DNA from: a bacterium
Lineage (GTDB): Bacteria > UBA8248
Assembly (NCBI GenBank): GCA_965219955.1
Contig: OZ244799.1
Location: forward strand, 2,240,001-2,304,000
Length of the DNA stretch: 64,000 nucleotides
Reading direction: 5' to 3'
Within the stretch, counting starts at the first letter, position 1; the number at the start of each line of letters is the position of its first letter. The translations under genes were made by a program, and so were the position numbers. Shown in pieces: positions 1-64,000 of this stretch. The notes beneath the pieces were generated by a model, which saw only the letters and a list, made by a program, of their open reading frames with translations, ran no database searches and had not been told where the DNA came from.

Positions 1-330
1 AAGACAGGACTCGAGTTTCGCCAGTGGTTCCGGCAATTCCGAGGGCCCCGCCCAGAGCACGCCCGGACGCTTGAGATGCGGGAAAACGCCGAAACGATCG
101 ACCGAAATATCGAAAGCAGAGACGCCCTCGCCCGCACGGCGCAGCGCCTCAGAGGCTGCCCCGGCCTGCGCATCCTCGATGTCGCCCAAAAAGCGCAGCG
201 TGAGATGGATGTTCTTCGGCCTCATCCAGCGGAAATCATCAAGAGCCGGCATGGTGGCAAGCGATTCTTGAAGCGATTCCAGCTTTTCGTGTTCATCCGG
301 GCTGAACGGAATCGCCAGGAATGCGCGCAT
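1..330 (-). CDS. thpR: RNA 2',3'-cyclic phosphodiesterase (2'-5' RNA ligase family), runs off the window edge
   Basis: Manual translation from ATG at 330 (SD AAGGAGG) gives MRAFLAIPF...RWMRPKNIHLTLRFLGD...FGVFP..RPGVLWAG, with the 2H HxT motif; typical position after pgpA-cinA. Confidence 0.9.
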   Translation of the reverse strand, partial: MRAFLAIPFSPDEHEKLESLQESLATMPALDDFRWMRPKNIHLTLRFLGDIEDAQAGAASEALRRAGEGVSAFDISVDRFGVFPHLKRPGVLWAGPSELPEPLAKLESCL

Positions 331-551
331 GGAGAACCTCCTTCACGAGGGCGAACCGACGAGGGGTGCGAAAACCATGCCGCCGGATACCGGACCGGAC
401 GCAGGGAATTCCATTGCCAAAGTCAGCCGAGGCCGCAAGAACGCCCCCTCTCCCCTCTTGTCCGGAAGTACGCTGCACTCACGCCGCATCAAAGGCTTCG
501 GGGACATCGCACACCGTCGTTCCGCCCCAAAAACAACGATAATCCGCATCT

Positions 552-1049
552 TCACGCCTCATCAAACCCTTCCAGGGCGTCACGCGTCATCTCGAGCGCG
601 GCTTCCGCCGTCTGGGCCTTCACTTCCAGACGGGAGCCTTCAAACAGGTGGTGTCGACAATCGGTGCCGGAAAGTGTGGCGACGGCCATATACACCGTTC
701 CCACCGGCTTCTCGGGAGTTCCCCCCGTGGGACCGGCAATGCCCGTGACGGAGAGTCCGACTTCGCTCCCCGCCGCCGCACGAGCACCCTCCGCCATGGC
801 GCGCGCGCAGGCTTCGCTCACCGCTCCCGGCCCGCCCTCGGTCGCCACGATATCTTTCGATACGCCCAGAAGCCTCATTTTCGCTTCGTTGCTGTAGGTG
901 ACGAAGCCCTGCTCGAAATAAGCGGAACTGCCGGAAACATCCGTGATGCGGCTGGCTATGAGGCCGCCCGTGCAACTCTCCGCCGTGGCGATGCGCCAGC
1001 CTTTATTACTGAGATACGCCCCGAGCCACTCTTCCAGGGATTCCGTCAT
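552..1049 (-). CDS. cinA: CinA C-terminal domain protein / nicotinamide mononucleotide deamidase (PncC)
   Basis: ATAESCTGG, GSSAYF, VTYSNEAK, SVTGIAGPTGG motifs. Confidence 0.92.
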   Translation of the reverse strand: MTESLEEWLGAYLSNKGWRIATAESCTGGLIASRITDVSGSSAYFEQGFVTYSNEAKMRLLGVSKDIVATEGGPGAVSEACARAMAEGARAAAGSEVGLSVTGIAGPTGGTPEKPVGTVYMAVATLSGTDCRHHLFEGSRLEVKAQTAEAALEMTRDALEGFDEA

Positions 1050-1067
1050 TTTCCTGCATCCCCCAAA

Positions 1068-1538
1068 TCAGACAGCCCCAAAGTACGACAAAGCGAATAA
1101 AACCACCCAAGCGATAATTCCCGCGGCGACGTCGTCCGCCACGATGCCCACACCGCCCGGCAGCCCTTCGAGGCGTCGAACCGGCGGCAACTTGATAATG
1201 TCAAAAATACGAAAAAGGAAAAAGCCCGCCACCAGAGCACCCGGGCCCGGCTCGACTCCGATGAAGCAGATGAACTGGCCCACCCATTCATCCACGACGA
1301 TCTCGGGGGGGTCTTGCCGGCTTGTACTCGCCTCATATTTACCGGCGCCCCATACGGCGACGGGAATCAGGAAGATCAGAAACAGGAGGGGAACATAGGG
1401 GTTGACCTGATAAAACAGAAAATACGCCAGAACGGCGACGAGAGAAGCGACCGTACCCGGGGCCACAGGAACCAGCCCGAGGCCGCCCAACGTGGCGACG
1501 AGCCGGGGCAAGGCCTCGCTCTCGTCTTGACGGCTCAT
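1068..1538 (-). CDS. pgpA: Phosphatidylglycerophosphatase A
   Basis: APGTVASL, DPPEIVVDEWVG, FRIFDIIK, GIVADD motifs. Confidence 0.93.
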   Translation of the reverse strand: MSRQDESEALPRLVATLGGLGLVPVAPGTVASLVAVLAYFLFYQVNPYVPLLFLIFLIPVAVWGAGKYEASTSRQDPPEIVVDEWVGQFICFIGVEPGPGALVAGFFLFRIFDIIKLPPVRRLEGLPGGVGIVADDVAAGIIAWVVLFALSYFGAV

Positions 1539-1543
1539 TGATT

Positions 1544-2713
1544 CTACTGGCTTGTGCGGGTTCCGTTCAGCCGGGAGGAGGCGTATTCTCTGGCCCAGCG
1601 ATCCACCTCCAGAATCGTCCCCAGATCATTCGCCTCCATCTTCTCGTGGGCCTGCAATGCGGCCCCCACCACGTCCGGTATATCCATGAATTTCGATGCG
1701 CCCGACAGGAACGAAGCGACGGCCACCTCGTTCGCCGCATTGAGGACGGCGGGGGCCGTCCCCCCTTCGCGCATCGCGTCTTTCGCATGAGTGAGGCAGG
1801 GAAACCGCTCGGGATCCGGCTCTTCGAACGTCAGGGAACCAATCTGCCCCAAATCGAGTCTCGGCGCCTCGATGGGCAACCTTTCCGGAGAAAAGATAGC
1901 CTGTGCGATGGGAATCCGCATGTCGGGCATGCTCATTTGCGCCACGCAGCTGCCGTCGACGAATTCCACCATGGCGTGCACGATGCTTTGCGGGTGAACC
2001 AGCACGTCCACTTGTTCCGGCTTCAGACCGAACAGCCAGCGCGCCTCGATGATTTCAAAACCTTTGTTCATCATGGATGCGGAATCTATCGTAATCTTGG
2101 GGCCCATTTTCCAGTTCGGATGATTCAACGCCTCTTCAAGGCTCACTTTCTTCATCGCCACGATCGAATGGTTCCGAAAAGGTCCGCCCGACGCCGTAAG
2201 CACGATCCGCTCCACCTGGGATTGCGGCCTGTCTGCGAGCGCCTGCGCCACGCCCGCATGCTCGCTGTCGACCGGGAGCAATTCGACTTCAAGAGCCGAA
2301 GCGCGCGACATCACAAGCTCCCCCGCCATGACCAGCACTTCTTTGTTCGCAAGCGCGATCGAGGCGCCCGCGTCGATGGCGGCCAGCGTCGGCGGGAGTC
2401 CCGCCGCGCCCACCAAGGCGGATACAACGAGGCCCGCGCCCGCGCCCGCGGCCACTTCCCTCAAACCCTCCTCCCCCGAAAGCACCTTGATTTCGGGGGA
2501 GAGCGCACCCTCAACGCGCTTCGCGTCCATATCATCGGCCACGGATACAATATCAGGCCGGAACCGCCTGGCCTGCTCAACAAGCCGCTCCCAGTTTCTT
2601 CCGGCGGCAAGCGCCACAACGTCGATTCCGTCGGGAAACTGCGCCACGACATCCAGAGCGTTTTCCCCGATGCTGCCGGTAGAACCCAATATGGAGATTT
2701 TTCGCCGCTCCAT
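1544..2713 (-). CDS. dxr: 1-deoxy-D-xylulose 5-phosphate reductoisomerase
   Basis: ILGSTGSIG, LANKE, PVDSEH, HPNWKMGPKITIDSA, NKGFE; start moved to MERRK (ATG 2713). Confidence 0.97.
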   Translation of the reverse strand: MERRKISILGSTGSIGENALDVVAQFPDGIDVVALAAGRNWERLVEQARRFRPDIVSVADDMDAKRVEGALSPEIKVLSGEEGLREVAAGAGAGLVVSALVGAAGLPPTLAAIDAGASIALANKEVLVMAGELVMSRASALEVELLPVDSEHAGVAQALADRPQSQVERIVLTASGGPFRNHSIVAMKKVSLEEALNHPNWKMGPKITIDSASMMNKGFEIIEARWLFGLKPEQVDVLVHPQSIVHAMVEFVDGSCVAQMSMPDMRIPIAQAIFSPERLPIEAPRLDLGQIGSLTFEEPDPERFPCLTHAKDAMREGGTAPAVLNAANEVAVASFLSGASKFMDIPDVVGAALQAHEKMEANDLGTILEVDRWAREYASSRLNGTRTSQ

Positions 2714-2741
2714 TACACGCTCACCCCCGATGCGCGGTGAC

Positions 2742-3533
2742 TCAAAACCGTACCCAGTACAAGTAACCATAAAACGCAGGGCCCGCCATGAGCAAACCAT
2801 CAATTCTATCGAGCAGGCCCCCATGACCCGGGATGATGTCGGACGCGTCCTTTTGCCCGGCCGCGCGCTTCAGGATCGATTCACCCAAATCCCCTGCCAG
2901 CGCGAACAGCCCGATACCACCCGAAACAGGAATCGCGAGCCACGGGTCGACCCCGGGAACATCCATATAGAACGCCGTGAGGATGCCCGCGAGGACCCCG
3001 GCGAGGATTCCTCCGATTGCGCCTTCCAGGGTTTTCCCGGGACTGATCCTCGGGGCGATTTTTCTTTTCCCCAGCGTCTTGCCCGTGAACATCGCCGCGA
3101 TATCGTTCGCCCAGACGATGACGAACAAAAAGAAGACGGCCTCCATACCTCCCGGAAAGGTTCTGGTAAGCGCAATCAAACCGCCTGCTCCGCCCACCCA
3201 AATCACGCCGAGAAGTGACACCCCCGTCAAGGAAAGGCTTTCCCGAAAGGCCTGGTACGAAAACGCCTTGAGGAAGACACGAAGCAGAATGACCGCCAGG
3301 ACCAACGGCGGCAAAAAGCCGCCCACCCATACGGCGAGCACGAATGCGCAGGCATCCACGGCTCCTTCCCAGGCTCTCACGCGCCAGCCGCAAAGGTTGA
3401 TGAGGCTCTGGAACTCCCAGCCTGCGCGGAAAACGAGCAGAAGCACCACACAGAGAAAAATGGTCGAGGAGGAAAAAAACAAGACGGCGAGAATGGGCGC
3501 CGCAAGCACCAGGGCGCTTATGAGGCGGGTCAA
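2742..3533 (-). CDS. cdsA: Phosphatidate cytidylyltransferase
   Basis: ISPGKTLEG, GDLGESILKR, KD, IPGHGGLLDRIDG; multi-TM. Confidence 0.95.
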   Translation of the reverse strand: MTRLISALVLAAPILAVLFFSSSTIFLCVVLLLVFRAGWEFQSLINLCGWRVRAWEGAVDACAFVLAVWVGGFLPPLVLAVILLRVFLKAFSYQAFRESLSLTGVSLLGVIWVGGAGGLIALTRTFPGGMEAVFFLFVIVWANDIAAMFTGKTLGKRKIAPRISPGKTLEGAIGGILAGVLAGILTAFYMDVPGVDPWLAIPVSGGIGLFALAGDLGESILKRAAGQKDASDIIPGHGGLLDRIDGLLMAGPAFYGYLYWVRF

Positions 3534-3536
3534 AAC

Positions 3537-4295
3537 CTAGTTTCTCCGGGTCGTGAACTGCTCCTCGGTGAGACCGAATTTCCGCACCCGGGACTGATAG
3601 GCGAGGATGGCGTCTTCGAGCTCGCGTTCTGCGAATTCCGGCCACTTGATATCCGTAAAATACAATTCCGCATACGCCGCCTGCCAAAGAAGATAGTTGG
3701 AAAGCCTCAGTTCGCCGCTGGTTCGAATCAAGAGGTCGAGTTTGGGCAAATCCGCCGTGTACAGATGGCGCTCGATGTCATTCTCATCGATTTCCTCGGG
3801 CTGAAGAATGCCTTTTTGCACTTCCCGGGATATGGCTCTCGCCGCGTCGGTAATTTCCCGGCGCGCGCCGTAGCTCAACGCCAAGGTCAAAACCATTCCG
3901 TCCTGATCCGCCGTCTGCTCCTTCACGCGCTGGACAATTTCCTGCGCGAACAAGGGCAAATCCTCTTCGTGCCCAATCGTGTTGAAACGGATGCCCTCCC
4001 TGAGCATCCTTTGAAGTTCGCGCTCGAGATAATCCGCCAGAATGTCCATGAGCGCGTCTACTTCGTCCTTGGGTCTGTTCCAGTTCTCCAGGGAAAAACT
4101 GTACAGGGTGAGGGCCTTGACGCCGATGCGGCGCGCATGCGCCACCACCCTGTCGACGGACTTCACGCCCTCCCGGTGGCCGGCGACCCTGGGGAGGAAC
4201 CGCTTCTGGGCCCAGCGGCCGTTACCGTCCATGATAACGCCGATATGGCGCGGGAGCCGCTCGAGATCGATGCGTGGGTCGATGCGAGATTCCAT
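3537..4295 (-). CDS. uppS: Undecaprenyl diphosphate synthase
   Basis: HIGVIMDGNGRWA, FSLENWNRP, DLLIRTSGELRLSNYLLWQ. Confidence 0.97.
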   Translation of the reverse strand: MESRIDPRIDLERLPRHIGVIMDGNGRWAQKRFLPRVAGHREGVKSVDRVVAHARRIGVKALTLYSFSLENWNRPKDEVDALMDILADYLERELQRMLREGIRFNTIGHEEDLPLFAQEIVQRVKEQTADQDGMVLTLALSYGARREITDAARAISREVQKGILQPEEIDENDIERHLYTADLPKLDLLIRTSGELRLSNYLLWQAAYAELYFTDIKWPEFAERELEDAILAYQSRVRKFGLTEEQFTTRRN

Positions 4296-4313
4296 ACGCG
4301 CTCCGGTGATAAA

Positions 4314-4868
4314 CTAGACCTCAAGAATCTCTTTCTCTTTTGCCGAAAGCAAGTCGTCCAATTCGGAGACGAACTGATCGGTCAGCTTCTGGACATCGCC
4401 CTGTCCTTTTCTGAGGTCATCCTCGGTAATATCTTTGCTCTTCTCGAGGTTTTTCATGTCATCGTTGCCATCGCGCCGAATGTTGCGAAGCGCCACCTTG
4501 TGATCCTCGGTCATCTTCTTGAGCAGTTTCACCATCTCCTTGCGGCGTTCTTCGGTGAGCGCCGGCACCGGCACGCGGATGATCTTGCCGTCGTTCGAAG
4601 GGTTCAGGCCCAGTTCCGCCGATTGAATCGCCTTTTCGATGTCGCCCAACGAGTTCATGTCGAAAGGCTGAACGATGATGAGTTGGGGTTCGGGCACGTT
4701 CAGGGTGGCAAGCTGATTCAGCGGCGTGGACATGCCATAGTAGTCGACCATCACGCCACTGATGAGATTCGTGGAAGCGCGACCAGTTCGCACGCGGGCG
4801 ATTTCAGACTTGTACGACTCCAGCGTGGACTGCATTCTATTCTTTAACGCGGCGAGAACCTCATCCAT
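4314..4868 (-). CDS. frr: Ribosome recycling factor
   Basis: RTGRAS, LGLNP, LTEERRKE, RNIRRD. Confidence 0.97.
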   Translation of the reverse strand: MDEVLAALKNRMQSTLESYKSEIARVRTGRASTNLISGVMVDYYGMSTPLNQLATLNVPEPQLIIVQPFDMNSLGDIEKAIQSAELGLNPSNDGKIIRVPVPALTEERRKEMVKLLKKMTEDHKVALRNIRRDGNDDMKNLEKSKDITEDDLRKGQGDVQKLTDQFVSELDDLLSAKEKEILEV

Positions 4869-4970
4869 GTACCATCTCCCCCTGTGTTACAAACACAAGA
4901 TCATCACCTCACACCCTCGGCCAAATCCTCTCGCGCGCGCTGAATCCGGGCAGACACGACCCGCAACGCA

Positions 4971-5705
4971 TCAGACCTCGGCGGCCTTCACCAAAGTCCC
5001 CACCTGCTTGCCCTCCACTACGCGGCGGATGTTGCCGGGCTTCAGCAGGTTAAAGACAATAATGGGCAAATTGTTATCCATGCACAAGCTCACGGCGGTG
5101 GTGTCCATGACGGCGAGTTGGCGGTTGAGCACCTCGATATACGTCAACTGATCGATGAACTCGGCCGTATCGTCCTGATGGGGATCGGCGGAGAAAACAC
5201 CATCCACGTTCGTGGCTTTGAGAATGCACTCCGCACCCACTTCTATGGCTCTCAGGCTCGCGGTGGTATCCGTCGTGAAGTAGGGATTCCCGGTGCCTCC
5301 CGCGAAAATGACGACCCGGCCTTTTTCCATGTGGCGTATCGCACGCCTTCTGATGTAGGGCTCGCACAATTCGGCCATGTGAATGGCGCTCTGGACGCGC
5401 GTGGCGAGGTCCGCCTTTTCGAGAGCATGCTGAAGAGCCAAAGCGTTGATGACCGTGCCGAGCATGCCCATATAGTCGGCGTTGGTACGCTCCATCCCGG
5501 CAGCGGCGGCGGCGGCGCCCCGGAAGATGTTCCCTCCACCCACGACGATGGTGACTTCTACTCCCATCGTATGGATTTCATGAATTTCCTGCGCTATGTC
5601 GTCAACGACGTTATGGTCGATCCCGTACTTGAGTTCTCCTCCCAGGGCTTCGCCTGAGAGTTTGAGCAGGATCCTCTTGAATCGCAGGTCGCCGCGCATG
5701 GACAT
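4971..5705 (-). CDS. pyrH: UMP kinase
   Basis: [30 protein letters not shown]; start uncertain (5699/5705/5711). Confidence 0.97.
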
Positions 5706-5761
5706 CCCCAATTATTTCAAGCCAATGACAACCGACGGTGCGAATCATGCGTCAGAAGGGC

Positions 5762-6631
5762 CTACCCATCGTCCGACGCGGAAAGTTCGCCGAGTTGAAA
5801 GCGAGCCCAGGAAGAAACCCGAATTTCTTCTCCCGACTCCGCGCTTCTATCCTTGAGATACGCCTGAACCGTCTTGTCGGGATCCTTGACGAACGGCTGA
5901 TCGAGCAGGCAAATCTCTTTCTTGTACTTCTTGATGCGCCCTTCGACGATTTTCTCCAGAATGTTCTCGGGCTTTCCTGAATCCTTCTGCTGGGCCAGAA
6001 GAATCTCGCGCTCACTCTGGAGAACCACTTCCGGCACCTGATCCTCGGAGAGGTACCGGGGGCTGCTCGCCGCAATGTGCATCGCCAAATCGCGCGCCGT
6101 CTCGACAAATGCGGCATCACCCGCATTCCCGGGCGTTTCACATTTCACCTCGAGCAAAACGCCTATCCGGCCGCCCGGATGAATATAGGAAACCACCCTG
6201 CCCGAGTCGCCGTTTCCCAGGGCGAGACGCTCCCCGCGGGCGACGACGATGTTCTCGCCCAGCTTGGCGATGGCCTCCGTGGTCACCTCTTTGAGCGCCC
6301 CGGCGAGGTTTTCTCCTCCATTGTCCTTCGCGTGGTTCGCGACGGTTTCGAGAAGCGCCTGAAAGTCCTCCGTACGGGCCACGAAATCGGTCTCGCAATT
6401 CACCTCGACGATGACGCCCATGCGCCCGTCTTCACCAAGGGAAGCGTATACCTGTCCCTCGCTCGCCGTACGCCCCGCCTTTTTGGCGGCGCTGGAAAGT
6501 CCTTTTTCCCTTAAATAGCGCACCGCCTCTTCGAAATCCCCCTCATTCTCCTTGAGGGCTTCCTTGCAATCCATGATGCCCGCACCGGTGCGGGTTCTCA
6601 ACTCCTTGACCATCTGAGCGGTAACTTCCAT
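5762..6631 (-). CDS. tsf: Elongation factor Ts
   Basis: VKELRTRTGAGIMDCKEAL, EVNCETDFVA. Confidence 0.98.
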   Translation of the reverse strand: MEVTAQMVKELRTRTGAGIMDCKEALKENEGDFEEAVRYLREKGLSSAAKKAGRTASEGQVYASLGEDGRMGVIVEVNCETDFVARTEDFQALLETVANHAKDNGGENLAGALKEVTTEAIAKLGENIVVARGERLALGNGDSGRVVSYIHPGGRIGVLLEVKCETPGNAGDAAFVETARDLAMHIAASSPRYLSEDQVPEVVLQSEREILLAQQKDSGKPENILEKIVEGRIKKYKKEICLLDQPFVKDPDKTVQAYLKDRSAESGEEIRVSSWARFQLGELSASDDG

Positions 6632-6680
6632 GCCCTGAACCTCTCCTCATGAAATCCGGCTGTTGCTGAAAATATAATGG

Positions 6681-7475
6681 TTATTTTTCCGCCTTCGTTT
6701 CTCCGCCGCCCGCCGCGGCCGCCATCATCTCCGCCGCTACCGTGTCGCCCGAGGCGACGACGGCTTCGACGTCCTCGGCCCCCGTCTCCTTGCGCAGGGT
6801 GACACCCTCGGCGATGGCCTCCGCAACCCGCGACACGAAGAAGCGAATCGAGCGCAAGGCGTCGTCATTTCCAGGCAATACGTGATCCACCCCGTCGGGG
6901 TCGCAATTCGTGTCTACGACCGCGATAACGGGAATCCCCAGTTTCCTGGCCTCGCGAATGGCGTTGTACTCATGGCCCGTATCAATGACGAACATGGCTT
7001 GCGGCAACTTGTCCATATGCTTGATGCCGCCCAGAAATTTTTCGAGGCGAGCCATGTCCTTCTCGCGCCTGACGGCCTCTTTTTTCGCCAGAAGCTCGAA
7101 GGTGCCGTCATTCTTCATGGACTCCAGATCGAGCAGGCGAGCAATCGAGTTTTTGATCGTCGAGAAGTTCGTGAGCGTCCCGCCGAGCCAGCGCTGGGTG
7201 ACGAAGGGCATCCCCACGCTCCGGGCCTCTTCCATGACGATTTCCTGGGCCTGTTGTTTCGTCCCCACAAAAAGCACTTTGCCGCCCTTCGCGGCGACAT
7301 CGCGAATCACCTCCCGGGCCGCGTTGAACAACTTGAGGGTTTTTTGGAGGTCGATGATGTAAATCCCGTTTCGAGCGCCGAAGATATAAGGGCGCATCTT
7401 GGGGTTCCATCGGATGGTCTGGTGCCCGAAGTGGGCGCCGGCTTCCAGCAGTTCTCTCAATGTAATCGGGGTCAC
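6681..7475 (-). CDS. rpsB: 30S ribosomal protein S2
   Basis: [32 protein letters not shown]; GTG start with AAGGAG. Confidence 0.98.
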
Positions 7476-7671
7476 GGGAACACTCCTTTTGCCCCGCCTT
7501 TCATCGAGGGGGGCCCTGCCGGCCTCACGGCGGATGAGGCCGAATTTTCAAGCATTTGATTTTATTAGAGTAATTCGCCAATCAGCTACGCCGCCACGGC
7601 GTCCGCCAGCGTTCGGCGCATGGAATGTCTCATAAGAACCCGGACGATTCAAGTCACCGGAACAAATGCGT

Positions 7672-8892
7672 TCAAGTCTTGTAGTCCGCGTTGAACCGGA
7701 CGTATTCCGCGCTCAAATCCGTCGTCCAGAACACGGCCTCCGCATCACCGACCCCCAGGCCCAGTTCGAGGCCGTATTCGGGCTGCTTGAGCAAGGGAGC
7801 CAGCGCCTCGGTCCAACCCGGTACGGGCGCGCCGTCACTCATCACCTGCACGTTCTCGATTCGGAGAGACATCTTCTCGGGCGCCACGTCCGCGCCGCTG
7901 TAGCCGGCCGCCGCGAACATCCGTCCCCAATTGGGCATCTCGCCATGAATGGCCGTCTTCACCAGCAGGCTCTCCGAAACCGACTTCGCGGCCAGATGCG
8001 CCTGCTCCTCGCTGGCTGCGCCCGAGATTTTCACCTCCACCACCTTGTTGACGCCCTCGCCGTCGCGAACGATGGCCAGAGCCAGTTCCTTGCATACCCG
8101 GTAAAGCGCTTCCTCGAACCGCGCCAGGGCTTCCGTCGATTCGAGCGCCACGCCGGATGCGCCCGTGGCGGCCAGAATCACCGTGTCGTTCGTGGAGGTG
8201 TCGCCGTCTATCGTCACGCAGTTGAACGTTTTCCGCACCACGGCCCGAAGAACGGCCTGGAGGTCGGCTTGCGCAACCACGGCGTCGGTGGCGACGTAGG
8301 CGAGCATGGTCGCCATGTCGGGGGCGATCATGCCGGCTCCCTTGGTGATGCCGCCGATGCGGTAGACGCCCTCTGGTTCTTTCACCTGAACGGCGTACTC
8401 CTTGGGCTTCGTATCGGTCGTCATGATGCCCACGGCAGCCTCGTGGCCGTTATCCGCGGAAAGACCGGAAACCAGATTCGCGATTTGGGCCTTCATGAGT
8501 TCAACCGGGAGTGGAGCGCCGATGAGTCCGGTGGAGGACATGGCGACCTGCGCTTCCGGGCAGTCGAGCGCATCCGCCACCTCGCCGCAAAGGCTCACGG
8601 CGTCTCGGTAGCCCTGCTCGCCCGTACAGGCGTTCGCGTTGCCGCTGTTGACGAGAAACGCCCTAAGAGGCGATTTTCCGACCCGCTCCCTGCACAGGGT
8701 GACGGGAGCGGCGCACATCTTGTTCCGGGTGTAGACGCCCGCGGCGGCGGCCGGGGGGTCGAAAGCGAGCAGCACCATATCCGGATTGCCGGACGGTTTG
8801 ATGCCCGCCGTCACCGAGGCGGCGCGGACTCCCGCGGCCGCGCAAACACCGCCCTCAATCGGCTGAATGTATTCTTTTTCACTCACAACCAA
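7672..8892 (-). CDS. argJ: Ornithine acetyltransferase / N-acetylglutamate synthase
   Basis: NSGNANACTG, IMTTDT, KGAGMIAPDMATML, DGDTSTND, DGEG. Confidence 0.96.
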   Translation of the reverse strand: MVVSEKEYIQPIEGGVCAAAGVRAASVTAGIKPSGNPDMVLLAFDPPAAAAGVYTRNKMCAAPVTLCRERVGKSPLRAFLVNSGNANACTGEQGYRDAVSLCGEVADALDCPEAQVAMSSTGLIGAPLPVELMKAQIANLVSGLSADNGHEAAVGIMTTDTKPKEYAVQVKEPEGVYRIGGITKGAGMIAPDMATMLAYVATDAVVAQADLQAVLRAVVRKTFNCVTIDGDTSTNDTVILAATGASGVALESTEALARFEEALYRVCKELALAIVRDGEGVNKVVEVKISGAASEEQAHLAAKSVSESLLVKTAIHGEMPNWGRMFAAAGYSGADVAPEKMSLRIENVQVMSDGAPVPGWTEALAPLLKQPEYGLELGLGVGDAEAVFWTTDLSAEYVRFNADYKT

Positions 8893-8908
8893 GACCCCTT
8901 CTTTTCGC

Positions 8909-9946
8909 TTACATCCAAAATCCCGGATGCAGGAGACCTTGCGTCTCGGGAAGCCCCAGCATCAGGTTCATGTTCTGCACCGCCGCCCCCGACGCGCCCT
9001 TCACCAGGTTGTCTATCGCCGCGACAATGATGAAGCGCGAGGTGCGCTCATCATACGTCAGGCCGATATCCACATAGTTCGAACCGGCCACCTGCGTCAC
9101 GTTGGGAAACGCGCCCTCGGGCATCAGGCGGATGAACGGCTCATCCGCATAGGCGTCGCGCAGCGCCCCCCGAACCGCCGAGGCGTCCGCGCCACCCTCG
9201 CCCTCCGTGTAGATGGTCGAGAGAATGCCCCGGGTCATGGGCGCCAGATGCGGGGTGAAGGAAACCTGCACGGCTTCGCCCAAGGCGACGGACAACTCCT
9301 GCTCGATTTCGGGCGTATGGCGATGGGTCCCCACGCCGTAGGCCTTGAAGCCCTCGTTCACCTCGCTGAACTGAATGCTCAGGTCCGCTTTTCTGCCCGC
9401 TCCCGAAACGCCAGATTTCGCATCCACGATGATGGAGCCGGGCTTGATGAGCCTCGCCCTCAAAAGCGGGGCCAGCGCCAGAATCGCTCCCGTGGGGTAG
9501 CAACCCGGGTTCGCGACGAGGCGCGCTTTTCTGACCTCCTCCCGGTAGAGTTCGGGCACCCCGTAGACGGCGTCCGCTATTCTTTCCGGCGAGGTATGCT
9601 CCGTCTTGTACCAGGCCTCATAAACGCCGAAATCCCGCAGGCGGTAATCGGCGGAGAAATCCACCACCCGGTGACCGGCATCCAGCAGGGAGGGCACGGT
9701 GTTCATCGCCACCCGGTGGGGCAGACAGCAGAACACGATGTCGGCTCCCTCGCAGACGGCGAGTTCGAACTTCACGAGCGTACCGCCATGCACGGAGACG
9801 AGAGCGGGAAACACCTCATCCACGCCCTTGCCGGCATAGGTCTCGGACGTGAGGGCGATCACCTCCACCCCCCCGTGGGACCCGAGAAGCCTCAACAATT
9901 CAAAACCCGTATATCCCGTGGCGCCCACCACGGCGATTTTCGGCAT
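8909..9946 (-). CDS. argC: N-acetyl-gamma-glutamyl-phosphate reductase
   Basis: GATGYTG, ANPGCYPT, SGVSGAG, HRHTPEI, DNLVKGASG. Confidence 0.97.
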   Translation of the reverse strand: MPKIAVVGATGYTGFELLRLLGSHGGVEVIALTSETYAGKGVDEVFPALVSVHGGTLVKFELAVCEGADIVFCCLPHRVAMNTVPSLLDAGHRVVDFSADYRLRDFGVYEAWYKTEHTSPERIADAVYGVPELYREEVRKARLVANPGCYPTGAILALAPLLRARLIKPGSIIVDAKSGVSGAGRKADLSIQFSEVNEGFKAYGVGTHRHTPEIEQELSVALGEAVQVSFTPHLAPMTRGILSTIYTEGEGGADASAVRGALRDAYADEPFIRLMPEGAFPNVTQVAGSNYVDIGLTYDERTSRFIIVAAIDNLVKGASGAAVQNMNLMLGLPETQGLLHPGFWM

Positions 9947-10027
9947 CTCCCTATCCTCCGGAATCTCAGGCGATTCGCATCATATCTTCATCAGGAGAAA
10001 CATCCACCGCAATCCATTATTTCGCAC

Positions 10028-10055
10028 AAAAAAAGGGGCCGGCAAAGCCAGCCCC
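10028..10055 (-). terminator. Intrinsic terminator after rplM-rpsI
   Basis: Minus strand GGGGCTGGC-TTT-GCCGGCCCC followed by a T7 run. Confidence 0.75.
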
Positions 10056-10075
10056 CGAATCGACCACCGATGTGG

Positions 10076-10471
10076 TTAGCGCTTGGAGAACTGGAAGCTC
10101 TTGCGCGCGCCTTTCAAGCCGTATTTTTTACGCTCTTTGACGCGGGAATCGCGCGTGATGAGACCCGCTTTCTTGAGAATCGTCCGAAACGCGGGGTCCA
10201 CGTCCAGCAGGGCTTTCGAAATGCCGTGGCGAACGGCGCCCGCCTGGCCGGTGAGTCCACCGCCCTTCACGGTGGCGCGAACGTCGTAGCTGCCCCACGT
10301 CTCGGTCAACTCGAAGGGCTGCTTGATCACCATGAGCGAGGTGTCGCGGAGGAAATACTCGTCCGCAGGCGTGTTGTTGACCAGAATCCTGCCGTCGCCG
10401 GGCTCTATCCATACGCGCGCGACGGCCGTCTTGCGCTTTCCCGTGGCGTAGTGCTTCGGTATCGTAGCCAT
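10076..10471 (-). CDS. rpsI: 30S ribosomal protein S9
   Basis: [37 protein letters not shown]. Confidence 0.98.
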
Positions 10472-10496
10472 GTCGATTTCAAAAACCTCTCGGAGT

Positions 10497-10946
10497 TCAG
10501 TCCAACTGAATCGGTTCGGGGCGTTGCGCCTCGTGGGGATGCTTGTCGCCCGCGTATACCTTGAGTTTTTGCAGCAGGGAGCGCCCCAGCTTGTTTTTCG
10601 GCAACATGCCCCGCACGGCGTGTTCTATCACACGCTCGGGATGCGTTTCCAGCATGCGCCCCGCGCTCACCTCCTTGAGATGCCCCGGGTAGCCGGAGTG
10701 GCGGTAATACTTTTTGTCCGAAAGCTTGCGGCCCGTGAGGACAATGCGCTCCGCGTTGATGACGACCACATATTCGCCGTTGTCGACATGGGGCGTCCAG
10801 TCGGGCTTGTGTTTCCCGCGCAGCAGCGTCGCCACGCGCGTGCTAAGACGCCCCAGCGTCTGATCCTTCGCATCCACCAGCACCCAGCCGCGCTGGGCAT
10901 TGGCCTTCTCTTTCGTGAGGCTGACAGTCTTCTGGTACATTCTCAT
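10497..10946 (-). CDS. rplM: 50S ribosomal protein L13
   Basis: [29 protein letters not shown]. Confidence 0.98.
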
Positions 10947-11146
10947 CGATTCTCTTCTCTCTTTCAGCTGACAAAGAATCTTCCCTGGAGAAGACGAAGG
11001 TGTATATAAACCCCAGATGGCCGGGGGATGTCAACCACCTCGCGCGGAATTTTCAAAGAATGCGGCGCATCACATATCTTGTTGTTTTTATTGATTTCAT
11101 GGATCAAATCGACTCAAGGCGAAATCTTCACTTGCAGGGGAGCCCG

Positions 11147-12445
11147 TCAAAGTCTGAACAAACGGCCGTTTTGACGGAAATCCCTGAAAGCGTTGCGCGT
11201 ATCCACGATGCAGTTCGCATGGGCGTGGATGAGCTTTGTATCCAGTGATTCGTGGTTCACAAGCACGATGACGCAGTCGTATTCACGCAGTGAGCCGGGA
11301 CTGATGGGCTGAGAATGCGCCCTGATCGGGAGAGCGTCGATTTCCGTAACATGGGGGTCCGAATAGCAAACGACCGCTCCGAGGCGCACCAGACGGAGCC
11401 AGACGTCGAGGGCGGGGCTCTCTCTGATGTCGGACACGTCCGCCTTGTAGGTCACTCCCGCCAGCAGGATTCTCGCTCCTTCAAGCGCTCTGCCGGTCGC
11501 GTTCAGAGCCCTGGCCGTGAGTTCCACAACGAACTGCGGCATCGAGTTGTTCACCTCACCGGCCCGTTCGATGAGCCTCGCCTCGAACCCCGCCTGCCGC
11601 GCCTTCCAGGACAAGTAGACGGAGTCCACGGGAATGCAATGCCCGCCGAGGCCCGGCCCCGGATAGAAGGGCATGAAGCCAAAAGGCTTCGTTTTCGCCG
11701 CCTCGATCACCTCCCAGACATCCAGGCCGAGGGCATGGCACATTTTCGCCACCTCGTTCACCAGGGCGATGTTGACGCTTCGAAAGGTGTTTTCCAGCAA
11801 CTTCACCATCTCGGCAACCCGGGGCGAGGTGACCCGCACGATCCGCTCGACGGCGCCTTCATACAGGGCGCAGGCGCACTCGGCGCACCCTGGCGTCACG
11901 CCGCCCACGACTTTCGGTATGTTTCTCGTGCCAAATCGCTCGTTTCCGGGGTCCACGCGCTCGGGCGAGAAAGCGAGATAGAAATCCTCGCCCACATCCC
12001 AGCCTTCTTTCGACAAAACGGGCAGAACGATTTCCTCCGTAGTCCCTGGATAGGAGGTGCTCTCGAGCACGTAGAGCTGCCCCCTTCGTCGATTCCGCCC
12101 GATGCTCTCCACTGCGGATTGTATGAAGGACAAATCCGGGTCCCGGGTCTTCCCCAACGGCGTGGGGACGCAAATGCTGACTGCATCGACCTCCGCAATC
12201 GCCCGGTCATCACAAGTGAACTCGAGCCGATCTGTGCTCAACCCCGCAGATAAGCTTTTGGGAGAAACATCCCCGATGTGGCTCTTCGCCGCTCGTAGAT
12301 CGCGAACACGGCGGCAGTCCGTGTCCAGCCCCACCACCCGGTAGCCCGCGCGCACAAACTCCAGCGCGAGCGGGAGCCCGGCGTATCCCAGGCCCATCAC
12401 GCATACGCGGACTTGTTTTTTGCGGATTTTTTCGATGAGTTGCAC
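11147..12445 (-). CDS. Nucleotide-sugar dehydrogenase (UDP-glucose/UDP-GlcNAc 6-dehydrogenase, WbpA/WecC family)
   Basis: GLGYAG, CVPTP, ESTSYPGTT, FSPERVDPG, KLLENTFR, GGHCIP. Confidence 0.92.
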   Translation of the reverse strand: MQLIEKIRKKQVRVCVMGLGYAGLPLALEFVRAGYRVVGLDTDCRRVRDLRAAKSHIGDVSPKSLSAGLSTDRLEFTCDDRAIAEVDAVSICVPTPLGKTRDPDLSFIQSAVESIGRNRRRGQLYVLESTSYPGTTEEIVLPVLSKEGWDVGEDFYLAFSPERVDPGNERFGTRNIPKVVGGVTPGCAECACALYEGAVERIVRVTSPRVAEMVKLLENTFRSVNIALVNEVAKMCHALGLDVWEVIEAAKTKPFGFMPFYPGPGLGGHCIPVDSVYLSWKARQAGFEARLIERAGEVNNSMPQFVVELTARALNATGRALEGARILLAGVTYKADVSDIRESPALDVWLRLVRLGAVVCYSDPHVTEIDALPIRAHSQPISPGSLREYDCVIVLVNHESLDTKLIHAHANCIVDTRNAFRDFRQNGRLFRL

Positions 12446-12577
12446 GGGACCCTCCAGAACAGAAAAAATGAGGGTCCTCTGAGAACGATTCTAGTATAGA
12501 ATAAGAACAAGTATTTCCGCATATCGTTTGATTCATTCAATGGCCATCACGGCGCTTACACAACGGGAGATTCGAGC

Positions 12578-13546
12578 ATGAAATGGTTGACCGGACTGGC
12601 TGCGGGCCTGCTCCTTTGGGCGGGCACAGCCCATGCGGCGGAAAAATGGAACATGCCGACGGCGTACGGGAACGCCATCTACCACACGCAAAACGCAAAA
12701 CTCTTCGCCGAGGCGGTTGGCGTATGCACCGGCGGGAAACTCGATATCGTGGTGCATGGAGGCGGTTCCCTCATCAAGGGCGGCGAGATAAAGCGCGCCG
12801 TACAAACCGGGAAGGTGCCCATCGGCGAGCGGCTGCTGAGCGCCCACCAGAACGAAAACGCCGTCTTCGGATTCGACTCCGTGCCGCTACTGGCCACGTC
12901 CTTCGAGGCGTCCGAGAAGCTCTGGCAGGCAGCTAAAGGCCGGCTGACGAAGATTCTCGCCGCGCAGAACCTCGTATTGCTCTACTCCGTCCCCTGGCCG
13001 CCTCAGGGAATGTATTTGAAGCGCGCGATCGGCGGCGTCGCCGACATGCGCGGGATCAAGTTTCGCGCCTACAACGACGCGACGGCCCGTTTCGCCGCTC
13101 TCGCCGGAATGCCCTCGGTGCATATCGAACTCGTGGAACTCGACCGGGCGCTTGCGAGCGGCAGGGTGGAGGCCTTCATCACTTCGAGCGCGACCGGTTA
13201 TTACCACAAGCTCTGGAAGCGCATGAGCCATTTCTACGATTTGCGAGCCTGGGTGCCGCGCAACTACGTGTTCGCGGGCAAGCGCGCCTTCGAGGCGCTC
13301 GACGCACACGCCCAAAACTGCCTGCGCTCCTCTGCGCTATTGGCCGAAGCGGCGGGAACGGCGCGGGCGCGCGAGTTGACCGGCTTTTACCTCGAACAAC
13401 TCGCCGCAGGCGGCATGAGCGTGCAGAAGCCGGGTGAGCGGCTCGCCGCCGATCTCAAGAAAATCGGCGAAACCATGTCCGCCGAATGGAGCAAGGCCGC
13501 AGGCGCCGAGGGTGCCGCGATCATCAAAGCCTTCAGGGGGAAGTAA
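12578..13546 (+). CDS. TRAP transporter solute-binding protein (DctP family)
   Basis: Signal peptide (AHA cleavage), WNMPTAY, IGERLLS, PWPPQG, GIKFRAY. Confidence 0.88.
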   Translation: MKWLTGLAAGLLLWAGTAHAAEKWNMPTAYGNAIYHTQNAKLFAEAVGVCTGGKLDIVVHGGGSLIKGGEIKRAVQTGKVPIGERLLSAHQNENAVFGFDSVPLLATSFEASEKLWQAAKGRLTKILAAQNLVLLYSVPWPPQGMYLKRAIGGVADMRGIKFRAYNDATARFAALAGMPSVHIELVELDRALASGRVEAFITSSATGYYHKLWKRMSHFYDLRAWVPRNYVFAGKRAFEALDAHAQNCLRSSALLAEAAGTARARELTGFYLEQLAAGGMSVQKPGERLAADLKKIGETMSAEWSKAAGAEGAAIIKAFRGK

Positions 13547-13590
13547 AACTTCAGGATGCGGTCTTTTACAGCTTTATCGAGGATGAAGTA

Positions 13591-13845
13591 ATGCAACTCA
13601 ACATCAAAGATGCCGACACCCACGCGCTGGCGAAGAGGCTCGCGAGTCTCACCGGCGAATCCATGGCCAAGGCCGTCAAGCGCGCCATACAGGAGAAGCT
13701 GGCGCAGGTGGAGAAGATGCGGGGCGGGCCCCCGCTCGCCGATGAACTGGATCGCATCGCCCTGTATTGCGCCAGTCTGCCAAGGCGTGACGGGCGAAGC
13801 AGCGATGAGATCATCGGGTATGACGAAAGCGGCTTGCCCGCTTAA
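13591..13845 (+). CDS. vapB: VapB-type antitoxin (Rv0623/PSK transcription factor family)
   Basis: MQLNIKD..LAKRLA.LTGES...AV..A and C-terminal DEIIGYDESGLP; ATG at 13591. Confidence 0.85.
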   Translation: MQLNIKDADTHALAKRLASLTGESMAKAVKRAIQEKLAQVEKMRGGPPLADELDRIALYCASLPRRDGRSSDEIIGYDESGLPA

Positions 13846-13929
13846 TCATCACCGCATTTCGGCGCTTTCAAGGGTAGAAGATGTTCAGAAACGCCTTTGA
13901 TGTTTCCCACACCCAAGGCGCGCGGCGCG

Positions 13930-14559
13930 TTAGACGTTCATGACGCGGACGAGGGGCGCGCTTTCGTGCAGATCAATCACGTTCAGGGCCGCAAAATCCT
14001 GCTCCAGCCGGAAAAAGCTATTGAGCGGAGCGCCCAGCGCATCGCAGAGAATCACCCGGTTCACCGCCGCATGGGCGCAAATGATGACGTTTTTTTCTTT
14101 CTCCCGGGCGCAGATACCGCGAAACGCGGGCAAGACGCGCGCGGCGAGTTCCGCCACGCACTCCCCGCCGCCCGGCGGCTTGGAATGGACAAAATTCTCG
14201 TAATGCTCGTCCAGGCGCTCGGGTTCTTTTTCCGTGAGGCTTGCGTGCGTCTCCCCCTCCCAATCGCCCAGGTGAAGCTCGGCGATATCGGGAACGACCA
14301 CGGGCTCGAGCCCCAACCCCATCGCTTCGGATAGAATCTCCGCCGTCCTCACGGAGCGGGTGAGCGAACTGGAATAAAGGGCCGTCTCACTATCCAACAG
14401 CCAACCCCGGACGCGCGCCGCCGCGTCCCGAACCTGCGCCTCGCCATCAGGAAGGAGCGGCGCGTCGGTGCTGCCGTAGAAAAACCCCTCTTTCGAGCCC
14501 TCCGCCGCGCCGTGCCTGAGCAGTAGAACGCGCGTGGTGGTTTCGGCCTTGCGCGGCAT
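13930..14559 (-). CDS. Histidine phosphatase family protein (CobC/GpmB-like)
   Basis: LLRHG, SSLTRS..TA, ELHLGDWEG, PGGGE, H..VNR; start uncertain (14559 or 14592). Confidence 0.85.
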   Translation of the reverse strand: MPRKAETTTRVLLLRHGAAEGSKEGFFYGSTDAPLLPDGEAQVRDAAARVRGWLLDSETALYSSSLTRSVRTAEILSEAMGLGLEPVVVPDIAELHLGDWEGETHASLTEKEPERLDEHYENFVHSKPPGGGECVAELAARVLPAFRGICAREKEKNVIICAHAAVNRVILCDALGAPLNSFFRLEQDFAALNVIDLHESAPLVRVMNV

Positions 14560-14609
14560 GGAAACCGTTGTATCGGCCCGCCTTTGGTTCACGCTTTTTC
14601 TCCAACATG

Positions 14610-14640
14610 AAAACGGGCGCGGAAGCCGCCTCTCGCGCCC
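14610..14640 (-). terminator. Possible intrinsic terminator after exbD
   Basis: Minus strand GGGCGCG...CGCGCCC stem followed by GTTTT. Confidence 0.45.
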
Positions 14641-14656
14641 AGTACCCGCTACGAAG

Positions 14657-15061
14657 TTATTTCGTGGCCAGCGAGATGTCCCGAACGCCCGCCTCGGAGA
14701 TGAGGCCCATCACCTTGATCACGTAGCCGTAATCGAGGCGCTTGTCCGCCTTGATCGTGAGGGAGGGCTTGAACTTCCCGCTCTCGACGCCCGCTTTCAA
14801 CCGGCTTTCGAGGTCATCGAGCAGCACCGTTTTCCCGTTCAGGGTGATTCGCTTCTCCACGCCGACTTCGATGAGAAACGCTTTTTTCTCCACCACCTCG
14901 GCGCTCGATTTCGCTTCGGGCAGTTCGATGTCGAGCCTGCGGGTGAAATCCACGAAAGAGGTGGAAACCATGAAAAAGATGAGGAGCAAAAAGACGACGT
15001 CGATGAGCGAGGTAAGCTGGAGGCTGTAGTCTTCCTCCGAATCGCCCTGAAAGCGCATCAC
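14657..15061 (-). CDS. exbD: Biopolymer transport protein ExbD/TolR
   Basis: LTSLIDVVFLLLIFFMV, IKADK. Confidence 0.93.
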   Translation of the reverse strand: MMRFQGDSEEDYSLQLTSLIDVVFLLLIFFMVSTSFVDFTRRLDIELPEAKSSAEVVEKKAFLIEVGVEKRITLNGKTVLLDDLESRLKAGVESGKFKPSLTIKADKRLDYGYVIKVMGLISEAGVRDISLATK

Positions 15062-15882
15062 GAATCCTCGCGCTGCGGACCCAGGCTCTCGAAGCCCTGC
15101 GCCTCGTCGTGGGGCGCATTGTCCGTGTTCTCGCCGGGTTCACCGGCTTGCGTCGCCAGATTCTGCAAAAGCGCCAGAGCGACCGATTCCATCTCGAACA
15201 GGAGACGGCCGCTGCGGGAACGGAAAAAGTGATACGCCGCAAGGGCGGGAATGCCGATCAAAAGGCCCGCCGCCGTCGTCAGAAGCGCTTCGGATATCCC
15301 CTCCGCCACGAGGTTCGGGTTCCCCGTCCCGGCGCGGCTGATGACGTCGAAGGCGCGAATCATCCCGACGACCGTGCCGAACAGGCCCAGCATCGGCGCG
15401 AGGTTCGCGATGACGCCCAGGCCGCGGAGGTTGCGCGACAAGACGGTCGATTCATGCTGGCCCGCGCCGACCATGGCGCGCTCCATCTCGCCGATCCCAA
15501 GCCTCCGCCTCGCCAGACCCGCCTTGAGAACGCGCGCGAGCGGAGAGTCGAACCGCTCACAGAGGCTGGAGGCTCCCTCGAAATCACCGCTCCGCCAGTA
15601 TCTTTCCGAAGCGCTCACCAGGGCGCCCGGCAGGACTTTCTTTCGCCTGAGGGAAATGAGCCGCTCGAGCGTCACCATGAGCGCGACGACCGAGCACAGC
15701 CCCAGGGGGATCATCGTATACCCCCCCTTCTTCAGAAGATCCCAGGCCCTGGTCGTAAAGCCCCAGTCGGCGAAGCTCGTGGCCGCGAACGCCTGCGCAG
15801 AGGCGAGCAGCACGAAAACGACCGCCAGACTCGCGGCGAGGGCCCACTTCTCGCTTCTTGAATTTTTCGGGTCATGAAACAC
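15058..15882 (-). CDS. exbB: MotA/TolQ/ExbB proton channel protein
   Basis: APMLGLFGTVVGMI, GISEALLTTAAGL; GTG start at 15882 with AGGAG. Confidence 0.92.
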   Translation of the reverse strand: MFHDPKNSRSEKWALAASLAVVFVLLASAQAFAATSFADWGFTTRAWDLLKKGGYTMIPLGLCSVVALMVTLERLISLRRKKVLPGALVSASERYWRSGDFEGASSLCERFDSPLARVLKAGLARRRLGIGEMERAMVGAGQHESTVLSRNLRGLGVIANLAPMLGLFGTVVGMIRAFDVISRAGTGNPNLVAEGISEALLTTAAGLLIGIPALAAYHFFRSRSGRLLFEMESVALALLQNLATQAGEPGENTDNAPHDEAQGFESLGPQREDS

Positions 15883-16573
15883 CGGGAAGAACTCCTGTAA
15901 CCCGCGCCGGGTCGGTTTCCATCGTGATATGCGCATCGAACACGTCCGCGCAAACGGGGATCAAATCCTGCGCGAGTTCCGGCAGCGGCGGTGAACCCCC
16001 CAGCAGTTTTTCGAGGGAAGTCGTGCGCCCGCCCACCTCGCCGCAGGGGTGCATCATCTCGAAATATCTGAGATCCGGCGATGCGTTGAACGAAACCCCG
16101 TGCATCGTCACCCAGCGCCTCGCGCCCACGCCCAGGGCGAGAATTTTCTCGTCATTCACCCAAAGGCCCGGATTTCCCGGTCTTCTCTCGGCATGAAACC
16201 CCTTCTTCTCCAGATAGCGCCGAAATACCTCCTCAAGCCGCCTGCAGTGGAGGTGCACGTCGCGCTCCCATTCGCGGAGGTCGCAGATGGCGTAGAGCAT
16301 CAACTGGCCCGGACCGTGAAAGGTCACCTCGCCGCCCCGGTTGATCCGGATGAGTGGAACATCCTCGCCGTCGACGGGCGAGCGCCTGAGAAGCACGTTC
16401 GCCTCGCTGCCCCCCTTGCCCAGCGTCATGACCGGATCGTGCTCGAGAAAGAGAAAAACATCCTCCCCGAGGCGGCCCTCGGCGCGCTCGGTCCAAAGCC
16501 GCTTTTGCAGGTCCCAGGCTTCGCCGAACCCCATCCGCCCCAGATAGACGGCCCTGATGGACGGTTTATTCAA
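15872..16573 (-). CDS. lipB: Lipoyl(octanoyl) transferase
   Basis: LEHDPVMTLG, RGGEVTFHGPGQL, KI..LG, HGVSFN, PCG; probable TTG start overlapping the dnaE stop. Confidence 0.93.
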   Translation of the reverse strand: MNKPSIRAVYLGRMGFGEAWDLQKRLWTERAEGRLGEDVFLFLEHDPVMTLGKGGSEANVLLRRSPVDGEDVPLIRINRGGEVTFHGPGQLMLYAICDLREWERDVHLHCRRLEEVFRRYLEKKGFHAERRPGNPGLWVNDEKILALGVGARRWVTMHGVSFNASPDLRYFEMMHPCGEVGGRTTSLEKLLGGSPPLPELAQDLIPVCADVFDAHITMETDPARVTGVLPGVS

Positions 16574-19500
16574 AACGAACAGCTCCCGCGCCCACCAGAT
16601 CACCGAGTTCATCGCTCAGTTCCGCCGTCGGCGCCACCACGAACTCCCCGCCCGCCTCGATGCGCACCTCCCGGCCGGGGAACCTGAGCGTGAAGTGAAC
16701 GGCGCAGTTGCCCGGATGCCTCGCCAGCACCTCGCGGATGGACTGCAGGCGATTCGGCGAGCGGCACTCGGGTTCGAGATCGACCAGGACCCTGCTCGCG
16801 CGGTTCACCTCCACCTCGGAGAGAGGCTCGATGGCGCGCACCACCACCTGAACCCCGTCGTCCGAAACCTCGGCGACGCCTTCGACGAGAACGGGTTCCT
16901 CGCTCTCCAGGATTTCGTGGCAACTTTCGAACACGTCGGGGAAAAGCGTCATCTCCGCCGTGCCGACCTGATCCTCGAGCACGAAATTCGCCATGCGCCG
17001 GCCCGCGCGCGTGGTGCGCAGCCGCGAGGAGCGGATAAGCCCTGCCATCTTGAGCTTGCGCGCGCTCGTCACCTCGGCGAGGCGAACGGTGTCGATGTTG
17101 GCGAATCGCTCGATGACCTCCTTGTGATCATCGAGCGGGTGTCCGGAAACGTAAAAACCCAGCACCTCGCGCTCGCTGGCAAGGCGTTCGCCGTCCTCCC
17201 ACTCGGCCACCTCGGGCAGGTGAAGCGCGCTCCTGGCGGCATCCTCCCCCCCGAACAGGGAACCCTGCCCCACGGCGACGCTTTTTTGCTCGCGAATCGC
17301 GGCTTCGAGCACGATATCGAGCGATGCCGTCGCCTGCGCGCGTCCCACATTCAGAGAATCGAAGGCGGCCGCCTTGATGAGGCTTTCGAGCGCCCGCCGG
17401 TTCAGGTGCCGATGCTCCACGCGCCTGCAGAAATCGCCCAGGTCCCTGAACGGCCCCTCCTCGTTCCGGCTCGCCAGAACGGCGTCCACCAGCCCCTCGC
17501 CCACGTTCTTCACGGCGGCCAGACCGAAGCGGATGGCCTCCCGCTCGACCGTGAAATCCTTCTGGCTCGCGTTCACGTCCGGCGGGAGCACGGGGATCTT
17601 CATGCTCCGGCACTCGGCGATGTCGTTGATGACCTTGTCGGCGTTCTCCCTGTCGCACGTGAGAAGCGCCGACATGAACTCGCGCGGATGATGCGTTTTC
17701 ATATACGCCGTGCGGTAGGCGATGAGGGCGTAGGCCGCGCTGTGGCTCTTGTTGAAGCCATAGCCCGCGAACTTGTCGATCTGATCCCACAGGGACTGGA
17801 CTTTTTTCCTGTCGTGGCCGCGCGCGGCGGCCCCGTCCACGAAGTCGGCCTGCTGCTCGGCCATGAGTTTCTGGCTCTTCTTTCCCATCGCCTTGCGCAG
17901 CACGTCCGCTCGTCCCAGGGAGAACCCTGCGAGCGCGTTCGAGATCTGCATGACCTGTTCCTGATAGACCATGACGCCGTAGGTGCCCTCGAGGATGGTC
18001 TGCAGCTCGTCGAAGAAATAATCGATCTGCTCGCGCCCGTGCTTTCTGTTGATGAACGCATCCACCATGCCGCTCTCCAGCGGGCCGGGCCGGTAGAGCG
18101 CGACCATGGCGATCAGATCCTCGAACGTCGTGGGGATGAGCTTCCTGAGATATTCCCGGATGCCCCGGCTCTCGAGCTGGAAGATGCCGGTCGTCTTGCC
18201 CTCCGCGAGCAGGCGGTACGTCGCCGCATCGTCGAGAGCGAGCGTCTCGAGATCCAGTTCTCCGCCTCCGTCGCGCACGAGGTTCACGGCGCGCTCGAGC
18301 ACCGTGAGCGTCTTGAGACCCAGGAAATCCATCTTGAGAAGGCCGATTTCCTCGATGTCCTTCATGTCGAACTGGGTCATCATCTCGCCGCCCGAGGCCT
18401 TATAGAGCGGCACGAAGTCGGTGAGCTTCGACGGCGCGATGACCACGCCCGCCGCGTGCGTTCCCGCGTGGCGGATGTTGCCTTCGAGCTTTCGGGCCGT
18501 GCCCATCAAGCCGCTCACCTTCGGGTCGCGCTCCACGGTGTCGCGCAGGCGCGGCTCTTTCTTCATCGCGTCGTCGAGGGTGATCTTGAGTTCATTGGGA
18601 ACCAGCTTCGCGATGCGGTCCACCTCGCCGTAGGGCATGTCCATCACGCGGCCCACGTCGCGCAGGACACCCTTCGCCAGCATGCTTCCGAAGGTGATGA
18701 TCTGGCACACGTTCTCGCGCCCGTATTTCTCCTGCACGTAGCGGATGACCTCGTCGCGCCGGTCCATGCAGAAGTCGATGTCCACGTCGGGCGGGCTGAT
18801 GCGCTCGGGGTTCAGGAACCGCTCGAAGAGAAGGGAATACCTGAGCGGGTCGATGCCCGTGATGCCCAGCGCGTAGGCGGCCAGGCTGCCCGCCGCCGAG
18901 CCCCGGCCCGGGCCAACGGGGATGCCCTGCTCCTTGGCGTAGCGGATGAAGTCGGACACGATGAGGAAGTAACCCTCGTAATTCTGGCTGTTGATGACTT
19001 CGAGTTCCATCCTGAGCCGCTCGCGGTAGCGCTCCGCCTCGGCGCCCTCGATCCCGAACTGCGCGAGCCTGCCCGCGAGCCCCTCCTCCGCGGAGCGCCT
19101 CAGGTATTCTTTCTTGTCGGCCCCGTCGGGGGTCTGGAAATCCGGGTAGTGGGCCGCGCCGAAGGTGAACTCGAAATCGCACTGTTCGGCGATGTCGAGC
19201 GTACTGGCGAGGGCTTCGGGTACTTCGCCGAAGAGCGCCTCCATCTCCTCTGCGGTTTTGAGATAAAACTCCTCGCTCTTGATCGTCATGCGGTTGGGAT
19301 CGTTCAGGGTCTTGCCCGTCTGGATGCAGATGAGCACCTCCTGGGCGCTGTGGTCTCCCTTGTCCAGATAATGCACGTCGTTGGTGGCGACGAGGGGCAG
19401 CCCCATCTCCTTCGAGAGGGCGATGACCCTCGGGATGACCTGCTTGTCCTCCTCCATGCCGTGGTCCTGGAGTTCCAGGTAGTAGCGGCCCGGGAAGAGG

Positions 19501-19997
19501 TCCTTATAGAACCCGGCCGCCTCGCGCGCCGCTTCCTCGCGGCCGTGCAGGAGGTGGTCGTTCACCTCCCCGCGCAGGCAGGCGGACGTGCAGATGAGGC
19601 CCTCGGCGTGTTGGCTGATAAGTTCACGGTCGATCCTCGGGAAATAGTACATCCCCTCGGTGAAGCCGCGCGTGACCAGTTCGCACAGGTTGTTGTAGCC
19701 CGTCTGGTTCTGGGCCAGCAGCAGCATGTGGTAGGCGCGCCCGCCGCCGTTCGTGGACCCCTTGTCGAACCGGCTGCCGGGGGCGACGTACACCTCGCAG
19801 CCGATGATGGGCTTTACGCCCGCCCTTTTCGCCGCCTCGTAGAACTTCACGGCGCCGAACATGTTCCCGTGGTCGGTAAGCGCCACGGCCGGTTGGCCGA
19901 GTTCGGCGGCGCGCTGCACCAGATCGCCGATTCGCGTGGTGCCGTCCAGGAGACTGTACTGGGAGTGAAGATGCAGATGAACGAATTCAGACGGCAT
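16566..19997 (-). CDS. dnaE: DNA polymerase III alpha subunit
   Basis: HLHLHSQYSLLDG, GPGRGSAAGS, FERFLNPER..PDVDIDF, GYGFNKSH. Confidence 0.99.
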   Translation of the reverse strand: MPSEFVHLHLHSQYSLLDGTTRIGDLVQRAAELGQPAVALTDHGNMFGAVKFYEAAKRAGVKPIIGCEVYVAPGSRFDKGSTNGGGRAYHMLLLAQNQTGYNNLCELVTRGFTEGMYYFPRIDRELISQHAEGLICTSACLRGEVNDHLLHGREEAAREAAGFYKDLFPGRYYLELQDHGMEEDKQVIPRVIALSKEMGLPLVATNDVHYLDKGDHSAQEVLICIQTGKTLNDPNRMTIKSEEFYLKTAEEMEALFGEVPEALASTLDIAEQCDFEFTFGAAHYPDFQTPDGADKKEYLRRSAEEGLAGRLAQFGIEGAEAERYRERLRMELEVINSQNYEGYFLIVSDFIRYAKEQGIPVGPGRGSAAGSLAAYALGITGIDPLRYSLLFERFLNPERISPPDVDIDFCMDRRDEVIRYVQEKYGRENVCQIITFGSMLAKGVLRDVGRVMDMPYGEVDRIAKLVPNELKITLDDAMKKEPRLRDTVERDPKVSGLMGTARKLEGNIRHAGTHAAGVVIAPSKLTDFVPLYKASGGEMMTQFDMKDIEEIGLLKMDFLGLKTLTVLERAVNLVRDGGGELDLETLALDDAATYRLLAEGKTTGIFQLESRGIREYLRKLIPTTFEDLIAMVALYRPGPLESGMVDAFINRKHGREQIDYFFDELQTILEGTYGVMVYQEQVMQISNALAGFSLGRADVLRKAMGKKSQKLMAEQQADFVDGAAARGHDRKKVQSLWDQIDKFAGYGFNKSHSAAYALIAYRTAYMKTHHPREFMSALLTCDRENADKVINDIAECRSMKIPVLPPDVNASQKDFTVEREAIRFGLAAVKNVGEGLVDAVLASRNEEGPFRDLGDFCRRVEHRHLNRRALESLIKAAAFDSLNVGRAQATASLDIVLEAAIREQKSVAVGQGSLFGGEDAARSALHLPEVAEWEDGERLASEREVLGFYVSGHPLDDHKEVIERFANIDTVRLAEVTSARKLKMAGLIRSSRLRTTRAGRRMANFVLEDQVGTAEMTLFPDVFESCHEILESEEPVLVEGVAEVSDDGVQVVVRAIEPLSEVEVNRASRVLVDLEPECRSPNRLQSIREVLARHPGNCAVHFTLRFPGREVRIEAGGEFVVAPTAELSDELGDLVGAGAVRFE

Positions 19998-20177
19998 GTC
20001 GATTCCCCGGGGGCGGATTTTAACAGGGGCGTGATTTTAATACTGGCCTGCTCTTGTTGGCTTACTGCTTATGGTGAAGCCCTTTCAGTTTACTTCTTTC
20101 TGCCTCTCGCCTGAAACCCGCCGCCGCCATCTCTCTTGCTGCTTGCCGAGAGAAGGCGCAATCCCGCCAGCGGCGGA

Positions 20178-20543
20178 TCACCCGCCGTATCCGAACAGCC
20201 GGCTGATGAACCTGCCGGGTATCATGGCGAACCCGCCCGCGATGAAGGCGCCTATCATCGTGCCCGTCATGAACGCCGCGTGCCTCCGCACGTTTCCCCG
20301 CCGTATCGAAACGACCGCTACTATCATGCAGAAAATCGTCCAGACCGTCAGCAGGTGAATCCAGCTGAACGCGCCGTCGTTCAGTTCGCGTATCCAGAAT
20401 GAGGAGACCGTGACGTAGCTCATCACAACGAGCCAGCACCAGCCGATAATACGGTGCCTGCGCGTTCCCTTCGCAGACGCAAGGTTGACGAGGCCGAGCC
20501 CGATCGCCAGTACCGCGAGAATGAAATGCGTCCATATCAGCAA
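20178..20543 (-). CDS. Small 4-TM membrane protein (DUF2306-like)
   Basis: KGTRRHRIIG, FSWIHLL, RRH..FM, PGR pattern. Confidence 0.75.
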   Translation of the reverse strand: MLIWTHFILAVLAIGLGLVNLASAKGTRRHRIIGWCWLVVMSYVTVSSFWIRELNDGAFSWIHLLTVWTIFCMIVAVVSIRRGNVRRHAAFMTGTMIGAFIAGGFAMIPGRFISRLFGYGG

Positions 20544-20561
20544 GGTTTCGGTTTCCTGAGC

Positions 20562-21119
20562 CTAGTTGTTGAAATCCTTGAGCACCACAACGTCCTGCAC
20601 GAGTTTCCCCATGTAGCTCAGGTCTTCGTGCATGTTCGTGTTCAGCGTGACCCTTATCTCCAGAACGCCCTTCGGCAGTTTATCCATGAAATAAGAAGCC
20701 GCATACAGCCTCGTCAGCTTCCTGCCGTTCAAATACAGATGCGCGTGGCCCTCGTTGATCTTCGAAGTCTTGTTCACTTCTTCGGGGGCGAAGCGGAAAT
20801 TCCTGAGTTCCAGGAACAGGTTGAGCGCCCCCCTGGAGTGGGCGTCTTTTTCCAGGCGTATCTTCACGCCCGGGGGGTTCTTGTGGCCGGCGGGGATCAC
20901 CTTTACGGAATGCTTCATCCCGTGCGCATGACCCTTCTTCATGCCGGCCTCGCGGGGCTTGTGCATGTGATGCCCATGGCCTTTCTCCCCGTGGCCGCTT
21001 TGAGCGATGTGCAGGTGGGGATAATTCGCCTCATGGGCATGGGCGTTCGCTGTCGGAAGAAGCGAAGCCAGGAAAAACAGCGAAACCATAACGAGCGAGG
21101 TCTTCAATGCGGGATACAT
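20562..21119 (-). CDS. Exported His-rich protein, putative metal-binding
   Basis: Signal peptide (ANA/AHA), His-rich linker, GHAHLYLNG and LNTNMH motifs; ATG at 21119 with GGGAG. Confidence 0.7.
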   Translation of the reverse strand: MYPALKTSLVMVSLFFLASLLPTANAHAHEANYPHLHIAQSGHGEKGHGHHMHKPREAGMKKGHAHGMKHSVKVIPAGHKNPPGVKIRLEKDAHSRGALNLFLELRNFRFAPEEVNKTSKINEGHAHLYLNGRKLTRLYAASYFMDKLPKGVLEIRVTLNTNMHEDLSYMGKLVQDVVVLKDFNN

Positions 21120-21320
21120 TTTATTTTGACTCCCAAAGAGGATTTCATAGCGGCGACGGACATTAAAAAGGAAAGAACGGGCTGATTTATTGTAACCTGC
21201 TGAATCTAAAGACATTAAAACTGGAACTGCCCTATAGCTCTTACTTGCTTTTTCATCCAGAATATCCAAGATTCCGAATAGCGTCCATATTCCAAAAACT
21301 CGAAGAAAACCGGAGAAAAA

Positions 21321-22070
21321 ATGCGCAAATTCCTTCTCCTGATTATTATCGTTTTTCTGGCGGGATGTAAAACTGCATCCGACGGGCTTTCATCCGCCTG
21401 GTATTTCGACACGGCCGGCAGGACGACCTACCGGGACAAAGACTGGAACGTCGAGTTTTACGACAACTGCGGGTTCCCGGAATCCTCTTCGGTACGATGG
21501 ATAACGGAAGGAAAAGAGACCTTCCTGCGCTTTACACTGAAAAACAATCAGGTGGGAGGATGCGGCACCGATGCCGGGGCCAGGCACGGCGCGCCATACT
21601 GGGAGCGGGCGGAAATAAAGCAGACTGCCTCTTTGAAAAAAGATGTGGACTATACGCTCACCTTCAGGGTCCGGTTCGTGAAGGGATTCATCTACGAAAG
21701 AGAAGACTTTTTTCAAATGCACCAGGGTGTTCAGGGTTGCAGGGTCGGCCCTCCCATGATGTTCAAATTCTCGAACGGCCGCTTGATAAGCAAAATCTGG
21801 AACGAGCGTTTTACGAGGAAGGTACACATCGATGAATTCATCGGGAAATGGATAGACGTAAAGCTGGAGATTCACTTAACGGAATCGTATTACAGCCTGT
21901 ATTTCAATGAAGAAAAGCTCGTGGACGAGGGAGATTTTGCTGTCGAGTCATGCGGAGAGCCGCATTTCAAATTCGGAATATACCGGCCCGGCGACGAAGC
22001 GGCGAGCGGCGAGAGAATCTCCATCCTGGATATCGACAAAATCAGGTTGGTCGAGATGAAGAAAAAGTGA
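21321..22070 (+). CDS. Lipoprotein of the polysaccharide lyase / heparin lyase I-like family
   Basis: Lipobox LAGC; ERAEI, FFQMH, HFKFGIYR motifs. Confidence 0.7.
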   Translation: MRKFLLLIIIVFLAGCKTASDGLSSAWYFDTAGRTTYRDKDWNVEFYDNCGFPESSSVRWITEGKETFLRFTLKNNQVGGCGTDAGARHGAPYWERAEIKQTASLKKDVDYTLTFRVRFVKGFIYEREDFFQMHQGVQGCRVGPPMMFKFSNGRLISKIWNERFTRKVHIDEFIGKWIDVKLEIHLTESYYSLYFNEEKLVDEGDFAVESCGEPHFKFGIYRPGDEAASGERISILDIDKIRLVEMKKK

Positions 22071-22106
22071 TTCTTGCCTAACCCGTTGACTTTTGGAGCC
22101 TTCCAC

Positions 22107-23636
22107 TCACTCCCACTCGATCGTGCCCGGCGGCTTGGAGGAGACGTCGTAGACCACGCGGTTCACGCCGCGCACCTCGTTGATGATGCGCGATGAGGCT
22201 TCGGCCAGCAGATCCGCAGGCAGCCTGGCCCAGTCCGCCGTCATCCCATCCTGGCTGGTGACGGCGCGGAGCGCGAGAGCGTTCTCATACGTCCTCGCGT
22301 CGCCCATCACGCCCACGGTGTTGACGGGCAGCAGCACGGCGAACGCCTGCCAGACCTTGTAGTAGTGATCGTGCTTGCGGAGCGTTTCGATGAAGATGGC
22401 GTCCGCCTCCTGCAAGGTTCTCACGCGCTTCTCCGTCACTTCGCCCAGAACGCGCACGGCCAGCCCCGGCCCCGGGAACGGATGCCGCCAGAGCATCTCG
22501 CGGGGCAGTCCCAACTCCTCGCCCGCCTCGCGCACCTCGTCCTTGAACAGTTCGCGAAGGGGCTCGATGAGCGCAAGCCTCATCCATTTGGGCAGTCCAC
22601 CCACGTTGTGGTGGCTTTTTATGGTCGCCGAAGGCCCCTTGAACGAGACGCTCTCGATGACGTCGGGGTAGAGCGTACCCTGGGCCAGGAACTTCACGTC
22701 GCCCAGCCTCCCCGCCTCGCGCTCGAACACGCGGATGAATATCTCGCCGATCTTCTTTCTCTTGGCTTCGGGGTGCGTGACGCCGCGAAGGGCGCTCAGG
22801 AATTCCCCGCTCGCGTCCACGTGCACGAGGTTGAGCCTTTCGCCGAAGGTCGCGACCACTTGCTCGGCCTCGTTCTTCCGGAGCAGGCCGTTGTCCACGA
22901 AGATGCAGGTGAGCCGCTCGCCTATCGCCTCTTTGACGAGCATCGCCGTGACGGAGGAATCCACGCCGCCCGAGAGACCGCAAACCACGCGCCTTGGCCC
23001 CACCTGCACCCTGATGCGGTCGACCGCCTCCTCGATGAAGGAGCGCATCGTCCAATCGCCCGCGCATCCGCAAATCCTGCGCACGAAATTGTGGAGAAAC
23101 TCCTTGCCGCGCGGGGTGTGCGCCACCTCCGGGTGGAACTGTATGCCGTAGCGCCGCCCGTCTTCGGACATCATCGCCGCTACGGGGGACCCGTCCGAAC
23201 GCGCGAGCGACCTGTAGCCGGGCGGCGGCTCCTCTATCGTGTCCCCATGACTCATCCAGACGGTCTCGTCGCCGGAGGAGCCGAGAAAGATGCCGACGGG
23301 GTCATCAATCTCCACCTGCGCGCGTCCGAATTCCCTTTTGGGATAGGGGCCGACTTTCCCGCCGAGCAGATGGGTCATGAGTTGCATGCCGTAGCAGATT
23401 CCCAGAATGGGGAGGTCGCTCTCGAAAAGCGCGGGGTCGACCGAGGGGGAGCCGTTCTCGTACACGCTGCTCGGCCCGCCCGAGAGGATGACGCCCTTCG
23501 TGTGCGGACCCGTAATCTCGCGCCAATCCCGGGTGCACGGGTGAATCTCGCAATACACGTTCAACTCCCGCACGCGCCGGGCGATGAGCTGCGTATACTG
23601 CGAGCCGAAATCAAGTATGAGTATCTGCTCCCGCAT
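22107..23636 (-). CDS. guaA: GMP synthase (glutamine-hydrolysing)
   Basis: [52 protein letters not shown]. Confidence 0.99.
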
Positions 23637-23792
23637 CTTTATTTCGGGATGCAGCGGTCGAACCGCCTCTCCCCCCCTCTATTCTGTGGCCCGCTCAGGA
23701 GCCGGGCGAAGCACTTACACGGGGCGGGCGCTCATCTGCACACACGCCCGCCGCGGCGCCGACGGGCACCGCACCGGATTACGCTTTATCAA

Positions 23793-25472
<1,680 letters not shown>

Positions 25473-25529
25473 TCAAAAGGACGCGGCATCAAGGCCCTCC
25501 CCGATAGCCCTCCTTTTTCTTGCCTCGCC

Positions 25530-25558
25530 ATTGTGTTGCGCGCGGGCGCGGGTGTCAA
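25530..25558 (-). promoter_or_regulatory. Sigma70-type promoter for guaBA
   Basis: TTGACA-17 nt-CACAAT on the minus strand. Confidence 0.6.
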
Positions 25559-25589
25559 GGGCTTCCGCCTTTTCGTGCGAAAAACCGGC

Positions 25590-27503
25590 TCAGCTCCGCA
25601 GGAAGCGCCTCCTCACGGGGCCGTCGCCCATCACAAGCATGACGGGCCGCCCATGCGGACAGGTCCACCTGCCCGGTGTTTTCTCGAGTTCCTCGACGAG
25701 GGAGGCCACCTCCTCGGGACGCATGGGCCGCGCCGCCTTCACCGCACCCTTGCAACTCATCCCCGCGATGATGCCGTCGATGAGATCCGCGAAACTCACG
25801 GGCTGCTCCATATCCGCCAGACCCTCCACAATCTTGCGCACGGCGCCTGCGGGGTCGCGGTCCGCCAGCAGCGCCGGCACGGCCCGAATCCGGTATTCCC
25901 CGGGACCCGCGCACTCGAGTTCGAAGCCTGAGCGCAGCAGATCCTCATGATGCGCCTCGATGCTCAGCGCCTCCTCGGGGCGGAGGCGAACCTCTTCGGG
26001 CACCAGGCACGCCTGGCTGTCCACGCGGCCCTCCCGGAACTGGTCGCGGAAGCGGTTGTAGAGCACCCGCTCGTGCGCGGCGTGCTGATCGACGAAAACG
26101 AGACCTTGCGGCGCGCCGAACAGCAGGAAGCACTCCTCCCATTGCCCCAGATAGCGGCACTGGGAAAGAACCACCGGGTCCGCTGGATGGGGCGGCTGGA
26201 GGGTGCGCTCGAGCGGCGAGGAGGCCGTCGATTCGGGCGGAGAACCCTCGGGCGCAGGCGGAGCGGGGTTTCCCGCCTCGGCGCCGGACGCAGGTTGCGA
26301 AGCTTCGTGCGTTCCTCCCTCCGCCGGGACTCCGAAATCCCCGGCGGCGACGCTCTCACCAAAATATCCCCCGCCGCCCAGCAGGGCCGGCGCGGAAGGA
26401 CGGGCTGGAGGCGACCCGGTGGGCGCGGCGCCTTCCTCTGCGGCAACACTCGGAGCCGCGCGGTCTGCGCCCTGGTGGGCGAAATCGCGCCGCACGCTAT
26501 GGGGCCGCGCGCCCAGCACGGCGGCGACGCTCTCGCGTACGAGATCGTAGACGCCCGACGCGAAGCGGAAGCGCACCTCCTGCTTGGCGGGGTGGACGTT
26601 CACGTCCACGTCCTCGGGCGGCATGTCCAGAAAGAGGATGAAGACGGGGTGGCGCTTCACCGGCATGAAGCTGCGGTAGGCCGCGTACGCCGCGTGGACG
26701 AAAAGACGGTCGCGGATGGGGCGTCCGTTCACGAACAGATACTGCGCGCCGCGCGTGGAGCGGTTCAGCCCGGGTGCGCCCGCCCAGCCGCTGAACGTCA
26801 TGCTCTCGGATGAGGCGCGCGGAATTTTCAGAAGGTGAGAAGCCGCCGCCTCACCCACGAGTTGCGCGGCGCGGGTCAAAACCCCTCCCGAGGCGTCCAG
26901 GTCGAGCAGCGTTCTCCTCCCGTGGCGCAGGATGAACGAAACGTTCGGGTTCGCCATGGCCGCCTGATTCGCCGCCTCCAGGCAGCGGGCGAGTTCGGTC
27001 TCTCTTCTTTTGAGGAATTTGCGCCTCGCCGGCACGTTATAGAACAACGAGCGCACGTCGACCCTCGTGCCGGGCGCGGTTCCCATCTCGGTGACGCGCT
27101 GGAGCTTGCCGCCCTGCACGCGCACCTCGGTCCCCAGGGGATCCCCCGGCCTCCTGGTCGTGATGGTCATCTTCGAGACCGCGGCGATGCTCGGCAGCGC
27201 CTCTCCCCGGAAGCCCAGGGTGGCGACGCGGCCCAGATCCCAATCCGTGGCTATCTTGCTCGTCGCGTGGCGCTCCAGGCACAGCAGCGCGTCGTCCTCG
27301 CTCATGCCGTGCCCGTCGTCGACCACCTGCACGCGCGCGGCGCCGCCTGATACCAAATCGATTTCCACCCGCCCGGCGCCCGCATCGATGCTGTTCTCCA
27401 CCAGCTCCTTGAGGAGGGATGCAGGCCGCTGCACCACCTCGCCCGCGGCAATCTGGTTCGCGAGCGATTCGGGCAATATGCGAATGCGGGATTCTTTGCT
27501 CAT
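25590..27503 (-). CDS. mutL: DNA mismatch repair protein MutL
   Basis: NQIAAGEVV, KELVENSIDAG, TLGFRGEAL, DVNVHPAK, DQHAAHER, CPHGRP. Confidence 0.98.
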   Translation of the reverse strand: MSKESRIRILPESLANQIAAGEVVQRPASLLKELVENSIDAGAGRVEIDLVSGGAARVQVVDDGHGMSEDDALLCLERHATSKIATDWDLGRVATLGFRGEALPSIAAVSKMTITTRRPGDPLGTEVRVQGGKLQRVTEMGTAPGTRVDVRSLFYNVPARRKFLKRRETELARCLEAANQAAMANPNVSFILRHGRRTLLDLDASGGVLTRAAQLVGEAAASHLLKIPRASSESMTFSGWAGAPGLNRSTRGAQYLFVNGRPIRDRLFVHAAYAAYRSFMPVKRHPVFILFLDMPPEDVDVNVHPAKQEVRFRFASGVYDLVRESVAAVLGARPHSVRRDFAHQGADRAAPSVAAEEGAAPTGSPPARPSAPALLGGGGYFGESVAAGDFGVPAEGGTHEASQPASGAEAGNPAPPAPEGSPPESTASSPLERTLQPPHPADPVVLSQCRYLGQWEECFLLFGAPQGLVFVDQHAAHERVLYNRFRDQFREGRVDSQACLVPEEVRLRPEEALSIEAHHEDLLRSGFELECAGPGEYRIRAVPALLADRDPAGAVRKIVEGLADMEQPVSFADLIDGIIAGMSCKGAVKAARPMRPEEVASLVEELEKTPGRWTCPHGRPVMLVMGDGPVRRRFLRS

Positions 27504-27535
27504 GGGGGTCCTCGTGTTGTCGTCCGTCGCCGCCT

Positions 27536-27564
27536 AATGTCCCGCATTCAGGGAGGGTTGTCAA
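27536..27564 (-). promoter_or_regulatory. Possible sigma70 promoter for mutL
   Basis: TTGACA-17 nt-GACATT on the minus strand. Confidence 0.4.
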
Positions 27565-27771
27565 GCGATAACCACAACATATTGCGCCTACAATCGCATA
27601 ATTACGCCATATGATGGGATATTTTCTTTTAATGAGGCTTTTCGGGTCTGCGTTCGGCGGTTTCCGCGGCGGGTCCGGACGCGAGCGCGCGGGAGGCGAA
27701 TTCTCTCAGGGTCTCGCCCTGCCGGGCCCGTGCGAGGGCAGCGGAGAAAAAGGCTCACAGGAACCGCATGC

Positions 27772-28102
27772 GAGGCTGTTGAAAAAGCCCCCCCGACAAG
27801 GGGGGGCAATGCTCGCTGAACGGCGACCGTAGGGACAGGCCTCTGTGCCTGTCCGAAACCCTGGCAAAGGACAACCACGGAGGGTTGTCCCTACGGGGCC
27901 GTTAAAACCCCCTCAAGAGGCTGTTGTAAAAGTCCTCCAGGGGGGATGATGGCGGTGCGTTCGCCGTCCTTGCGTGCCATATTTCACTCATCCCGAGTAG
28001 GCGCACTTGCGCGCCGTATCGAGGGACGGACGCGCGCCCTTCGATACGCGGCTTCGCCGCTACTCAGGGTGAAAGAGATGTGAGAGCTTTTTCAACAACC
28101 CC
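27772..28102. mobile_element. Non-autonomous TIR-bounded element containing REP doublets
   Basis: Left ends GAGGCTGTTGAAAAAGCCC (27772) and GAGGCTGTTGTAAAAGTCC (27917); right end GCTTTTTCAACAACCCC (28086-28102); GTAG REP pair 27829-27894 and a CGTATCGAGGG/CCCTTCGATACG pair inside. Confidence 0.7.
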
Positions 28103-28265
28103 CTAAAGACACATGCACGTTCATAGAAAAAACACGGGCGTTCGCCGGTATCCGCGCCTACACAGGCATATCCCCGCCTCATTCCCCACCGGAGCGTCAT
28201 TGCCTGCGTTCAACCGTTGCGCGTATACTGCGGGCGTCGGAATCCCCCAATCGTGAGGCCAAGCC

Positions 28266-29069
28266 TTGAGCGAGAACAAAAGCGGTTTCGAGCGCGCGGT
28301 GGAGGTCATGGCCCGCCTCAGAGCGCCGGACGGCTGCCCCTGGGACAAGGAGCAGGACCACCAGAGCCTCAAGCCCTACCTCATAGAGGAAGCCTACGAG
28401 GTGATGGAGGCCATCGAGGCGGGCAACCCGGCCATGCTCAAGGAAGAGTTGGGCGACCTCCTGCTCCAGGTGCTCTTCCACTGCCGGCTCGCCGAGGAGA
28501 AAGGCCTCTTCGACGCCGACGGGGCCGCCCGCGCCCTCGCTCAGAAGATGATCGACCGCCACCCCCACGTGTTCGAGGACGCCCTGGCCGAAACCAGCGG
28601 CGAGGTGCTCAGGAACTGGGAGATCAGCAAGAGAAAGGCGCGCGCGGTGGGAGACAACGGCGCGGCCTCCATTCTCGACGGCGTGCCCGCCGCCATGCCC
28701 GCGCTCCAGCGCGCCCAGAGACTGCAGGGAAAAGCCTCGCGCGTGGGCTTCGACTGGCCGGACGCGGCCGGAGCGGCGGATAAGGTGGAAGAGGAATGGG
28801 CGGAGCTCAAGGCGGCGATGCGAAAAGGAGACCGCGAAGCGCTCGAGCAGGAGGTGGGCGATCTTCTCTTCGCCGCCGTGAACCTCTCCCGGAAACTCGG
28901 GGTGAGCGCCGAGGGAGCGGCCCGCGCCTGCATCGCGCGCTTCACCGAGCGGTTTCATCATATGGAACAGGCGCTGCGCGCCCGGGGACTCTCGCCCGAG
29001 GACGTGCCGCTAGAAGAGCTCGAAGCGCTTTGGAATGAAGCGAAAAAAGCCGGGAGGAGCGGAGGCTGA
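28266..29069 (+). CDS. mazG: Nucleoside triphosphate pyrophosphohydrolase
   Basis: LRAPDGCPWDKEQ, EEAYEV, EELGDLL, VGFDW, EVGDLLF. Confidence 0.95.
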   Translation: MSENKSGFERAVEVMARLRAPDGCPWDKEQDHQSLKPYLIEEAYEVMEAIEAGNPAMLKEELGDLLLQVLFHCRLAEEKGLFDADGAARALAQKMIDRHPHVFEDALAETSGEVLRNWEISKRKARAVGDNGAASILDGVPAAMPALQRAQRLQGKASRVGFDWPDAAGAADKVEEEWAELKAAMRKGDREALEQEVGDLLFAAVNLSRKLGVSAEGAARACIARFTERFHHMEQALRARGLSPEDVPLEELEALWNEAKKAGRSGG

Positions 29070-29149
29070 CCCGGCTCTCGCTCTGACCCCGGCCATACGC
29101 ACCCGGTGACGCACCACCCCGCCCGCCCGGACGAAACCAGGATCGACCC

Positions 29150-31630
29150 ATGACGCGCAAACCGAGAACGAATCGTCCCGGAAGAAGGACCCCTCCTCCT
29201 CAGGCGGGCCTCTTCCCGCAAGACGGCACTGAGCTGACCGGCGCGGTGGAGCGTATCCGCTTCCGCGCGGAGGACACCGGCTACACTGTCTTGCTCGTCC
29301 AGCCGGACAACGAGGATTTCCCGCGCGTGGCCGTGGTGGGCTATCTCTCCTCCATCCGCGAGGGCGAGCGCGTGCGCTTCGAGGGCGCCTGGAAGGACCA
29401 TCCCAGGTTCGGCCGCCAGTTTCATGCAGAACTCGCCCGCCCGCTGGCGCCCACGACGGTCGAGGGAATCGAAAAGTATCTGGCCTCGGGCATCGTGAAG
29501 AACATCGGCCCCGCTCTCGCCAGGAGAATCGTGGCGCGCTTCGGGGAGAAATCCCTCGATATTCTCGACAACCAGCCCGAGCGCTTGACGGAAATCGCCG
29601 GGCTGGGCGCGAAGAAGCTCGAAGCCATCGTCGAGAGCTGGAAGAGCCAGAGCGAAGTCAAGGAGATCATGCTCTTTCTCCGTCAATACGACGTCCCGCT
29701 CCATCTGTCCGAGAAAATTCTCAGAACCTACGGCGAGGCGTCCATCCGGATCCTGCGCGAAGACCCCTATCGTCTGGCGTCAGAGATTCACGGCGTGGGG
29801 TTCAAGAGCGCGGACCGAATCGCGCAGAAACTGGGCATCCCGGCGGACTCGCCCAAACGCCTGGCGGCGGGGGCCGTCTACGTGCTGGACCAGCTCGCCG
29901 AGCGCGAGGGTCACTGCTTTCTGCCCTATGGCGACCTCCTCGAAACCGCCGCCGAAATGCTCGAAACGGATGCCGACGCCCTCGCCCCCATCCTGGAGAA
30001 CCTGGGCCGGGGCGGCTCGCTGGTGATCGAATCGGCGAACATGGTCGAGAACCTCGCCTCCTACGAGGGCAAGCGCGTCTACGGGCGGCCGCTCTATGCC
30101 GCGGAATGCGAGGTCGCCCGCCGTCTCGCGGCGCTCATCCGCACGCCGCGCGACGATGCGCGTCTCGAAGCCGCCATGCGGGGACAGGGCGCGCCCGGAG
30201 CCACGACGGAAGAGCGCCTCGGCCATCTCGCCCGGCGCGCGCTCGAGGGCGGCAAGGCGACGAAGGACCAGGGTGCGGCCATCGAGGGCGCGCTCACCCA
30301 GAAGGTGCTCATCGTCACGGGCGGTCCCGGCACCGGCAAGACGACCATCGTGAGTGCCGTCACGAACCTCTATACGAAACTGGGCCTCCAGGTCATCCTC
30401 GGCGCGCCCACGGGCCGGGCGGCCAAGCGCCTCTCGGAAGTCACCGGCCACGAGGCGGCCACCATTCACAGGCTGCTCGAATACAGCTGGCACTCGGGCG
30501 GCTTCACCCGCGACGCGGAAAACCCGCTTACGGGCGACATCGTGATCATCGATGAGGCCTCGATGCTCGACGTGCACCTGACGGCCCACCTGCTGCGCGC
30601 GGTGCCCGATCAGGCGACGCTCGTCCTGGTGGGCGACGTGGATCAGCTTCCCTCCGTGGGGCCGGGCAACGTCCTGAGCGACGCCATCACCTCCGAGACC
30701 CTGCCCGTGGCGCGGCTTACGGAAGTCTTCCGCCAGGCGCAGGAGAGCCTGATCGTCGAGAACGCCCACCGCGTGAACAGCGGCGAAATGCCCCGAAACG
30801 GCAAGGGGGAAAAAGAAGACGCGCCGCTCGATTACTACTTCATCGAGGAGAGCGAGGCGGAGCGCTGCGCCGACCTCATCATCGAACTGTGCCGCGAGCG
30901 CATTCCCGAGCGGTTCGGGATCGACGCCATCGCCGATCTCCAGGTCATCTCCCCCATGCAGCGCGGCGTGCTCGGCGTGCAGAGCCTGAACGCGCGCTTA
31001 CAAGAAGCGCTCAACCCTGCCGGAAGCGCGCCCGCGCTCCAGAGCGGAGGCCGGACGTTCCGCACCGGGGACAAGCTCATCCAGGTTCGCAACAACTACG
31101 ACAAGGACGTGTTCAACGGGGACATCGGCGTCGTCAAGAGCGTCGCGCCCGAGGAGGGGAGCATTCGCGCCGCTTTCGACTCGAACGTCGTCGAATACAC
31201 GCGCGGCGCGCTCGATGAGGTGATGCACGCCTACGCCATCACCGTTCACAAGAGCCAGGGGAGCGAATACCCCGCCGTCGTCATCCCGCTCCACACCCAG
31301 CACTTCCCGATGCTGCAGAGAAACCTCGTCTACACCGCCCTCACGCGGGCGAAGCGCCTGGCGGTGTTCGTCGGATCGAAGAAAGCCCTTGGAATGGCGA
31401 TAGGAAACGCGCGCGTGAGGAGGCGCTGGAGCGGTTTGCCGGAAAGAATCCGCCGCGAGGCGAAACTCGCCCCGCTTCTCAAGGAGCCTGCCCCCGCCCC
31501 GCAGAATGCGGACGCGGATGATACGCAATTCACAGATGACGCACCGCCGGATGCACTCTACGAGGATGAAGCTACCGAAGGCGATTCCCCGCCCGAGAGT
31601 GAACTGACCTACCATCCCTTAGACGAGTAG
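29150..31630 (+). CDS. recD2: ATP-dependent RecD-like DNA helicase
   Basis: N-terminal HhH region, TGGPGTGKT, APTGRAAKR, DEASM, GDVDQLPSVG, YAITVHKSQGSE. Confidence 0.95.
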   Translation: MTRKPRTNRPGRRTPPPQAGLFPQDGTELTGAVERIRFRAEDTGYTVLLVQPDNEDFPRVAVVGYLSSIREGERVRFEGAWKDHPRFGRQFHAELARPLAPTTVEGIEKYLASGIVKNIGPALARRIVARFGEKSLDILDNQPERLTEIAGLGAKKLEAIVESWKSQSEVKEIMLFLRQYDVPLHLSEKILRTYGEASIRILREDPYRLASEIHGVGFKSADRIAQKLGIPADSPKRLAAGAVYVLDQLAEREGHCFLPYGDLLETAAEMLETDADALAPILENLGRGGSLVIESANMVENLASYEGKRVYGRPLYAAECEVARRLAALIRTPRDDARLEAAMRGQGAPGATTEERLGHLARRALEGGKATKDQGAAIEGALTQKVLIVTGGPGTGKTTIVSAVTNLYTKLGLQVILGAPTGRAAKRLSEVTGHEAATIHRLLEYSWHSGGFTRDAENPLTGDIVIIDEASMLDVHLTAHLLRAVPDQATLVLVGDVDQLPSVGPGNVLSDAITSETLPVARLTEVFRQAQESLIVENAHRVNSGEMPRNGKGEKEDAPLDYYFIEESEAERCADLIIELCRERIPERFGIDAIADLQVISPMQRGVLGVQSLNARLQEALNPAGSAPALQSGGRTFRTGDKLIQVRNNYDKDVFNGDIGVVKSVAPEEGSIRAAFDSNVVEYTRGALDEVMHAYAITVHKSQGSEYPAVVIPLHTQHFPMLQRNLVYTALTRAKRLAVFVGSKKALGMAIGNARVRRRWSGLPERIRREAKLAPLLKEPAPAPQNADADDTQFTDDAPPDALYEDEATEGDSPPESELTYHPLDE

Positions 31631-31647
31631 CGGACAATCGGCGACGC

Positions 31648-31680
31648 AAAAGAAAAGCCCTCGTCCCGAAGGACGAGGGC
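31648..31680 (-). terminator. Intrinsic terminator, copy 1
   Basis: GCCCTCGTCC-TTCG-GGACGAGGGC followed by TTTTCTTTT. Confidence 0.9.
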
Positions 31681-31704
31681 GGGATAGCCGGCGGGAAGTA
31701 GAGG

Positions 31705-31962
31705 TTACTTCGCCGTCCGCTCGATGAGCGTCTTGAGCGCGGTCATCGACTCCTCATGTTTTTTCATGTTTTCTTCATGATTTTTCATGGTCTCGGCGTG
31801 ATTCTTCATGACCTCCTCATGCCGCCTCTCGCTCTGTCTTTCCCTCAGCTCGGAGGCGCGGCTCATCTGCTTCAGGCCCATCAGGATGAGGACGCATTGC
31901 GCGAGGCCGATGAGGGACTGCACCGCGTAGAACCCGAGCGTTGCGATTTGAAACGTCGTCAC
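31705..31962 (-). CDS. Small membrane-anchored coiled-coil protein with His/Met repeats, copy 1
   Basis: GTG start with AGGAG; N-terminal hydrophobic helix; (R/N/K)HEExM repeats. Confidence 0.8.
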   Translation of the reverse strand: MTTFQIATLGFYAVQSLIGLAQCVLILMGLKQMSRASELRERQSERRHEEVMKNHAETMKNHEENMKKHEESMTALKTLIERTAK

Positions 31963-32041
31963 TTTTCTCTCCTCTCGGGTCTTTGATTTTCACCCTGCGA
32001 ACGCCACGGCCTCGCGTTCCATGGCCCGCAACCCTGGAAAA

Positions 32042-32070
32042 ACATTAACGGCTTTTGCGCTCGACCGCAA
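32042..32070 (-). promoter_or_regulatory. Sigma70-like promoter, copy 1
   Basis: TTGCGG-17 nt-TAATGT; spacing conserved in all three copies. Confidence 0.6.
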
Positions 32071-32154
32071 GATTCGGCTTCCCGCGCATATTAAGGCTTC
32101 AGCACGACTTTCAGGATTCTCCGGCCAGATGCGGGGCAGAGAACAACCGAACAA

Positions 32155-32183
32155 CAGAAAACCCCCGGCCCGGAGGACGGGGG
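32155..32183 (-). terminator. Intrinsic terminator, copy 2
   Basis: CCCCCGTCC-TCCG-GGCCGGGGG followed by TTTTCTG (one mismatch in the stem). Confidence 0.7.
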
Positions 32184-32208
32184 CCGAATAGCTGCCGGAA
32201 AGCGGGAG

Positions 32209-32478
32209 TTACTTCGCCGTCCGCTCGATGAGCGTCTTAAGCGCGGTCATCGACTCCTCGTGTTTTTTCATGTTTTCCTCATGATTTTTCATGACCTCCT
32301 CATGCCGTATCGAGCTCTCCCTCATGATCTCCTCATGCCGCCTCTCGCTCTGTCTTTCCCTCAATTCGGAGGCACGGCTCATCTGCTTCAGGCCCATCAG
32401 GATGAGGACGCATTGCGCGAGGCCGATGAGGGACTGCACCGCGTAGAACCCGAGCGTCGCAATTTGAAACGTCGTCAC
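32209..32478 (-). CDS. Small membrane-anchored coiled-coil protein with His/Met repeats, copy 2
   Basis: Identical N-terminus to copy 1; differs in the repeat block. Confidence 0.8.
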   Translation of the reverse strand: MTTFQIATLGFYAVQSLIGLAQCVLILMGLKQMSRASELRERQSERRHEEIMRESSIRHEEVMKNHEENMKKHEESMTALKTLIERTAK

Positions 32479-32557
32479 TTTTCTCTCCTCTCGGGTCTTT
32501 GATTTTCACCCTGCGAACGCCACGGCCTCGCGTTCCATGGCCCGCAATCCTGGAAAA

Positions 32558-32586
32558 ACATTAACGGCTTTTGCGCCCGACCGCAA
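32558..32586 (-). promoter_or_regulatory. Sigma70-like promoter, copy 2
   Basis: TTGCGG-17 nt-TAATGT. Confidence 0.6.
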
Positions 32587-32667
32587 GATTCGGATTCCCG
32601 CGACTCAAGACCTGAGCACCACCTTGAGATTCCCAAAACAGATGATGGGGAGAGAACAACCGAACAA

Positions 32668-32697
32668 CAGAAAACCCCCGGCCCGGAGGACGGGGGT
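32668..32697 (-). terminator. Intrinsic terminator, copy 3
   Basis: Same hairpin as copy 2, followed by a T run. Confidence 0.7.
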
Positions 32698-32721
32698 GGA
32701 GTAGCCGGCGGGAAGTAGAAG

Positions 32722-33003
32722 TTACTTCCCTGTCCGCTCGATAATCGCCTTGAGCGCGGTCATCGACTCCTCATGTTTTTTCATGTTTTCCTCATGATTT
32801 TTCATAGTCTCTTCGTGCCGCCTCGCACCCTCCCTCATGACTTCCTCGTGCCGTCTCGCGCCCTCTCTTTCTCGAAACTCCGAGGCGCGCTCCATCTGCT
32901 TCAAGCCTTTCCATATCAGGAAACATTGAACGCTCCCGACCGAGAGAGCGATTGCGCTCTGAATGCCCAATGCCACCAGCGTCGCGATTTGAAAAGTCGT
33001 CAC
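32722..33003 (-). CDS. Small membrane-anchored coiled-coil protein with His/Met repeats, copy 3 (divergent TM segment)
   Basis: MTTFQIATL start with AAGGAG; C-terminus NHEENMKKHEESMTALK shared with copies 1 and 2. Confidence 0.8.
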   Translation of the reverse strand: MTTFQIATLVALGIQSAIALSVGSVQCFLIWKGLKQMERASEFREREGARRHEEVMREGARRHEETMKNHEENMKKHEESMTALKAIIERTGK

Positions 33004-33094
33004 TTCTTTCTCCTTGCGAGTCCACTATTGACGAATCGAACAACCTCGTGGACCCAGAGCGCCCTGCCCTGCGTTGTCCGCTATTTCAGGCAAT

Positions 33095-33123
33095 ATACTA
33101 GTGCCTTTCGCACTCACTCGCAA
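33095..33123 (-). promoter_or_regulatory. Sigma70-like promoter, copy 3
   Basis: TTGCGA-17 nt-TAGTAT, preceded by the same CCGAATC as the other copies. Confidence 0.55.
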
Positions 33124-33138
33124 GATTCGGGCTTGCGC

Positions 33139-34173
33139 TCAGGGCTTGAGCACCACCTTGAGGGACTCCCCCGCTTCGGCGGCGAGGCGGAAGCCCTCCT
33201 GCGCCTGCGCGAGCGGAAGCCTGTGGGTGATCATCTCCTCGACACCGATGCGGCCGGCGCGGATGAGCGCGAGCGCTTCTTCCAGATCGAGCGGGGCCGC
33301 GCCGTAGGTGGTGGTGATGGCGATCTGCTCGCTCCAGATGCGGTTCAGGTCGATTTCAGGGCGGTAGCCGGGCGGCGTGGGGGCGAAAAGCTGCAGGACG
33401 CCGCAGGTAGCTGTGCACGCGAGGGCCGTCTTAAGAGCCTCGGGCGCGCCCGCGCACAGGACGACGCGGTCCGCCAGGCGGCCCTCGTTCGCCTCCCGCA
33501 AGGCCTCCGCCATATTTTCGCATGGGGAAAGCACGCGCGCCCCGAAGCGCTCGGCGGCTTTGAGGCGATAAGGATGGACGTCTGCCGCGAAAACGGCGCC
33601 CGCTCCCAGGAGGCGCGCCGCCTGCACGTGCAGCAGTCCCGACATACCGCTTCCCACCACGAAGACGGAGAGACCCGGCGTCATACGAAAGCGCCGCCAG
33701 CCGCGCAGGACGCAGCCTAAAGGCTCGACGAACACGCCCGCATCGTCGGACACCGCATCGGGCAGATGGAACGTCCCCCGCTCCACGTTGACGGCGGGCA
33801 GACGGATGAACTCGGCGAAGCCGCCCGGGTCGAAATTCGTAGCTTTCAGCATCTCACACGCCGTGTGTTCGCCACGCAGACACAGCGCGCAGCGGTTGCA
33901 CGGAACGTGATGGGTGACGCAGACGCGGTCGCCTACTCGAAAACCCTCCACGCCCTCGCCTACTTCCGCGACGACGCCCGTCACCTCATGGCCCAGCACG
34001 CGCGGCGCGCTCTTCACCCGGTACCACTCCATGACGTCGCTTCCGCAGATGCCGCTCGCACGCGTCTCGACCAAAAGCTCGCCCGCTCCCGCGCGGGGCT
34101 TCTCCATCGCCTCGATCCGCACGTCGTCGTTTCGGTAATACACCGCCGCCCGTATGGTTTCCGCCATTTTCAT
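33139..34173 (-). CDS. Zinc-dependent alcohol/polyol dehydrogenase
   Basis: GICGSD, GHE, CNRCALC..C, GGFAE, VGSGMSG. Confidence 0.92.
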   Translation of the reverse strand: MKMAETIRAAVYYRNDDVRIEAMEKPRAGAGELLVETRASGICGSDVMEWYRVKSAPRVLGHEVTGVVAEVGEGVEGFRVGDRVCVTHHVPCNRCALCLRGEHTACEMLKATNFDPGGFAEFIRLPAVNVERGTFHLPDAVSDDAGVFVEPLGCVLRGWRRFRMTPGLSVFVVGSGMSGLLHVQAARLLGAGAVFAADVHPYRLKAAERFGARVLSPCENMAEALREANEGRLADRVVLCAGAPEALKTALACTATCGVLQLFAPTPPGYRPEIDLNRIWSEQIAITTTYGAAPLDLEEALALIRAGRIGVEEMITHRLPLAQAQEGFRLAAEAGESLKVVLKP

Positions 34174-34201
34174 ACTTCCTGCGTCGCGAGCCGAAACTCC
34201 A

Positions 34202-35089
34202 TCATACGCGGGCTTCCGCGCTCAAATCGGTGAACATCTCATAGGCCGCATCGGGGCTTAAATCCTCATGCACGACGGCGCGCACCGCCCGGATCATGGC
34301 GGCCGGATGCGCGCTCTGGAAGATGTTCCGGCCCATGTCCACGCCCGCTGCGCCCTCGTCCATGGCCCGGCGGCAGAACGCGAGCGCCTCGCGCTCGGGC
34401 ACCTTCTTGCCGCCCGCGATGACGATGGGCGCGAAACAACCGCGCACCACCCGCTCGAAGCCCTCGCAGTAATACGTCTTCACCACGTCCGCCCCGTGTT
34501 CGGCCGCGATGCGCGTCGCAAGCCCCAGATAGCGCGCGTCGCGCGTCATCTCCTTGCCCACCGCGGTGATGCCCAAAACGATCAGGCCCTCCCGGCGCCC
34601 CTCATCGCTCATTCTCGCCAGGTTCAGGATGGATTCTTTCTGGTAGCGCGCGCCCACGTAGACCGAAACCGATACGCCCGCCACGCCCAGGCGCGCCGCC
34701 TCCGCCGCCGAGACGGTGATGGACTCGTTCGAGAGTTCTCGGTTCACGATTTCATCGGCGATTCGCTCTCTCAGCGCCTCGTGCGCCGCTTCATCTTCCA
34801 TCCCCGCCGAGCGGATGCCGAGTTCACGCTCGAGTTCCACCGGATCGGAATAGACGATGGCGTTTCCGCCAGACGCCCGGAGGATTACGGGCGTCTTGCT
34901 TTCGGGCGGCATGCAGCGCAGGAAGACGCCCTTCGTGGGACTCACCGCGTCGCACCAGGGCAAAAGGGGTTCGATGGTCTTCGCGGGCTCTTCCAACCCC
35001 GAGGTCGGCCCCTGGAAATAGCCGTGGTCCACCGCCAGCATGACGATGCGCCCCGTCTTCTCGTTCATGATTTTCATATGGCTAGACAT
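34202..35089 (-). CDS. lsrF: LsrF-family class I aldolase/thiolase
   Basis: MLAVDHGYFQGPTSGLE, ELSNE, TAVGK..RDARY, VKTYY, IAGGKK, GVDMGRNIFQ; start at MSSH. Confidence 0.85.
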   Translation of the reverse strand: MSSHMKIMNEKTGRIVMLAVDHGYFQGPTSGLEEPAKTIEPLLPWCDAVSPTKGVFLRCMPPESKTPVILRASGGNAIVYSDPVELERELGIRSAGMEDEAAHEALRERIADEIVNRELSNESITVSAAEAARLGVAGVSVSVYVGARYQKESILNLARMSDEGRREGLIVLGITAVGKEMTRDARYLGLATRIAAEHGADVVKTYYCEGFERVVRGCFAPIVIAGGKKVPEREALAFCRRAMDEGAAGVDMGRNIFQSAHPAAMIRAVRAVVHEDLSPDAAYEMFTDLSAEARV

Positions 35090-35172
35090 TTTCCTCATTC
35101 TCCGGCAGTAGCCCGGGACGAGCCGCGTTTGGGAGTACGCAGGAGACGAGAATGGCCTCACGAGCAAACATT

Positions 35173-36153
35173 CTATGAATTCTCCGGCGGGAGCGGCGGG
35201 CCGCCCTTGTAGAAGGCGCGCGCCATGATTTGGTTTCTCGCCGTAAACTCCTCATCCCCGGTGTCTTCGGCCACCGCGCGCTTCAGGATGTTGAACTTCG
35301 CGTCCATGTCGTCCGCATAGTGCAGCAGGAGCGCCTCCGCCGACATGGGAACCTTCACCGTGCCCCAGTCGGGCTGGCCCTGGTGCGAGAGGATGAGGTG
35401 CTCCAGATGCAGCAGAAAATCCCCGGGCAGCGCGTCTCCTTCCTGGAACACACCCTCGCGCTCCGCCCAATCGCGGGCGATGTCGCGCCCCAGCACGATG
35501 TGGCCGAGGAGGCGGCCGGCGGGCGTGTAGTGCGTGGCACCCTCGGTGGAGAGTTCCTCCAGCTTGCCGATGTCGTGCAGGAGCGCGCCCGCGACGAGCA
35601 GGTCTTTCGAGACGTCGTATTTATCCGCGAGATACAGGCACGTTTTCGTGACCGACAGGGTGTGCTCCAGCAGGCCGCCCAGATAGGGATGGTGGATGCG
35701 CTGGGCGGCGGGCCACTCGCGGAATTTTTCTTCATAGGCGTCGAGGATGGCGGTGAGGTACGCCGCTACGAGCGGGTGGCAGCCGCCCGCGATGCGCTTC
35801 GCCTCCTCCCACATGACGTCGATGTCATAGGGCGTGCGCTGCACGCAGTCCTCGGGTCTGAAGCCGCTCTCATAGTCCTGCTCGTTCACCCGGCGGACGC
35901 GCTCCACCCGAAGCTGCATTCGGCCCTGGTAGTTCTCCGCCATGGCCCGCACCTTGATGAAATCGCCCGCCTCGATCGCGCCCTGCACCTGCGTCGCGGG
36001 CTCCCAGACCTTGGCGGGAACCTCGCCCGTGGCGTCTTCCAGCGTCAGATCGAGATACGCCCGGCCCGCGCGGCTCTGGCGCGCCTCGTATTCCCTGATT
36101 TTGAAGAAAGCATCGAACCGCTCGCCCTCTTTCAGCGTCGCTATATCGGTCAC
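35173..36153 (-). CDS. yhaM: OB-fold + HD-domain 3'-5' exoribonuclease YhaM family
   Basis: YLDLTLEDATG, PAA..IHH...GGLLEHT, LLHDIGK, GHI, SHQG. Confidence 0.88.
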   Translation of the reverse strand: MTDIATLKEGERFDAFFKIREYEARQSRAGRAYLDLTLEDATGEVPAKVWEPATQVQGAIEAGDFIKVRAMAENYQGRMQLRVERVRRVNEQDYESGFRPEDCVQRTPYDIDVMWEEAKRIAGGCHPLVAAYLTAILDAYEEKFREWPAAQRIHHPYLGGLLEHTLSVTKTCLYLADKYDVSKDLLVAGALLHDIGKLEELSTEGATHYTPAGRLLGHIVLGRDIARDWAEREGVFQEGDALPGDFLLHLEHLILSHQGQPDWGTVKVPMSAEALLLHYADDMDAKFNILKRAVAEDTGDEEFTARNQIMARAFYKGGPPLPPENS

Positions 36154-36321
36154 GAACCTGCGCTCCCAAACGAGAAATACGACCTCACCAGGTAATATGG
36201 ATCACGATTCGTCATTGTAGGGGCAAGGGGGGGTCAGTCGCAATGAAAGGCTTTCATAAGGGCGGGAGGCGGAGGAAACAGGTTTCCCGCAGCCTTTTCA
36301 TGGGTCAAATCAGGCAGCGTG

Positions 36322-36416
36322 GGGATTGTTGAAAAAGCCCCCCTGACAAGGGGGGGGTAAGAGCGATGCCCTCCACGAGGTTTTTTTCACCGGCCTCATG
36401 TAGGGGCGGTTCGCGA
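36322..36416. repeat. TIR left end plus truncated GTAG REP
   Basis: GGGATTGTTGAAAAAGCCCCCCTGACAAGGGGGGG matches the 27772 element; half REP GTAGGGGCGGTTCGCGA at 36400-36416. Confidence 0.6.
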
Positions 36417-36432
36417 TAGCTGAACGAGAAGC

Positions 36433-37473
36433 TCAGGCGGAAGTCTGTTCGTCACCACCCGGCTTTCGGGCGAGCATGAAATACAGAGTCGTCGAGATGC
36501 CCTTCCTTCCCCCCTCGACAGTGGCATCGGCGCCGACGTTGAAGATATCGCTCACGCGGCGACTGCCCCGGGCGGAGAGGCGGAGGAACTCCAGGATGCC
36601 GAGCACCTGGTTCGTCACACGACGTCCGAGCGGGGAACGCGCCATCGCTCGAATCGAGAACCCTTTTGATTCGAGCGGTGAGTACCAGGGCGTTTCCGGG
36701 TCCCCCTCCAGCGCGCGGTCGTTCGTCTCCAGGAGTTCGAAGCCGGCTGCCACCATGCTCGCGCAGCACTCTTCCGCCGTGATCAGATCTGGAATACCGT
36801 AGCCGAGCTGGATGCCGTGCTTGATTCGCCGATGTTCTTCGTTACCGGGATCGTAGCGATCGGTCATCACGCATTCATCGGCCACCAAAAGACCGCCGGG
36901 CTTCAGGACCCGAAACAACTCCGTGAAGACACGCGTCCGGTCGGGAGCATGGCAGGTCGACCCGATAGCGTAGATCCGATCATAGGTGGCATCGCCTGCC
37001 GGCAGGTCCATGAAGTCGGCCACCATCACCTCGCACTGCTTCGAGAGACCCGCTGCCTCGTTGTAACGCCGGGCCTTTTCGACCTGTTCGGGGACGACGT
37101 TGGCCCCGACGATCCGCGCTCCGGAGTAGCGCGCGATTTCGCGCATGGGCCCCCCGACCCCGCAACCGACATCGAAGACCAGCATCCCCGGCTTCAGCCC
37201 CAAGCGGTCGGAGACGTACCGTTCGTGCCGCCGGATCGCGTCGGCGAACGCCTCGCCCTTCTCGAAGGGACACATGTGGTGCGACCGTCCCCAGGCGATC
37301 TCGTACAGGCCGGCGCCCAGGGCATAGTGGCACCTGGCCAGAGTAACGTAGTTCTGCTTTCGGGCGGACACGGCCTCATCGTCGTTCTTCATGAAGAGGT
37401 CGATGTACAATTCGATCTTTTCGGATTTACTGACGTTGTCCGGCAGGTGTGACGATCGCGTCATGGCATTCAT
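36433..37473 (-). CDS. Sterol C24-methyltransferase-like SAM methyltransferase, divergent copy
   Basis: YEIAWGRSHH, DVGCGVGGPMREIA, YAIGSTCHAP, MTDRYDP..EEHRRIK..IQLGYGIP, PWY.PL, LYFMLARKP; start probably ATG 37473. Confidence 0.85.
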   Translation of the reverse strand: MNAMTRSSHLPDNVSKSEKIELYIDLFMKNDDEAVSARKQNYVTLARCHYALGAGLYEIAWGRSHHMCPFEKGEAFADAIRRHERYVSDRLGLKPGMLVFDVGCGVGGPMREIARYSGARIVGANVVPEQVEKARRYNEAAGLSKQCEVMVADFMDLPAGDATYDRIYAIGSTCHAPDRTRVFTELFRVLKPGGLLVADECVMTDRYDPGNEEHRRIKHGIQLGYGIPDLITAEECCASMVAAGFELLETNDRALEGDPETPWYSPLESKGFSIRAMARSPLGRRVTNQVLGILEFLRLSARGSRRVSDIFNVGADATVEGGRKGISTTLYFMLARKPGGDEQTSA

Positions 37474-37803
37474 TACACTCGATAGAATATGCCTGTTTAC
37501 TGTGTTTGGTGAGGTCTTGAACTTCGGGAGCGACCCGATTATCGGGTCAACCCGCAGACTATGTCGCAACGAATATGTTGGCTGTGACAATGAAATTTGT
37601 CAAGGAAAATGGATTCCGTCGAACCCTCCCGCCTTGGTCGGCTCCGACACCGGAATGACGGCGGGGCAGTTCGTCTCAACCGATGAGGAAGGGTTTGCTG
37701 CAAACGAGGAAAACATCGGCGCGCAAGCGCGCCTACTCGGGATGAGGAAGGTATTACGGGCATGGGCGGCGAATGCGCCACAGGCCATACCCCCTTGAGG
37801 ACA

Positions 37804-37820
37804 GCTTTTTCAACAACCCC
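37804..37820. repeat. TIR right end of the element family
   Basis: GCTTTTTCAACAACCCC, identical to 28086-28102. Confidence 0.65.
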
Positions 37821-37921
37821 TCCCCGGTCGGAATTCATCCCCATAAGCCGCGTCGCCCCGCTCCCTGTGCTATAAGGAAGCATCGGCGAAATTTTTGTCC
37901 TGATACTCATGGAGAAGACGC

Positions 37922-38608
37922 ATGGCAATCCTAAAAGCGCGGCCGCAGGAGGTGGAGATCGACCTGTCCCGCACCGCTTTCATCGTGGTCGACATGCAGA
38001 ACGCTTATGCGAAGAAGGGCGGAATGCTCGATTTGGGAACGGGCATCGACGAGGCCCGCACGAACCCCGTCATCGATGCCAACGGGCGCCTGCTTGATGC
38101 GGCGCGCGCGGCGGGCGTGAAGGTCATCTATCTCCAGTTCGGCTACAAGCCCGACTTGAGCGACGCCGGCGGACCGCAGTCGCCCAACGTCCGCAAGCAG
38201 ATGGCCATCCGGATGATCAAGGAACGCCCCGCGGACCGCGACAAGCTCATCATCGAGGGAACGTGGGGGTGGGAGATCATCGACGAGCTCAAGCCCGGGC
38301 CGGACGACCTGGTGGTGAAGAAGGCCCGCTACAGCGGTTTTGCGGGAACGACGCTGGAAAACCAGTTGAACGGCCTCGACATCCGGCACATCCTCTTCAC
38401 CGGCGTGGCCACGAACGTCTGCGTGGAGAGCACGGCGCGCGAGGCCTATTTCCGCGAGTTCTGGCCGATTCTCGTCGAGGACGCGATGGATCACACGGGA
38501 CCCGACTTCACCCGCGAGGCGACGCTCTACAACTTCGAATCGAAATTCGGCTGGGTGACGCAAACCGACGACGTTCTGGACATGCTGGAGCGCAACCAGG
38601 CCTCGTAG
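37922..38608 (+). CDS. rutB: Isochorismatase-family amidohydrolase, RutB-like
   Basis: ARPQEVEID, VVDMQNAY..KGGMLD, K.RYSGF, GVATNVCVEST, LYN.E..FGWV. Confidence 0.8.
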   Translation: MAILKARPQEVEIDLSRTAFIVVDMQNAYAKKGGMLDLGTGIDEARTNPVIDANGRLLDAARAAGVKVIYLQFGYKPDLSDAGGPQSPNVRKQMAIRMIKERPADRDKLIIEGTWGWEIIDELKPGPDDLVVKKARYSGFAGTTLENQLNGLDIRHILFTGVATNVCVESTAREAYFREFWPILVEDAMDHTGPDFTREATLYNFESKFGWVTQTDDVLDMLERNQAS

Positions 38609-39132
38609 GGGTTGTTGAAAGAGTCATCCTCGGTCGGAATTCAACCCTACCTGCGCAACTGCAGACTTAACTCCTGAACAGCATTATCCACAGACGAGAG
38701 AGAAGAGAATCACTCCCCCCTTGAGGGTCTGGCTTCCCGAGGGGAAAGCCAGACGAAGAAGCCGACCGTTTTTTGCGAAGGCTGATGCGGTGGGGGGTGA
38801 ATCGCGTTTTATCGCCATCCGAATTATCCCCCCACCGAATCGCTTTCGGGCTTGCGCCCTTAGCTCTTCGACTCCCCCTCAAGGGGGGAGTTGATCCCTT
38901 CTCTACTCGGTTGGCTTTGACCCTCAGGGGGGTAAGGGGGGTTGCCTTTATCCTCCGGCAAGGGTCTGCTGAAAAAGCCCACTATGCGTCCGGTCGGCGG
39001 CGCGATGACCTGTAGGGACAGGCCTCTGTGCCTGTCCTGCCTTTCGTGGTTGTCCTTCGTGAGGACAGGCACGGAGGCCTGTCCCTACGGCGAACAATCT
39101 CGAAGGTCGGATAGGACTTTTTCAACAGCCCC
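38608..39132. mobile_element. Composite TIR/REP element cluster
   Basis: Left ends at 38608 and 38962; right end GGACTTTTTCAACAGCCCC at 39114-39132; ACTCCCCCCTTGAGGG/CCCTCAAGGGGGGAGT inverted pair 38712-38891; GTAG REP pair 39012-39088. Confidence 0.7.
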
Positions 39133-39174
39133 CACAGCACGAGAAATTTCGAGTGGACCGGGCGCGGCGCGGAT

Positions 39175-39786
39175 TCAGTTTTGCTTGGGGATGCCCTTGA
39201 AGGCGTGCTCACCCCAGAGGTTCTTGAGCCTCTTGTCGCGGCCGCACGAGAAGCGGTAGTAGCGGTAGCGGAACGAGTTGTTCTGGTAATAGTTCTGGTG
39301 ATAATACTCGGCGGGGTAGAACGTGGCGGCGGTGAGGATCGGGGTGACGATCGGTTTGCCCAGAGCCTTTTGCGCCGCCTTCTTGGAGGCCTCTGCCGCC
39401 TTGCGCTGCTTTTCGTTCAGGGCGAAGACGGCGGTGCGGTAGGAATCGCCCCGGTCGCAGAACTGGCCGCCGTCATCGGTCGGGTCGACCGAATGCCAGA
39501 AAACGCTGAGCAGCGCCTCGTAGCTGACCTTCGCCGGGTCGTAGGTGATCTCCACCGCCTCGTAATGCCCCGTGTCGCCGTACGTGACTTCCTTGTAGGT
39601 CGGGTTCTTCGTCTTGCCGCCGGTATAGCCCGAAGTCGTCGAGACCACGCCCGGCACCTTGTCGAAATCAGACTCCACGCACCAGAAGCAGCCGCCGGCG
39701 AAGATCGCCTTTTCGAGCTTCTGCGCGCTCGCGGCGTGTGCGAAGAGTATAAGCGACGCGGCGAGCGTCAAAATGATCCATTTCAT
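39175..39786 (-). CDS. msrA: Exported peptide methionine sulfoxide reductase A
   Basis: Signal peptide, FAGGCFWCVE, SGYTGG, TGHYEAV, GQFCDRG, AEYYHQNYY. Confidence 0.95.
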   Translation of the reverse strand: MKWIILTLAASLILFAHAASAQKLEKAIFAGGCFWCVESDFDKVPGVVSTTSGYTGGKTKNPTYKEVTYGDTGHYEAVEITYDPAKVSYEALLSVFWHSVDPTDDGGQFCDRGDSYRTAVFALNEKQRKAAEASKKAAQKALGKPIVTPILTAATFYPAEYYHQNYYQNNSFRYRYYRFSCGRDKRLKNLWGEHAFKGIPKQN

Positions 39787-40023
39787 GATTCGTCTCCAAT
39801 GTTACGGGTCGGCGGCCTGTACTTTCGCGGTCGGTGTACGTGACGAACTGACGGGCGCGCCTGCGCTGATCCGCTCGCCCACCGTCAACCCGATGATGCC
39901 CACAGGTTGACCGGATTCGCAAGCGTTTTTTTTGATGACGGAATCCGGGCCTGGATGAAAGTCCGCATTAGTGTCCGGCGAGAGCAAGCGCAGCAACGAT
40001 TCGCGGCAATTTCGCTGTCTGCA

Positions 40024-40242
40024 TCACTCCTTCTTTCGGGGGCCTCGCTCGCGCGGGTCGCGCTCGGTGCGCATTCCATGAATTGCGCCCGATCCGGCGC
40101 TGCCTTTGTTCGCTGCGGCAGCTTCGGCTGTTTCTTTCGCCCGCCTGCGCGCGCGTTTGGCCGCACGGCGCATCGCGATCTCTGCACCAGCAAAATCAGG
40201 GTCTCGGGGCTTTTGCGTCGAATTCCGCTTCCTTGATTTCAT
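40024..40242 (-). CDS. Small protein coupled to the zeta-toxin-like ATPase (putative antitoxin/partner)
   Basis: ATGA overlap with upstream stop; DPDFAGAEIAMRRAAKRAR helix. Confidence 0.6.
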   Translation of the reverse strand: MKSRKRNSTQKPRDPDFAGAEIAMRRAAKRARRRAKETAEAAAANKGSAGSGAIHGMRTERDPRERGPRKKE

Positions 40243-40769
40243 CCCCTCTCCTCTTCCTTCAACAACTCCGGTTCAACACCTGCATTATCATACAAAGCCC
40301 ACCCGTCGACCAAGCCCCGATAGATTCGCTCGAAGTTGCGCCGGCCGGCGTCGAATCGCCTGCGAATCACTTCCTCGGGCACGTCGTGGCCTCCTTCGAG
40401 AACGCGCTGCGCGACGCGCGTGATCGCCACCTCGGGCGTCGGCAGTTGCAGGAAGAACAGCTTCACCCGGTAGTTCTGCTCCCGCCAGCGTGGAATATGG
40501 CGCGCATAATTCCGCCCGCTCAACGTCGTCTCGAAGGCGAAACTTTCTCCCCTAAGAACGTGTTCACAGATTTGCTCCAACATCCGCCTGCCGGACTGAA
40601 AACCGACCAGATGAGGATCGGAAGGGTCCAAGCCCGCCGCGATGTCGTCGGCGTTGATGAAAAGCGGGCAGTCCGCCTCGTTCGGCAGAAATTCCGTGGC
40701 GAACGTCGTCTTGCCCGCGCCGTTCGGCCCGGCGATGATGAATATCCGCTTCTCGCTCGCATCGGCCAA
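40239..40769 (-). CDS. Zeta-toxin-like P-loop ATPase/kinase (COG4185 type)
   Basis: IIAGPNGAGKTT, FINAD, FAFETTLSG, RVAQRV..GGHDVP, YDN; start uncertain. Confidence 0.85.
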   Translation of the reverse strand: MADASEKRIFIIAGPNGAGKTTFATEFLPNEADCPLFINADDIAAGLDPSDPHLVGFQSGRRMLEQICEHVLRGESFAFETTLSGRNYARHIPRWREQNYRVKLFFLQLPTPEVAITRVAQRVLEGGHDVPEEVIRRRFDAGRRNFERIYRGLVDGWALYDNAGVEPELLKEEERG

Positions 40770-40973
40770 TGCCGGCCTGCTCCTTTGCAAGTATCTCCAT
40801 ACTCCGCGTCAATTTCCTAAACTCATTGTCCCCGCGCCCCGCCCTGCACGCAAGGCCGGGCCGAAGCGCACCGCATCGCCCTGTGATATAAACAAGTTCC
40901 TGTGACGCGGATATTTCCATTGGAACGCGAGGGATTCCTAGGCTGTCCCCGATAAGACACGAACGAGGCGACG

Positions 40974-41456
40974 ATGAAAAAAACGACTCTCTTTCTGTGC
41001 GCGCTCGTCCTGATGACGCTCCCGTACGCGCCCGCGCCGGCCCGGGGGGCCGATCCTCCAAGACGCCTCAAGGCGCGCGTCACCAAGGTCTACGACGGGG
41101 CGAGCTTTCAACTCGGCGGCGGGCTGCGCTCTGCCCTGATCGGCGTGTCCGCGCCCGCTGCCGGCGCGCCGGGCGCGGAACAGGCGCATGCGTACCTGAA
41201 ACGCCTCATCGAGAACCGGACGGTGACTCTCGAAATCGACGAAAAACCCGTGGACGCTTCGGGACAGACGCTTTATTACGTCTTCCTCGAAGAAGGCGGC
41301 CTCGTGAACGCCCTCGTGGTGCTGCGGGGCCTGGGCCGCGCCCTCGTGAAACACCCCAACGTGCGCTACCGCAAGGAGCTGATAGAAGCCGAAAACCTCG
41401 CCAGGCGATACCGCCGCGGCGTGTGGGGCGACGAGCGCGACCCGATAGACAGGTAA
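40974..41456 (+). CDS. Exported thermonuclease (SNase)-fold protein, catalytic residues substituted
   Basis: Signal peptide; RVTKVYDG, LIGV.AP, VN..LV..GL, AE..AR..RRGVW. Confidence 0.78.
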   Translation: MKKTTLFLCALVLMTLPYAPAPARGADPPRRLKARVTKVYDGASFQLGGGLRSALIGVSAPAAGAPGAEQAHAYLKRLIENRTVTLEIDEKPVDASGQTLYYVFLEEGGLVNALVVLRGLGRALVKHPNVRYRKELIEAENLARRYRRGVWGDERDPIDR

Positions 41457-41543
41457 TTTCATACTGGCAGACCCGGTAGTGATGTTGGAGCCCTCGCAGC
41501 CCGCTTCATGCGGGCGGAGGCGGTTGAGCAATCGAATCCGCAG

Positions 41544-42011
41544 GGGGTTGTTGAAAAAGTCCCTTATGCGTCTCCCAGCAACCGCCAACTCCTCATTCCT
41601 CACCCTGAGTAGCCGCCGAAGAGCCTGTCCTGAGCTTGTCGAAGGGCGGCGTATCGAAGGGCGAGGGAAGTCGAATGCCTCGCGCCGGGCGAGAACAAAC
41701 GCTCATTCATCAATCGCGTTTGACCTTCGATATGCGGCTCCGCCGCTACTCAGGATGAGGAAGATGGGGGCGGAGCCTGTCCCGAGCGAAGTCGAGGGGC
41801 CGCTACTCAGGATGAGGCGGTGTGGTTTTGGTTCGTCATTCCGGCGAAAGCCGGAATCCATTTGCGGATGCGGGTGAGTACACAGCGGTGTTTCATTCCC
41901 CCCGATGCGCGGGAACCCTGACGAAAGGCAAAAGGCGTAAAAATGGATTCCGGCTTCCGCCGGAATGACGGCGGTGGTCAATTCCGAGCGATGAGGATTT
42001 TCAGCAGCCCC
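41544..42011. mobile_element. TIR-bounded element with nested REP pairs
   Basis: Left GGGGTTGTTGAAAAAGTCC; degenerate right ATTTTCAGCAGCCCC; CCTGAGTAGC/GCTACTCAGG pair; GTCATTCCGGCGAAAGCCGGAATCCA pair at 41835-41969. Confidence 0.7.
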
Positions 42012-42048
42012 GCATCAGTCGCGATTGGCCCCCATCATCCCCTGTGGA

Positions 42049-43050
42049 TTATCCCGGTTTGCGCGCCTTGTGGTAGTACATCGGCGTAAATATCCCCAGA
42101 CGCCCCGCCGCCACGAGGCTGTCGGCCGCAATGTTCAAAACTTCCTGTACCGCAAGCGACCCGGTGGGCACCGCGCGCACGCCTTCGAGGACGCGCAGCG
42201 CCGCCGTGGTGATTTTCCGGCCAAGCCGCGTTCTCGGCAGACCCCTCAGCGTCAGGCCGCCCCCCTCCAGCGACCGGTACCACGGCGTCCGCGGGTCGGC
42301 GTCCGGGGCGCGGTCGCGCGCCTCGATGTGTTCGAAACCAGCCGCCCGCAAGCCCTCGTTGACGTCTGAGAAGGAGGCGATTCCCGGCAGCGCATTGCCG
42401 AATTCGATACGCTGCATGACTTCTCGATGCGCCGGGTTTTCGCCGTCATACGCAGGAGTCACGCACCAGTCGTAGCCCGCGAAGACAGCCCCCGGCCGCA
42501 ATACCCGGAATATCTCGGCATAGGCGTCCGTCTTGTCCGGCGCATGAGCCAGGGCCTCGACATGGTAGGCCGCGTCGAAGCTCCCCTCTTCCGCCGGAAT
42601 GTTCATGAAATCGCCGTGCAAAACGCTGCACAGATTCTCCAGGCCGGCTTCTTTGTTGTACGCGGCGCACTTCTCGACCTGGTACGCGCTGATGTTGAGG
42701 CCGACGATCGACGCGCCGAACTTCCTGGCGAGCGAGCGTTGGGGGCCGCCTACGCCGCAGCCGACGTCCAGCACCTTCATGCCCGGCCCCAGGCCGATTC
42801 CCTCGCCCAGAAAATACTGATGCGCGGCGAGGGCTTCCTCGAAGGACGCGCCGCGCACCCCGGGCGCGAAGTGAAACGACTGGCCCCATCCGTACTCGTA
42901 AAAGTCGGTGATCAGATCGTAGAACGTATTGATCATGGCGGCGTATTCTTCCTTGCCGCGCTCCTGGCTGCTGCGGAACTTCGAGAGCGTTTCGGCCATC
43001 TCCTCCGGCGGAATCGCCCTGGAAATGGGATTATGAAAGTCAGCCGCCAT
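42049..43050 (-). CDS. Sterol C24-methyltransferase (ERG6/SMT family)
   Basis: Canonical SMT regions: FYDLITDFYEYGWGQSFHFA, VLDVGCGVGGP, YHVEALAHAP, YDW, IEFGNALP, GIFTPMYYHKARKP; ATG 43050 overlaps the Rieske stop. Confidence 0.9.
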   Translation of the reverse strand: MAADFHNPISRAIPPEEMAETLSKFRSSQERGKEEYAAMINTFYDLITDFYEYGWGQSFHFAPGVRGASFEEALAAHQYFLGEGIGLGPGMKVLDVGCGVGGPQRSLARKFGASIVGLNISAYQVEKCAAYNKEAGLENLCSVLHGDFMNIPAEEGSFDAAYHVEALAHAPDKTDAYAEIFRVLRPGAVFAGYDWCVTPAYDGENPAHREVMQRIEFGNALPGIASFSDVNEGLRAAGFEHIEARDRAPDADPRTPWYRSLEGGGLTLRGLPRTRLGRKITTAALRVLEGVRAVPTGSLAVQEVLNIAADSLVAAGRLGIFTPMYYHKARKPG

Positions 43051-44095
43051 TGCCGGTCTCCCTGTCCGGGTCATCCGCGGGGCCTTCAGGGTAGAACTGC
43101 CGGTACCACTCGCGCATCCTGCCCAGGGGGCCCTCGCCCGCAACCCCCGAAGGGCGTTGCCGGTAAATTTTATTTTTCCAGATATCCACGTCCTGCCGCC
43201 ATTGCGAGATCCAGTTCCCGACCACGTAGGAAATCAGAATCCGCGGAATTTTCCGGGCGGCGAACCACCGGAAGGATACCCGTTGCCTGAGCGCCTCGAG
43301 GGGGGTGTGCGTCTGGAACATCGTGATTTCGCCGATTTTCGGTATTTCGAATTCGAACTTCACGATACTGCCGGGACCGAGAAAGGTGATCAGCGCCCGC
43401 GCTCTCGTCTTCTCGTACACCCGGCCCCTTATCTCGAGCGCCGGGTCGTCCTGGAAATAGGCGACGTGCTCAAGCGTGTCATCGAGAAACCACGAAGGCT
43501 CGTGGATAATTCTTATCCAGGGCAATTGTATGTTGGTCCAGGGGATGCGCATTGTGCCGTGGAGCTCTGAAAAATGATGAAAGTCGACGCTGTTCTCGGC
43601 GAATTCGATGATGTGCATGTCCACTTCGCCCGCGTCGTAGCGGCCGCGGTAGACGAGCTCGCGCTCGTCGATCTTCGGCTCCTGCGGCAGCCGGTACGGC
43701 GCCTGAGCACCCTGGCGCGCCGAGTGGTAAATCATCACCATGCCGTAGTAGTCGATCGCCTCCCAATGCCGGTGGACGAGAGGCCGGTCTTTGGCGTGGG
43801 GCGGGTCGCATACTCTGCCGTCGCCGTCCAGCTGCCAGCCGTGAAACGGACATTGCAGCCGGTCCCCCTTTACCTCGCCGTGGGCCAGGTTGGCGCCCAG
43901 GTGCGGGCAGAATGCGTCCACGGCCGCAATCCGGCCGCTCGTCTTGCTGCGAAAAAGGGCGATCTGCTCCCCCACGCACTGAACGTGCTTCGCTTCTCCC
44001 GCCTTGATTTCCCCCGACGCCGCCACCCTGTACCAGCCGTCCGGATAAGGCGGCGGGTAGGTGCGTTCCCGGTAGCGCGTGAGAGCATCGGACAT
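43040..44095 (-). CDS. Rieske non-heme iron oxygenase, Neverland/DAF-36 (cholesterol 7-desaturase)-like
   Basis: PPPYPDGWY, Rieske CPH...CPFH, E-x3-D-x2-H-x4-H (ENSVDFHHFSELH), QDVDIWKNKIY, GP...MREWYRQFY. Confidence 0.82.
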   Translation of the reverse strand: MSDALTRYRERTYPPPYPDGWYRVAASGEIKAGEAKHVQCVGEQIALFRSKTSGRIAAVDAFCPHLGANLAHGEVKGDRLQCPFHGWQLDGDGRVCDPPHAKDRPLVHRHWEAIDYYGMVMIYHSARQGAQAPYRLPQEPKIDERELVYRGRYDAGEVDMHIIEFAENSVDFHHFSELHGTMRIPWTNIQLPWIRIIHEPSWFLDDTLEHVAYFQDDPALEIRGRVYEKTRARALITFLGPGSIVKFEFEIPKIGEITMFQTHTPLEALRQRVSFRWFAARKIPRILISYVVGNWISQWRQDVDIWKNKIYRQRPSGVAGEGPLGRMREWYRQFYPEGPADDPDRETGNGG

Positions 44096-44288
44096 GAAAG
44101 GGCACCCATTTCGCCAAAAAATCGAAAAAAAATCGCCAATTCAACGGATTTCCGGCGCATATTATAGGCCAGCAGCGGTTTGCGCCAGAGAAAAATCGTC
44201 GGGGAAGATGTGGATCGGCTTCTGGCGCCAATGAAAACACCGCTATCCGACCAAATGCGTTTCCGGATCCCGCAATCCCTCCCTCGTC

Positions 44289-44675
44289 GGGGGTGTTGAG
44301 AAAGTCCCTCGAAGAGGAAGTGACGCCTGCGCCTCCGCCCGGTTTCGGGTTTTGGCCGTCATTCCGGCGAAAGCCGGAATCCATTTTCGCCTTTGCCTTT
44401 TCGCCTCTTCGCCCGGACGTTTTTACGCCTGGGCGGGGAGGATCGGAATCGAACACAAAAGCAAAAGGCGAATTCTCTGGATTCTGCATCCGGACGCCGC
44501 GCAACAACAAGGTCGTGGCCACCCCGCCCGGTAAAAAGTCAAAATGGATTCCGGCTTTCGCCGGAATGACGGCTTCGTGGTGAACCGCATCAGCAGTCTC
44601 CGTAACAACGCCCGAATCCGGGCGCACACGAAACGCATCGTCAATTCCAACCGAGAAGATTTTTCAACACCCCCC
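44289..44675. mobile_element. TIR-bounded element with a perfect 26-bp REP inverted pair
   Basis: Left GGGGGTGTTGAGAAAGTCC; right GATTTTTCAACACCCCC; REP pair at 44358-44383 and 44545-44570. Confidence 0.72.
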
Positions 44676-44960
44676 TTCGGTCGGGATTGACATCAGATTG
44701 ACATTCAAAACCCCTAAACCCCCACTCTCCGAATGGGCCACATCCGTCTCTCACCAGGCTGCTCCTTGCTCAATCGATCCCGAAGTGTCAGGGTGAGAGG
44801 CGATACGGCCCCATCGTTCAGCGCGGGGCGAGACCGGCAGGGAACGTCCGAAAAACACCGGTTTCTGCGAGGGCGTACACGGGCGCTGTCCCGCTATGCC
44901 TGGCCGCGCGGGCGAGCGGCGCGGGGATGCGGGACCGGAGGGGTATTCAGGGAGGCGGCC

Positions 44961-45755
44961 ATGGCGGGCTTCGAGGAGGTTTCGATCGACAAACTGTTCC
45001 GCATCGACGGCGACAGCGCGCTGGTCACCGGGGCGGGCGGCGGGCTGGGACGAATCGCCGCGCTCGCGCTTGCCGGCGCGGGGGCGCATGTCGCGGTCAC
45101 CGATATCGATGCGGCGGCGGCCGAGCGGGTGACGGCGGAGATCAGGGACGCCGGCGGGGTCGCCGAGTCCTGGCGGCTCGATGTCGCCGACCGCAAGCGC
45201 ATCGACGCCGTGATCGACCAGGCGGCCGAGCGGTTCGGCGGGCTTCACATCCTGATCAACAACGCCGGCATCATCCGGCCCGGGCCGGCCGAGTCGCTTC
45301 CCGACGAGGACTGGGACGAGGTGGTCGAGGTCAACATGACCGCCCCGTTCGTCTGCGCGCGCCGGGCGGCGAAGCACATGCTGGCCCGGGGGGAGGGGCG
45401 AATCGTCTCGATCGCCTCGATCATGGGGTTCCGGGCGAACGCGATGGTTCCCCACATCCCCTACCAGGCGACCAAGGGGGCGCTCGTCAACATGACCCGC
45501 TCGCTCGCCGTCGAATGGGCGGGCCGGGGGGTCCGGGTGAACGCCATCGCGCCGACCTTCTTCTACACCGAACTCGGCGCCGACCTGCGCCGGCGCCGGC
45601 CCGAGCTCGTGGACGAGATCGAGGCGCGCACGCCGCTCGGCCGGCTCGGCGAGCCCGGGGAAATCGCCGGCGGCATCCTCTACCTCGCGAGCCCCGCCTC
45701 CTCGATGGTGACCGGCCACACGCTCGCGATCGACGGCGGCTGGCTCTCGACCTAG
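44961..45755 (+). CDS. Classical short-chain dehydrogenase/reductase
   Basis: TGAGGGLG, NNAG, YQATK, VNAIAP; ATG 44961 with GGAGG. Confidence 0.93.
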   Translation: MAGFEEVSIDKLFRIDGDSALVTGAGGGLGRIAALALAGAGAHVAVTDIDAAAAERVTAEIRDAGGVAESWRLDVADRKRIDAVIDQAAERFGGLHILINNAGIIRPGPAESLPDEDWDEVVEVNMTAPFVCARRAAKHMLARGEGRIVSIASIMGFRANAMVPHIPYQATKGALVNMTRSLAVEWAGRGVRVNAIAPTFFYTELGADLRRRRPELVDEIEARTPLGRLGEPGEIAGGILYLASPASSMVTGHTLAIDGGWLST

Positions 45756-45976
45756 CCTCCTGATTCAGGAGTTTTCATTCAACTCTCTCCCGGACGCCGA
45801 GTGTCATTCGGCGGAAGCGTTCGATGGCGGCCTCAAGCTCCGCGCTGAAGCGACGGTGGCCAGGGCCGAATCCCGGTGGATTCCGGGTATAGAGGGGTGA
45901 CGGGGGTGTAGGGTTTTGCAGCGGCGTCGAGCTTCCTGAGGAAGAGAAGCTCGAAAGTGTCCGCCCGCGCCGGGCA

Positions 45977-46159
45977 TTACGGCGATGGGGAATCGTCGGG
46001 TATGGCGGCGACGCGGCGCGAGGGACGGCGGACGTATTCGGAACCGGATGCGTCCTGCATGGTCCGAATGTCCCGGAAAATCTCCGCCACGTCGTAACCG
46101 AAGCGCGCCGCGCGCGCATCCCGCACAGCCCGCACCTCGGCGATTATGGAGTCATCCAT
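45977..46159 (-). CDS. Small hypothetical protein (MDDSIIAEVRAVRD..AARFGYD)
   Basis: Protein-like 60-aa helix from ATG 46159; resembles small partners found downstream of PIN-domain genes (recollection, unverified). Confidence 0.5.
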   Translation of the reverse strand: MDDSIIAEVRAVRDARAARFGYDVAEIFRDIRTMQDASGSEYVRRPSRRVAAIPDDSPSP

Positions 46160-46834
46160 TCGCCCGCTTCTTGGGTGGAGGAGCCGGAGGCGGTTTGGGT
46201 TTGGCGAAATTCCTGGGCTTGGACGATACGCCGTCCCCAACCCGAACCAGGCGTTTCGAGGGCGGTGGTATCGGTTCTTTGGCCATCGTTTACTCCTCCG
46301 TTTCTTCATCGGGCGAAGCATTCACAAACTCCCCTATTTCGAGTGCGCCTACTATTTCACCGGATGCCCAGTTCATACGCTATATATCCTCATAACTCGA
46401 CCAATGCGGCCTGGTGATCCTCGCCTGACGACCGAAAATGTATGAACCCCAAGCCCACCAGGGCGCAATAGTCTGGAAACCATATGCTTCCATGCCGGTC
46501 AGCGAACATCGGATCGCAACATACCCGAAGAGAAGCAGGACTCCCGTTGATACGCAAAGGAGGAATCCCGGCGCGAGTCTCTCGATGCTTTGCATCGTCG
46601 GTTTTCTTTGTGGGGTCTGGAGTGGAGCCTCGTGGAGTAGGTAATCCTATCATTTTCCTGGCGCGGCTCCAATCCGCCGCGTCGCATCGGGAGAGATACA
46701 ACCCGCAGGGGCGTCGGACTTCCCGAGGAAGAGAAATTCAACCGTGGCCGCCCGCGCCTGTGCGACAAGGGACAACCACGGGGCCTATCTGCGAAACCGC
46801 TCCCTGCTCAGGGCGGTGATTTTCGCCTTTGTTC

Positions 46835-47024
46835 GTCATTCCGGCGAATGCCGGAATCCAGAACGGATGAGAAGGGAAAGGCGGCGGCGTGATGATCCCG
46901 TAGGGGCGGCTCGCGAGCCGCCCTGTAATCCGAAGCGCATTCTCATCCGCAGGGAATGGCCTCCGCGCCGTCCCGCCCCTCCCCCGGCGTCGTCTCAGAT
47001 GTAGGGGACGCATACATGCGTCCC
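46835..47024. repeat. Cluster of REP palindromes
   Basis: GTCATTCC-type at 46835-46860; GTAG-type at 46900-46924 and 47001-47024. Confidence 0.75.
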
Positions 47025-47214
47025 TCTCGATCCCAAAACGCCCAAACAATCCCACTTCTTGATCGTGAATGTTCTTACCGGACACGACGAGACGGATTTG
47101 AGACGGGAGGAGGCGTTTCTGGGGGTGAGGGGGTTTGTGTGATTGGGGTATGGGGTTGGTATTCTCCATTTTTTGGCGTAATCTTTCCGGAAATCTCGTA
47201 CCGAGAGGACTCAT

Positions 47215-48711
47215 ATGTTCAGATGGTTTAAAGGTGGAGGCGGAAGGCCTGAGCCACCGCCGCCTGGTCAAGTTTTCCCGGAAATAGATGTGGATCGCAT
47301 CGCCGCCGTTCTCCGCCTCGAAAGGGAGGGGAACAAGCGGGGAGAGAAAAACCAGCCAGCATCCGACGAAGTGAATTTAGACCTGATCGAGCAGGAAATC
47401 GTCGATCACGTTGCTGAATTTCGTCACATGGGCATCAACAACTTCCAGGAACATTCCCAAGTGTATTCCGACCGCATCGCGCGGGCCGCCGGAATATCAA
47501 CGAACATTCAAACCGCCGTGGGCGACGCGGAAACCAATTTCATGGCGGAGATCAACACATGGAACGGCATCCTCGCGAACGAACGAAGCGATCGCCAACT
47601 CGTCGGCGAAGAGTTCGAAGACTTCCGCAATGAAAATCGGCTCAGGCGGACGGCGCACGAGGGTGGAGGACTTCTTCAATGGTTCGTCGTGTCGTTGCTC
47701 ATCCTTGTTGTAGAGTCGGTGCTGAACGGCGTATTTTTCGCCAATGCTCATACACTTGGTTTGCTTGGCGGCGTTTCCACCGCCATCGTAATTTCGATCT
47801 CCAATATCATCGTTGCGGCTATCGTGGCCTGGACAAGCCGAAATTTCAATCATCGCCGCTTTGGCCGGAAACTCATCGGCGCGCTCGCATTTCTGTGCGG
47901 CGTGGCCTTCGTGCCAGTCTTTAACCTTTTCGTGGCGCATTTCCGAAATGCCGCAGAAGCCGGAAAACCTTGGGGCGAAGCCGCAGGTCACGCGATTCAA
48001 AGAATCCAGTCGAATCCACTCGGGTTGGAGAGTATTGATGCGTGGATCCTCGGTATGGTCGGGATATTGGCGGCGATAGTCGCTGGCTGGAAGACTTACT
48101 ACTCGGGTGATCCCTATCCCGGCTACGGGCGTGTATGGAGAAAAATGCGCAATGCGCGGGATGCCTATGCCCAGAGGAACGAAGACGCGATCAGCACTGT
48201 AATAGAGAAGAGAGACGAAGCGGTGGACGCTCTTCAATTGGCGAGTGAGAACGCCAAGGCGCAGATTGCGGAAGCCGTAAGCGCGTCTAATGAAATGGCC
48301 TCGCTTCGCGGTCAACTCCGTTCATTTCTGGAGCAATGTAATCAAAAGGTGAACCTGTTGTTGACCATTTATCGGAATGCCAACCAAGAAAAACGAACAA
48401 CGCCGACTCCAGTACATTTTCCCGAGGACTTTTATTTCGAGCCGCACAAAACCGAGCAACCGCCAGCGAGTCAAAACCCGGCGGATGCTACGGCGATACA
48501 GCAACTCGACAAAGTCATCGCCGAGGCGATTGACCGCATCTATGTGGCTTGCAAGAAAGCTATTGAATCTTTCAAGTTGCCTGATGACATTGAATCCAGC
48601 ACGCTTGCGGTCAAGCCCGAGAGTATCCCATCCGGCGGAGGGACCGAGACGGACGACGGCGCGGCACCGCATCACATTGCGCCTTCGCCCGGCGGCAGGA
48701 CTTCGGTTTGA
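47215..48711 (+). CDS. Uncharacterised 4-TM membrane protein with long helical/coiled-coil N- and C-terminal regions
   Basis: GAGGA SD; four hydrophobic segments in the middle; first gene of a coupled operon. Confidence 0.8.
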   Translation: MFRWFKGGGGRPEPPPPGQVFPEIDVDRIAAVLRLEREGNKRGEKNQPASDEVNLDLIEQEIVDHVAEFRHMGINNFQEHSQVYSDRIARAAGISTNIQTAVGDAETNFMAEINTWNGILANERSDRQLVGEEFEDFRNENRLRRTAHEGGGLLQWFVVSLLILVVESVLNGVFFANAHTLGLLGGVSTAIVISISNIIVAAIVAWTSRNFNHRRFGRKLIGALAFLCGVAFVPVFNLFVAHFRNAAEAGKPWGEAAGHAIQRIQSNPLGLESIDAWILGMVGILAAIVAGWKTYYSGDPYPGYGRVWRKMRNARDAYAQRNEDAISTVIEKRDEAVDALQLASENAKAQIAEAVSASNEMASLRGQLRSFLEQCNQKVNLLLTIYRNANQEKRTTPTPVHFPEDFYFEPHKTEQPPASQNPADATAIQQLDKVIAEAIDRIYVACKKAIESFKLPDDIESSTLAVKPESIPSGGGTETDDGAAPHHIAPSPGGRTSV

Positions 48712-49535
48712 TGGCCCGCCGTGGCGCTTCGCGCCGAAGGCGTACTCGCAGGAGGACTGGGGGCACAATCCGTTCATTGATAGGATATTTGTTCATCGGA
48801 TTATTGGTTGTCTTAGGTCTTGGCGTCTTGATAGCAGTCTCGTGGCTGAAACCGCCCGAATACAACGAAACGACGCTGTGTCCGAAAACGGGTCCAGGAG
48901 CGGGGCTCGTCATCCTGCTCGACCTGACGGATCGCATCGGTTCTACTCAGCATACACGGTTGCGTAGCATCCTCGAAAAAGAAGTTGCTGAGGCGCGCCG
49001 GAACACGCTTATCGCCGTAGGCGCCGTCAATCCTGATCCCGGCAAGTGGGGCGTAGACTTCGCGCTCTGCAAGCCACAGGAAGGGAGTGCGGCAAACAAA
49101 CTGTATGAGAACCCTCGTCTTGTCGCCGAAAAATATGAAAAGGATTTCCGGCAGCCGTTCGCAGTCAATCTCGAAAAAATGCTGAAAGCCGAGCTTGCCG
49201 ACCGTTCTCCGATCATGGAGTCACTCCAAGCTGTGCTCGCCGCAACGCCCGGTTTCTTGGATGCTGAATATCCCCGTCGCGTGATTATCGTCTCGGATCT
49301 TTTGCAGCATAGTGCGGTTTTTAGCTTCTATAGAAGGGACACGTGGCGGAAATTTCAGCGCTCGCGCGACTTCGCGCGCCTTGCGCGCACTCTTCGAGGG
49401 GTAGATGTGCAAATTTTGCGGTTGCCGCGCCCCAAAGCGAAGATAGATCCCGCAGAAGTGGGAGATTTCTGGGCGAACTATTTCGATCAGGCGGGCGCGC
49501 GCAGTGTTCGCAGCCGGATGCTCGGCGACTTGTGA
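48711..49535 (+). CDS. Membrane-anchored VWA-like protein
   Basis: TGATG coupling; Arg-rich N-terminus plus TM; VILLDLTD, SPIMESL, VIIVSDLLQHS resemble MIDAS-bearing VWA strands. Confidence 0.65.
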   Translation: MARRGASRRRRTRRRTGGTIRSLIGYLFIGLLVVLGLGVLIAVSWLKPPEYNETTLCPKTGPGAGLVILLDLTDRIGSTQHTRLRSILEKEVAEARRNTLIAVGAVNPDPGKWGVDFALCKPQEGSAANKLYENPRLVAEKYEKDFRQPFAVNLEKMLKAELADRSPIMESLQAVLAATPGFLDAEYPRRVIIVSDLLQHSAVFSFYRRDTWRKFQRSRDFARLARTLRGVDVQILRLPRPKAKIDPAEVGDFWANYFDQAGARSVRSRMLGDL

Positions 49536-49542
49536 GTTCTTG

Positions 49543-50595
49543 ATGGCGGCCAAGACAAACCACATATACGACGTGACGCGTTCCGAAATGATGGACAAAT
49601 GGACACTTGCCTTCGCCTTCCTTCTGGGTACAGGCGGGACCTTTATTCTGAAGTATTACGAGACGGATCCTTTTCTGGTTGTGCTTTGGTCGGCGTTCAT
49701 TCTCCTAGCCTACGCGGCCGCCGCACGGTGGGTCGGACGGTATCGAATCGAAATGGAGACCATCGGAGACAATTGTTATTACCTTGGTTTCGTACTCACG
49801 CTCGTAAGCCTAGCGAGTACGCTTTATCTGCTTGTACGTGCCGAGGCGCAAACTGAAGTCATCCGCGATGTGATATCCGGTTTTGGGGTTGCGCTTACTT
49901 CAACCATCCTCGGGATCATCCTACGGGTTCTCCATATACGCATGAGTCCCGACATGGCTTCCTTAGACCGTCAAACCCGGGTAGAGCTTCACGCCGCAGT
50001 ACGGAACTTCAGGACGAATCTTTCGGCGAGCCTTCGTGAACTGAAACATTTCTCCGTAGAGACCGCACAAATGCTTTCCGAACAGCGTGATGCAATCCGT
50101 GGGGCGTCTAAGGAGGCCATAGAAGCACAGAAACAAATACTGACGGTAAGTGTTGAGGAGCAGATGAGAATCATGAGCAACACGATAGCCGCAGCGACCG
50201 ATGAAGCCACGCAAGCTATTTCGGGTGCAGTTTCCAACTCGGCAGCCGCTTCACAGGAGAAACTCCTCGCTCGCGTCTCCGAAATGCGCGAGGCCGTCTA
50301 TGACCTTGCCCACAAGGAGTCCGAAGCTCTCAAGACGCTCGTGGAGGATTCAACGGGAATCTCTAGTGAGAGCGGGAAAATACAAACTGCACTCATAGAA
50401 CTCGTAGATCGCCTTGAAGCAGTGTCGGCAAGCCTCGACGCGGCGGCCAAGCATGTTTCGCATGAACTTGAACCGGCTGCGATTAACATCGCAAATACGG
50501 TTGTCGATGCGGCTAATTCAACCCGCGAATTGGCAGTGGAATTGAAGAACGCACGAAGGGGAAACGGCTTCTGGGGCCGGTGGCGTTCCCGTTGA
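49543..50595 (+). CDS. ZorA/MotA-like ion channel subunit with long C-terminal helical tail
   Basis: GDNCYYLGFVLTL and GFGVALTSTILG TM motifs; ~200-aa Ala/Ser/Glu-rich tail. Confidence 0.7.
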   Translation: MAAKTNHIYDVTRSEMMDKWTLAFAFLLGTGGTFILKYYETDPFLVVLWSAFILLAYAAAARWVGRYRIEMETIGDNCYYLGFVLTLVSLASTLYLLVRAEAQTEVIRDVISGFGVALTSTILGIILRVLHIRMSPDMASLDRQTRVELHAAVRNFRTNLSASLRELKHFSVETAQMLSEQRDAIRGASKEAIEAQKQILTVSVEEQMRIMSNTIAAATDEATQAISGAVSNSAAASQEKLLARVSEMREAVYDLAHKESEALKTLVEDSTGISSESGKIQTALIELVDRLEAVSASLDAAAKHVSHELEPAAINIANTVVDAANSTRELAVELKNARRGNGFWGRWRSR

Positions 50596-50610
50596 CGAAG
50601 GAATCACGAT

Positions 50611-52062
50611 TTGGTGCAAAATCCGTACTCTGGTTTTACGTCGGCCCACTATCGTCGCGGGACGGTCATGGGCTTGACAGTCGCCGAAGCCTTCATGCTC
50701 GTGGCTTTCGTGTTGCTGATGCTGCTCGTGTTCTGGCGTCAGGAGATTGATGATGAGTACAAAGAGGCGCGTGAATTGACCGAGCGTCTTTCGCCCGAAG
50801 AACAAATGGCCATAGCAGATGCAAAAGATAAGGGTGAGTTGCGGGTACTGCTAATCGATCTCCGCAAGAAAGACATCGATATATCGAAGACAACCAAGGC
50901 GCTTCTCTCGGGTGCGGTTCCGGTTCAGCCTGCCCAACTTAATCAATTGAAATCCCGCGCCCGTCTTGTTGACGAAACGGAAATCCGCCGCCTCGCCGAG
51001 GCAGCGGCGGTTCTGCCACCGGAGCACAAAAGAACGCTCTCCAACTTGGTCTCGCTCTCCGAAGCCGGGGAATTGGTCGAAAAAGTAGCGGCACTTCAAG
51101 ACGTGCTTCAAAAACGAAGTGTTGATGAGATCGCAGACGCGCTCGCATTAAAGGACGCCGCCAAGCCGAACGATGAAGATATCTTAGAGTCACGGAAGAA
51201 GCGAGATTCGCAACTTCGCCGTATCGTCGAAGCCTCGGTGCGTTTGCCACTGGAGCAGAGGAAGAAGATCGCCGATATGGTCGAACGTGCTGAAGCCGGA
51301 GAGTTGGTTGAGAAGGTCGCAGCACTTCAAGATGTGCTTCGAGATAAGAGCGCTGATGAGATATCGAAAGCGCTCGATTTGAGGGAGCATCTGGACCCCA
51401 AGGGTACGACAAGCAACGAAGGATTAAAAAAAATGATTCGAAACCTGCGCGCACAAGCTGCGCGGGTCCGGGATCGACTCGTCAAAGAAGAACGTGCGCG
51501 AGAACAGCTTGTCACCGATCTGAAAACCAAACTCGGCGCTCAAATTGCCGAAGTTGGCGGGCGTATCGAAACCACGGGTAAAATCGTAGTGCCCGATAAG
51601 GTGCTCTTCACCAAGGGCGAGGCCGAAATCCGTTCTCAGTTGGCGAGCTTTCTAAGAGATTTTTGCCCGCACTGGCTTGCTACGCTGAGGAAGTCTGAAA
51701 CGAAAGCCGATATCGGCGAAATTCGGATTGAAGGCCATTCCTCTTCGGAGTGGATCAGCGCGGATACGCCGCAGAAGGCTTGGGTATTGAATCTCGACTT
51801 ATCGCAGCGCCGTGCGCAGGCTGTGCTTGAACGGTGCCTGAGCCTCGTCGCCGGTAGCGCACTTGGAGACTGGGCTCGCAAGAAACTCACGGCGGTCGGT
51901 TACTCCTCCTCGCGGCCTGTAATCGCAAATGGTGGTGAAGACCTGCGGCTGTCGCGGCGCGTTGTTTTCGGCGCGGAACCCAGCCGTGAAAAGTTACTCA
52001 GGGAGATTGGCGGCGACGTCAAAGCCTCGCCAGCGCGAGTTCCTAACGCAGCACGCCCATAA
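50611..52062 (+). CDS. ZorB/MotB-like protein: single TM, long repeat linker, OmpA-like peptidoglycan-binding domain
   Basis: GLTVAEAFMLVAFVLL TM; VLF..GEA, IRIEGHSSS, NLDLSQRRAQAV, GYSSSRP, SRRVVF. Confidence 0.8.
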   Translation: MVQNPYSGFTSAHYRRGTVMGLTVAEAFMLVAFVLLMLLVFWRQEIDDEYKEARELTERLSPEEQMAIADAKDKGELRVLLIDLRKKDIDISKTTKALLSGAVPVQPAQLNQLKSRARLVDETEIRRLAEAAAVLPPEHKRTLSNLVSLSEAGELVEKVAALQDVLQKRSVDEIADALALKDAAKPNDEDILESRKKRDSQLRRIVEASVRLPLEQRKKIADMVERAEAGELVEKVAALQDVLRDKSADEISKALDLREHLDPKGTTSNEGLKKMIRNLRAQAARVRDRLVKEERAREQLVTDLKTKLGAQIAEVGGRIETTGKIVVPDKVLFTKGEAEIRSQLASFLRDFCPHWLATLRKSETKADIGEIRIEGHSSSEWISADTPQKAWVLNLDLSQRRAQAVLERCLSLVAGSALGDWARKKLTAVGYSSSRPVIANGGEDLRLSRRVVFGAEPSREKLLREIGGDVKASPARVPNAARP

Positions 52063-52086
52063 GGGCGGCTCGCGAGCCGCCCCTAC
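52062..52086. repeat. GTAG REP, exact reverse complement of 46900-46924
   Basis: AGGGCGGCTCGCGAGCCGCCCCTAC. Confidence 0.85.
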
Positions 52087-52565
52087 AAAATCACACCCCT
52101 CATCCCACGATTTTGCCTCGCATTTGCCCGCATTTGCCGTTCTGCCTGACATCACGAAACCCGCTATCGTGCGCTCGGCGCGGGGAAGTGGTTTGTTCCT
52201 CGGCGAATTGACGCGCAGGGAGAGAAGGCTTTCTGATGGAATTAGGTCAAGGGGTGGGAATGAAGGCTTTGAACACACCCTCTCCTGCCGCGTTCGACAC
52301 TCCCTCATCGCTCGAGTCAACCACCGCGAAGAAAAGAGTTGCGCTCATAGATGCAAGGATAGCGATGGAAATGAAAATAATGATATTTTCGATAAAATTG
52401 GATAAATTCACGATGTTTTTCGATAAATTCCTGAAAATTGTTTCTTATGTAACTGGTTGTAATACAAAGAATTGCCTTCAAACCCGGCGCAATACACCCG
52501 GATTCGGCGGCAAAAAAGTTTTTCAGGCTTCCACGCATTTCCCCGCAACAGCCCGCATTTGCGCG

Positions 52566-53357
52566 CTATGCGCCGCCGGCCTCTATCTCTCCTTTGGGCG
52601 CGTCACCCCCGTCCGGCTGCCTGTCCACGAAGGGCTTGAGCAGGTCGAGCGGCAAGGGGAAGACGATGGTCGAGTTGTTCTCGGTGGCGACTTCCGAGAG
52701 CGTCTGCAGGAAGCGGAGCTGGAGCGCGCCCGGGGCCGTGGCGATGGTGGCGGCGGCCTCTGCCAGCCGCTCGCTCGCCTGGTATTCGCCCTCCGCGTGG
52801 ATGACCTTGGCGCGGCGCTCGCGCTCGGCCTCGGCCTGGCGGGCGATGGCGCGCTGCATCTCGCCGGGAAGGTCCACGTGCTTGAGCTCCACGTTGGTGA
52901 CCTTGATGCCCCAAGGGTCGGTGGCGTGATCGAGAAGCTCCTGGAGCTGGGTGTTGATCTTCTCGCGCTCGGAGAGCAGATCGTCCAAATCCATCTGGCC
53001 GAGCACGCTCCGGAGCGTCGTCTGGCTCAACTGGCCCGTGGCGTAGAGGAAATCCTCCACCTCGATGATCGCGCGCTCGGGCGTCAGTACGCGGAAGTAG
53101 ACCACGGCGTTCACCTTCACCGACACGTTGTCCTTCGTGACGATGTCCTGCGGGGGCACGTCCATCGTCACCAGCCGCAGGCCCACGCGGGTCATGCGGT
53201 CGATCACCGGAAGCACGATAATGAGGCCGGGCCCTTTCGTGGAGTGGAACCGGCCCAGCCGGAAGATGACGCCGCGCTCGTATTCGTTCAGCACGCGGAT
53301 GGCGCTCGCCAGGAACAGCAAGATGATGATGGCGGCGATGATCAAGCTCCAATTCAT
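52566..53357 (-). CDS. Stomatin/slipin (SPFH) family protein
   Basis: [37 protein letters not shown]. Confidence 0.95.
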
Positions 53358-54722
53358 TTATCCACCCTCCTTCTCGACGCGGAGTCTGAGGCCCTCCACA
53401 GAGACCACGCGGACTTTGTCCCCGACTTCCAGGGGTTCGCCCGAGTCCGCCATCCATATCTCGCCGTGCACCCGAACCTGGGCCGGCGACCCTTCCCCGG
53501 ATAATGCGCTCACGACGCCGGACTGGTCGAGCATTCCCTCCGAACCCGAGACCGGCCGCACCCGCTGGGCGCGAAAGCCCATTCCCACGAGCCAGACGAA
53601 GAAAAAGGCCGTTCCGGCGACCGCGGGCAGGATCACCTTCAGGCTGATTTGCAGGTAGGGGTCCGGCGAATCGATGAGCATGACCGAGCCGAGCGTCATG
53701 GCGATGATTCCGCCGATGGTCAGACCCCCGTAGCTGACCACCTGGATCTCCAGGAGAAACATGATGACGGCAAGTCCCATCAAGAGAAGCCCCACGTAGT
53801 TCACCGGCAGGACCTTGAGCGCATACAGCGCCAGGAGCAGGCTGATGGCCCCCACCACGCCGGGCAGGATGGAGCCTGGATTCGAAAGCTCGAAGAACAG
53901 CCCGTACATCCCCAGAAGCATCAGGATGTAGGCGATGTTGGGGTCGCTCAAGAGGGTGAGCACTTTCTGGCGCCAGCTTCGCTCGAGCACGATTTGCGCG
54001 GCGCCCCTGGTCGAGAGGGTGACGGTGTCGCCGCTCGCGAGTTTTATCTTTTTCCCGTCGACCGCCAGCAGAAGGGAGCGCACGTCCGCCGCCACCAGGT
54101 CGATGACCTTTTGCTTCAGGGCTTCGGCCTCATCCACGGATATCGCCTCGCGGACCGCGCTCTCCGCCCATTCGATGTTGCGCCCGGTGCGCGAGGCCAC
54201 CGCCCGCGCGAAGGCAGCCACGTCGTTCATCGCCTTTTTGCGCATATCGCCCTGAATCTGCTTCCCCCCGCCCGATACGGGCGAAGCGGCGCCGATGTTC
54301 GTGCCCGGCGCCATGGCGGCGATGTGGGCCGACATGGTGATGAACGTGCCGGCGGAGGCGGCCCGCGCCCCTCCCGGAGCGACGTATACCGCCACGGGAA
54401 CGCCCGCGCCGAAAATCGCCTTCACGATGTCGCGCGTGCTGGTAACCAGACCGCCGGGGGTATCGAGGCGAACAACGAGAAGCTGCGCCCCCCTCCTGGA
54501 AGCTTCTTCGATGCCGAACGTGATGTACTCCGAAGTGCCGGGCGATATGGCGTCCGCCACGTCCAGCACGACGACGGGAGGCGTCTTCTGCGCGGCGGTG
54601 GCATGGTAGATGGTCAGCATCGCACCGACCGTCACCAGAGCGAGCAGAACCGCCAAATGGATTCGTTTGTAAAGCTTCCTTCGCATCCCATACCTCAAAA
54701 GCGGCTGGAACATTGGGCGCAT
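53358..54722 (-). CDS. nfeD: NfeD membrane-bound serine protease
   Basis: LDTPGG, ARAASAG, GAASPV, TM region, C-terminal VHGEIW OB domain; start uncertain. Confidence 0.93.
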   Translation of the reverse strand: MRPMFQPLLRYGMRRKLYKRIHLAVLLALVTVGAMLTIYHATAAQKTPPVVVLDVADAISPGTSEYITFGIEEASRRGAQLLVVRLDTPGGLVTSTRDIVKAIFGAGVPVAVYVAPGGARAASAGTFITMSAHIAAMAPGTNIGAASPVSGGGKQIQGDMRKKAMNDVAAFARAVASRTGRNIEWAESAVREAISVDEAEALKQKVIDLVAADVRSLLLAVDGKKIKLASGDTVTLSTRGAAQIVLERSWRQKVLTLLSDPNIAYILMLLGMYGLFFELSNPGSILPGVVGAISLLLALYALKVLPVNYVGLLLMGLAVIMFLLEIQVVSYGGLTIGGIIAMTLGSVMLIDSPDPYLQISLKVILPAVAGTAFFFVWLVGMGFRAQRVRPVSGSEGMLDQSGVVSALSGEGSPAQVRVHGEIWMADSGEPLEVGDKVRVVSVEGLRLRVEKEGG

Positions 54723-54767
54723 CTTAACACAAAGTGGTACGTTGGTATCGCCCCATGCACCAGGCCG

Positions 54768-56105
54768 TTATTCATCCAATTCGAGCAACACCTCATCCAG
54801 GATGCCGACGGCCGTATCGACCTGGGCCTCGTCGATAATTAGGGGAGGCAAAAACGCGAGGACGTTCCCGTGGTGTCCACCCGGATAGATGAGAAGGCCC
54901 TTTTTCAAGGCCATGTCACTCGCCTTCTTGGCGACGCTCAAGGGTTCGCGCGTCGCCCGGTCGGAAACCAACTCGGCCGCTATCATCAACCCGCGCCCGC
55001 GAACCTCGCCGACGATGGAATGGCGCTCCGACAGCTCCTCCAGCCTTCTCAGGAAATAAGAACCCATCTCCAGGGAGCGTTCGGAGAGGTTCTCCTCTTC
55101 ATACACCTCGATGGAAGCCAGGCCGGCGGCGCACGCCATGACGTTTCCGGCGTAGGTGCTGCTCTCGGTTCCGGGATTCGAAGCATCCGCGATTTCTTTT
55201 TTCGCAACGCAGGCGGCAAGAGGCAATCCGCCCGAAATCGATTTTCCCATCACGACCAGATCGGGTTCGACCTCTTCATACTGGTAGGCGAACATCTTTC
55301 CCGTGCGGCAAAACCCGCTCATCACCTCATCGATGATGAGCAATACTCCGTGACGGTCACATACCTCGCGAAGCTCCTTCAAAAACCCGATGGGCGCCGG
55401 AATCATGCCGCCGTTTCCCTGAACCGGCTCGATGATGACGGCCGCCACATCGCCCCAGCCGCTCACGGGATTCTCGAGAAATTCATTGATGTAGCGAATC
55501 GTCCCCTCGGCGCATTTCTCCGGGCCATCACCGAAGGGGTTACGATAGGGGTATGGATAGGGAACGTGATGAACCCCCGGAACGAGCGTCCCGAGTCCTT
55601 CGCGCTGGTTTTTCCTGCCCATCAGGGCCACGGCCCCCAGGGTTCTGCCGTGGAACGCGCCCGTGAAGGCGACGATCTCATCGCGCCCCGTCGCCCGGCG
55701 GGCCATCTTGAGAGCGATCTCGGCCGCTTCGCTGCCCGAGGTGCCGAGGATCATGCTCTTAGGAGTTGCACCCGAATGCAGGGAGAGGACTTTATCCAGA
55801 AATTCGTTCCGCACCTTCGAGCCCAGCGACATGGCCTGATGGACCTGCTCCGCTTGTCTCTGCATCGCCGAGACGACTTTGGGATGGCAATGACCCGCGT
55901 TCAGGGATCCGAAACCGGCGACGAAATCCAGAAACAAATTGCCGTCGACGTCTTCGATCACCGCCCCTCGCGCGCGCTCGACCACGACGGTTTCGGGGCT
56001 CATCCCGAAGCTGAGGGCGGCGCGGCTCTCCGCTTTCCTGAGACGTTCAAGTTCCTTGCGGGTTTCGGGTCCTGGATGGGGAACAACAAATTTCGGCGCT
56101 TCCAA
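54768..56105 (-). CDS. Class III aminotransferase (GabT-like)
   Basis: DVDGN, SGSEA, FHGRT, EPVQGNGG, DEVMSGFCRTG, GKSISGG. Confidence 0.92.
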   Translation of the reverse strand: MEAPKFVVPHPGPETRKELERLRKAESRAALSFGMSPETVVVERARGAVIEDVDGNLFLDFVAGFGSLNAGHCHPKVVSAMQRQAEQVHQAMSLGSKVRNEFLDKVLSLHSGATPKSMILGTSGSEAAEIALKMARRATGRDEIVAFTGAFHGRTLGAVALMGRKNQREGLGTLVPGVHHVPYPYPYRNPFGDGPEKCAEGTIRYINEFLENPVSGWGDVAAVIIEPVQGNGGMIPAPIGFLKELREVCDRHGVLLIIDEVMSGFCRTGKMFAYQYEEVEPDLVVMGKSISGGLPLAACVAKKEIADASNPGTESSTYAGNVMACAAGLASIEVYEEENLSERSLEMGSYFLRRLEELSERHSIVGEVRGRGLMIAAELVSDRATREPLSVAKKASDMALKKGLLIYPGGHHGNVLAFLPPLIIDEAQVDTAVGILDEVLLELDE

Positions 56106-56265
56106 AGCAAACCCTCCTCGTTATTCACCAATATCTCTACCATATTCTGAAAGGCATTAGGAACGGTTCAAAAAATGCACTCGTAACGCGTGTCTTTCAA
56201 CTGTGATTGTTATAAGATGCAGCCCAAATGAAAGCCACCCACACCGAAGAAATATAGAGGCGCCC

Positions 56266-57519
56266 GTGAGCACAAACGCTTCCCCGAAGAAAATATATTA
56301 CGGCTGGTACATTCTGGCCGGTTGTTTCTCCATGATGTTTTTGGGTCTGGCGACCAGAAATTCATTCGGTCTTTTCTTGAAACCGATGATTGCGGATTTC
56401 AACATCAGCCGCGCTTCCTTGTCTCTCCCCTTTTCTCTTTGCCTGATTCTCTACGGCGCGTCACAACCATTGGGCGGGCTCATGATGCGCCGCTGGGACC
56501 CCAAAACGGTCATCATCTGGGGCTCGGCGTTGACGACCATCGCCATGCTGGGAATCTACTATGTCGACTCCCTGTGGGGCGTCTATCTGTTTTTCGGCAT
56601 TTTGCTGGGAATAGGAGGAATCGGCAACAGCGTGACCGCCTTCACCCCCCTGGTGTCGAACTGGTTCCCGGACAGGCGGGGGCTGGGCATGTCCATCATC
56701 AGCGCAGGCTCGAGCATGGGCCAGCTCATTTTGCTTCCCGTCTTCGCGTATATGATCGGCTATCTGGACTGGAGAATGACCTCGTTCGTCATCGGCGTCA
56801 TTTTCGTGTTCACCCTGATGCCCATATCGATCCTCCTCATCAAAAACGCGCCCACGTCCAGGGACGTCCCCCCGAGCGCGCCCACGTCCGGCAACGGCGT
56901 CAAGATGGTCGTCCCCTACGATGTACACTGGGTGCAGTGCCTTCCAAAGATGCCGTTCGTCCTCCTGCTCACGAGCTTTTTCACCTGCGGCTTCACCGTA
57001 ACGGTCGTCTCCGTCCACTGGGTGCCGTTTGCGACGGACGTAGGCTTTTCCGCGGCCGTCGCGGCCACGTCCTTCGCCCTGGGCGGCGGACTCAACACCG
57101 TGGGCGTTCTGGCCGTCGGTCCGCTTTCGGACAAAATCGGACGGAAAATCCCCTTGAGCCTGATCTACGCCTTCCGGGGGCTCGGGTTCATCCTTTTTAT
57201 CTTCTTCAAGAACGATTTCACCGTATGGGCCACGCCGATGATGATCGGCCTCTCCTGGATCGCGACCGTCCCGCTCACCTCGGCGTTGACGGGGGATTTC
57301 TTCGGCTCCAGGAACGTGGCGATTCTCTTCGGGCTCATCACGTTCAGCCACCAGCTCGGCTCGGGCCTGAGCGCCTGGCTGAGCGGATACATCTATGACG
57401 TGACGGGCAGCTACAACCTCGCATTCGCACTGGCGGCCTACCTTTGTCTCCAGGCGGCCGTGCTCGTCTCTTTCATCAACGAAAGAGAAGTCCGCGTCCC
57501 GCAAGTGGCCACGACGTAG
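56266..57519 (+). CDS. MFS transporter
   Basis: ~12 TM; YYGW, WFPDRRG, GPLSDKIGRK, IYDVTGSY. Confidence 0.92.
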   Translation: MSTNASPKKIYYGWYILAGCFSMMFLGLATRNSFGLFLKPMIADFNISRASLSLPFSLCLILYGASQPLGGLMMRRWDPKTVIIWGSALTTIAMLGIYYVDSLWGVYLFFGILLGIGGIGNSVTAFTPLVSNWFPDRRGLGMSIISAGSSMGQLILLPVFAYMIGYLDWRMTSFVIGVIFVFTLMPISILLIKNAPTSRDVPPSAPTSGNGVKMVVPYDVHWVQCLPKMPFVLLLTSFFTCGFTVTVVSVHWVPFATDVGFSAAVAATSFALGGGLNTVGVLAVGPLSDKIGRKIPLSLIYAFRGLGFILFIFFKNDFTVWATPMMIGLSWIATVPLTSALTGDFFGSRNVAILFGLITFSHQLGSGLSAWLSGYIYDVTGSYNLAFALAAYLCLQAAVLVSFINEREVRVPQVATT

Positions 57520-57651
57520 CACGGAATGAATGGAGTCCGAAAACCCCACACCGTGAAATGAACGTGCGAATTTGCCACCAGGAGAAGCCTTTGCAATAAT
57601 TCTTGCTCTTTCGGGCGAGGCCGGGCTTCGCCGTTTACTTTTGGTGAAGAG

Positions 57652-58995
57652 ATGGACTGCAACTGCTGGTTCCAATGCATAAACCCTGAATGCGAGGCGA
57701 CATACTCCATTTTCGACTCCATTTATCGGTGCCGTGAATGTGAGAGCCTCCTCGACGTCACCCACGATCTGGAAACCCTGCGCATGCGAAGCGCGTCGGA
57801 GTGGCGTCATCTGTTCGACGATCGCTACCAGCGCAATATTTGGCCGTACGGCAGCGGCGTTTGGGGCAAGAAAGAGTGGGTCTGCCCGCTGATAGACGAT
57901 GAGAACATCATCTCGTTCTACGAAGGGGGGACGAACCTTTTCTGGGCGAACCGTCTGGGTCGAGAACTCGGAATCGGTGAATTGTGGATCAAGCAATGCG
58001 GAAACAGCCACACCGGCTCTTTCAAGGACCTCGGCATGACGGTTCTCGTCTCCGCCGCGCAGCAGATGATAGCCGACGGGAAAAAACTTCGCGCCGTCGC
58101 CTGCGCATCGACGGGCGATACCTCCGCCGCATTGGCCGCGTACGCCGCGGCGGCCGATATCCCCGCCATCGTTTTTCTGCCGCGAGAAAAGGTTTCGATG
58201 GCGCAGCTCATTCAACCCATCACGAACGGCGCCGTGGTGCTCGCCATCGACACGGATTTCGACGGTTGCATGCGGATCGTGAAACAAGTGTGCGAGGAGC
58301 AGGGAATATACCTCGCCAACAGTATGAATTCGCTTCGGATCGAGGGGCAGAAAACCATCAGCATAGAACTCGTTCAGCAGTTCGACTGGGAGGTTCCCGA
58401 CCTCATCATCATTCCAGGCGGAAACCTGGGAAACGTGAGCGCGCTGGGCAAGGGTTTCATGCAGATGCGAGATTTGGGTCTTATCGACAAACTGCCCCGC
58501 ATCGTCTGCGCCCAGACGGAAAAGGCCAATCCCCTGTACAGAAGTTTCATGACCGGGTTCCGGGAATTCCAACCCATAGAGGCCGAACCGACGCTGGCGA
58601 CGGCCATCCAAATCGGGAATCCGGTGAGTATCGAAAGGGCCATCAGTACCCTGAAAGCATTCGAGGGTTCCGTGGAGCAGGCGAGCGAGGAAGAATTAGC
58701 GAACGCCGCCGCCCGCGCGGACAGAACCGGAATGTACAACTGCCCACAGACCGGCGTGGCATTGGCTGCTCTCGAAAAAATCATCGCGCGCGGAGAAATC
58801 AACCCTCAAGACCGGGTGGTCGTCATCTCTACGGCTCATGGGCTGAAGTTCACCGAATTCAAGGTCAATTATCACCAAAAAGCGATTCCGGGCATCGACA
58901 GCCGATTCGCCAACACTCCCATCGAACTTCCTGAAGACATCAACATGGTTCAAGATGCCATTGAGAAGAAACTCGGCGCATTGTCCGTAGGGTAG
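57652..58995 (+). CDS. thrC: Threonine synthase (plant-like subtype)
   Basis: [58 protein letters not shown]. Confidence 0.93.
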
Positions 58996-59028
58996 CGTCC
59001 GTTCGGTTTTCATTGTTTCGCTCTACTC

Positions 59029-60204
59029 ATGAAACAGGAGATGAGTTCATTGTCGAAAAACATGAGAAGAGACGAGCGAAAACAGGCGAAAAAGTCGCTC
59101 GCGCCGCCTATCTTCCAGACTGCGACGTTCACCTTCGACAACCCGGACGAGCTGGAAGCCTTCCACAGCGGCGAGGCGGACGCGTTTTTCTATACGCGAT
59201 ACGGAAACCCGACGAACGAAGCCGCCGAACGCAGGCTGGCCCTCATGGAGGGCGCGGAAGCCTCTCTACTCTACGCCAGCGGCATGGCGGCCGTCTCCTC
59301 GGTATTTCTCTCGCTCCTGGCTCCGAAGGCGCGAATCGTCATCCCCCAGGAGAGCTATAGACATACGAGGGACATCGCAGAGGGTCTCCTCAACCGCTAC
59401 GGTGTATGCGTCGATATTCTGGCGGAAAATACGGCGGAATCCCTGGAAGCCCTGACGGACGGGACGGTACGCGTGCTGTTCGCGGAAATTCCCTCCAACC
59501 CCACGCTCCGCATACCGGATATCGAGAGAATGGCCGAATGGGCCAGGCAAAGAAGAGCCAGGTTTATCGTTGATTCGACCATCGCAACTCCCGCTCTGTT
59601 TCGTCCGCTGGAGCACGGGGCCGATTTGGCAATTCAAAGCGCAACGAAATACATCGGCGGGCACAACGATGTCGTGGCGGGCGTGGTTTCAGGGAGCTTG
59701 AACATCATCGACGCCCTGCGCGAACAACAAGCACTACTGGGTTCGATTCTCGGGCCTCAAGATGCGTTCCTCGTGGAGCGGGGACTCAAAACGCTCGAAT
59801 TGCGCGTTCAGCGCATCAGCGCCACGGCTCTCCAACTGGCCGAATTTCTCGAGGGCCACCCCAGGGTCTCCCGCGTTCACTACCCCGGCCTCGAGTCCCA
59901 CCCGGATCATCAGCGAGCCGTCCAGTATATGTCCGCGTTCGGCGGGATAGTCAGCTTTGAGCTTAATGGCAACGACGGAAGAGCCGACGAGTTGGTGAAC
60001 GCCCTTCAAATTCCTGTGCTCGCCCCGGGCTTCGGCGGCACGGAGAGCCAAGTGGAGCATCACGTAAAAATGGCGTATGCGGACATCGGGATAGAAGGCG
60101 CCGAGAACCGGGGCATTTCCGCAGGGTTGATTCGATATTCCGTGGGACTCGAAGATTTTGAGGTTTTACGAGATGACCTCAGCGAGGGACTCAAGAAACT
60201 ATAG
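59029..60204 (+). CDS. metB: Cys/Met PLP enzyme, cystathionine gamma-synthase-like
   Basis: YTRYGNPT, ASGMAA, EIPSNP, SATKYIGGHNDV, RYSVGLED. Confidence 0.75.
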   Translation: MKQEMSSLSKNMRRDERKQAKKSLAPPIFQTATFTFDNPDELEAFHSGEADAFFYTRYGNPTNEAAERRLALMEGAEASLLYASGMAAVSSVFLSLLAPKARIVIPQESYRHTRDIAEGLLNRYGVCVDILAENTAESLEALTDGTVRVLFAEIPSNPTLRIPDIERMAEWARQRRARFIVDSTIATPALFRPLEHGADLAIQSATKYIGGHNDVVAGVVSGSLNIIDALREQQALLGSILGPQDAFLVERGLKTLELRVQRISATALQLAEFLEGHPRVSRVHYPGLESHPDHQRAVQYMSAFGGIVSFELNGNDGRADELVNALQIPVLAPGFGGTESQVEHHVKMAYADIGIEGAENRGISAGLIRYSVGLEDFEVLRDDLSEGLKKL

Positions 60205-60206
60205 CA

Positions 60207-60848
60207 TCAACTTTTGCCGCCTTTGTGGTTCGGAGCCTGTTCCGTGAGCCAGCGTGTGCGCACCCACATTCTCTTTCCTTCCCAGCGACCGGATTTCACC
60301 TCCACCCGGGTGAAACCACGCTGATCGCCGGAAATAACGGATACACGCGTTCCGGGCTTGAGTTGGAAGGGATATCGAGAGCCGCGCGGCTTGTCATAGC
60401 CTCCCGCATAACTCAGAAACAGCCCCCGGTATGTACGGCGGATATATCTGGTGCCCGCGCGCATTTCGCTTTGATTGGCAGCCTTTGCCGTGGATTCTTT
60501 CTTGTGTTCCGGCTTTGGAGAAACCATCGCCTGAGCGGGCTTCGCCTTTAATCCCTTCACCGCTTTCTCGACATTCGATACCGTATCACGAAGCTGCAGT
60601 TTGAACTCGTTCAACGACTTGCCATGATTCGCCAAAATTTGCGTGTGCGCAAGAAGCTGGCTGCGGATCGCACTGACTTCCTTTTGGCTTTGCTCCTTGT
60701 CCTCCTGGTAATCAGTTTGCATCACCACGAAGCTGCAACCAGATAACACAGCCATCAGACCGCAAATAAACACCATGCGTAATTTGAGATGCCTCTCGCC
60801 CAGTGATTTGATCGTTCGACCAAGCCTCCGATTCATACCGGATACCAT
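60207..60848 (-). CDS. Putative lipoprotein with coiled coil and C-terminal SH3-like domain
   Basis: Lipobox LSGC; LKPGTRVSVI..RGFTRV..MWV pattern; start uncertain. Confidence 0.6.
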   Translation of the reverse strand: MVSGMNRRLGRTIKSLGERHLKLRMVFICGLMAVLSGCSFVVMQTDYQEDKEQSQKEVSAIRSQLLAHTQILANHGKSLNEFKLQLRDTVSNVEKAVKGLKAKPAQAMVSPKPEHKKESTAKAANQSEMRAGTRYIRRTYRGLFLSYAGGYDKPRGSRYPFQLKPGTRVSVISGDQRGFTRVEVKSGRWEGKRMWVRTRWLTEQAPNHKGGKS

Positions 60849-61666
60849 CCCTCGATAGGTGGCATCACGACCAGTTCGCTGTTCAGCTCGACAACTCCAG
60901 TATATCCTCTGGCAATTGATTCAGCCAATTCTTTTTCTTCATCGCTATTGACACGCCCATGCAAGAATAGCTGCCCTGGTTCGAGACACTCTACGACAAT
61001 GCCACTCGCATCGATTCGCTCATCCGTCATGATCATCGCTTTGATTTTCTGCGCAAAAGCCAGATTCTGGAGCTTTTGAGATTCTGATGGCTCAGATTGT
61101 GAAAATTTTCCGCTTTGCAATATGTTCACCAGTAAACTTACAGACATGTCTTCATTGAACAACCCGGTATTCAATGTGATATCAAAGTGACTCGGTTCTC
61201 CCCATCGGACATCAAAGAAATGCCGCGTATACGCCATTCTTTCATCATCGTTATGGCGTATGAACTGCTCCGCCATTGATGGCGTAATCCCCTCGTTCTT
61301 CACCAGTGTTCGTTGGCGATAATCCCGGGGCGCCACGATGCGCGCCCGAAATATTCCCTCGATTCCCTCCAGGAGTATATGAGAGCCACGGCCCAATATG
61401 ACGAAATTATTTTTCAAAGCCGATTCATATACGATGGCGCGCATGATATCGAGATATACGAGTTGCCTGTCCCGGAAAAAACGATCTATCAAACCGGGCT
61501 TCCTCTCATCCACCTGCTCGAGTTCGTCTCGAACATAACCATACGATTGTGCGGCATCCGCAAATCCATCATTATCCAAAAGGGTCCATCCCAATTCTGC
61601 AGCAACTTTCTTCCCAATAGCATCACCACCGCTACCAAGCTCTCTTGAGATTGTCAGAATACCCAT
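60833..61666 (-). CDS. Cytidylate kinase-like protein with C-terminal BON domain
   Basis: ISRELGSGG, VILGRG, FDITLNT; C-terminal LHGRV...AESIA..GVVEL. Confidence 0.8.
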   Translation of the reverse strand: MGILTISRELGSGGDAIGKKVAAELGWTLLDNDGFADAAQSYGYVRDELEQVDERKPGLIDRFFRDRQLVYLDIMRAIVYESALKNNFVILGRGSHILLEGIEGIFRARIVAPRDYRQRTLVKNEGITPSMAEQFIRHNDDERMAYTRHFFDVRWGEPSHFDITLNTGLFNEDMSVSLLVNILQSGKFSQSEPSESQKLQNLAFAQKIKAMIMTDERIDASGIVVECLEPGQLFLHGRVNSDEEKELAESIARGYTGVVELNSELVVMPPIEGWYPV

Positions 61667-61853
61667 TGTTCAGTCCTCCAAACTAAGAGTGGCGACACTA
61701 ACGGGGCGGGATGAATCACGCTTCCCCTTCCCTTCCTGTCATTTACTTGCGCTCATGGCATACAACACTTTCATTCACGCCGAAGAAGTGCTCAATTGCT
61801 CAAAACCATCAAGGCATGGCAGATACAAACATCCATCCGAACGTTTCCGGCAA

Positions 61854-63596
61854 TCATTTGCGGCTCGCTCTCTTGAATTTTTCCAATTGTAGACGAAAAT
61901 AGCGATTTCCAGGCTCTAATTCAATCGCCCTTTGAATGAGCGGGAGCGCCTTCACCGATTCTCCGTTGCGATAATACAACTCCGCCAAGGTATCGAGATA
62001 CGCCGGCGTATCGGGCTGAATTTCCAGCGAGCGCTTTGAAAGTTTAATGCCGTGCTCCAAACTGTCTTTATCCCTCCTGTGAAACCATGCCAAACGATTC
62101 AATGCCGGTGCTGAATTCTTGTCGATTTCGAGCACCTGCATGAACATCTTCTTCGACTCTTTCGGTTGCTTGTTTTCCCAAAGAAAAACACCAAGTTCCA
62201 CCAAAACGCGGGACGAGCGGGGGTGCTTCTCCAACAAGTCCAGAAGTATTTTGTGAGCGATCTTTTTCCGTTTCCTCGACTTATGAAGATTTGCGATGCG
62301 AATTTTCATCTCGATGTCGTTCAAGTCCAGTCGGCCCGCCTTTTCATAGAGTGCGATCGCATCTTTGTCCCGGTTTTGAGATTCCAAAAGAGCGCCCAAG
62401 CGTATATAACCATCCAGCCAGTCGGGCGACAACGAAACGACTTTTTCATAAGCACGAATTGCTTCGTTCCTTCGGTTCATTTGAACCAGAGCGGCGCCCA
62501 GCCAGAAATGGAACCTCGCATTGTCCGGTGTTTTTTCGATGGCGCCTCTCAGCAGGTTGACAGCCCTCGCCGGATCCTTGCCGGATATGAAACGCTCCGC
62601 ATTAATTAAAACCTGGATCGGGTCCAATGTCTCTTTCGCAGGCGCGGCCAATTCAGGCTGAACCGCTCTGACACGCGATTCAACAATTTGGAGACGTCTT
62701 TTCAAGACGATGTCCTCGGGTTCACGCAGATAAGCTTCTCTGAACATTTCCACCGCTTTGGGAAACTGCCCGTTTTGAACATACAAATCGCCAAGTAAAA
62801 TCATGCCTTCTATATGCCCCGGAGTGCGTTGGAGCAAAGATTGTATTTCACGTATGGCCTCCCGGGAATGATTTTGCTGCGCCAGAATTTTCGCCAAGCG
62901 GTACCTGGCCACACTCTGGCGGCTCCCCTTTAATTTCAACGCTTTTCTCAGACTGGTTACGGCTTTATCGAACTCACCTTTACTTTCATAGCGAGCCGCC
63001 TCTGCCATATATCTTCTTTGTTGTTCTTCGAGCCTGAGTTTCGGGTTTTTCGGCTCGCCGGACTGCAGCCACTCACCAACCCTCGCTTCCCAAACGGCAT
63101 CGAGGCGCTTCCAGATAGTGCGAAAATAATCCGGAGATTCACGAGAAATCGCCGTGGAGGCAAAACCAGCAGCCAAAAACAGCACCAACACAGCTGCAAT
63201 CTGAAGGCGCCTTTTCGAAATCCACGGTTTAGTCGCAGGAGTCGGAACGGCGCCGGGCATCATCATTCTGCCCTCGAACTTTGCTTCCGGATCAATATGT
63301 ATTTTGGGGGCCTTCACATTGCCTTGGTGATAGCATCCGGCATTTAATTCAACGCGATTTTCCACACATATACAGCCTGTCGTATGGCCGTGATTCACCA
63401 GTTCTTTCGTGTGGATATCACCCTCGGCCCTTCCCGTCTCGGCAATCTCCAGGTGCCCATCACCACGGATCTCTCCTTTGAACTCGCCTTGCACGAGAAC
63501 ATTGCCCGCGAAATGCAGCGAGCCTTCCAAGCGCACATTCACACCTATGAAAGAGAGATTCGACCGAGGACCCGAATAGAGGCGTTGTTGTTGCAT
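61854..63596 (-). CDS. Bactofilin-domain / TM / TPR fusion protein
   Basis: N-terminal beta-helix repeats (SFIG..LEG..GEF.G...GAKFEG-like), one TM, many TPRs ending YLDTLAELYY. Confidence 0.8.
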   Translation of the reverse strand: MQQQRLYSGPRSNLSFIGVNVRLEGSLHFAGNVLVQGEFKGEIRGDGHLEIAETGRAEGDIHTKELVNHGHTTGCICVENRVELNAGCYHQGNVKAPKIHIDPEAKFEGRMMMPGAVPTPATKPWISKRRLQIAAVLVLFLAAGFASTAISRESPDYFRTIWKRLDAVWEARVGEWLQSGEPKNPKLRLEEQQRRYMAEAARYESKGEFDKAVTSLRKALKLKGSRQSVARYRLAKILAQQNHSREAIREIQSLLQRTPGHIEGMILLGDLYVQNGQFPKAVEMFREAYLREPEDIVLKRRLQIVESRVRAVQPELAAPAKETLDPIQVLINAERFISGKDPARAVNLLRGAIEKTPDNARFHFWLGAALVQMNRRNEAIRAYEKVVSLSPDWLDGYIRLGALLESQNRDKDAIALYEKAGRLDLNDIEMKIRIANLHKSRKRKKIAHKILLDLLEKHPRSSRVLVELGVFLWENKQPKESKKMFMQVLEIDKNSAPALNRLAWFHRRDKDSLEHGIKLSKRSLEIQPDTPAYLDTLAELYYRNGESVKALPLIQRAIELEPGNRYFRLQLEKFKRASRK

Positions 63597-64000
63597 GGAT
63601 CCTTCTCATGAAATTGTGAATGACAAATTTTCAATCACACAACAACGAAGCAATATATTACCAAAATGTCGAAAAGTTGCACCAACTGATTTTTGCCGAC
63701 AAACCCGGGGTCCGCCACCACAGGAAATCTGAAATATCCCGGCTTCATCGATCATTGGAAATGCCGTGGGCTGAGCCCGCCGCCGCAGGCGCGACATGGA
63801 GCGAAAAGAAGAGGAGTGAAACCGATGATGTAGTGATGAAAAGACTTCCCGAAAAACTATTGTGCGCTGAGACGTCCAGAATCTATCGCCTGCAGGGAGA
63901 TGAGAAGAGGATGAAGCTCTTCGATGTCCATCATGTTGGGCCCATCGGATAATGCCTCATCCGGCATGGGGTGGCATTCAAGAAAAAAAGCATCGACACC

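Follow-up and report, generated by a model that had tools for sequence, protein, structure and literature searches.

A clade of sterol methyltransferase homologues from sponge-associated bacteria with a conserved SAM site and rewritten substrate-side residues

The sterol methyltransferase (SMT) homologue P0001, encoded in a window of 64,000 nucleotides of bacterial DNA (the whole stretch that was analysed), is a member of the SMT family. It belongs to a small, conserved, apparently horizontally transferred clade of sponge-associated bacteria, which keeps the SAM machinery yet swaps residues that are thought to be invariant or essential in SMTs. Our leading reading, held tentatively and with a little less than half of our confidence, is that P0001 may be a catalytically competent SAM-dependent C-methyltransferase with a rebuilt pocket that acts on another olefin carbon or another sterol and affords a new product. 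For P0001, we infer catalytic activity, a sterol substrate and a changed regiochemistry. C30 and C31 steranes such as 24-isopropylcholestane and 26-methylstigmastane, whose side chains are unusual, serve as the oldest chemical evidence of animals. Bacterial SMTs that form 24-isopropyl sterols are known, and we know of no enzyme that alkylates other side-chain carbons. The clade is a concrete and cheap candidate for testing, requiring one gene and an assay in E. coli lysate.

Translation of the P0001 frame (Table 1) gives 346 amino acids without internal stops. The intact reading frame claimed in a preliminary description of the locus was thus confirmed, and the motif changes quoted there are all present at the given positions. 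In ORF calling, an alternative TTG start lengthens the frame to 37590; the alignments of orthologues begin near the ATG at 37473 and not in this extension, within which a promoter-like site is located. Two contigs from RNA libraries overlap the gene, X20 (204 nt, 3 differences) and X21 (116 nt, 11 differences); such contigs are not proof of transcription.

Both SMT-family Pfam domains of P0001 score above their curated cut-offs, Methyltransf_11 with 73.7 bits (cut-off 21.2) and Sterol_MT_C with 58.2 bits (cut-off 21.7). Together with the unaltered DVGCGVGGP motif, the latter domain bears out the proposed combination of a SAM motif and an SMT C-terminal scaffold. By Pfam and by phylogeny, P0001 falls inside the SMT family and not into a non-sterol methyltransferase clade, which the preliminary description had considered as an outcome. 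P0001 shares 41% identity over 301 gap-free residues with P0002, a canonical paralogue in the same window, and 41-50% with canonical bacterial SMTs. The Pfam CMAS profile matches residues 40-208 with 67.3 bits, a partial match that covers profile positions 4-174 of 273, and it matches P0002 with 55.2 bits. NCBIfam holds no SMT model and every match to its models stays far under the respective cut-off, including those to the CFAS models (49-65 bits vs cut-offs of 400-650). The AF2 model of P0001 (pLDDT 90.6) adopts a class I methyltransferase fold. Its closest solved relatives according to Foldseek are the natural-product and olefin C-methyltransferases AtmM, MitM, TleD, RebM, GPP C-methyltransferase and CFAS, with E-values of 1e-14 to 1e-19 and identities of 14-26%. 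A search of solved structures yielded no true SMT structure.

Table 1. Location of P0001, its sequence motifs and neighbouring features in the window (residue numbers of substitutions refer to ERG6).
Feature	Position	Strand	Remarks
SMT-family CDS P0001, 346 aa	36433..37473	-	span includes the stop codon; based on open frame, Pfam and full-length orthologues
Region I, YEIAWGRSHHM (ERG6 81-91)	37273..37305	-	Y83I, G84A, F89H, F91M; Y81, E82, W85, G86 and H90 kept
Region II, SAM-binding DVGCGVGGP (+MREIA), residues 101-109	37147..37173	-	unchanged
Region III, YAIGSTCHAP	36943..36972	-	E195G, A196S
Region IV / strand beta-5, GGLLVADEC	36871..36897	-	Y223D, W225C; C226V just past the motif
IQLGYG, Tyr at ERG6 position 249	36796..36813	-	determinant of methylation number according to the preprint
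C-terminal GISTTLY	36481..36501	-	F357S, P359T
Promoter-like GCGACA-18-GATAAT	37538..37567	-	about 65 nt 5' of the ATG; consensus scan only, 9/12 matches
Terminator-like GC-rich hairpin followed by CTTTTTC	36338..36355	-	about 78 nt past the stop; consensus scan only
Canonical SMT paralogue P0002, 333 aa	42049..43050	-	comparison sequence
Rieske/KshA_C oxygenase (Pfam)	43040..44095	-	stop overlaps the P0002 start by 11 nt

Residues were compared between 21 members of the clade and 95 canonical SMTs, using an ERG6 numbering taken from motif anchors quoted in a preprint and not from an ERG6 sequence. Among the canonical SMTs, 94 alignment columns are occupied by one residue in at least 90% of the sequences. 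At least 90% of the clade members retain this residue in 55 of these columns, while 18 columns are swapped clade-wide. The swapped columns are found in the surroundings of Region I, within Regions III and IV, close to position 249 and in the C-terminal domain; the SAM-binding Region II has none. This upholds the earlier view that fold and SAM site are kept and that the substrate-side residues are rewritten; as judged from the alignment, the changes of the clade are non-random. They comprise E195G, Y223D, W225C, N/D249Y, T78A/G, F357V/L/S and P359T as clade-wide replacements. Many of the new residues are themselves nearly fixed, i.e. R87 (21 of 21), C92 and S196 (20 each), F94 and V226 (19 each), G195, D223, Y249 and T348 (18 each) as well as C225 (17). 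Conversely, Y81, W85, H90, D125, G127, G129, G132, P133, G147, D189 and H199 are kept in all 21 members, and the SAM-site residues D125, G127, G129, G132 and P133 are also found in each of the 95 canonical SMTs.

Position 195, which corresponds to Gly171 in P0001, is Gly in 18 and Asp in three clade members and Glu in none, vs Glu in 94 of 95 canonical SMTs and in 138 of the 150 best family representatives. On the Region IV strand (residues 190-203 in the AF2 model), position 223 is Asp in 18/21 vs Tyr in 86/95, and position 225 is Cys in 17/21 vs Trp in 94/95. Tyr249 (18/21) replaces a canonical spectrum of 42 Asn, 42 Asp, eight Thr, two Gly and one Ser. F357 and P359 are each invariant in the canonical set (95/95), and the clade has eight Val, eight Leu, three Ser and two Phe at the former and 14 Thr, six Ala and one Pro at the latter position. 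Only a subclade of 11-13 of the 21 members, with identities of at least 75%, shows the Ala/His/Met state of Region I, and the deeper members P0017-P0022 retain the canonical GWGRSFHF.

Brown and Welander (2025, bioRxiv 10.64898/2025.12.19.695621) describe in their preprint 25 residues that are conserved in all functional SMTs, and departures from this set that accompany inactivity on desmosterol or 24-methylenecholesterol. P0001 holds 17 of the 25, with W286 placed by its PWY motif and the numbering based on motif anchors, and differs at eight (T78A, G84A, F89H, F91M, E195G, L341F, F357S and P359T). G84, F91, E195 and P359 are retained in every SMT tested by these authors, and E195 is reported to be essential in yeast ERG6. 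Hence, P0001 may be inactive. If P0001 were active, Glu195 would not be universally required in the SMT family, and the sequence rules by which SMT function is predicted from metagenomes would need refining.

P0001 resembles the C-24 SMTs of sponge symbionts and further uncultured bacteria (Brown et al. 2023, PMC10070321, and the preprint) in its Pfam architecture, its sponge-associated habitat and the occurrence of multiple paralogues per genome, some of which adjoin Rieske oxygenases; it is set apart from them by the eight altered residues, by Tyr249 and by its separate clade on a long stem. With yeast ERG6, it shares the Region II SAM motif, Y81, E82, W85, H90 and the C-terminal domain, but E195 is replaced by Gly, Y223 by Asp and D249 by Tyr, with the numbering inferred from motif anchors. 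According to the preprint, an ERG6 Y223F variant gains a second methylation. A precedent for a shift in regiochemistry is provided by 4-SMT (STRM-1), an SMT relative without the Region I aromatics that methylates C-4 of 3-ketosteroids (PMC6997595). This and a further report (PMC9136925) describe the loss of the Region I aromatic signature along with the new sterol position, a minimal identity to 24-SMTs and a requirement for 3-ketosteroids. The present clade, by comparison, has 41-50% identity to canonical SMTs; Region I of P0001 is partly de-aromatised (Y83I, F89H, F91M), with Y81, E82, W85 and H90 kept. Cyclopropane synthases, TleD and GPP C-methyltransferase share the class I fold and the cationic olefin methylation chemistry with P0001, but lack its Sterol_MT_C domain.

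In the mechanism that we propose, the SAM site and His90, the proposed deprotonating residue (H66 in P0001; 21/21 in the clade), are intact, and the substrate pocket has probably been rebuilt in a concerted manner. The carboxylate of E195, where strand beta-4 ends, is lost and a new one is gained on beta-5 (Y223D), the aromatic wall of Y223 and W225 is gone and a new aromatic residue stands at position 249 (N/D to Y), and the invariant C-terminal F-T-P has turned into (V/L/S)-T-(T/A). Given the topology of class I methyltransferases and the docking described in the preprint, positions 195, 223, 225 and 249 probably cluster in space. A pocket rebuilt in this way could offer the SAM methyl group another olefin carbon or a different, probably already alkylated sterol, and the product may be other than those of the 24-methyl, 24-ethyl or 24-isopropyl series.

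The clade comprises approximately 25 orthologues with 56-99% identity; beyond these the values fall off, and canonical SMTs reach at most 50%. In a tree of 73 rows, all 20 diverged rows fall on one side of a branch with an SH-aLRT of 100 and a stem length of 0.66, a long stem that points to a burst of change. The NG86 dN/dS is 0.169 between the genome of the window (G000) and G008, and 0.24-0.29 in the other five pairs. The latter values are moderate, and the DNA of no more than four orthologues entered the analysis, with dS reaching 0.90 and identities down to 67%. Controls gave 0.139 for P0002 and 0.126-0.312 for the third paralogue of the genome. The dN/dS estimate called for in the preliminary description (0.17-0.29) therefore lies within the range of the canonical paralogues (0.13-0.31). 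Combined with the monophyly of the clade, it speaks for a conserved state under purifying selection and against decay. A decaying duplicate, for which the many altered family-invariant residues could be invoked, is contradicted by the same two results; with an intact frame, a confidently modelled fold and conservation of the clade down to 56% identity, we consider this reading next to impossible.

The D223/C225/Y249 signature occurs in four of the best 150 family representatives at 50% identity; three of these carry G195 (P0021, P0123 and P0155), and P0140 is gapped at this position. Clade members were found in sponge-associated bacteria, the hosts being rich in sterols. The orthologues in G042, a 'Candidatus Palauibacter sp.' chromosome, and in G043 are 81% and 67% identical to P0001, which exceeds the identity of GuaB from the same genomes (59% and 57%). 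Because of this excess, the subfamily appears to spread by horizontal transfer among sponge-associated bacteria. The 80 loci listed by a scan of metagenome contigs were all canonical SMTs with 49% identity or less and included no clade member, and no literature was found that joins sterol methyltransferase, Gemmatimonad and sponge.

The genome encodes three SMT-family genes in total, two of which are canonical. P0002 has all 24 placeable conserved residues plus Trp286 (by motif) and Asn at position 249. The Rieske/KshA_C oxygenase adjoining it reaches only 57.5 bits with the NCBIfam SdmA model, the cut-off of which is 600. The third paralogue (G000:C1:524815-525726) bears the F81 and G249 signature of propylation. 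Canonical SMTs co-occur with the clade gene in all four genomes represented by more than a fragment (G000, G008, G042 and G043), and in G042 the two stand in tandem with a 38-nt overlap. These two observations are what bears on the earlier suggestion that P0001 may act after P0002, and they neither favour nor contradict it. This tandem SMT is the sole recurring partner: the neighbours include an amidohydrolase, an AbiE toxin-antitoxin pair, an SDR and a P450 by Pfam, and crude ORF calling detected no common gene besides the SMT itself at the G000, G042 and G043 loci. With the neighbourhood not conserved, there is no pathway partner that would indicate a substrate. Searches of G000 with the cyclase and epoxidase profiles PF13243, TIGR01787 and PF08491 gave no match, the cyclase fusions encoded in G008 and G043 had no hit there as tblastn queries, and no cyclase was found in G042. 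Since G000 lacks squalene epoxidase and oxidosqualene cyclase, the substrate of the clade enzyme is probably a sterol of the sponge host, possibly premodified by the two canonical paralogues. Three SMT genes without a cyclase, one of them with F81 and G249, point to a symbiont that modifies host sterols.

Several other readings have to be weighed against a rebuilt, active pocket. An ordinary C-24 SMT that catalyzes the first or the first and second methylation, with compensated swaps (E195G with Y223D; W225C with N249Y), has a modest chance. It would suit the retention of Y81, E82, W85, H90, H199 and E224, the canonical Region I of the deeper members and the way in which an acid as well as an aromatic residue is lost on one element and regained on an adjoining one, and in the preprint all mutants at position 249 retained C28 sterol production. 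However, eight of the 25 residues of functional SMTs are altered, among them E195 and P359, which every SMT tested in the preprint keeps; moreover, two canonical copies are already present in the genome and the stem branch is long. Later methylation of 24-methylene or 24-ethylidene sterols towards propyl or isopropyl side chains is a very improbable alternative, although sponge-associated bacteria as carriers and the constant company of canonical SMTs, in tandem in G042, would fit it. According to the preprint, Gly249 is necessary for C30 sterols, ten other substitutions (A, N, C, I, L, M, F, S, T and V) gave no detectable C30, and only A, S, N and T among them yielded C29; P0001 and most of the clade carry Tyr249. 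The known propylating SMTs described there (Gly249 with Phe at 81 and/or 83) perform all three steps unaided and keep all 25 residues, unlike P0001 with Y249, Y81 and I83, and the corresponding signature belongs to the third paralogue. The second or third methylation at C-24/C-28 to ethyl, propyl or isopropyl chains proposed in the preliminary description is thus not sustained for P0001.

There is a small chance that P0001 is non-catalytic, serving as a sterol- or SAM-binding protein or as hetero-oligomer partner of a canonical SMT. The loss of the reportedly essential Glu195 and of the canonical invariants F91 and P359 as well as the co-occurrence with canonical SMTs would be in line with this role, but strict invariance of the SAM-motif residues and His90 is unusual for a pseudoenzyme, and at the swapped positions particular new residues have become fixed. 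Equally slim is the prospect of a methyltransferase for a non-sterol olefin (another isoprenoid or a lipid) outside sterol metabolism. Here, the missing cyclase in G000 and G042, a CMAS score somewhat above that of P0002 and the terpenoid and lipid C-methyltransferases among the closest solved folds stand against Sterol_MT_C, the 55 of 94 retained canonical columns, the co-occurrence with canonical SMTs and the sterol-rich hosts.

Conceivably, though we rate this as rather unlikely, the clade represents the missing enzyme for unconventional alkylation of sponge sterol side chains at a terminal or neighbouring carbon instead of C-24/C-28, made by the symbiont, with sterols of the host or products of its paralogues as substrates. 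Candidate reactions would be the C-26/C-27 methylation of delta-25(27) sterols, for example of (epi)codisterol to 26-methyl sterols, or a cyclopropane-forming quench. 26-Methyl sterols are the precursors of the 26-methylstigmastane biomarker.

The diverged member of the sterol methyltransferase (SMT) family in the window, P0001, lies in a frame that can be extended upstream to a TTG at 37590, while alignments of its orthologues begin only around the ATG at 37473. In view of this limit, of a sigma-70-like site inside the extension and of a hairpin after the stop, the start was taken as 37473. From these promoter-like and terminator-like consensus matches, the gene may be read as its own transcription unit. 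The Pfam families Methyltransf_11 and Sterol_MT_C each match above cut-off, the protein shares 41% identity with the canonical paralogue P0002 over 301 gap-free residues, and its AF2 model is confident (pLDDT 90.6, pTM 0.90). All motifs quoted in the preliminary description were found at the checked coordinates.

Coordinates of genes, sites and repeated elements (window positions unless a genome and contig are named)
Feature	Position	Strand	Remarks
P0001 coding sequence	36433-37473	-	346 codons, frame uninterrupted
Sigma-70-like site	37567-37538	-	Inside TTG extension; consensus match only
GC-rich hairpin, then T-rich tail	36355-36338	-	After P0001 stop; consensus match only
P0002, canonical SMT paralogue	42049-43050	-	Compared with P0001
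Rieske/KshA_C oxygenase	43040-44095	-	Pfam; translationally coupled to P0002
Third SMT paralogue	G000:C1:524815-525726 (= L002:1387-2418)	+	F81 and G249; surroundings G000:C1:515000-534999 (L204)
Cyclase-match open frame, ~1150 aa	G008:C23:4437-7991		N-terminal FAD-type motif; adjoins an SMT
Cyclase-match open frame, ~1150 aa	G043:C1:19774-21666		N-terminal FAD-type motif
Copies of 1.4-2.2-kb element in G000	1898337, 2787279, 3701613, 2776470, 1867262, 2601986		Match to G008:C23:1-2185

For comparison of 21 members of the P0001 clade with 95 canonical SMTs, residues were numbered as in yeast ERG6 via the motif anchors 84GWGxxFHF91, 125DxGxGxxGP133, E195, G217 and F357/P359 of a preprint by Brown and Welander (2025, bioRxiv 10.64898/2025.12.19.695621); P0002 fits every anchor up to 268 without indels, and the numbering is less secure between about 270 and 330. 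Of the 94 columns with at least 90% conservation in the canonical sequences, 55 also hold in at least 90% of clade members; 18, all outside Region II, carry replacements across the clade. This bears out the earlier proposal that the changes are concentrated on the substrate side while the fold is kept. Every clade member retains Y81, W85, H90, D125, G127, G129, G132, P133, G147, D189 and H199. A younger subclade with at least 75% identity to P0001 adds G84A (11 sequences), F89H, F91M and L341F (13 each), and deeper members retain GWGRSFHF.

Residues at positions replaced in the P0001 clade (ERG6 numbering; number of sequences after each residue)
Position	Canonical SMTs (n=95)	Clade (n=21)
78	T 95	A 14, G 5
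87	Q/D/E and others	R 21
195	E 94	G 18, D 3
223	Y 86	D 18
225	W 94	C 17
249	N 42, D 42, T 8, G 2	Y 18
357	F 95	V 8, L 8, S 3, F 2
359	P 95	T 14, A 6, P 1

Published determinants were taken from the Results of Brown et al. 2023 (PMC10070321) and from the Results and further passages of the 2025 preprint. According to the latter, 25 residues are conserved across all functional SMTs, and every SMT tested, functional or not, keeps G84, W85, H90, F91, D125, G127, G129, P133, E195, G217, G333, G352 (which appears as G252 in that sentence), P359 and W286; earlier mutagenesis cited there found H90, D125, G129, P133 and E195 to be essential in yeast. Eight of the 25 residues are absent from P0001 (T78, G84, F89, F91, E195, L341, F357 and P359). 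Hence, nothing resembling it is among the assayed SMTs, and the protein, though a member of the SMT family, falls outside the present definition of functional C-24 SMTs. The statement on retained residues, as worded in these passages, excludes the whole clade from the assayed set, and the clade thus appears to represent an undescribed, conserved SMT variant. No paper linking sterol methyltransferase, Gemmatimonad and sponge was found, and the supplementary tables of both Brown papers could mention such sequences.

In the AF2 model, residue 171 of P0001 (position 195) comes directly after strand 164-170, residues 199-201 (positions 223-225) belong to the strand that comes next, 190-203, and residue 225 (position 249) forms the end of helix 212-225. 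In class I methyltransferases, the substrate face beside the SAM methyl group is made up of the C-terminal ends of β4 and β5. Across the clade, an acid disappears from 195 and another appears at 223, and aromatic residues disappear from 223/225 and appear at 249. Pocket features seem to have been moved in concert, a change that could displace the side chain with respect to SAM and might lead to a new regiochemistry or to a preference for an already alkylated substrate. An active enzyme with changed specificity is the interpretation that we tentatively place first. A comparable case is STRM-1/4-SMT, a family member that, as described in a passage of PMC6997595, moved to another carbon after the Region I aromatics were lost. 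The same shifts could instead compensate one another and leave C-24 chemistry unchanged; beside the eight absent residues, an ordinary C-24 SMT of this kind seems unlikely. Two further possibilities appear more improbable still, and equally so: a non-catalytic partner, with the yeast-essential E195 lost and H90, D125, G129 and P133 kept, and an enzyme for a non-sterol substrate, albeit one with a Sterol_MT_C match.

The preliminary description had assigned to P0001 later C-24/C-28 methylations that would yield propyl or isopropyl side chains. In the preprint, Gly249 is necessary for C30 (isopropyl) products, and among ten further substitutions at 249 C29 products still form with Ala, Ser, Asn and Thr only, while Cys, Ile, Leu, Met, Phe and Val give C28 only. 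Given these mutants, the Tyr249 of the clade argues against the proposal, and propylation by P0001 is very improbable. Finally, pairwise Nei-Gojobori dN/dS, calculated on the DNA of four P0001 orthologues with dS up to 0.90, is 0.169 between G000, the genome holding the window, and its congener G008, and lies at 0.24-0.29 in the remaining five comparisons; the canonical copies, measured in this way, reach 0.139 (P0002) and 0.126-0.312 (third paralogue). Constraint on P0001 is thus of about the same strength as on these copies. The value near 1 that the preliminary description had named as the mark of a decaying copy was not seen, and decay is scarcely credible.

A search of 5.8 billion proteins returned about 25 at 56-99% identity to P0001, after which identity steps to at most 50%, the level of canonical SMTs. 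A 73-row tree (IQ-TREE quick search, SH-aLRT support only, midpoint root, no outgroup) was built from 20 full-length diverged sequences, every second of 93 canonical hits, the paralogues of G000 and three from G042 and G043, chromosomes titled Candidatus Palauibacter sp. and Pseudomonadales. A single branch (support 100, stem length 0.66) separates the 20 diverged rows from all others, and a plant SMT1 is placed with the canonical side. Among the 150 best matches of the clade profile in 1.84 billion 50%-identity representatives, just four carried the signature (P0021, P0123, P0155, and P0140 with a gap at 195), so the subfamily is narrow. Five other family representatives (P0161, P0169, P0202, P0252 and P0270) combine Q223, M/F at 225 and I/L at 249 with E195 and may be a second specificity variant.

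P0001 is 81% identical to its copy in G042 and 67% to that in G043, whereas GuaB of these chromosomes shares only 59% and 57% with the window's GuaB, which argues for horizontal spread of the P0001-type gene. In the family to which G000 belongs, an SMT match (E ≤1e-40) occurs in 11 of 42 genomes, G000 among them, all in one genus, and G008 is the only one of the 41 others with the diverged type. The segment at 36408-37615 is 98.0% identical in nucleotides to G008:C10, with syntenic flanks at 88.8-94.8%, and the G000-G008 dS of 0.053 compares with 0.106 and 0.155 for the other two paralogues, which suggests a recent exchange between these lineages. Sampled words of the gene occur in sponge metagenome-labelled runs from three studies and in marine- and coral-labelled runs, and long, nearly identical contigs come from two sponge studies (X5, X12).

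The window sits in a single 4.28-Mb contig (marker-gene completeness 94%), where core genes (dnaE, guaA, guaB, mutL, recD2) surround the SMT region. G000 has three SMT-family genes, and neither a squalene/oxidosqualene cyclase nor a squalene epoxidase was found in it with PF13243, TIGR01787 and PF08491, nor at E ≤1e-3 by tblastn with the cyclase-bearing frames of G008 and G043; at this completeness, this is strong evidence for cyclase absence, but not proof. G008, syntenic around the P0001 gene, carries its cyclase-match frame beside further SMTs, so cyclase presence varies within the genus. By their FAD-type motif alone, the two frames may be read as monooxygenase-cyclase fusions. In G042, no cyclase was found either.

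The third paralogue has its other conserved residues intact, and G249 occurs in only two of the 95 canonical sequences sampled. The preprint's discussion regards F81 with G249 as a good candidate for 24-isopropyl sterol production. Its docking puts positions 81 and 249 within 5 Å of 24-methylenecholesterol. Around the third paralogue lie a second Rieske/KshA_C oxygenase, an outer-membrane beta-barrel protein, a TPR protein, an MMPL transporter with a sterol-sensing-domain match, a GPP34-P450 fusion and a LolA-like protein; as a set, these resemble a locus for the uptake and modification of sterols. In the window, the start of P0002 overlaps the stop of the Rieske/KshA_C oxygenase by 11 nt. That oxygenase reaches only 57.5 bits against NCBIfam SdmA (4-beta-methylsterol monooxygenase; cut-off 600), and the SdmA label would be premature; a C-4 demethylase in a cyclase-less genome would have no obvious substrate.

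Palindromic REP/MITE-like elements flank the Rieske-SMT pair (41834-41972 and 44355-44573, also 46834), with inverted arms of 30-40 nt set 77-139 nt apart. With up to four substitutions allowed, the arm is found at 262 places in the genome, word depth of these stretches reaches thousands in sponge and coral metagenome contigs, and the elements give rise to spurious 'IPAKAGIH / MDSGFRRND' open frames. In G042, a canonical SMT (10986-12062), which groups with the third paralogue in the tree, comes straight after the diverged SMT (L011:9908-11023) on one strand, with an overlap of 38 nt, and the two are followed by an AbiEi/AbiEii toxin-antitoxin pair (L011:12783-14518). This toxin-antitoxin pair and a zeta-toxin/AAA-like frame between the window's two SMT genes (40239-40790, minus strand) hint at a mobile or accessory region. 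G000 contains six or more copies of an element of 1.4-2.2 kb, probably an insertion sequence, which match the G008 counterpart at 88-92% identity.

What the first reader, a model, noticed from the sequence alone, without database searches (positions are those of the whole stretch)
42049..44095. Translationally coupled Neverland-like Rieske oxygenase + sterol C24-methyltransferase: candidate bacterial sterol-remodelling operon
Seen: the Rieske gene stop (43040-42) overlaps the SMT ATG (43050). The SMT keeps YEYGWGQSFHF and the other ERG6/SMT regions. The Rieske protein has PPPYPDGWY and an E-x3-D-x2-H-x4-H iron site, and no N-terminal TM. Known: these motifs match animal/ciliate Neverland/DAF-36 cholesterol 7-desaturases better than actinobacterial KshA (D-x3-D). 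SMTs need a side-chain olefin such as Delta24(25). Bacterial SMT homologues have been reported, but I know of no described Rieske-SMT operon. Inference: the cell modifies scavenged or host sterols. One route is Delta7 desaturation plus C24 alkylation to ergosterol-like products. The other is that the Rieske enzyme makes the side-chain double bond the SMT needs, which would explain the coupling. No sterol cyclase gene is in this window.
Basis: partly seen in the sequence, partly recalled or inferred. Interest (0 to 1): 0.9.

Follow-up and report, generated by a model that had tools for sequence, protein, structure and literature searches.

The report
Conserved bacterial Neverland-like oxygenase–sterol methyltransferase pair
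A bacterium that lacks the genes to make sterols carries a tightly coupled two-gene unit, an animal-type sterol desaturase relative plus a sterol side-chain methylase, that many bacterial phyla share and that probably reshapes sterols taken from a host such as a sponge.

Summary
On the minus strand, a 351-aa Rieske/KshA_C oxygenase (43040-44095) overlaps by 11 nt the ATG of a 333-aa sterol methyltransferase (42049-43050) that carries the YEYGWG signature.

The adjacency is widely conserved. In 48 of 80 related loci from 7 phyla an SMT lies immediately beside the Rieske gene on the same strand, in two gene orders. The two proteins co-diverge (r=0.92). 45 of 50 genomes holding this Rieske family also hold an SMT.

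The Rieske protein is not SdmA (57.5 bits against a cut-off of 600). It is not close to KshA. It groups with eukaryotic Neverland-like proteins, though deep-node support is uneven.

The single-contig 4.28-Mb genome has no oxidosqualene cyclase, hopene cyclase, squalene epoxidase or SdmA. It does have three SMTs, two KshA-fold Rieske genes and an ERG4/24-type reductase.

Best reading: a mobile sterol-tailoring module acting on exogenous sterols. C7 desaturation is inferred only from homology; side-chain desaturation or C-25 hydroxylation remains open. Bacterial SMTs and SdmA-type clusters are published. I found this Nvd-type pair in no paper.

The parts
43040..44095 (-). Rieske_A: 351-aa Rieske [2Fe-2S] non-haem-iron oxygenase with a KshA-type catalytic domain, in the Neverland-like clade
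   Evidence: ORF. Pfam Rieske 78.3 bits and KshA_C 66.7 bits. Cluster and iron ligands are invariant in 19 homologues. Tree placement.
42049..43050 (-). SMT_A: 333-aa sterol C24-methyltransferase homologue
   Evidence: Pfam Methyltransf_11 74.4 bits and Sterol_MT_C 72.6 bits. YEYGWG at residues 51-56. The start is shared with homologues.
43040..43050 (-). 11-nt overlap of the Rieske stop codon and the SMT start codon (ATGGCGGCTGA)
   Evidence: Sequence. An overlap of the same length occurs in 13 of the 19 loci with Rieske->SMT order.
43058..43062 (-). GGGAG, a Shine-Dalgarno-like site 7 nt before the SMT ATG, inside the Rieske gene
   Evidence: Read from the sequence. Its function is inferred.
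41824..42011 (.). Copy of a dispersed repeat just downstream of the SMT gene. It holds an inverted pair (41834-41863 / 41941-41970), and a terminator-like hairpin lies inside it.
   Evidence: the repeat finder D1, D2, D4, I4. Terminator-like site at 41966-41947. The core occurs 285 times in the genome.
44289..44674 (.). Second copy of the same dispersed repeat, upstream of the Rieske gene. The module is therefore bracketed by direct copies.
   Evidence: the repeat finder D1, D2, D4, D5, I1.
36433..37590 (-). SMT_B: a second SMT paralogue in the window, 41% identical to SMT_A, with a divergent Region I (YEIAWG). It is not part of the operon.
   Evidence: Pfam Sterol_MT_C 58.1 bits. Alignment. 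blastp.
44958..45755 (+). Divergently oriented short-chain dehydrogenase. It is a neighbour only and not part of the conserved module.
   Evidence: Pfam adh_short_C2 211 bits. It is kept at this position only in the closest relative, L004 (98%). Distant SDR matches (28-37%) lie about 4-5 kb away in L008, L016 and L057.

Best explanation
Window 42049-44095 (minus strand) is a two-gene operon that tailors sterols.

Gene 1 is a soluble, KshA-fold Rieske non-haem-iron oxygenase of the Neverland/DAF-36-like lineage. Gene 2 is a SAM-dependent sterol C24-methyltransferase, and its start codon lies inside the last 11 nt of gene 1. The two are therefore made together (shown: anatomy; inferred: translational coupling).

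The pair is a conserved module. It has spread and co-diverged as a unit across at least seven bacterial phyla (shown).

This genome lacks oxidosqualene cyclase, hopene cyclase, squalene epoxidase and SdmA. The module therefore most likely acts on sterols obtained from outside the cell, for example from a sponge host or from sterol-making neighbours (inferred from gene content and from sponge-metagenome occurrence).

By homology, the Rieske enzyme removes two hydrogens from the sterol. C7(8) desaturation of a Delta5 sterol to a Delta5,7 diene is the most likely reaction. It would use electrons from an unlinked ferredoxin or reductase. The SMT alkylates C24 of a side-chain olefin. Both activities are inferred and neither was tested.

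My odds: the pair is a sterol-tailoring module, 0.9. The substrates in this organism are exogenous, 0.6. The Rieske regiochemistry is C7, about 0.5.
For: Anatomy: ORFs, the 11-nt overlap and the internal GGGAG.

Domains and ligands: Rieske, KshA_C, Methyltransf_11 and Sterol_MT_C. C63/H65/C82/H85 and E167/D171/H174/H179 are invariant, and D302 is nearly invariant, in 19 homologues. YEYGWG is the Region I signature of 24-SMTs (PMC6997595, passage).

Conservation of the pair. Of the 80 best loci, from 142 confirmed relatives:
- 19 have Rieske->SMT, 13 of them with an overlap of the same 11-nt length.
- 29 have SMT->Rieske with gaps of 66-172 nt.
- 2 have one gene between.
- 1 has an SMT 4.5 kb away on the other strand.
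- 29 have none within 6 kb.
Phyla with immediate adjacency are Thermodesulfobacteriota, Pseudomonadota, Acidobacteriota, Gemmatimonadota, Latescibacterota, Chloroflexota and Myxococcota. SMT is the only neighbour family kept broadly (53 of 80 loci). Pairwise distances of the two proteins correlate at r=0.92 across 46 pairs of genes, and 0 of 2000 permutations reach that value. Sterol_MT_C is present in 45 of 50 holder genomes against 0 of 14 controls.

Lineage. The closest eukaryote-type homologues are 40-51% identical and carry N-terminal membrane segments. Named members include Naegleria, Physarum, Corallochytrium, Ectocarpus, Rotaria and Mortierellaceae. Named metazoan Nvd proteins are 30-34% identical. 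The bacterial clade nests among the eukaryote sequences in all three trees. Naegleria is reported to convert cholesterol to Delta5,7 sterols, 'most probably' by such a Rieske enzyme (PMC8172173, passage).

Gene content of this genome: no TIGR03463, PF13243, PF08491 or SdmA-level hit. It has 3 SMTs, 2 KshA_C Rieske genes and one ERG4/ERG24-family gene.

Other holders without a cyclase. Of 32 searched genomes with an immediately adjacent pair, 23 lack an OSC-class hit. These include records titled 'chromosome' whose contig length equals the genome size, such as L015/G015, L030/G027 and L031/G028.

Habitat. Contigs 96-98% identical that bridge the gene junction occur in sponge-metagenome runs of 3 studies. 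An RNA-library contig (42781-43162, 96% identical) also bridges it. That is a weak hint of expression only.

Precedent. Capsaspora converts exogenous cholesterol to ergosterol with a Rieske C7-desaturase, a C22-desaturase and an SMT that are co-induced (PMC4967820, section 3.3 read).
Against: No activity was measured, so the regiochemistry rests on homology of 30-51% identity.

The union with metazoan Nvd is not robust. Support is 99 in FastTree (215 rows), below 80 in IQ-TREE C20 (62 rows) and 93 in LG+G4 (34 rows). Forcing the bacterial clade together with the KshA-like group costs 21.5 lnL, but p-AU is 0.055, which is not a formal rejection. Genuine KshA, Tetrahymena DES7 and DAF-36 were not in the trees.

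An SMT needs a side-chain olefin, and C7 desaturation does not supply one. Tight coupling of the two genes is therefore not explained by that chemistry.

The closest relative (95% identical pair) has a full SE-OSC/P450/ERG24/SdmA-like/SdmB-like cluster. OSC-class hits occur in 23 of 50 holder genomes, so the module also serves de novo producers.

The genome is rated 94.25% complete with 5.02% contamination, and a missing replicon cannot be excluded.

No reductase or ferredoxin gene is linked to the pair. No sigma-70-like promoter was found upstream on the minus strand.
Confidence: 0.6

Rival explanations
1. The Rieske enzyme works on the side chain, not on ring B. It abstracts hydrogen at C-25 or C-24 and either desaturates (Delta24(25) or Delta25) or hydroxylates C-25. 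This would create or prime the olefin that the co-translated SMT needs, so that saturated host sterols such as cholesterol become SMT substrates.
For: The gene coupling is tight and widely conserved. It occurs in two independent gene orders, and the genes co-diverge. That pattern fits two consecutive steps on one substrate.

SMTs need an isolated side-chain double bond (PMC10070321 introduction, passage). Many holders lack a cyclase, so they would meet host sterols.

No enzyme is known for Delta24(25) desaturation of cholesterol, although Capsaspora must perform it (PMC4967820, section 3.3).

Enhygromyxa salina has an orthologue (L034, 52% identical). It makes 25-hydroxycholesterol, and its C-25 hydroxylase is unidentified (PMC10202945, passage with the Fig. 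2 legend).
Against: Every characterised member recalled or read for this lineage (Nvd, DAF-36, Tetrahymena DES7) is a C7 desaturase (passages).

De novo producers with the pair already have Delta24 sterols and would not need such a step.

The Nannocystaceae-like genomes keep the Rieske gene without any SMT: 5 of 5 searched have none. The enzyme therefore has a role that does not depend on methylation.

No sequence feature that predicts regiochemistry was found.
Confidence: 0.25
2. The organism makes sterols itself and the module is simply a late step of a de novo pathway, as in its closest relative. The cyclase block would be missing from the assembly, or carried on an unassembled replicon.
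For: The closest relative G004 holds SMT, an SE-OSC fusion, P450, ERG4/24, an SdmA-like Rieske gene, an SdmB-like gene and GPP34-P450 on one contig. 23 of 50 holder genomes have an OSC-class hit. The genome is rated 94.25% complete. Two SQS_PSY genes show that squalene or phytoene chemistry is present.
Against: The assembly is one 4.28-Mb contig. HMM searches found no OSC, SHC, SE or SdmA. blastn found no trace of most of the relative's core block (4127-14323 of L095), which holds the SE-OSC, the cluster P450 and the ERG4/24, SdmA-like and SdmB-like genes, while the flanking GPP34-P450 gene is present in a contiguous locus. Several other chromosome-level holders also lack OSC.
Confidence: 0.15
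3. The pair acts on a non-sterol lipid or isoprenoid, and the sterol names are family labels only.
For: Neither enzyme was assayed. The genome has no sterol core pathway. SMT_A also scores weakly against cyclopropane-fatty-acid and other methyltransferase models.
Against: The Sterol_MT_C domain and the YEYGWG Region I are specific to SMTs. 20 of 24 metagenomic bacterial SMT homologues that were tested alkylated desmosterol or 24-methylenecholesterol (8 of 10 and 12 of 14; PMC10070321, passages). In Binatia the Rieske homologue lies 4-7 kb from the SE-OSC and SMT genes. Family relatives with known substrates all act on steroids.
Confidence: 0.05

Closest known systems
Neverland / DAF-36 / Tetrahymena DES7 (Rieske cholesterol 7-desaturases of animals and protists)
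   Same: Rieske plus KshA_C architecture. E-N-x2-D-x2-H-x4-H iron motif and PPxYP(D/N)GW motif. 30-34% identity to named metazoan Nvd and 40-51% to protist-type members. These enzymes are used by sterol auxotrophs to remodel dietary sterols (PMC8172173, passage).
   Different: The bacterial protein has no N-terminal membrane segment. Its C-terminus does not end in W, whereas the 8 of 8 eukaryote-type sequences I printed do. It is operonic with an SMT. Its activity is untested. The clade union is supported unevenly.
Bacterial sterol methyltransferases and sponge-symbiont sterol gene clusters (Brown et al. 2023, PMC10070321; Melophlus msb cluster, PMC7074536)
   Same: SMT homologues in uncultured, often sponge-associated bacteria. 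Some holders lack other sterol genes, for example the Chlamydiae MAG. SMT genes sit in sterol clusters that contain a Rieske gene (passages). The relative G004 has exactly such a cluster, with an SE-OSC fusion.
   Different: The Rieske gene named in those clusters is the SdmA type (C4 demethylation). Here it is a Neverland-like paralogue, paired one-to-one with the SMT and often standing apart from any cluster. The words Rieske and desaturase do not occur in the main text of PMC10070321. Its supplementary gene tables could not be read.
SdmA/SdmB bacterial C4 sterol demethylase
   Same: A Rieske oxygenase acting on sterols in bacteria, found in the same kinds of genomes.
   Different: Rieske_A scores 57.5 bits on NF052579 (cut-off 600), over residues 20-174 only. 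True homologues in Nannocystaceae score 398-413 bits and are separate genes from the Rieske_A orthologues. No SdmB-type partner is conserved beside Rieske_A.
KshA/KshB 3-ketosteroid 9alpha-hydroxylase of actinobacteria
   Same: Same fold family. The best solved-structure match is 4qdf, E=4.8e-28 over residues 13-337.
   Different: KshA has D-x3-D where Rieske_A has E-x3-D. The score is lower than to Nvd (101 against 161 bits). KshA-family actinobacterial homologues fall outside the clade in all three trees. No steroid-degradation genes lie nearby.
Capsaspora cholesterol-to-ergosterol salvage route, and C. elegans DAF-36 plus STRM-1
   Same: A Rieske C7-desaturase and an SMT-family methyltransferase act together on exogenous cholesterol (PMC4967820, section 3.3; PMC6997595, passages).
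   Different: These are eukaryotic, unlinked genes. STRM-1 methylates C4 and lacks the Region I aromatics that SMT_A keeps.

Membership tests
Rieske non-haem-iron oxygenase, KshA-type catalytic domain | Rieske [2Fe-2S] ligands C-x-H ... C-x2-H | tested here: met
   C63-P-H65 and C82-P-F-H85. H65, C82 and H85 are invariant and C63 nearly invariant in 19 homologues. Pfam Rieske 78.3 bits against a cut-off of 20.3.
Rieske non-haem-iron oxygenase, KshA-type catalytic domain | Mononuclear iron site (D/E)-x3-D-x2-H-x4-H plus a distal Asp, and the KshA_C domain | tested here: met
   E167, D171, H174 and H179 are invariant and D302 nearly invariant. They align with the KshA site. KshA_C 66.7 bits against a cut-off of 23.3.
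Neverland/DAF-36 cholesterol 7-desaturase | Groups with named Nvd proteins to the exclusion of KshA-like and SdmA proteins | tested here: inconclusive
   Union supported at 99 (FastTree, 215 rows), below 80 (IQ-TREE C20, 62 rows) and 93 (LG+G4, 34 rows). The AU test of the rival grouping gave p=0.055.
Neverland/DAF-36 cholesterol 7-desaturase | N-terminal membrane anchor (as seen in the eukaryotic members I printed) | tested here: not met
   Rieske_A begins 13 residues before the conserved YPPPYPDGW. The eukaryote-type homologues carry 60-360 hydrophobic residues before it.
Neverland/DAF-36 cholesterol 7-desaturase | Converts cholesterol to 7-dehydrocholesterol | not testable with these tools
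   This needs an enzyme assay.
SdmA (4beta-methylsterol monooxygenase) | Reaches the NCBIfam NF052579 level over the full length | tested here: not met
   57.5 bits against a cut-off of 600, over residues 20-174 only. Nannocystaceae SdmA homologues score 398-413 bits.
KshA (3-ketosteroid 9alpha-hydroxylase) | Close similarity to solved KshA and the D-x3-D iron motif | tested here: not met
   101 bits to 4qdf, with E in place of the first D. Genuine KshA was not available for the trees.
Sterol C24-methyltransferase (ERG6/SMT1 type) | Sterol_MT_C domain plus a class I SAM-binding domain | tested here: met
   Sterol_MT_C 72.6 bits against a cut-off of 21.7. Methyltransf_11 74.4 bits. LDVGCGVGGP is present.
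Sterol C24-methyltransferase (ERG6/SMT1 type) | Region I aromatic signature Y81-E-Y-G-W-G86 (definition from PMC6997595) | tested here: met
   YEYGWG at residues 51-56. Y51, E52 and W55 are invariant in 19 homologues, G54 and G56 nearly invariant. SMT_C has FEYGWG and SMT_B has YEIAWG.
Sterol C24-methyltransferase (ERG6/SMT1 type) | Methylates a Delta24 sterol with SAM | not testable with these tools
   This needs an enzyme assay. No SMT structure is in the PDB copy; the best match was 3bus at 85 bits.

The most novel reading that the evidence does not exclude
The Rieske partner is the long-missing sterol side-chain desaturase (Delta24(25) or Delta25) or C-25 oxygenase. Coupled one-to-one with an SMT, it would let cyclase-less symbiotic bacteria alkylate saturated host sterols such as cholesterol. 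Part of the unusual 24-alkyl sterol pool of sponges, including precursors of disputed sterane biomarkers, could then be made by bacteria from host sterols without de novo synthesis.
Probability: 0.2. Interest if true: 0.9.

Novelty: new variant of a known kind. Interest (0 to 1): 0.65.

Why it matters
Side-chain alkylated steranes are used as fossils of early animals and algae, and bacterial SMTs already complicate that reading (PMC10070321). This finding adds three points.

- SMTs in many phyla travel with a dedicated Neverland-like oxygenase.
- The pair is common in genomes that cannot cyclise squalene. 23 of 32 searched genomes with an adjacent pair lack an OSC-class hit.
- Near-identical copies occur in sponge metagenomes of three studies.

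Together these point to bacterial remodelling of host sterols, a process not covered by the de novo clusters described so far. The finding also supplies a soluble bacterial relative of Neverland/DAF-36, a family that had no solved structure in the PDB copy I searched. It gives a concrete candidate for two unassigned reactions: Delta24 desaturation of cholesterol (PMC4967820) and C-25 hydroxylation in Enhygromyxa (PMC10202945).

Tried and rejected
SMT-Rieske fusion proteins. Many representatives of 518-745 aa carry the Rieske part at their C-terminus. Pfam on 10 of them found only Rieske and KshA_C, with no methyltransferase domain. The extensions look like membrane segments. There is no Rosetta-stone fusion.

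Physical complex of Rieske_A with SMT_A. Complex prediction returned 'no answer' (score 0.00, mark 0.32). This is no evidence either way.

Getting a genuine KshA for the trees. tblastn against plasmids gave only unnamed Rieske genes. The Rhodococcus and Mycobacterium homologues I fetched score only 137.9 and 94.3 bits to solved KshA, so they are KshA-family relatives and not KshA.

Other conserved neighbours. Clustering of 3418 ORFs from the 80 loci found only the SMT. The other clusters reaching 15-77 loci are ORFs in other frames over the two genes, judged by their coordinates. The Nannocystaceae-like loci and the close-clade loci without an SMT share no neighbour.

The SDR at 44958-45755 as a third member. 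It is kept at that position only in L004.

Promoter. No sigma-70-like site was found on the minus strand upstream of the Rieske gene.

The two P450s of the genome as CYP51. The stand-alone one matches CYP51 structures no better than others. The GPP34-fused one reaches only 68.6 bits to CYP51.

AU test under the C20 mixture model. It did not finish. The reduced LG+G4 test gave p=0.055.

Literature. Ten searches were run. Those aimed at a bacterial Nvd-type Rieske paired with an SMT were, and they found none. Supplementary tables of PMC10070321 and PMC10202945 list cluster genes and E. salina homologues. They could not be read and may already hold this gene.

The taxon of the genome was not determined. 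The closest record is titled only 'bacterium'.


Full report
WHAT IS THERE

Both genes lie on the minus strand. Rieske_A is 43040..44095 (351 aa). SMT_A is 42049..43050 (333 aa from the ATG; the open frame runs on to a TTG at 43143). The Rieske TGA (43042-43040) lies inside the SMT's fourth codon, so the genes overlap by 11 nt. GGGAG sits 7 nt before the ATG. The ATG is the shared start. In an alignment of 19 SMTs from such pairs M1 is nearly invariant, and tblastn matches begin at residue 1 in 17 of the 19 loci with a downstream SMT.

Pfam finds Rieske (78.3 bits) and KshA_C (66.7) in gene 1. It finds Methyltransf_11 (74.4) and Sterol_MT_C (72.6) in gene 2. Rieske_A keeps the cluster ligands (C63, H65, C82, H85) and the iron site E167-x3-D171-x2-H174-x4-H179 with D302. 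KshA aligns with D in place of E167. SMT_A has YEYGWG at 51-56, which is the Region I signature of 24-SMTs (PMC6997595, passage). It missed a second SMT paralogue in the window, SMT_B at 36433..37590, with a divergent Region I (YEIAWG).

WHICH RIESKE FAMILY

The protein is not SdmA. It scores 57.5 bits on NF052579 (cut-off 600), over residues 20-174 only. Enhygromyxa, Plesiocystis and Nannocystis each have a separate gene scoring 398-413 bits.

The best solved structure is KshA (4qdf, 101 bits, E=4.8e-28). No Neverland-type structure is in the PDB copy.

A scan of 1.84 billion representative proteins gave 10265 hits at E<=1e-3 and 271 at E<=1e-30. Representatives at 40-51% identity have long hydrophobic N-termini. 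Profile searches attach names to this material. The group at 30-34% identity includes insect, fish, amphibian, lancelet and hemichordate 'cholesterol 7-desaturase nvd'. The nearer group includes Naegleria, Physarum, Corallochytrium, Ectocarpus, Rotaria, a foraminifer and Mortierellaceae.

I built three trees.
- FastTree, 215 rows: 2 own proteins, 85 locus ORFs, 5 outgroup rows, 13 named eukaryote rows, and 110 of the 150 representatives. I dropped representatives shorter than 330 aa. Rooted on three SdmA homologues, it puts KshA-family actinobacterial proteins outside. It joins the named Nvd clade (46 rows) with a 157-row clade at support 99. A 90-row bacterial clade holding Rieske_A is nested in the 157-row clade.
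- IQ-TREE C20, 62 rows: the bacterial clade stays together (99) and nested among eukaryote sequences (90, 92, 86). The join with metazoan Nvd is left unresolved, below 80.
- LG+G4, 34 rows: the join is supported at 93. Forcing the bacterial clade together with the KshA-like group costs 21.5 lnL, with p-AU 0.055.

'Neverland-like' is therefore the best description, but the deep node is not secure. Genuine KshA, DES7 and DAF-36 were not available to me.

IS THE PAIRING REAL?

A scan of one genome per prokaryote species found 142 confirmed relatives, and the best 80 loci were kept. I located SMT homologues in them by tblastn. The counts are:
- 19 loci have Rieske->SMT with gaps of -88 to +180 nt, 13 of them with an overlap of the same 11-nt length.
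- 29 have SMT->Rieske with gaps of 66-172 nt.
- 2 have one gene between.
- 1 has an SMT 4.5 kb away on the other strand.
- 29 have none within 6 kb. Of these, L022 and L046 have under 420 nt of downstream sequence.

Immediate adjacency occurs in Thermodesulfobacteriota (including Dadabacteria), Alpha- and Gammaproteobacteria, Acidobacteriota, Gemmatimonadota, Latescibacterota, Chloroflexota and Myxococcota.

Clustering all 3418 ORFs of the loci shows that SMT (53 of 80 loci) is the only broadly kept neighbour. Across 46 pairs of genes, the p-distances of the two proteins correlate at r=0.92, and 0 of 2000 permutations reach that value. Within the two gene orders r is 0.84 and 0.95. Shared ancestry alone would give some correlation. 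Here, however, proteins from different phyla are 70-77% identical, so the unit has moved horizontally.

At genome level, 45 of the 50 holder genomes I searched have Sterol_MT_C. The figure for control genomes is 0 of 14. The five genomes without it are Enhygromyxa, Plesiocystis, Nannocystis and two relatives. In two Binatia genomes without direct adjacency the Rieske gene lies 4-7 kb from an SE-OSC gene and several SMTs. Decayed copies exist. In L062 the Rieske gene is split into three ORFs beside an intact SMT. In L013 only SMT residues 4-173 match.

DE NOVO SYNTHESIS OR SCAVENGING?

The window's genome is a single 4,283,615-bp contig, rated 94.25% complete. It has no hit to the OSC model, to SQHop_cyclase_C or to squalene epoxidase. 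It has no SdmA-level hit.

It does have the following:
- Three SMTs.
- Two KshA_C Rieske genes.
- One ERG4/ERG24-family reductase about 10 kb before the window.
- Two P450s that are not CYP51-like.
- Two SQS_PSY genes.

A second locus (L092) holds Rieske_B, SMT_C and a GPP34-P450 fusion.

The closest relative G004 has a Rieske/SMT pair that is 95-97% identical to the window's. On one contig it carries SMT, an SE-OSC fusion, P450, ERG4/24, an SdmA-like Rieske gene, an SdmB-like gene, GPP34-P450 and SMT. blastn finds no match in our genome to positions 4127-14323 of that contig, which hold most of that core block, though the GPP34-P450 gene matches at 80% nucleotide and 73% protein identity.

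Among the 50 genomes searched, 23 have an OSC-class hit (474-752 bits), 9 have only weaker hits (60-252 bits; SHC-like at about 220-250 in eight of them), and 18 have none. Of the 32 searched genomes with an immediately adjacent pair, 9 have an OSC-class hit and 23 do not. The 23 include records titled 'chromosome' whose contig length equals the genome size.

The module therefore serves both sterol makers and bacteria that cannot cyclise squalene.

HABITAT AND EXPRESSION

Words of the stretch occur in sponge-metagenome runs of three studies (shares 0.28-0.42). They also occur in runs labelled marine and coral metagenome. Laid contigs from three sponge runs are 96-98% identical and bridge the gene junction. 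One contig of an RNA library (42781-43162, 14 differences) also bridges it. That contig is only a weak hint of transcription, because contigs cannot prove a transcript and DNA can be present in such libraries.

MECHANISM

Shown: a competent-looking Rieske oxygenase and a competent-looking 24-SMT, co-encoded with overlapping codons, and conserved as a unit.

Inferred: the Rieske enzyme takes electrons from an unlinked reductase or ferredoxin and desaturates a sterol. C7(8) is the default by homology. Naegleria, a member of the nearest eukaryote group, makes Delta5,7 sterols from cholesterol, 'most probably' with such an enzyme (PMC8172173). Rieske C7-desaturases are typical tools of sterol auxotrophs. 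Capsaspora co-induces a Rieske C7-desaturase, a C22-desaturase and an SMT to turn exogenous cholesterol into ergosterol (PMC4967820).

C7 chemistry does not explain why the gene is welded to an SMT. An SMT needs a side-chain olefin, and that paper states that no enzyme is known for the required Delta24(25) desaturation. Enhygromyxa salina, which has an orthologue but no SMT, makes 25-hydroxycholesterol by an unidentified enzyme (PMC10202945). Side-chain attack at C-24 or C-25 is therefore a serious rival, which I put at 0.25.

KNOWN OR NEW

Bacterial SMTs are published. So are sponge-symbiont clusters with an SE-OSC fusion, an SdmA-type Rieske gene and an SMT (PMC10070321; PMC7074536). My searches found no paper on a Neverland-type Rieske gene paired with an SMT in bacteria. 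The supplements of the two Welander-lab papers could not be read and may list the gene.

VERDICT

A real, conserved and mobile two-gene module. It is a new variant within known bacterial sterol tailoring, and its oxygenase chemistry is open and testable.

Noticed in passing
window 41824-42011 and 44289-44674; genome-wide: The operon is bracketed by direct copies of a composite dispersed repeat with a palindromic core. The core occurs 285 times in the 4.28-Mb genome at up to 3 mismatches. Four of its five copies in the window flank this module. The closest relative's locus ends in the same kind of repeat.
   Followed up: partly
G000:C1:527101-529170 (L092:15102-17171, +): A 689-aa fusion of a GPP34 (Golgi phosphoprotein 3-like) domain with a cytochrome P450. 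It lies next to SMT_C and near Rieske_B. It is 73% identical to a gene in the relative's sterol cluster. It is only weakly CYP51-like.
   Followed up: partly
G000:C1:519569-520627 (L092:7570-8628, -): Rieske_B is a second KshA_C Rieske protein, 25% identical to Rieske_A. It forms its own clade near KshA-family proteins. Its homologues lie within 1-4 kb of the Rieske_A homologue in L013, L026 and L027.
   Followed up: partly
window 36433-37590 (-): SMT_B is a third type of SMT in this genome, with an unusual Region I (YEIAWGRSHH instead of YEYGWGQSFH). It stands between an HD-domain gene and an isochorismatase-family gene.
   Followed up: partly
G000:C1:2229514-2230566 (L097:8434-9570, +), about 10 kb before the window: A stand-alone ERG4/ERG24-family sterol reductase homologue (115 bits). 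It is only 30% identical to the relative's cluster reductase and sits among housekeeping genes.
   Followed up: partly
L095:6033-9602 (-), relative G004: A 1189-aa squalene epoxidase-oxidosqualene cyclase fusion. Open frames of 1144-1273 aa around the OSC hits of 16 other holder genomes suggest the same fusion. It is already described as MsbE in PMC7074536.
   Followed up: partly
L062:5971-7056 and L013:7055-7564: Decayed copies of the module. In L062 the Rieske gene is broken into three ORF pieces beside an intact SMT. In L013 only the first half of the SMT matches, and the genome search reports a TAG inside a Sterol_MT_C match in that genome.
   Followed up: no
proteins P0124, P0130, P0161 and others: Eukaryote-type relatives of 680-745 aa carry about 340 residues of multi-pass hydrophobic sequence before the Rieske domain. 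Pfam finds no domain in that part.
   Followed up: partly
window 40239-40790 (-) and 40974-41456 (+): A Zeta_toxin/AAA_33 kinase-like ORF and a secreted staphylococcal-nuclease-like ORF lie just downstream of the module.
   Followed up: no

Follow-up and report, generated by a model that had tools for sequence, protein, structure and literature searches.

A low-GC four-gene cassette with a stator-like pair

Among known immune systems, Zorya alone runs on a flagellar-stator-type motor, and only three sets of partner proteins have been described for it. The window analyzed here, a stretch of 64,000 nucleotides of bacterial contig OZ244799.1, contains a cassette in which two genes resembling those of the Zorya motor lie beside two genes for membrane proteins of new families. 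What might a motor in such company do? The cassette comprises four co-oriented, tightly coupled ORFs, g1 to g4, that together span positions 47215-52062:

46900..46923, + strand: REP-like palindrome GTAGGGGCGGCTCGCGAGCCGCCC, exact copy, left bracket of the low-GC segment
47215..48711, + strand: g1, family-specific four-TM protein, 498 aa (AF2 model)
48711..49535, + strand: g2, predicted periplasmic vWA-fold protein, 274 aa from its ATG (AF2, Foldseek, VIA)
49543..50595, + strand: g3, putative remote ZorA/MotA/ExbB-like channel subunit, 350 aa (Pfam, hhalign, invariant motifs)
50611..52062, + strand: g4, ZorB/MotB-like subunit, 483 aa, TTG start (PADLOC ZorB2, Pfam OmpA)
50686..50688, + strand: codon for Glu26 of g4, which corresponds to the Asp that carries protons in MotB, ExbD, TolR, and ZorB
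52018..52023, + strand: in-frame SNase-domain deletion scar in g4, between V470 and K471 (alignment A6)
52063..52086, − strand: the REP-like palindrome again, exact and in inverted orientation, immediately 3' of the g4 stop

The layout reported in a preliminary description of this DNA was verified throughout: the ORF coordinates, the TGATG overlap that joins the g1 stop to the g2 start, and the spacers of 7 nt between g2 and g3 and 15 nt between g3 and g4 are all real. The cassette is also more AT-rich than its surroundings, as had been claimed, with a GC content of 54.7% compared with 62.3% in the left flank (40000-47214) and 59.2% in the right (52062-59000). Lower GC in the cassette than in the flanks is significant (Wilcoxon p = 0.009). 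Promoter and terminator scans returned sites no more frequently than in shuffled sequences, no tRNA or Rfam family was found within the window, and a PHROGs scan gave no significant match.

g3 and g4 resemble the subunits of a stator

The TM core of g3, at approximately residues 25-130, is followed by a helical cytoplasmic tail of ≈215 aa, whose length is variable, since the homologues span 308 to ≈600 aa. Two motifs, GDNxYYLGFxxTLxSL and GFGxALxST, are invariant in the family. Against Pfam MotA_ExbB (PF01618), g3 scores 16.3 to 17.5 bits (E = 0.0086), which is under the gathering cut-off of 22.9; the same model is the best Pfam match in 24 of 26 g3 homologues, with a best E value of 1.4e-5. 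Alignment of the g3 family to ZorA2-like proteins with hhalign gave a probability of 96.6% (E = 5e-10) over g3 residues 78-133, whereas the controls compared with ZorA reached 29.7% for genuine TolQ/ExbB proteins in the same region, 3.4% for g1, and 0.2% for g2. Against 32 TolQ/ExbB proteins of the host phylum, g3 reached 0.5%, the same as unrelated controls.

Matches to individual ZorA models are marginal, at E = 0.009-0.45 for PADLOC and 0.13 for NCBIfam ZorA_4; a ZorA_4 search across the host phylum gave no match, and control genomes were likewise silent, which makes that search uninformative. The full-length g3 profile matches a ZorA-type chain in the PDB, 8vvn_C (E = 5.6e-6), and the TM core alone returned only noise, 8vvn_C not being among its matches. 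No g3 homologue was found among 50,697 phage records, and the host genome has three canonical MotA/ExbB/TolQ genes at other loci. These comparisons point to g3 as a channel protein distantly akin to ZorA, with a helical tail that differs in length across the family. The preliminary description had assigned it to the MotA family as a channel with a long tail; the tail is present and the hhalign comparison favors kinship to ZorA2-type proteins, whereas the Pfam score does not reach the cut-off.

g4 combines a single TM segment (motif MGLTVAE) that bears Glu26, a periplasmic helical linker of ≈250 aa containing two repeats of ≈57 aa each (31 of 57 residues in common), and an OmpA-type peptidoglycan-binding domain. 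Its TTG start is supported by homologues whose alignment to g4 already begins ahead of the internal ATG. PADLOC models for ZorB2 (2e-33, residues 288-466) and ZorB1 (2.4e-28) both match, NCBIfam ZorB2 matches at 8.7e-24 but far under its equivalog cut-off, and Pfam OmpA (PF00691) scores 28.1 bits over residues 333-444, above the gathering cut-off of 27.2. The Glu noted earlier in the single TM segment proved invariant, occurring at every one of the 77 loci and in each of the 74 database homologues that have the motif, with Asp in none; its equivalence to the Asp of MotB and ZorB was read by eye from the motifs, not from a structure.

g1 and g2 are membrane proteins of new families

In its AF2 model (pLDDT 85.5), g1 has four TM helices and long cytoplasmic helices, arranged as an N-terminal helical hairpin and long C-terminal helices with both termini predicted to be cytoplasmic. 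Invariant polar residues within the TM helices include E167, N197, N237, and H242. The protein belongs to no Pfam, PADLOC, or NCBIfam family. A Foldseek search returned nothing at E ≤ 1e-3, and a wide VIA search found only generic helical bundles (Z ≤ 12.4, within the stated noise for helical models), so that neither revealed a pore-forming or channel fold. The ESM Atlas holds only unnamed clusters of g1, and all 51 clusters found with a g1 profile are named hypothetical.

At 53 of 76 loci, g2 starts before the g1 stop codon ends, the two genes sharing 1 or 4 nt. The g2 protein has an Arg-rich N terminus and a single TM segment, which is poorly conserved and contains neither His nor an acidic residue; a linker of only ≈10 residues leads to a periplasmic vWA-fold domain. 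This fold is predicted from the AF2 model (pLDDT 90.3), for which the top 50 VIA matches are all vWA domains (Z 11.3-12.9 over 150-186 residues) and Foldseek E values against vWA domains fall as low as 6.8e-6. No Pfam vWA model matches the sequence, and a PDB profile search gave only noise (E = 0.43). The canonical metal-ion-dependent adhesion site (MIDAS) of vWA domains reads DxSxS...T...D. Residues C58, C121, D72, T74, D75, S167, and E171 are invariant in g2, and the set D72-x-T74-D75, S167, and E171 differs from that pattern. On the strength of the model, we assign g2 as a membrane-anchored vWA-fold protein facing the periplasm.

The cassette is inherited as a unit and moves between genomes

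Of 80 related loci, 74 contain the complete set in this order, and the surrounding genomic contexts are unrelated to one another. The cassette is a conserved stator-type module, which bears out the co-occurrence that the preliminary description had named as a check. At 20 more distant loci found with the g2 profile, g1 and g2 are adjacent in every case, g3 is present in 13, and g4 in 11. Within the host phylum, 2 of 51 genomes contain the cassette. The g2 profile recovers 1930 clusters at 50% identity (E ≤ 1e-10) and, in one class, has matches in 24 of 401 sampled genomes. The flanks lack conservation, as even the most frequent flank cluster is present in no more than 7 of 74 loci, and homologues lie on 24 plasmid records. 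Transposases or integrases are frequent in the contexts, and many loci sit among metabolic genes. Among the 40 of 74 loci whose neighbor genes were covered by Pfam, mobile genes lie near the cassette in 14, compared with 2 of 20 controls, a marginal difference (p = 0.06). We conclude that the four genes form an accessory membrane module, inherited together and transferred horizontally.

An established defence system lies within ≈7 kb of 9 of the 74 loci. The defence-island enrichment that had been anticipated found no statistical support: in the matched comparison, 3 of 14 loci and 1 of 14 controls had such a neighbor (p = 0.60, not significant), in a scan that covered 116 of 163 distal ORFs of ≥230 aa and 14 of 20 control regions. 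ABC ATPases (mad3/mad8), IstB (DrmD), and ankyrin proteins were set aside as generic, and RmuC, PDC-S12, and NUDIX as doubtful.

The window copy descends from a nuclease-bearing form

The earlier observation that the cassette encodes no nuclease or helicase holds for the window copy, in which tblastn with SNase queries gave no match across 47215-52566, but not for the family. A C-terminal nuclease domain is present in 35 of ≈75 g4 homologues, as SNase in 29 and as a GmrSD-type HNH domain (GmrSD_C) in 6, and one database homologue has Endonuclease I (Endonuclease_1) in place of either, so that unrelated nuclease folds have been swapped at one position of g4. In L027, L055, L050, and Rhizobium pRL11, an SNase gene adjoins the cassette instead. 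The remaining forms are widespread: 41 of 77 g4 homologues, whole clades included, lack a nuclease and keep all four genes intact, which implies that the nuclease is dispensable for whatever maintains the core. At least 15 changes of nuclease state are counted on the tree, of which at least 12 are forced by well-supported branches.

Alignment A6 places the window copy in this pattern. Relatives at 62-76% identity have ≈145 extra residues at the scar in g4, the final 13 residues of the window protein resemble the final 13 of P0167, and SNase is carried by the sister L001 and by 8 of 12 clade members. Two close relatives (87-88% identical, A6) lack SNase through different truncations. The domain is likewise absent from a related population (≈88% identical) in an independent metagenome run of another study, and in one metagenome variant the final 42 nt are missing as well, with a joint that starts exactly at the scar. 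These alignments show that g4 in the window lost its SNase domain through an in-frame deletion. A stand-alone SNase gene at 40974-41456 was considered as the missing nuclease and dropped for its weak similarity to the g4-type domain (E = 0.04).

Nucleases of the SNase and Endonuclease I types are as a rule secreted, which is consistent with a periplasmic C terminus of g4, and the predicted topology would place the fused domain in the periplasm. Because 35 of ≈75 g4 proteins carry a nuclease and the window copy lost its own, the nuclease is the more likely effector of the family; the preliminary description had favored the four-TM protein.

Comparison with known motors and nucleases

The set g1-g4 has no name among PADLOC, NCBIfam, and Pfam models, and no description was found in the literature searched, in agreement with the earlier view that the system is undescribed. 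Zorya, which pairs ZorAB with ZorC/D, ZorE, or ZorF/G, shares with the cassette a wall-binding B subunit, here with a ZorB2-type domain, and a channel subunit with a cytoplasmic helical tail of variable length; both families are accessory and mobile, and both have a nuclease as companion, especially Zorya type II with its HNH nickase ZorE. The soluble Zorya partners (ZorC and ZorD, ZorE, ZorF and ZorG) are absent from the cassette, where their place is taken by two membrane proteins, g1 and g2, without significant PADLOC matches. The nuclease of the cassette family is fused to the periplasmic end of g4, whereas that of Zorya is a cytoplasmic protein. In addition, ZorA is twice as large as g3, which stays below significance with ZorA models, and g4 has a long periplasmic helical linker. 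The TM carboxylate of g4 is Glu, whereas the Asp at this position is termed universally conserved in PMC11946911.

Like the 5:2 motors MotAB, ExbBD, and TolQR, the cassette has adjacent A and B genes, a pair of conserved, Thr/Ser-containing TM motifs within the MotA_ExbB region of g3, a single carboxylate in the TM segment of g4, and an OmpA-type domain as in MotB. It departs from them in the subthreshold Pfam score of g3 and its lack of hhalign signal to TolQ/ExbB of the host phylum, as well as in the Glu of g4. Staphylococcal nuclease and Endonuclease I enzymes such as Vvn/EndA, which are secreted or periplasmic, represent the same families that are fused to g4 relatives; there, however, the domains are tethered to a wall-binding stator subunit of the inner membrane, and the window copy has none.

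A force-transducer role has been proposed for membrane-tethered vWA proteins encoded beside TolQR-like motors (PMC12204202, Mol Biol Evol 2025). g2 resembles these proteins in its single N-terminal TM segment, its periplasmic vWA domain, and the position of its gene beside a 5:2-type motor. Unlike the families described there, g2 lacks both the SHLS/His motor-binding motif and a trans-pore helix with an Asp; it is also nearly linker-free, always accompanied by g1, and found with a separate B subunit, g4.

Proposed function and alternatives

The reading we favor, to which we give roughly even chances, is that the family is a motor-coupled system against incoming DNA of which this copy is either disarmed or independent of a nuclease. 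By analogy with ZorAB, g3 and g4 would form an ion-driven 5:2 stator unit that g4 anchors to the cell wall, with Glu26 as proton carrier. The translationally coupled g1 and g2 may build a second membrane complex that couples the periplasmic vWA domain to cytoplasmic helical bundles, which could meet the tail of g3. The output of the family would be nuclease attack, triggered or positioned by the motor, on phage, gene-transfer-agent, or transforming DNA as it crosses the envelope. The window copy could be disarmed or could retain a nuclease-independent output like its intact nuclease-less relatives, for example an ion leak through the motor or g1. An anti-phage role, which the preliminary description had judged most plausible, stays an inference.

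The cassette might instead encode a proton-driven, wall-anchored machine for envelope maintenance, extracellular-DNA scavenging, or DNA uptake, its periplasmic nuclease processing DNA for uptake or nutrition and its vWA protein acting as a periplasmic adaptor or force transducer. We consider this nonimmune explanation a contender, if a somewhat improbable one. The nonsignificant defence-island count, the many loci among metabolic genes, and the standing of SNase and Endonuclease I as classic secreted nucleases agree with it; the patchy distribution, the variable contexts that often include transposases or integrases, and the plasmid-borne homologues do not, and the exchange of unrelated nuclease folds at one site, with its many state changes, is a habit of conflict systems. 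The force-transducer proposal for tethered vWA proteins (PMC12204202) would also favor such a machine, but g2 is without the His/SHLS motif and Asp helix of the families published there, and its TM-vWA linker is short.

That the window copy is a decaying relic, functionless since the loss of its effector domain and yet to accumulate stops, seems unlikely to us. All four ORFs are intact with every checked family-invariant residue in place, the nuclease-less allele persists in the ≈88% identical population of another study, and nuclease-less forms are common and conserved elsewhere; the deletion itself, the different truncations in two close relatives, and the variant with a further loss at the scar speak for decay. 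Rather more doubtful is the model of the preliminary description in its literal form, a nuclease-free, purely membrane-bound abortive-infection system in which the vWA protein would sense envelope damage and the four-TM protein or the motor would collapse the membrane potential. Unplugged stators leak protons, as is known from work on the MotB plug, and such a system would accord with the invariant polar residues inside the TM helices of g1 and with the whole clades that keep four intact genes and no nuclease. Against it stand the descent of the window lineage from a nuclease-bearing form, as its sister and clade members attest, and g1 itself, in which no pore-forming or channel fold is recognized.

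Returning to the system against incoming DNA, a fuller version of it is possible, though we advance it tentatively: a Glu-based, wall-anchored proton motor would hold a nuclease of exchangeable type (SNase, HNH, or Endonuclease I) in the space from inner membrane to wall and destroy foreign DNA before it reaches the cytoplasm, with the g1-g2 vWA complex as envelope sensor, and natural losses of the nuclease, numbering at least 12 on the tree, would reflect a second, nuclease-independent protective output of the motor and the g1-g2 core. The family retains the motor logic of Zorya yet replaces every partner protein, has Glu where every known motor of this type has Asp, and attaches its nuclease, which it often drops, to the wall-binding subunit at the periplasmic end. 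Were it defensive, foreign DNA could be attacked before entry into the cytoplasm, and the natural nuclease-null alleles could serve to separate motor signaling from killing. Nor is the family small, given its representation in 1930 g2-profile clusters and in 24 of the 401 genomes sampled from one class.

The REP-like palindrome that brackets the low-GC segment has 81 matches in the host genome at ≤2 mismatches, 10 of them exact.

Organization of the cassette

The four genes at 47215-52062 (g1 to g4) form a genuine, conserved set, an undescribed variant of stator-based systems, and the copy in the window is a nuclease-deleted one. The ORF list and base composition confirm the co-oriented, AT-rich set that had been proposed from the sequence: the start of g2 overlaps the stop of g1, gaps of 7 and 15 nt follow, and the GC content is 54.7% versus 62.3% and 59.2% in the flanks. 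For g4, the TTG start is the better choice because homologues align upstream of an internal ATG.

Features of the cassette (genes from the ORF list)
46900-46923, REP-like palindrome, 24 nt, exact
47215-48711, + strand, g1, four-TM protein, 498 aa
48711-49535, + strand, g2, vWA-like protein, ATG overlapping the g1 stop as TGATG
49543-50595, + strand, g3, ZorA/MotA-like channel, 350 aa, 7-nt gap upstream
50611-52062, + strand, g4, ZorB/MotB-like subunit, 483 aa from TTG, 15-nt gap upstream
52063-52086, REP-like palindrome, 24 nt, exact, inverted relative to the first copy, the two bracketing the low-GC segment

Conservation and distribution

A scan with the g3 alignment, using one genome per species, identified 194 relatives, of which the best 80 loci were kept. 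At 74 of these 80 the full set is present with its gene order preserved, which bears out the co-occurrence of the genes in other genomes, and the six exceptions (L005, L032, L051, L061, L064 and L067) are mostly contig ends or broken frames. The g1 and g2 genes overlap by 1 or 4 nt at 53 of 76 loci. The flanks are not conserved, the most frequent flank cluster occurring at 7 of 74 loci. RefSeq annotates the cassette genes as three hypothetical proteins and an "OmpA family protein".

Within the host phylum, a search with g2 found the cassette in 2 of 51 genomes, those of the host and one congener, and the closest relatives outside these two come from Alphaproteobacteria, which makes horizontal transfer likely. 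Homologues occur on 24 plasmid records, and none was found in phage records. Two loci, L016 in a gammaproteobacterial Halioglobus MAG and L017 in an alphaproteobacterial Poriferihabitaceae MAG, have identical g1 and g2 and partly identical flanks, which points to a very recent transfer or, alternatively, to a single contig that was binned into both genomes.

The g2 profile reaches further, matching 2757 clusters at 50% identity (1930 at E ≤1e-10) and 24 of 401 sampled genomes, all from one class. Among 20 more distant loci found with it, g1 and g2 are adjacent in all 20, g3 is recognizable in 13 and g4 in 11. Other genes lie downstream of g1-g2 at seven of the 20 (L155, L157, L163 and L165-L168), so g1-g2 may serve as a module able to combine with other machines. 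At L163 and L165, single ORFs of 950-1019 aa follow g1-g2.

The four proteins

The g3 protein has four predicted TM segments and the invariant motifs GDNxYYLGFxxTLxSL and GFGxALxST, with Thr86, Ser120 and Thr121 among its invariant residues. Pfam MotA_ExbB matches the window protein under its cut-off (E 0.0086) and is the top Pfam family in 24 of 26 g3 homologues (best E 1.4e-5). In profile searches of PDB sequences, the full-length alignment found the ZorA-type chain 8vvn_C (E 5.6e-6) amid coiled-coil noise, and the TM core alone gave no match. With local hhalign, the full alignment scored 96.6% (E 5e-10, g3 residues 78-133) against nine ZorA2-type proteins retrieved with the PADLOC model, and the TM-only alignment 26.9%; for comparison, genuine TolQ/ExbB scored 29.7% against ZorA in the same region, g1 3.4% and g2 0.2%. 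Against 32 TolQ/ExbB proteins of the host phylum, g3 scored 0.5%, no better than unrelated controls. From these profile comparisons and the gene context, we conclude that g3 is probably a remote member of the ZorA/MotA/ExbB superfamily, closer to ZorA than to TolQ/ExbB. The host genome encodes three canonical MotA/ExbB/TolQ genes outside the cassette, which is therefore not the housekeeping motor. One of the three lies within the window, at approximately 15187-15549 on the minus strand (PF01618, E 4.3e-30).

At the N terminus of g4, the motif YRRG-x-(I/V)MGLT-x-AE-x-F precedes a hydrophobic helix that, compared by eye, resembles the carboxylate-bearing helix of MotB, ExbD and ZorB. The residue at the carboxylate position, residue 26 of the window protein, is Glu at all 77 loci with a readable motif and in all 74 motif-bearing database homologues. 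A helical linker of ≈250 aa, including two repeats of ≈57 aa with 31 of 57 residues common to both, joins the TM helix to an OmpA domain that passes the Pfam cut-off (28.1 bits versus 27.2). The C-terminal part matches the PADLOC models ZorB2 (2e-33) and ZorB1 (2.4e-28). Both the replacement of the ion-binding Asp by Glu and the OmpA-like domain noted in the preliminary description thus hold.

The predicted models agree with the earlier assignment of g1 as a four-TM helical protein and g2 as VWA-like. The g2 model (pLDDT 90.3) runs from an Arg-rich N terminus through a single TM helix to a vWA-like domain for which the top 50 VIA matches are all vWA (Z 11.3-12.9), as are the best Foldseek matches (E down to 6.8e-6). 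Two invariant Cys residues and the positive N terminus fit a periplasmic location of this domain. The g1 model (pLDDT 85.5) has a helical hairpin at the N terminus, four TM helices and long helices toward the C terminus; Foldseek and VIA returned nothing above helical-bundle noise, and no named entry was found in Pfam, PADLOC, NCBIfam or the database clusters.

A variable nuclease at the end of g4

The absence of a nuclease, as originally described, holds for the window copy but not for the family, in which 29 SNase and 6 GmrSD_C domains are fused to g4. By tblastn on 77 homologues, an SNase domain is fused in frame to the g4 end in 28 (L047, added by Pfam, makes 29), lies on a separate ORF at 7 loci and is lacking at 41. 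Pfam found SNase in 24 of 75 homologues and the HNH-type GmrSD_C at the same position in 6 others. Precomputed domains for 110 database homologues include SNase in 23 and Endonuclease_1 in one, which has the family motif MGLTVAE. Nuclease folds of three unrelated kinds thus share a single site C-terminal to the wall-binding domain, a site that should be on the periplasmic side. Rhizobium johnstonii pRL11 carries a thermonuclease gene immediately downstream of the OmpA gene.

In a g1+g2 tree built by a quick search from 62 rows, with 19 loci of odd ORF length left out, at least 15 changes of nuclease state are needed, of which well-supported branches force no fewer than 12. The tree gives no direction, and we infer repeated loss from the shared position of the domain. 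The window copy is sister to the SNase-bearing L001 with support 100, in a 12-member clade of which 8 have SNase.

No nuclease domain follows the OmpA domain in the window g4. In alignment A6, four relatives with 62-76% identity (P0167, P0168, P0173 and P0176) have ≈145 additional residues after GDVG; in the window protein, GDV is joined directly to a 13-residue tail similar to the final 13 residues of P0167, a pattern that marks loss of the nuclease domain by an in-frame deletion. Two closer relatives, P0164 and P0165 (87-88% identical), end a few residues into the linker, so the domain was lost there by a different route. In an independent metagenome run from a sponge, a 500-nt contig spans the junction without gaps at ≈88% identity, which rules out an assembly error as the origin of the allele. 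In a third metagenome run, one contig (X6, depth 4.3) joins 52020 to 52063. The final 42 nt of g4 are missing from it, precisely the stretch between the deletion scar and the REP element, and the site thus seems susceptible to rearrangement.

Separately, 5.8 kb upstream of the cassette, the ORF at 40974-41456 (+) encodes an SNase-family protein of 160 aa that stands alone and has a signal-peptide-like N terminus; it matches PF00565 (E 2.5e-10) and shows only weak similarity to the SNase domain of the g4 type (E 0.04). The adjacent P-loop ORF at 40239-40790 (-) appears zeta-toxin/AAA-like by eye.

Relation to Zorya

The cassette differs from Zorya in three of the four features tested and is therefore not filed as Zorya: it has Glu where ZorB has an Asp described in the Zorya structure paper as "universally conserved and mechanistically essential" (PMC11946911), it lacks the Zorya partner genes, and the ZorA models match g3 below significance. 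The remaining feature, the ZorB2 match, lies in the wall-binding part of g4. The cassette probably works like Zorya. In the literature, supplements excepted, we found no report of a ZorAB-like motor whose partners are vWA or 4-TM proteins or whose B subunit is fused to a nuclease, consistent with the non-canonical set initially proposed.

Defense context and mobility

PADLOC identified established systems within ≈7 kb at 9 of 74 loci, comprising type III and type II CRISPR-Cas, BREX, type I and II R-M, PD-Lambda-1, Lamassu, Uzume and AbiE, and candidate defense systems at 3 further loci. Matched control regions were taken from the same genomes at a distance of 200 kb. Among ORFs of at least 230 aa, strong defense matches occur at 3 of 14 cassette loci versus 1 of 14 controls (p 0.60). 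Genes for a transposase, integrase, resolvase or relaxase are found no more than two ORFs away at 14 of 40 loci versus 2 of 20 controls (p 0.06). The defense-island enrichment suggested as a check is therefore unproven, and mobility is plausible but marginally shown. The argument for immunity draws on four points: an architecture like that of Zorya, nuclease domains that are exchanged and lost, the patchy distribution and the carriage on plasmids.

The REP-like palindrome has 81 matches at ≤2 mismatches, 10 of them exact, in the whole 4.28-Mb genome. Further close pairs, spaced 1.2 and 2.4 kb, occur elsewhere in the genome, and these elements may therefore mark units that move. On reading the ORF list, we also observed spurious multi-frame ORFs at 44300-44600 and 46750-47000 with the peptide strings PAKAGIH and IPAFAGMT, a hint that a second dispersed repeat has copies in the intergenic sequence near the cassette.
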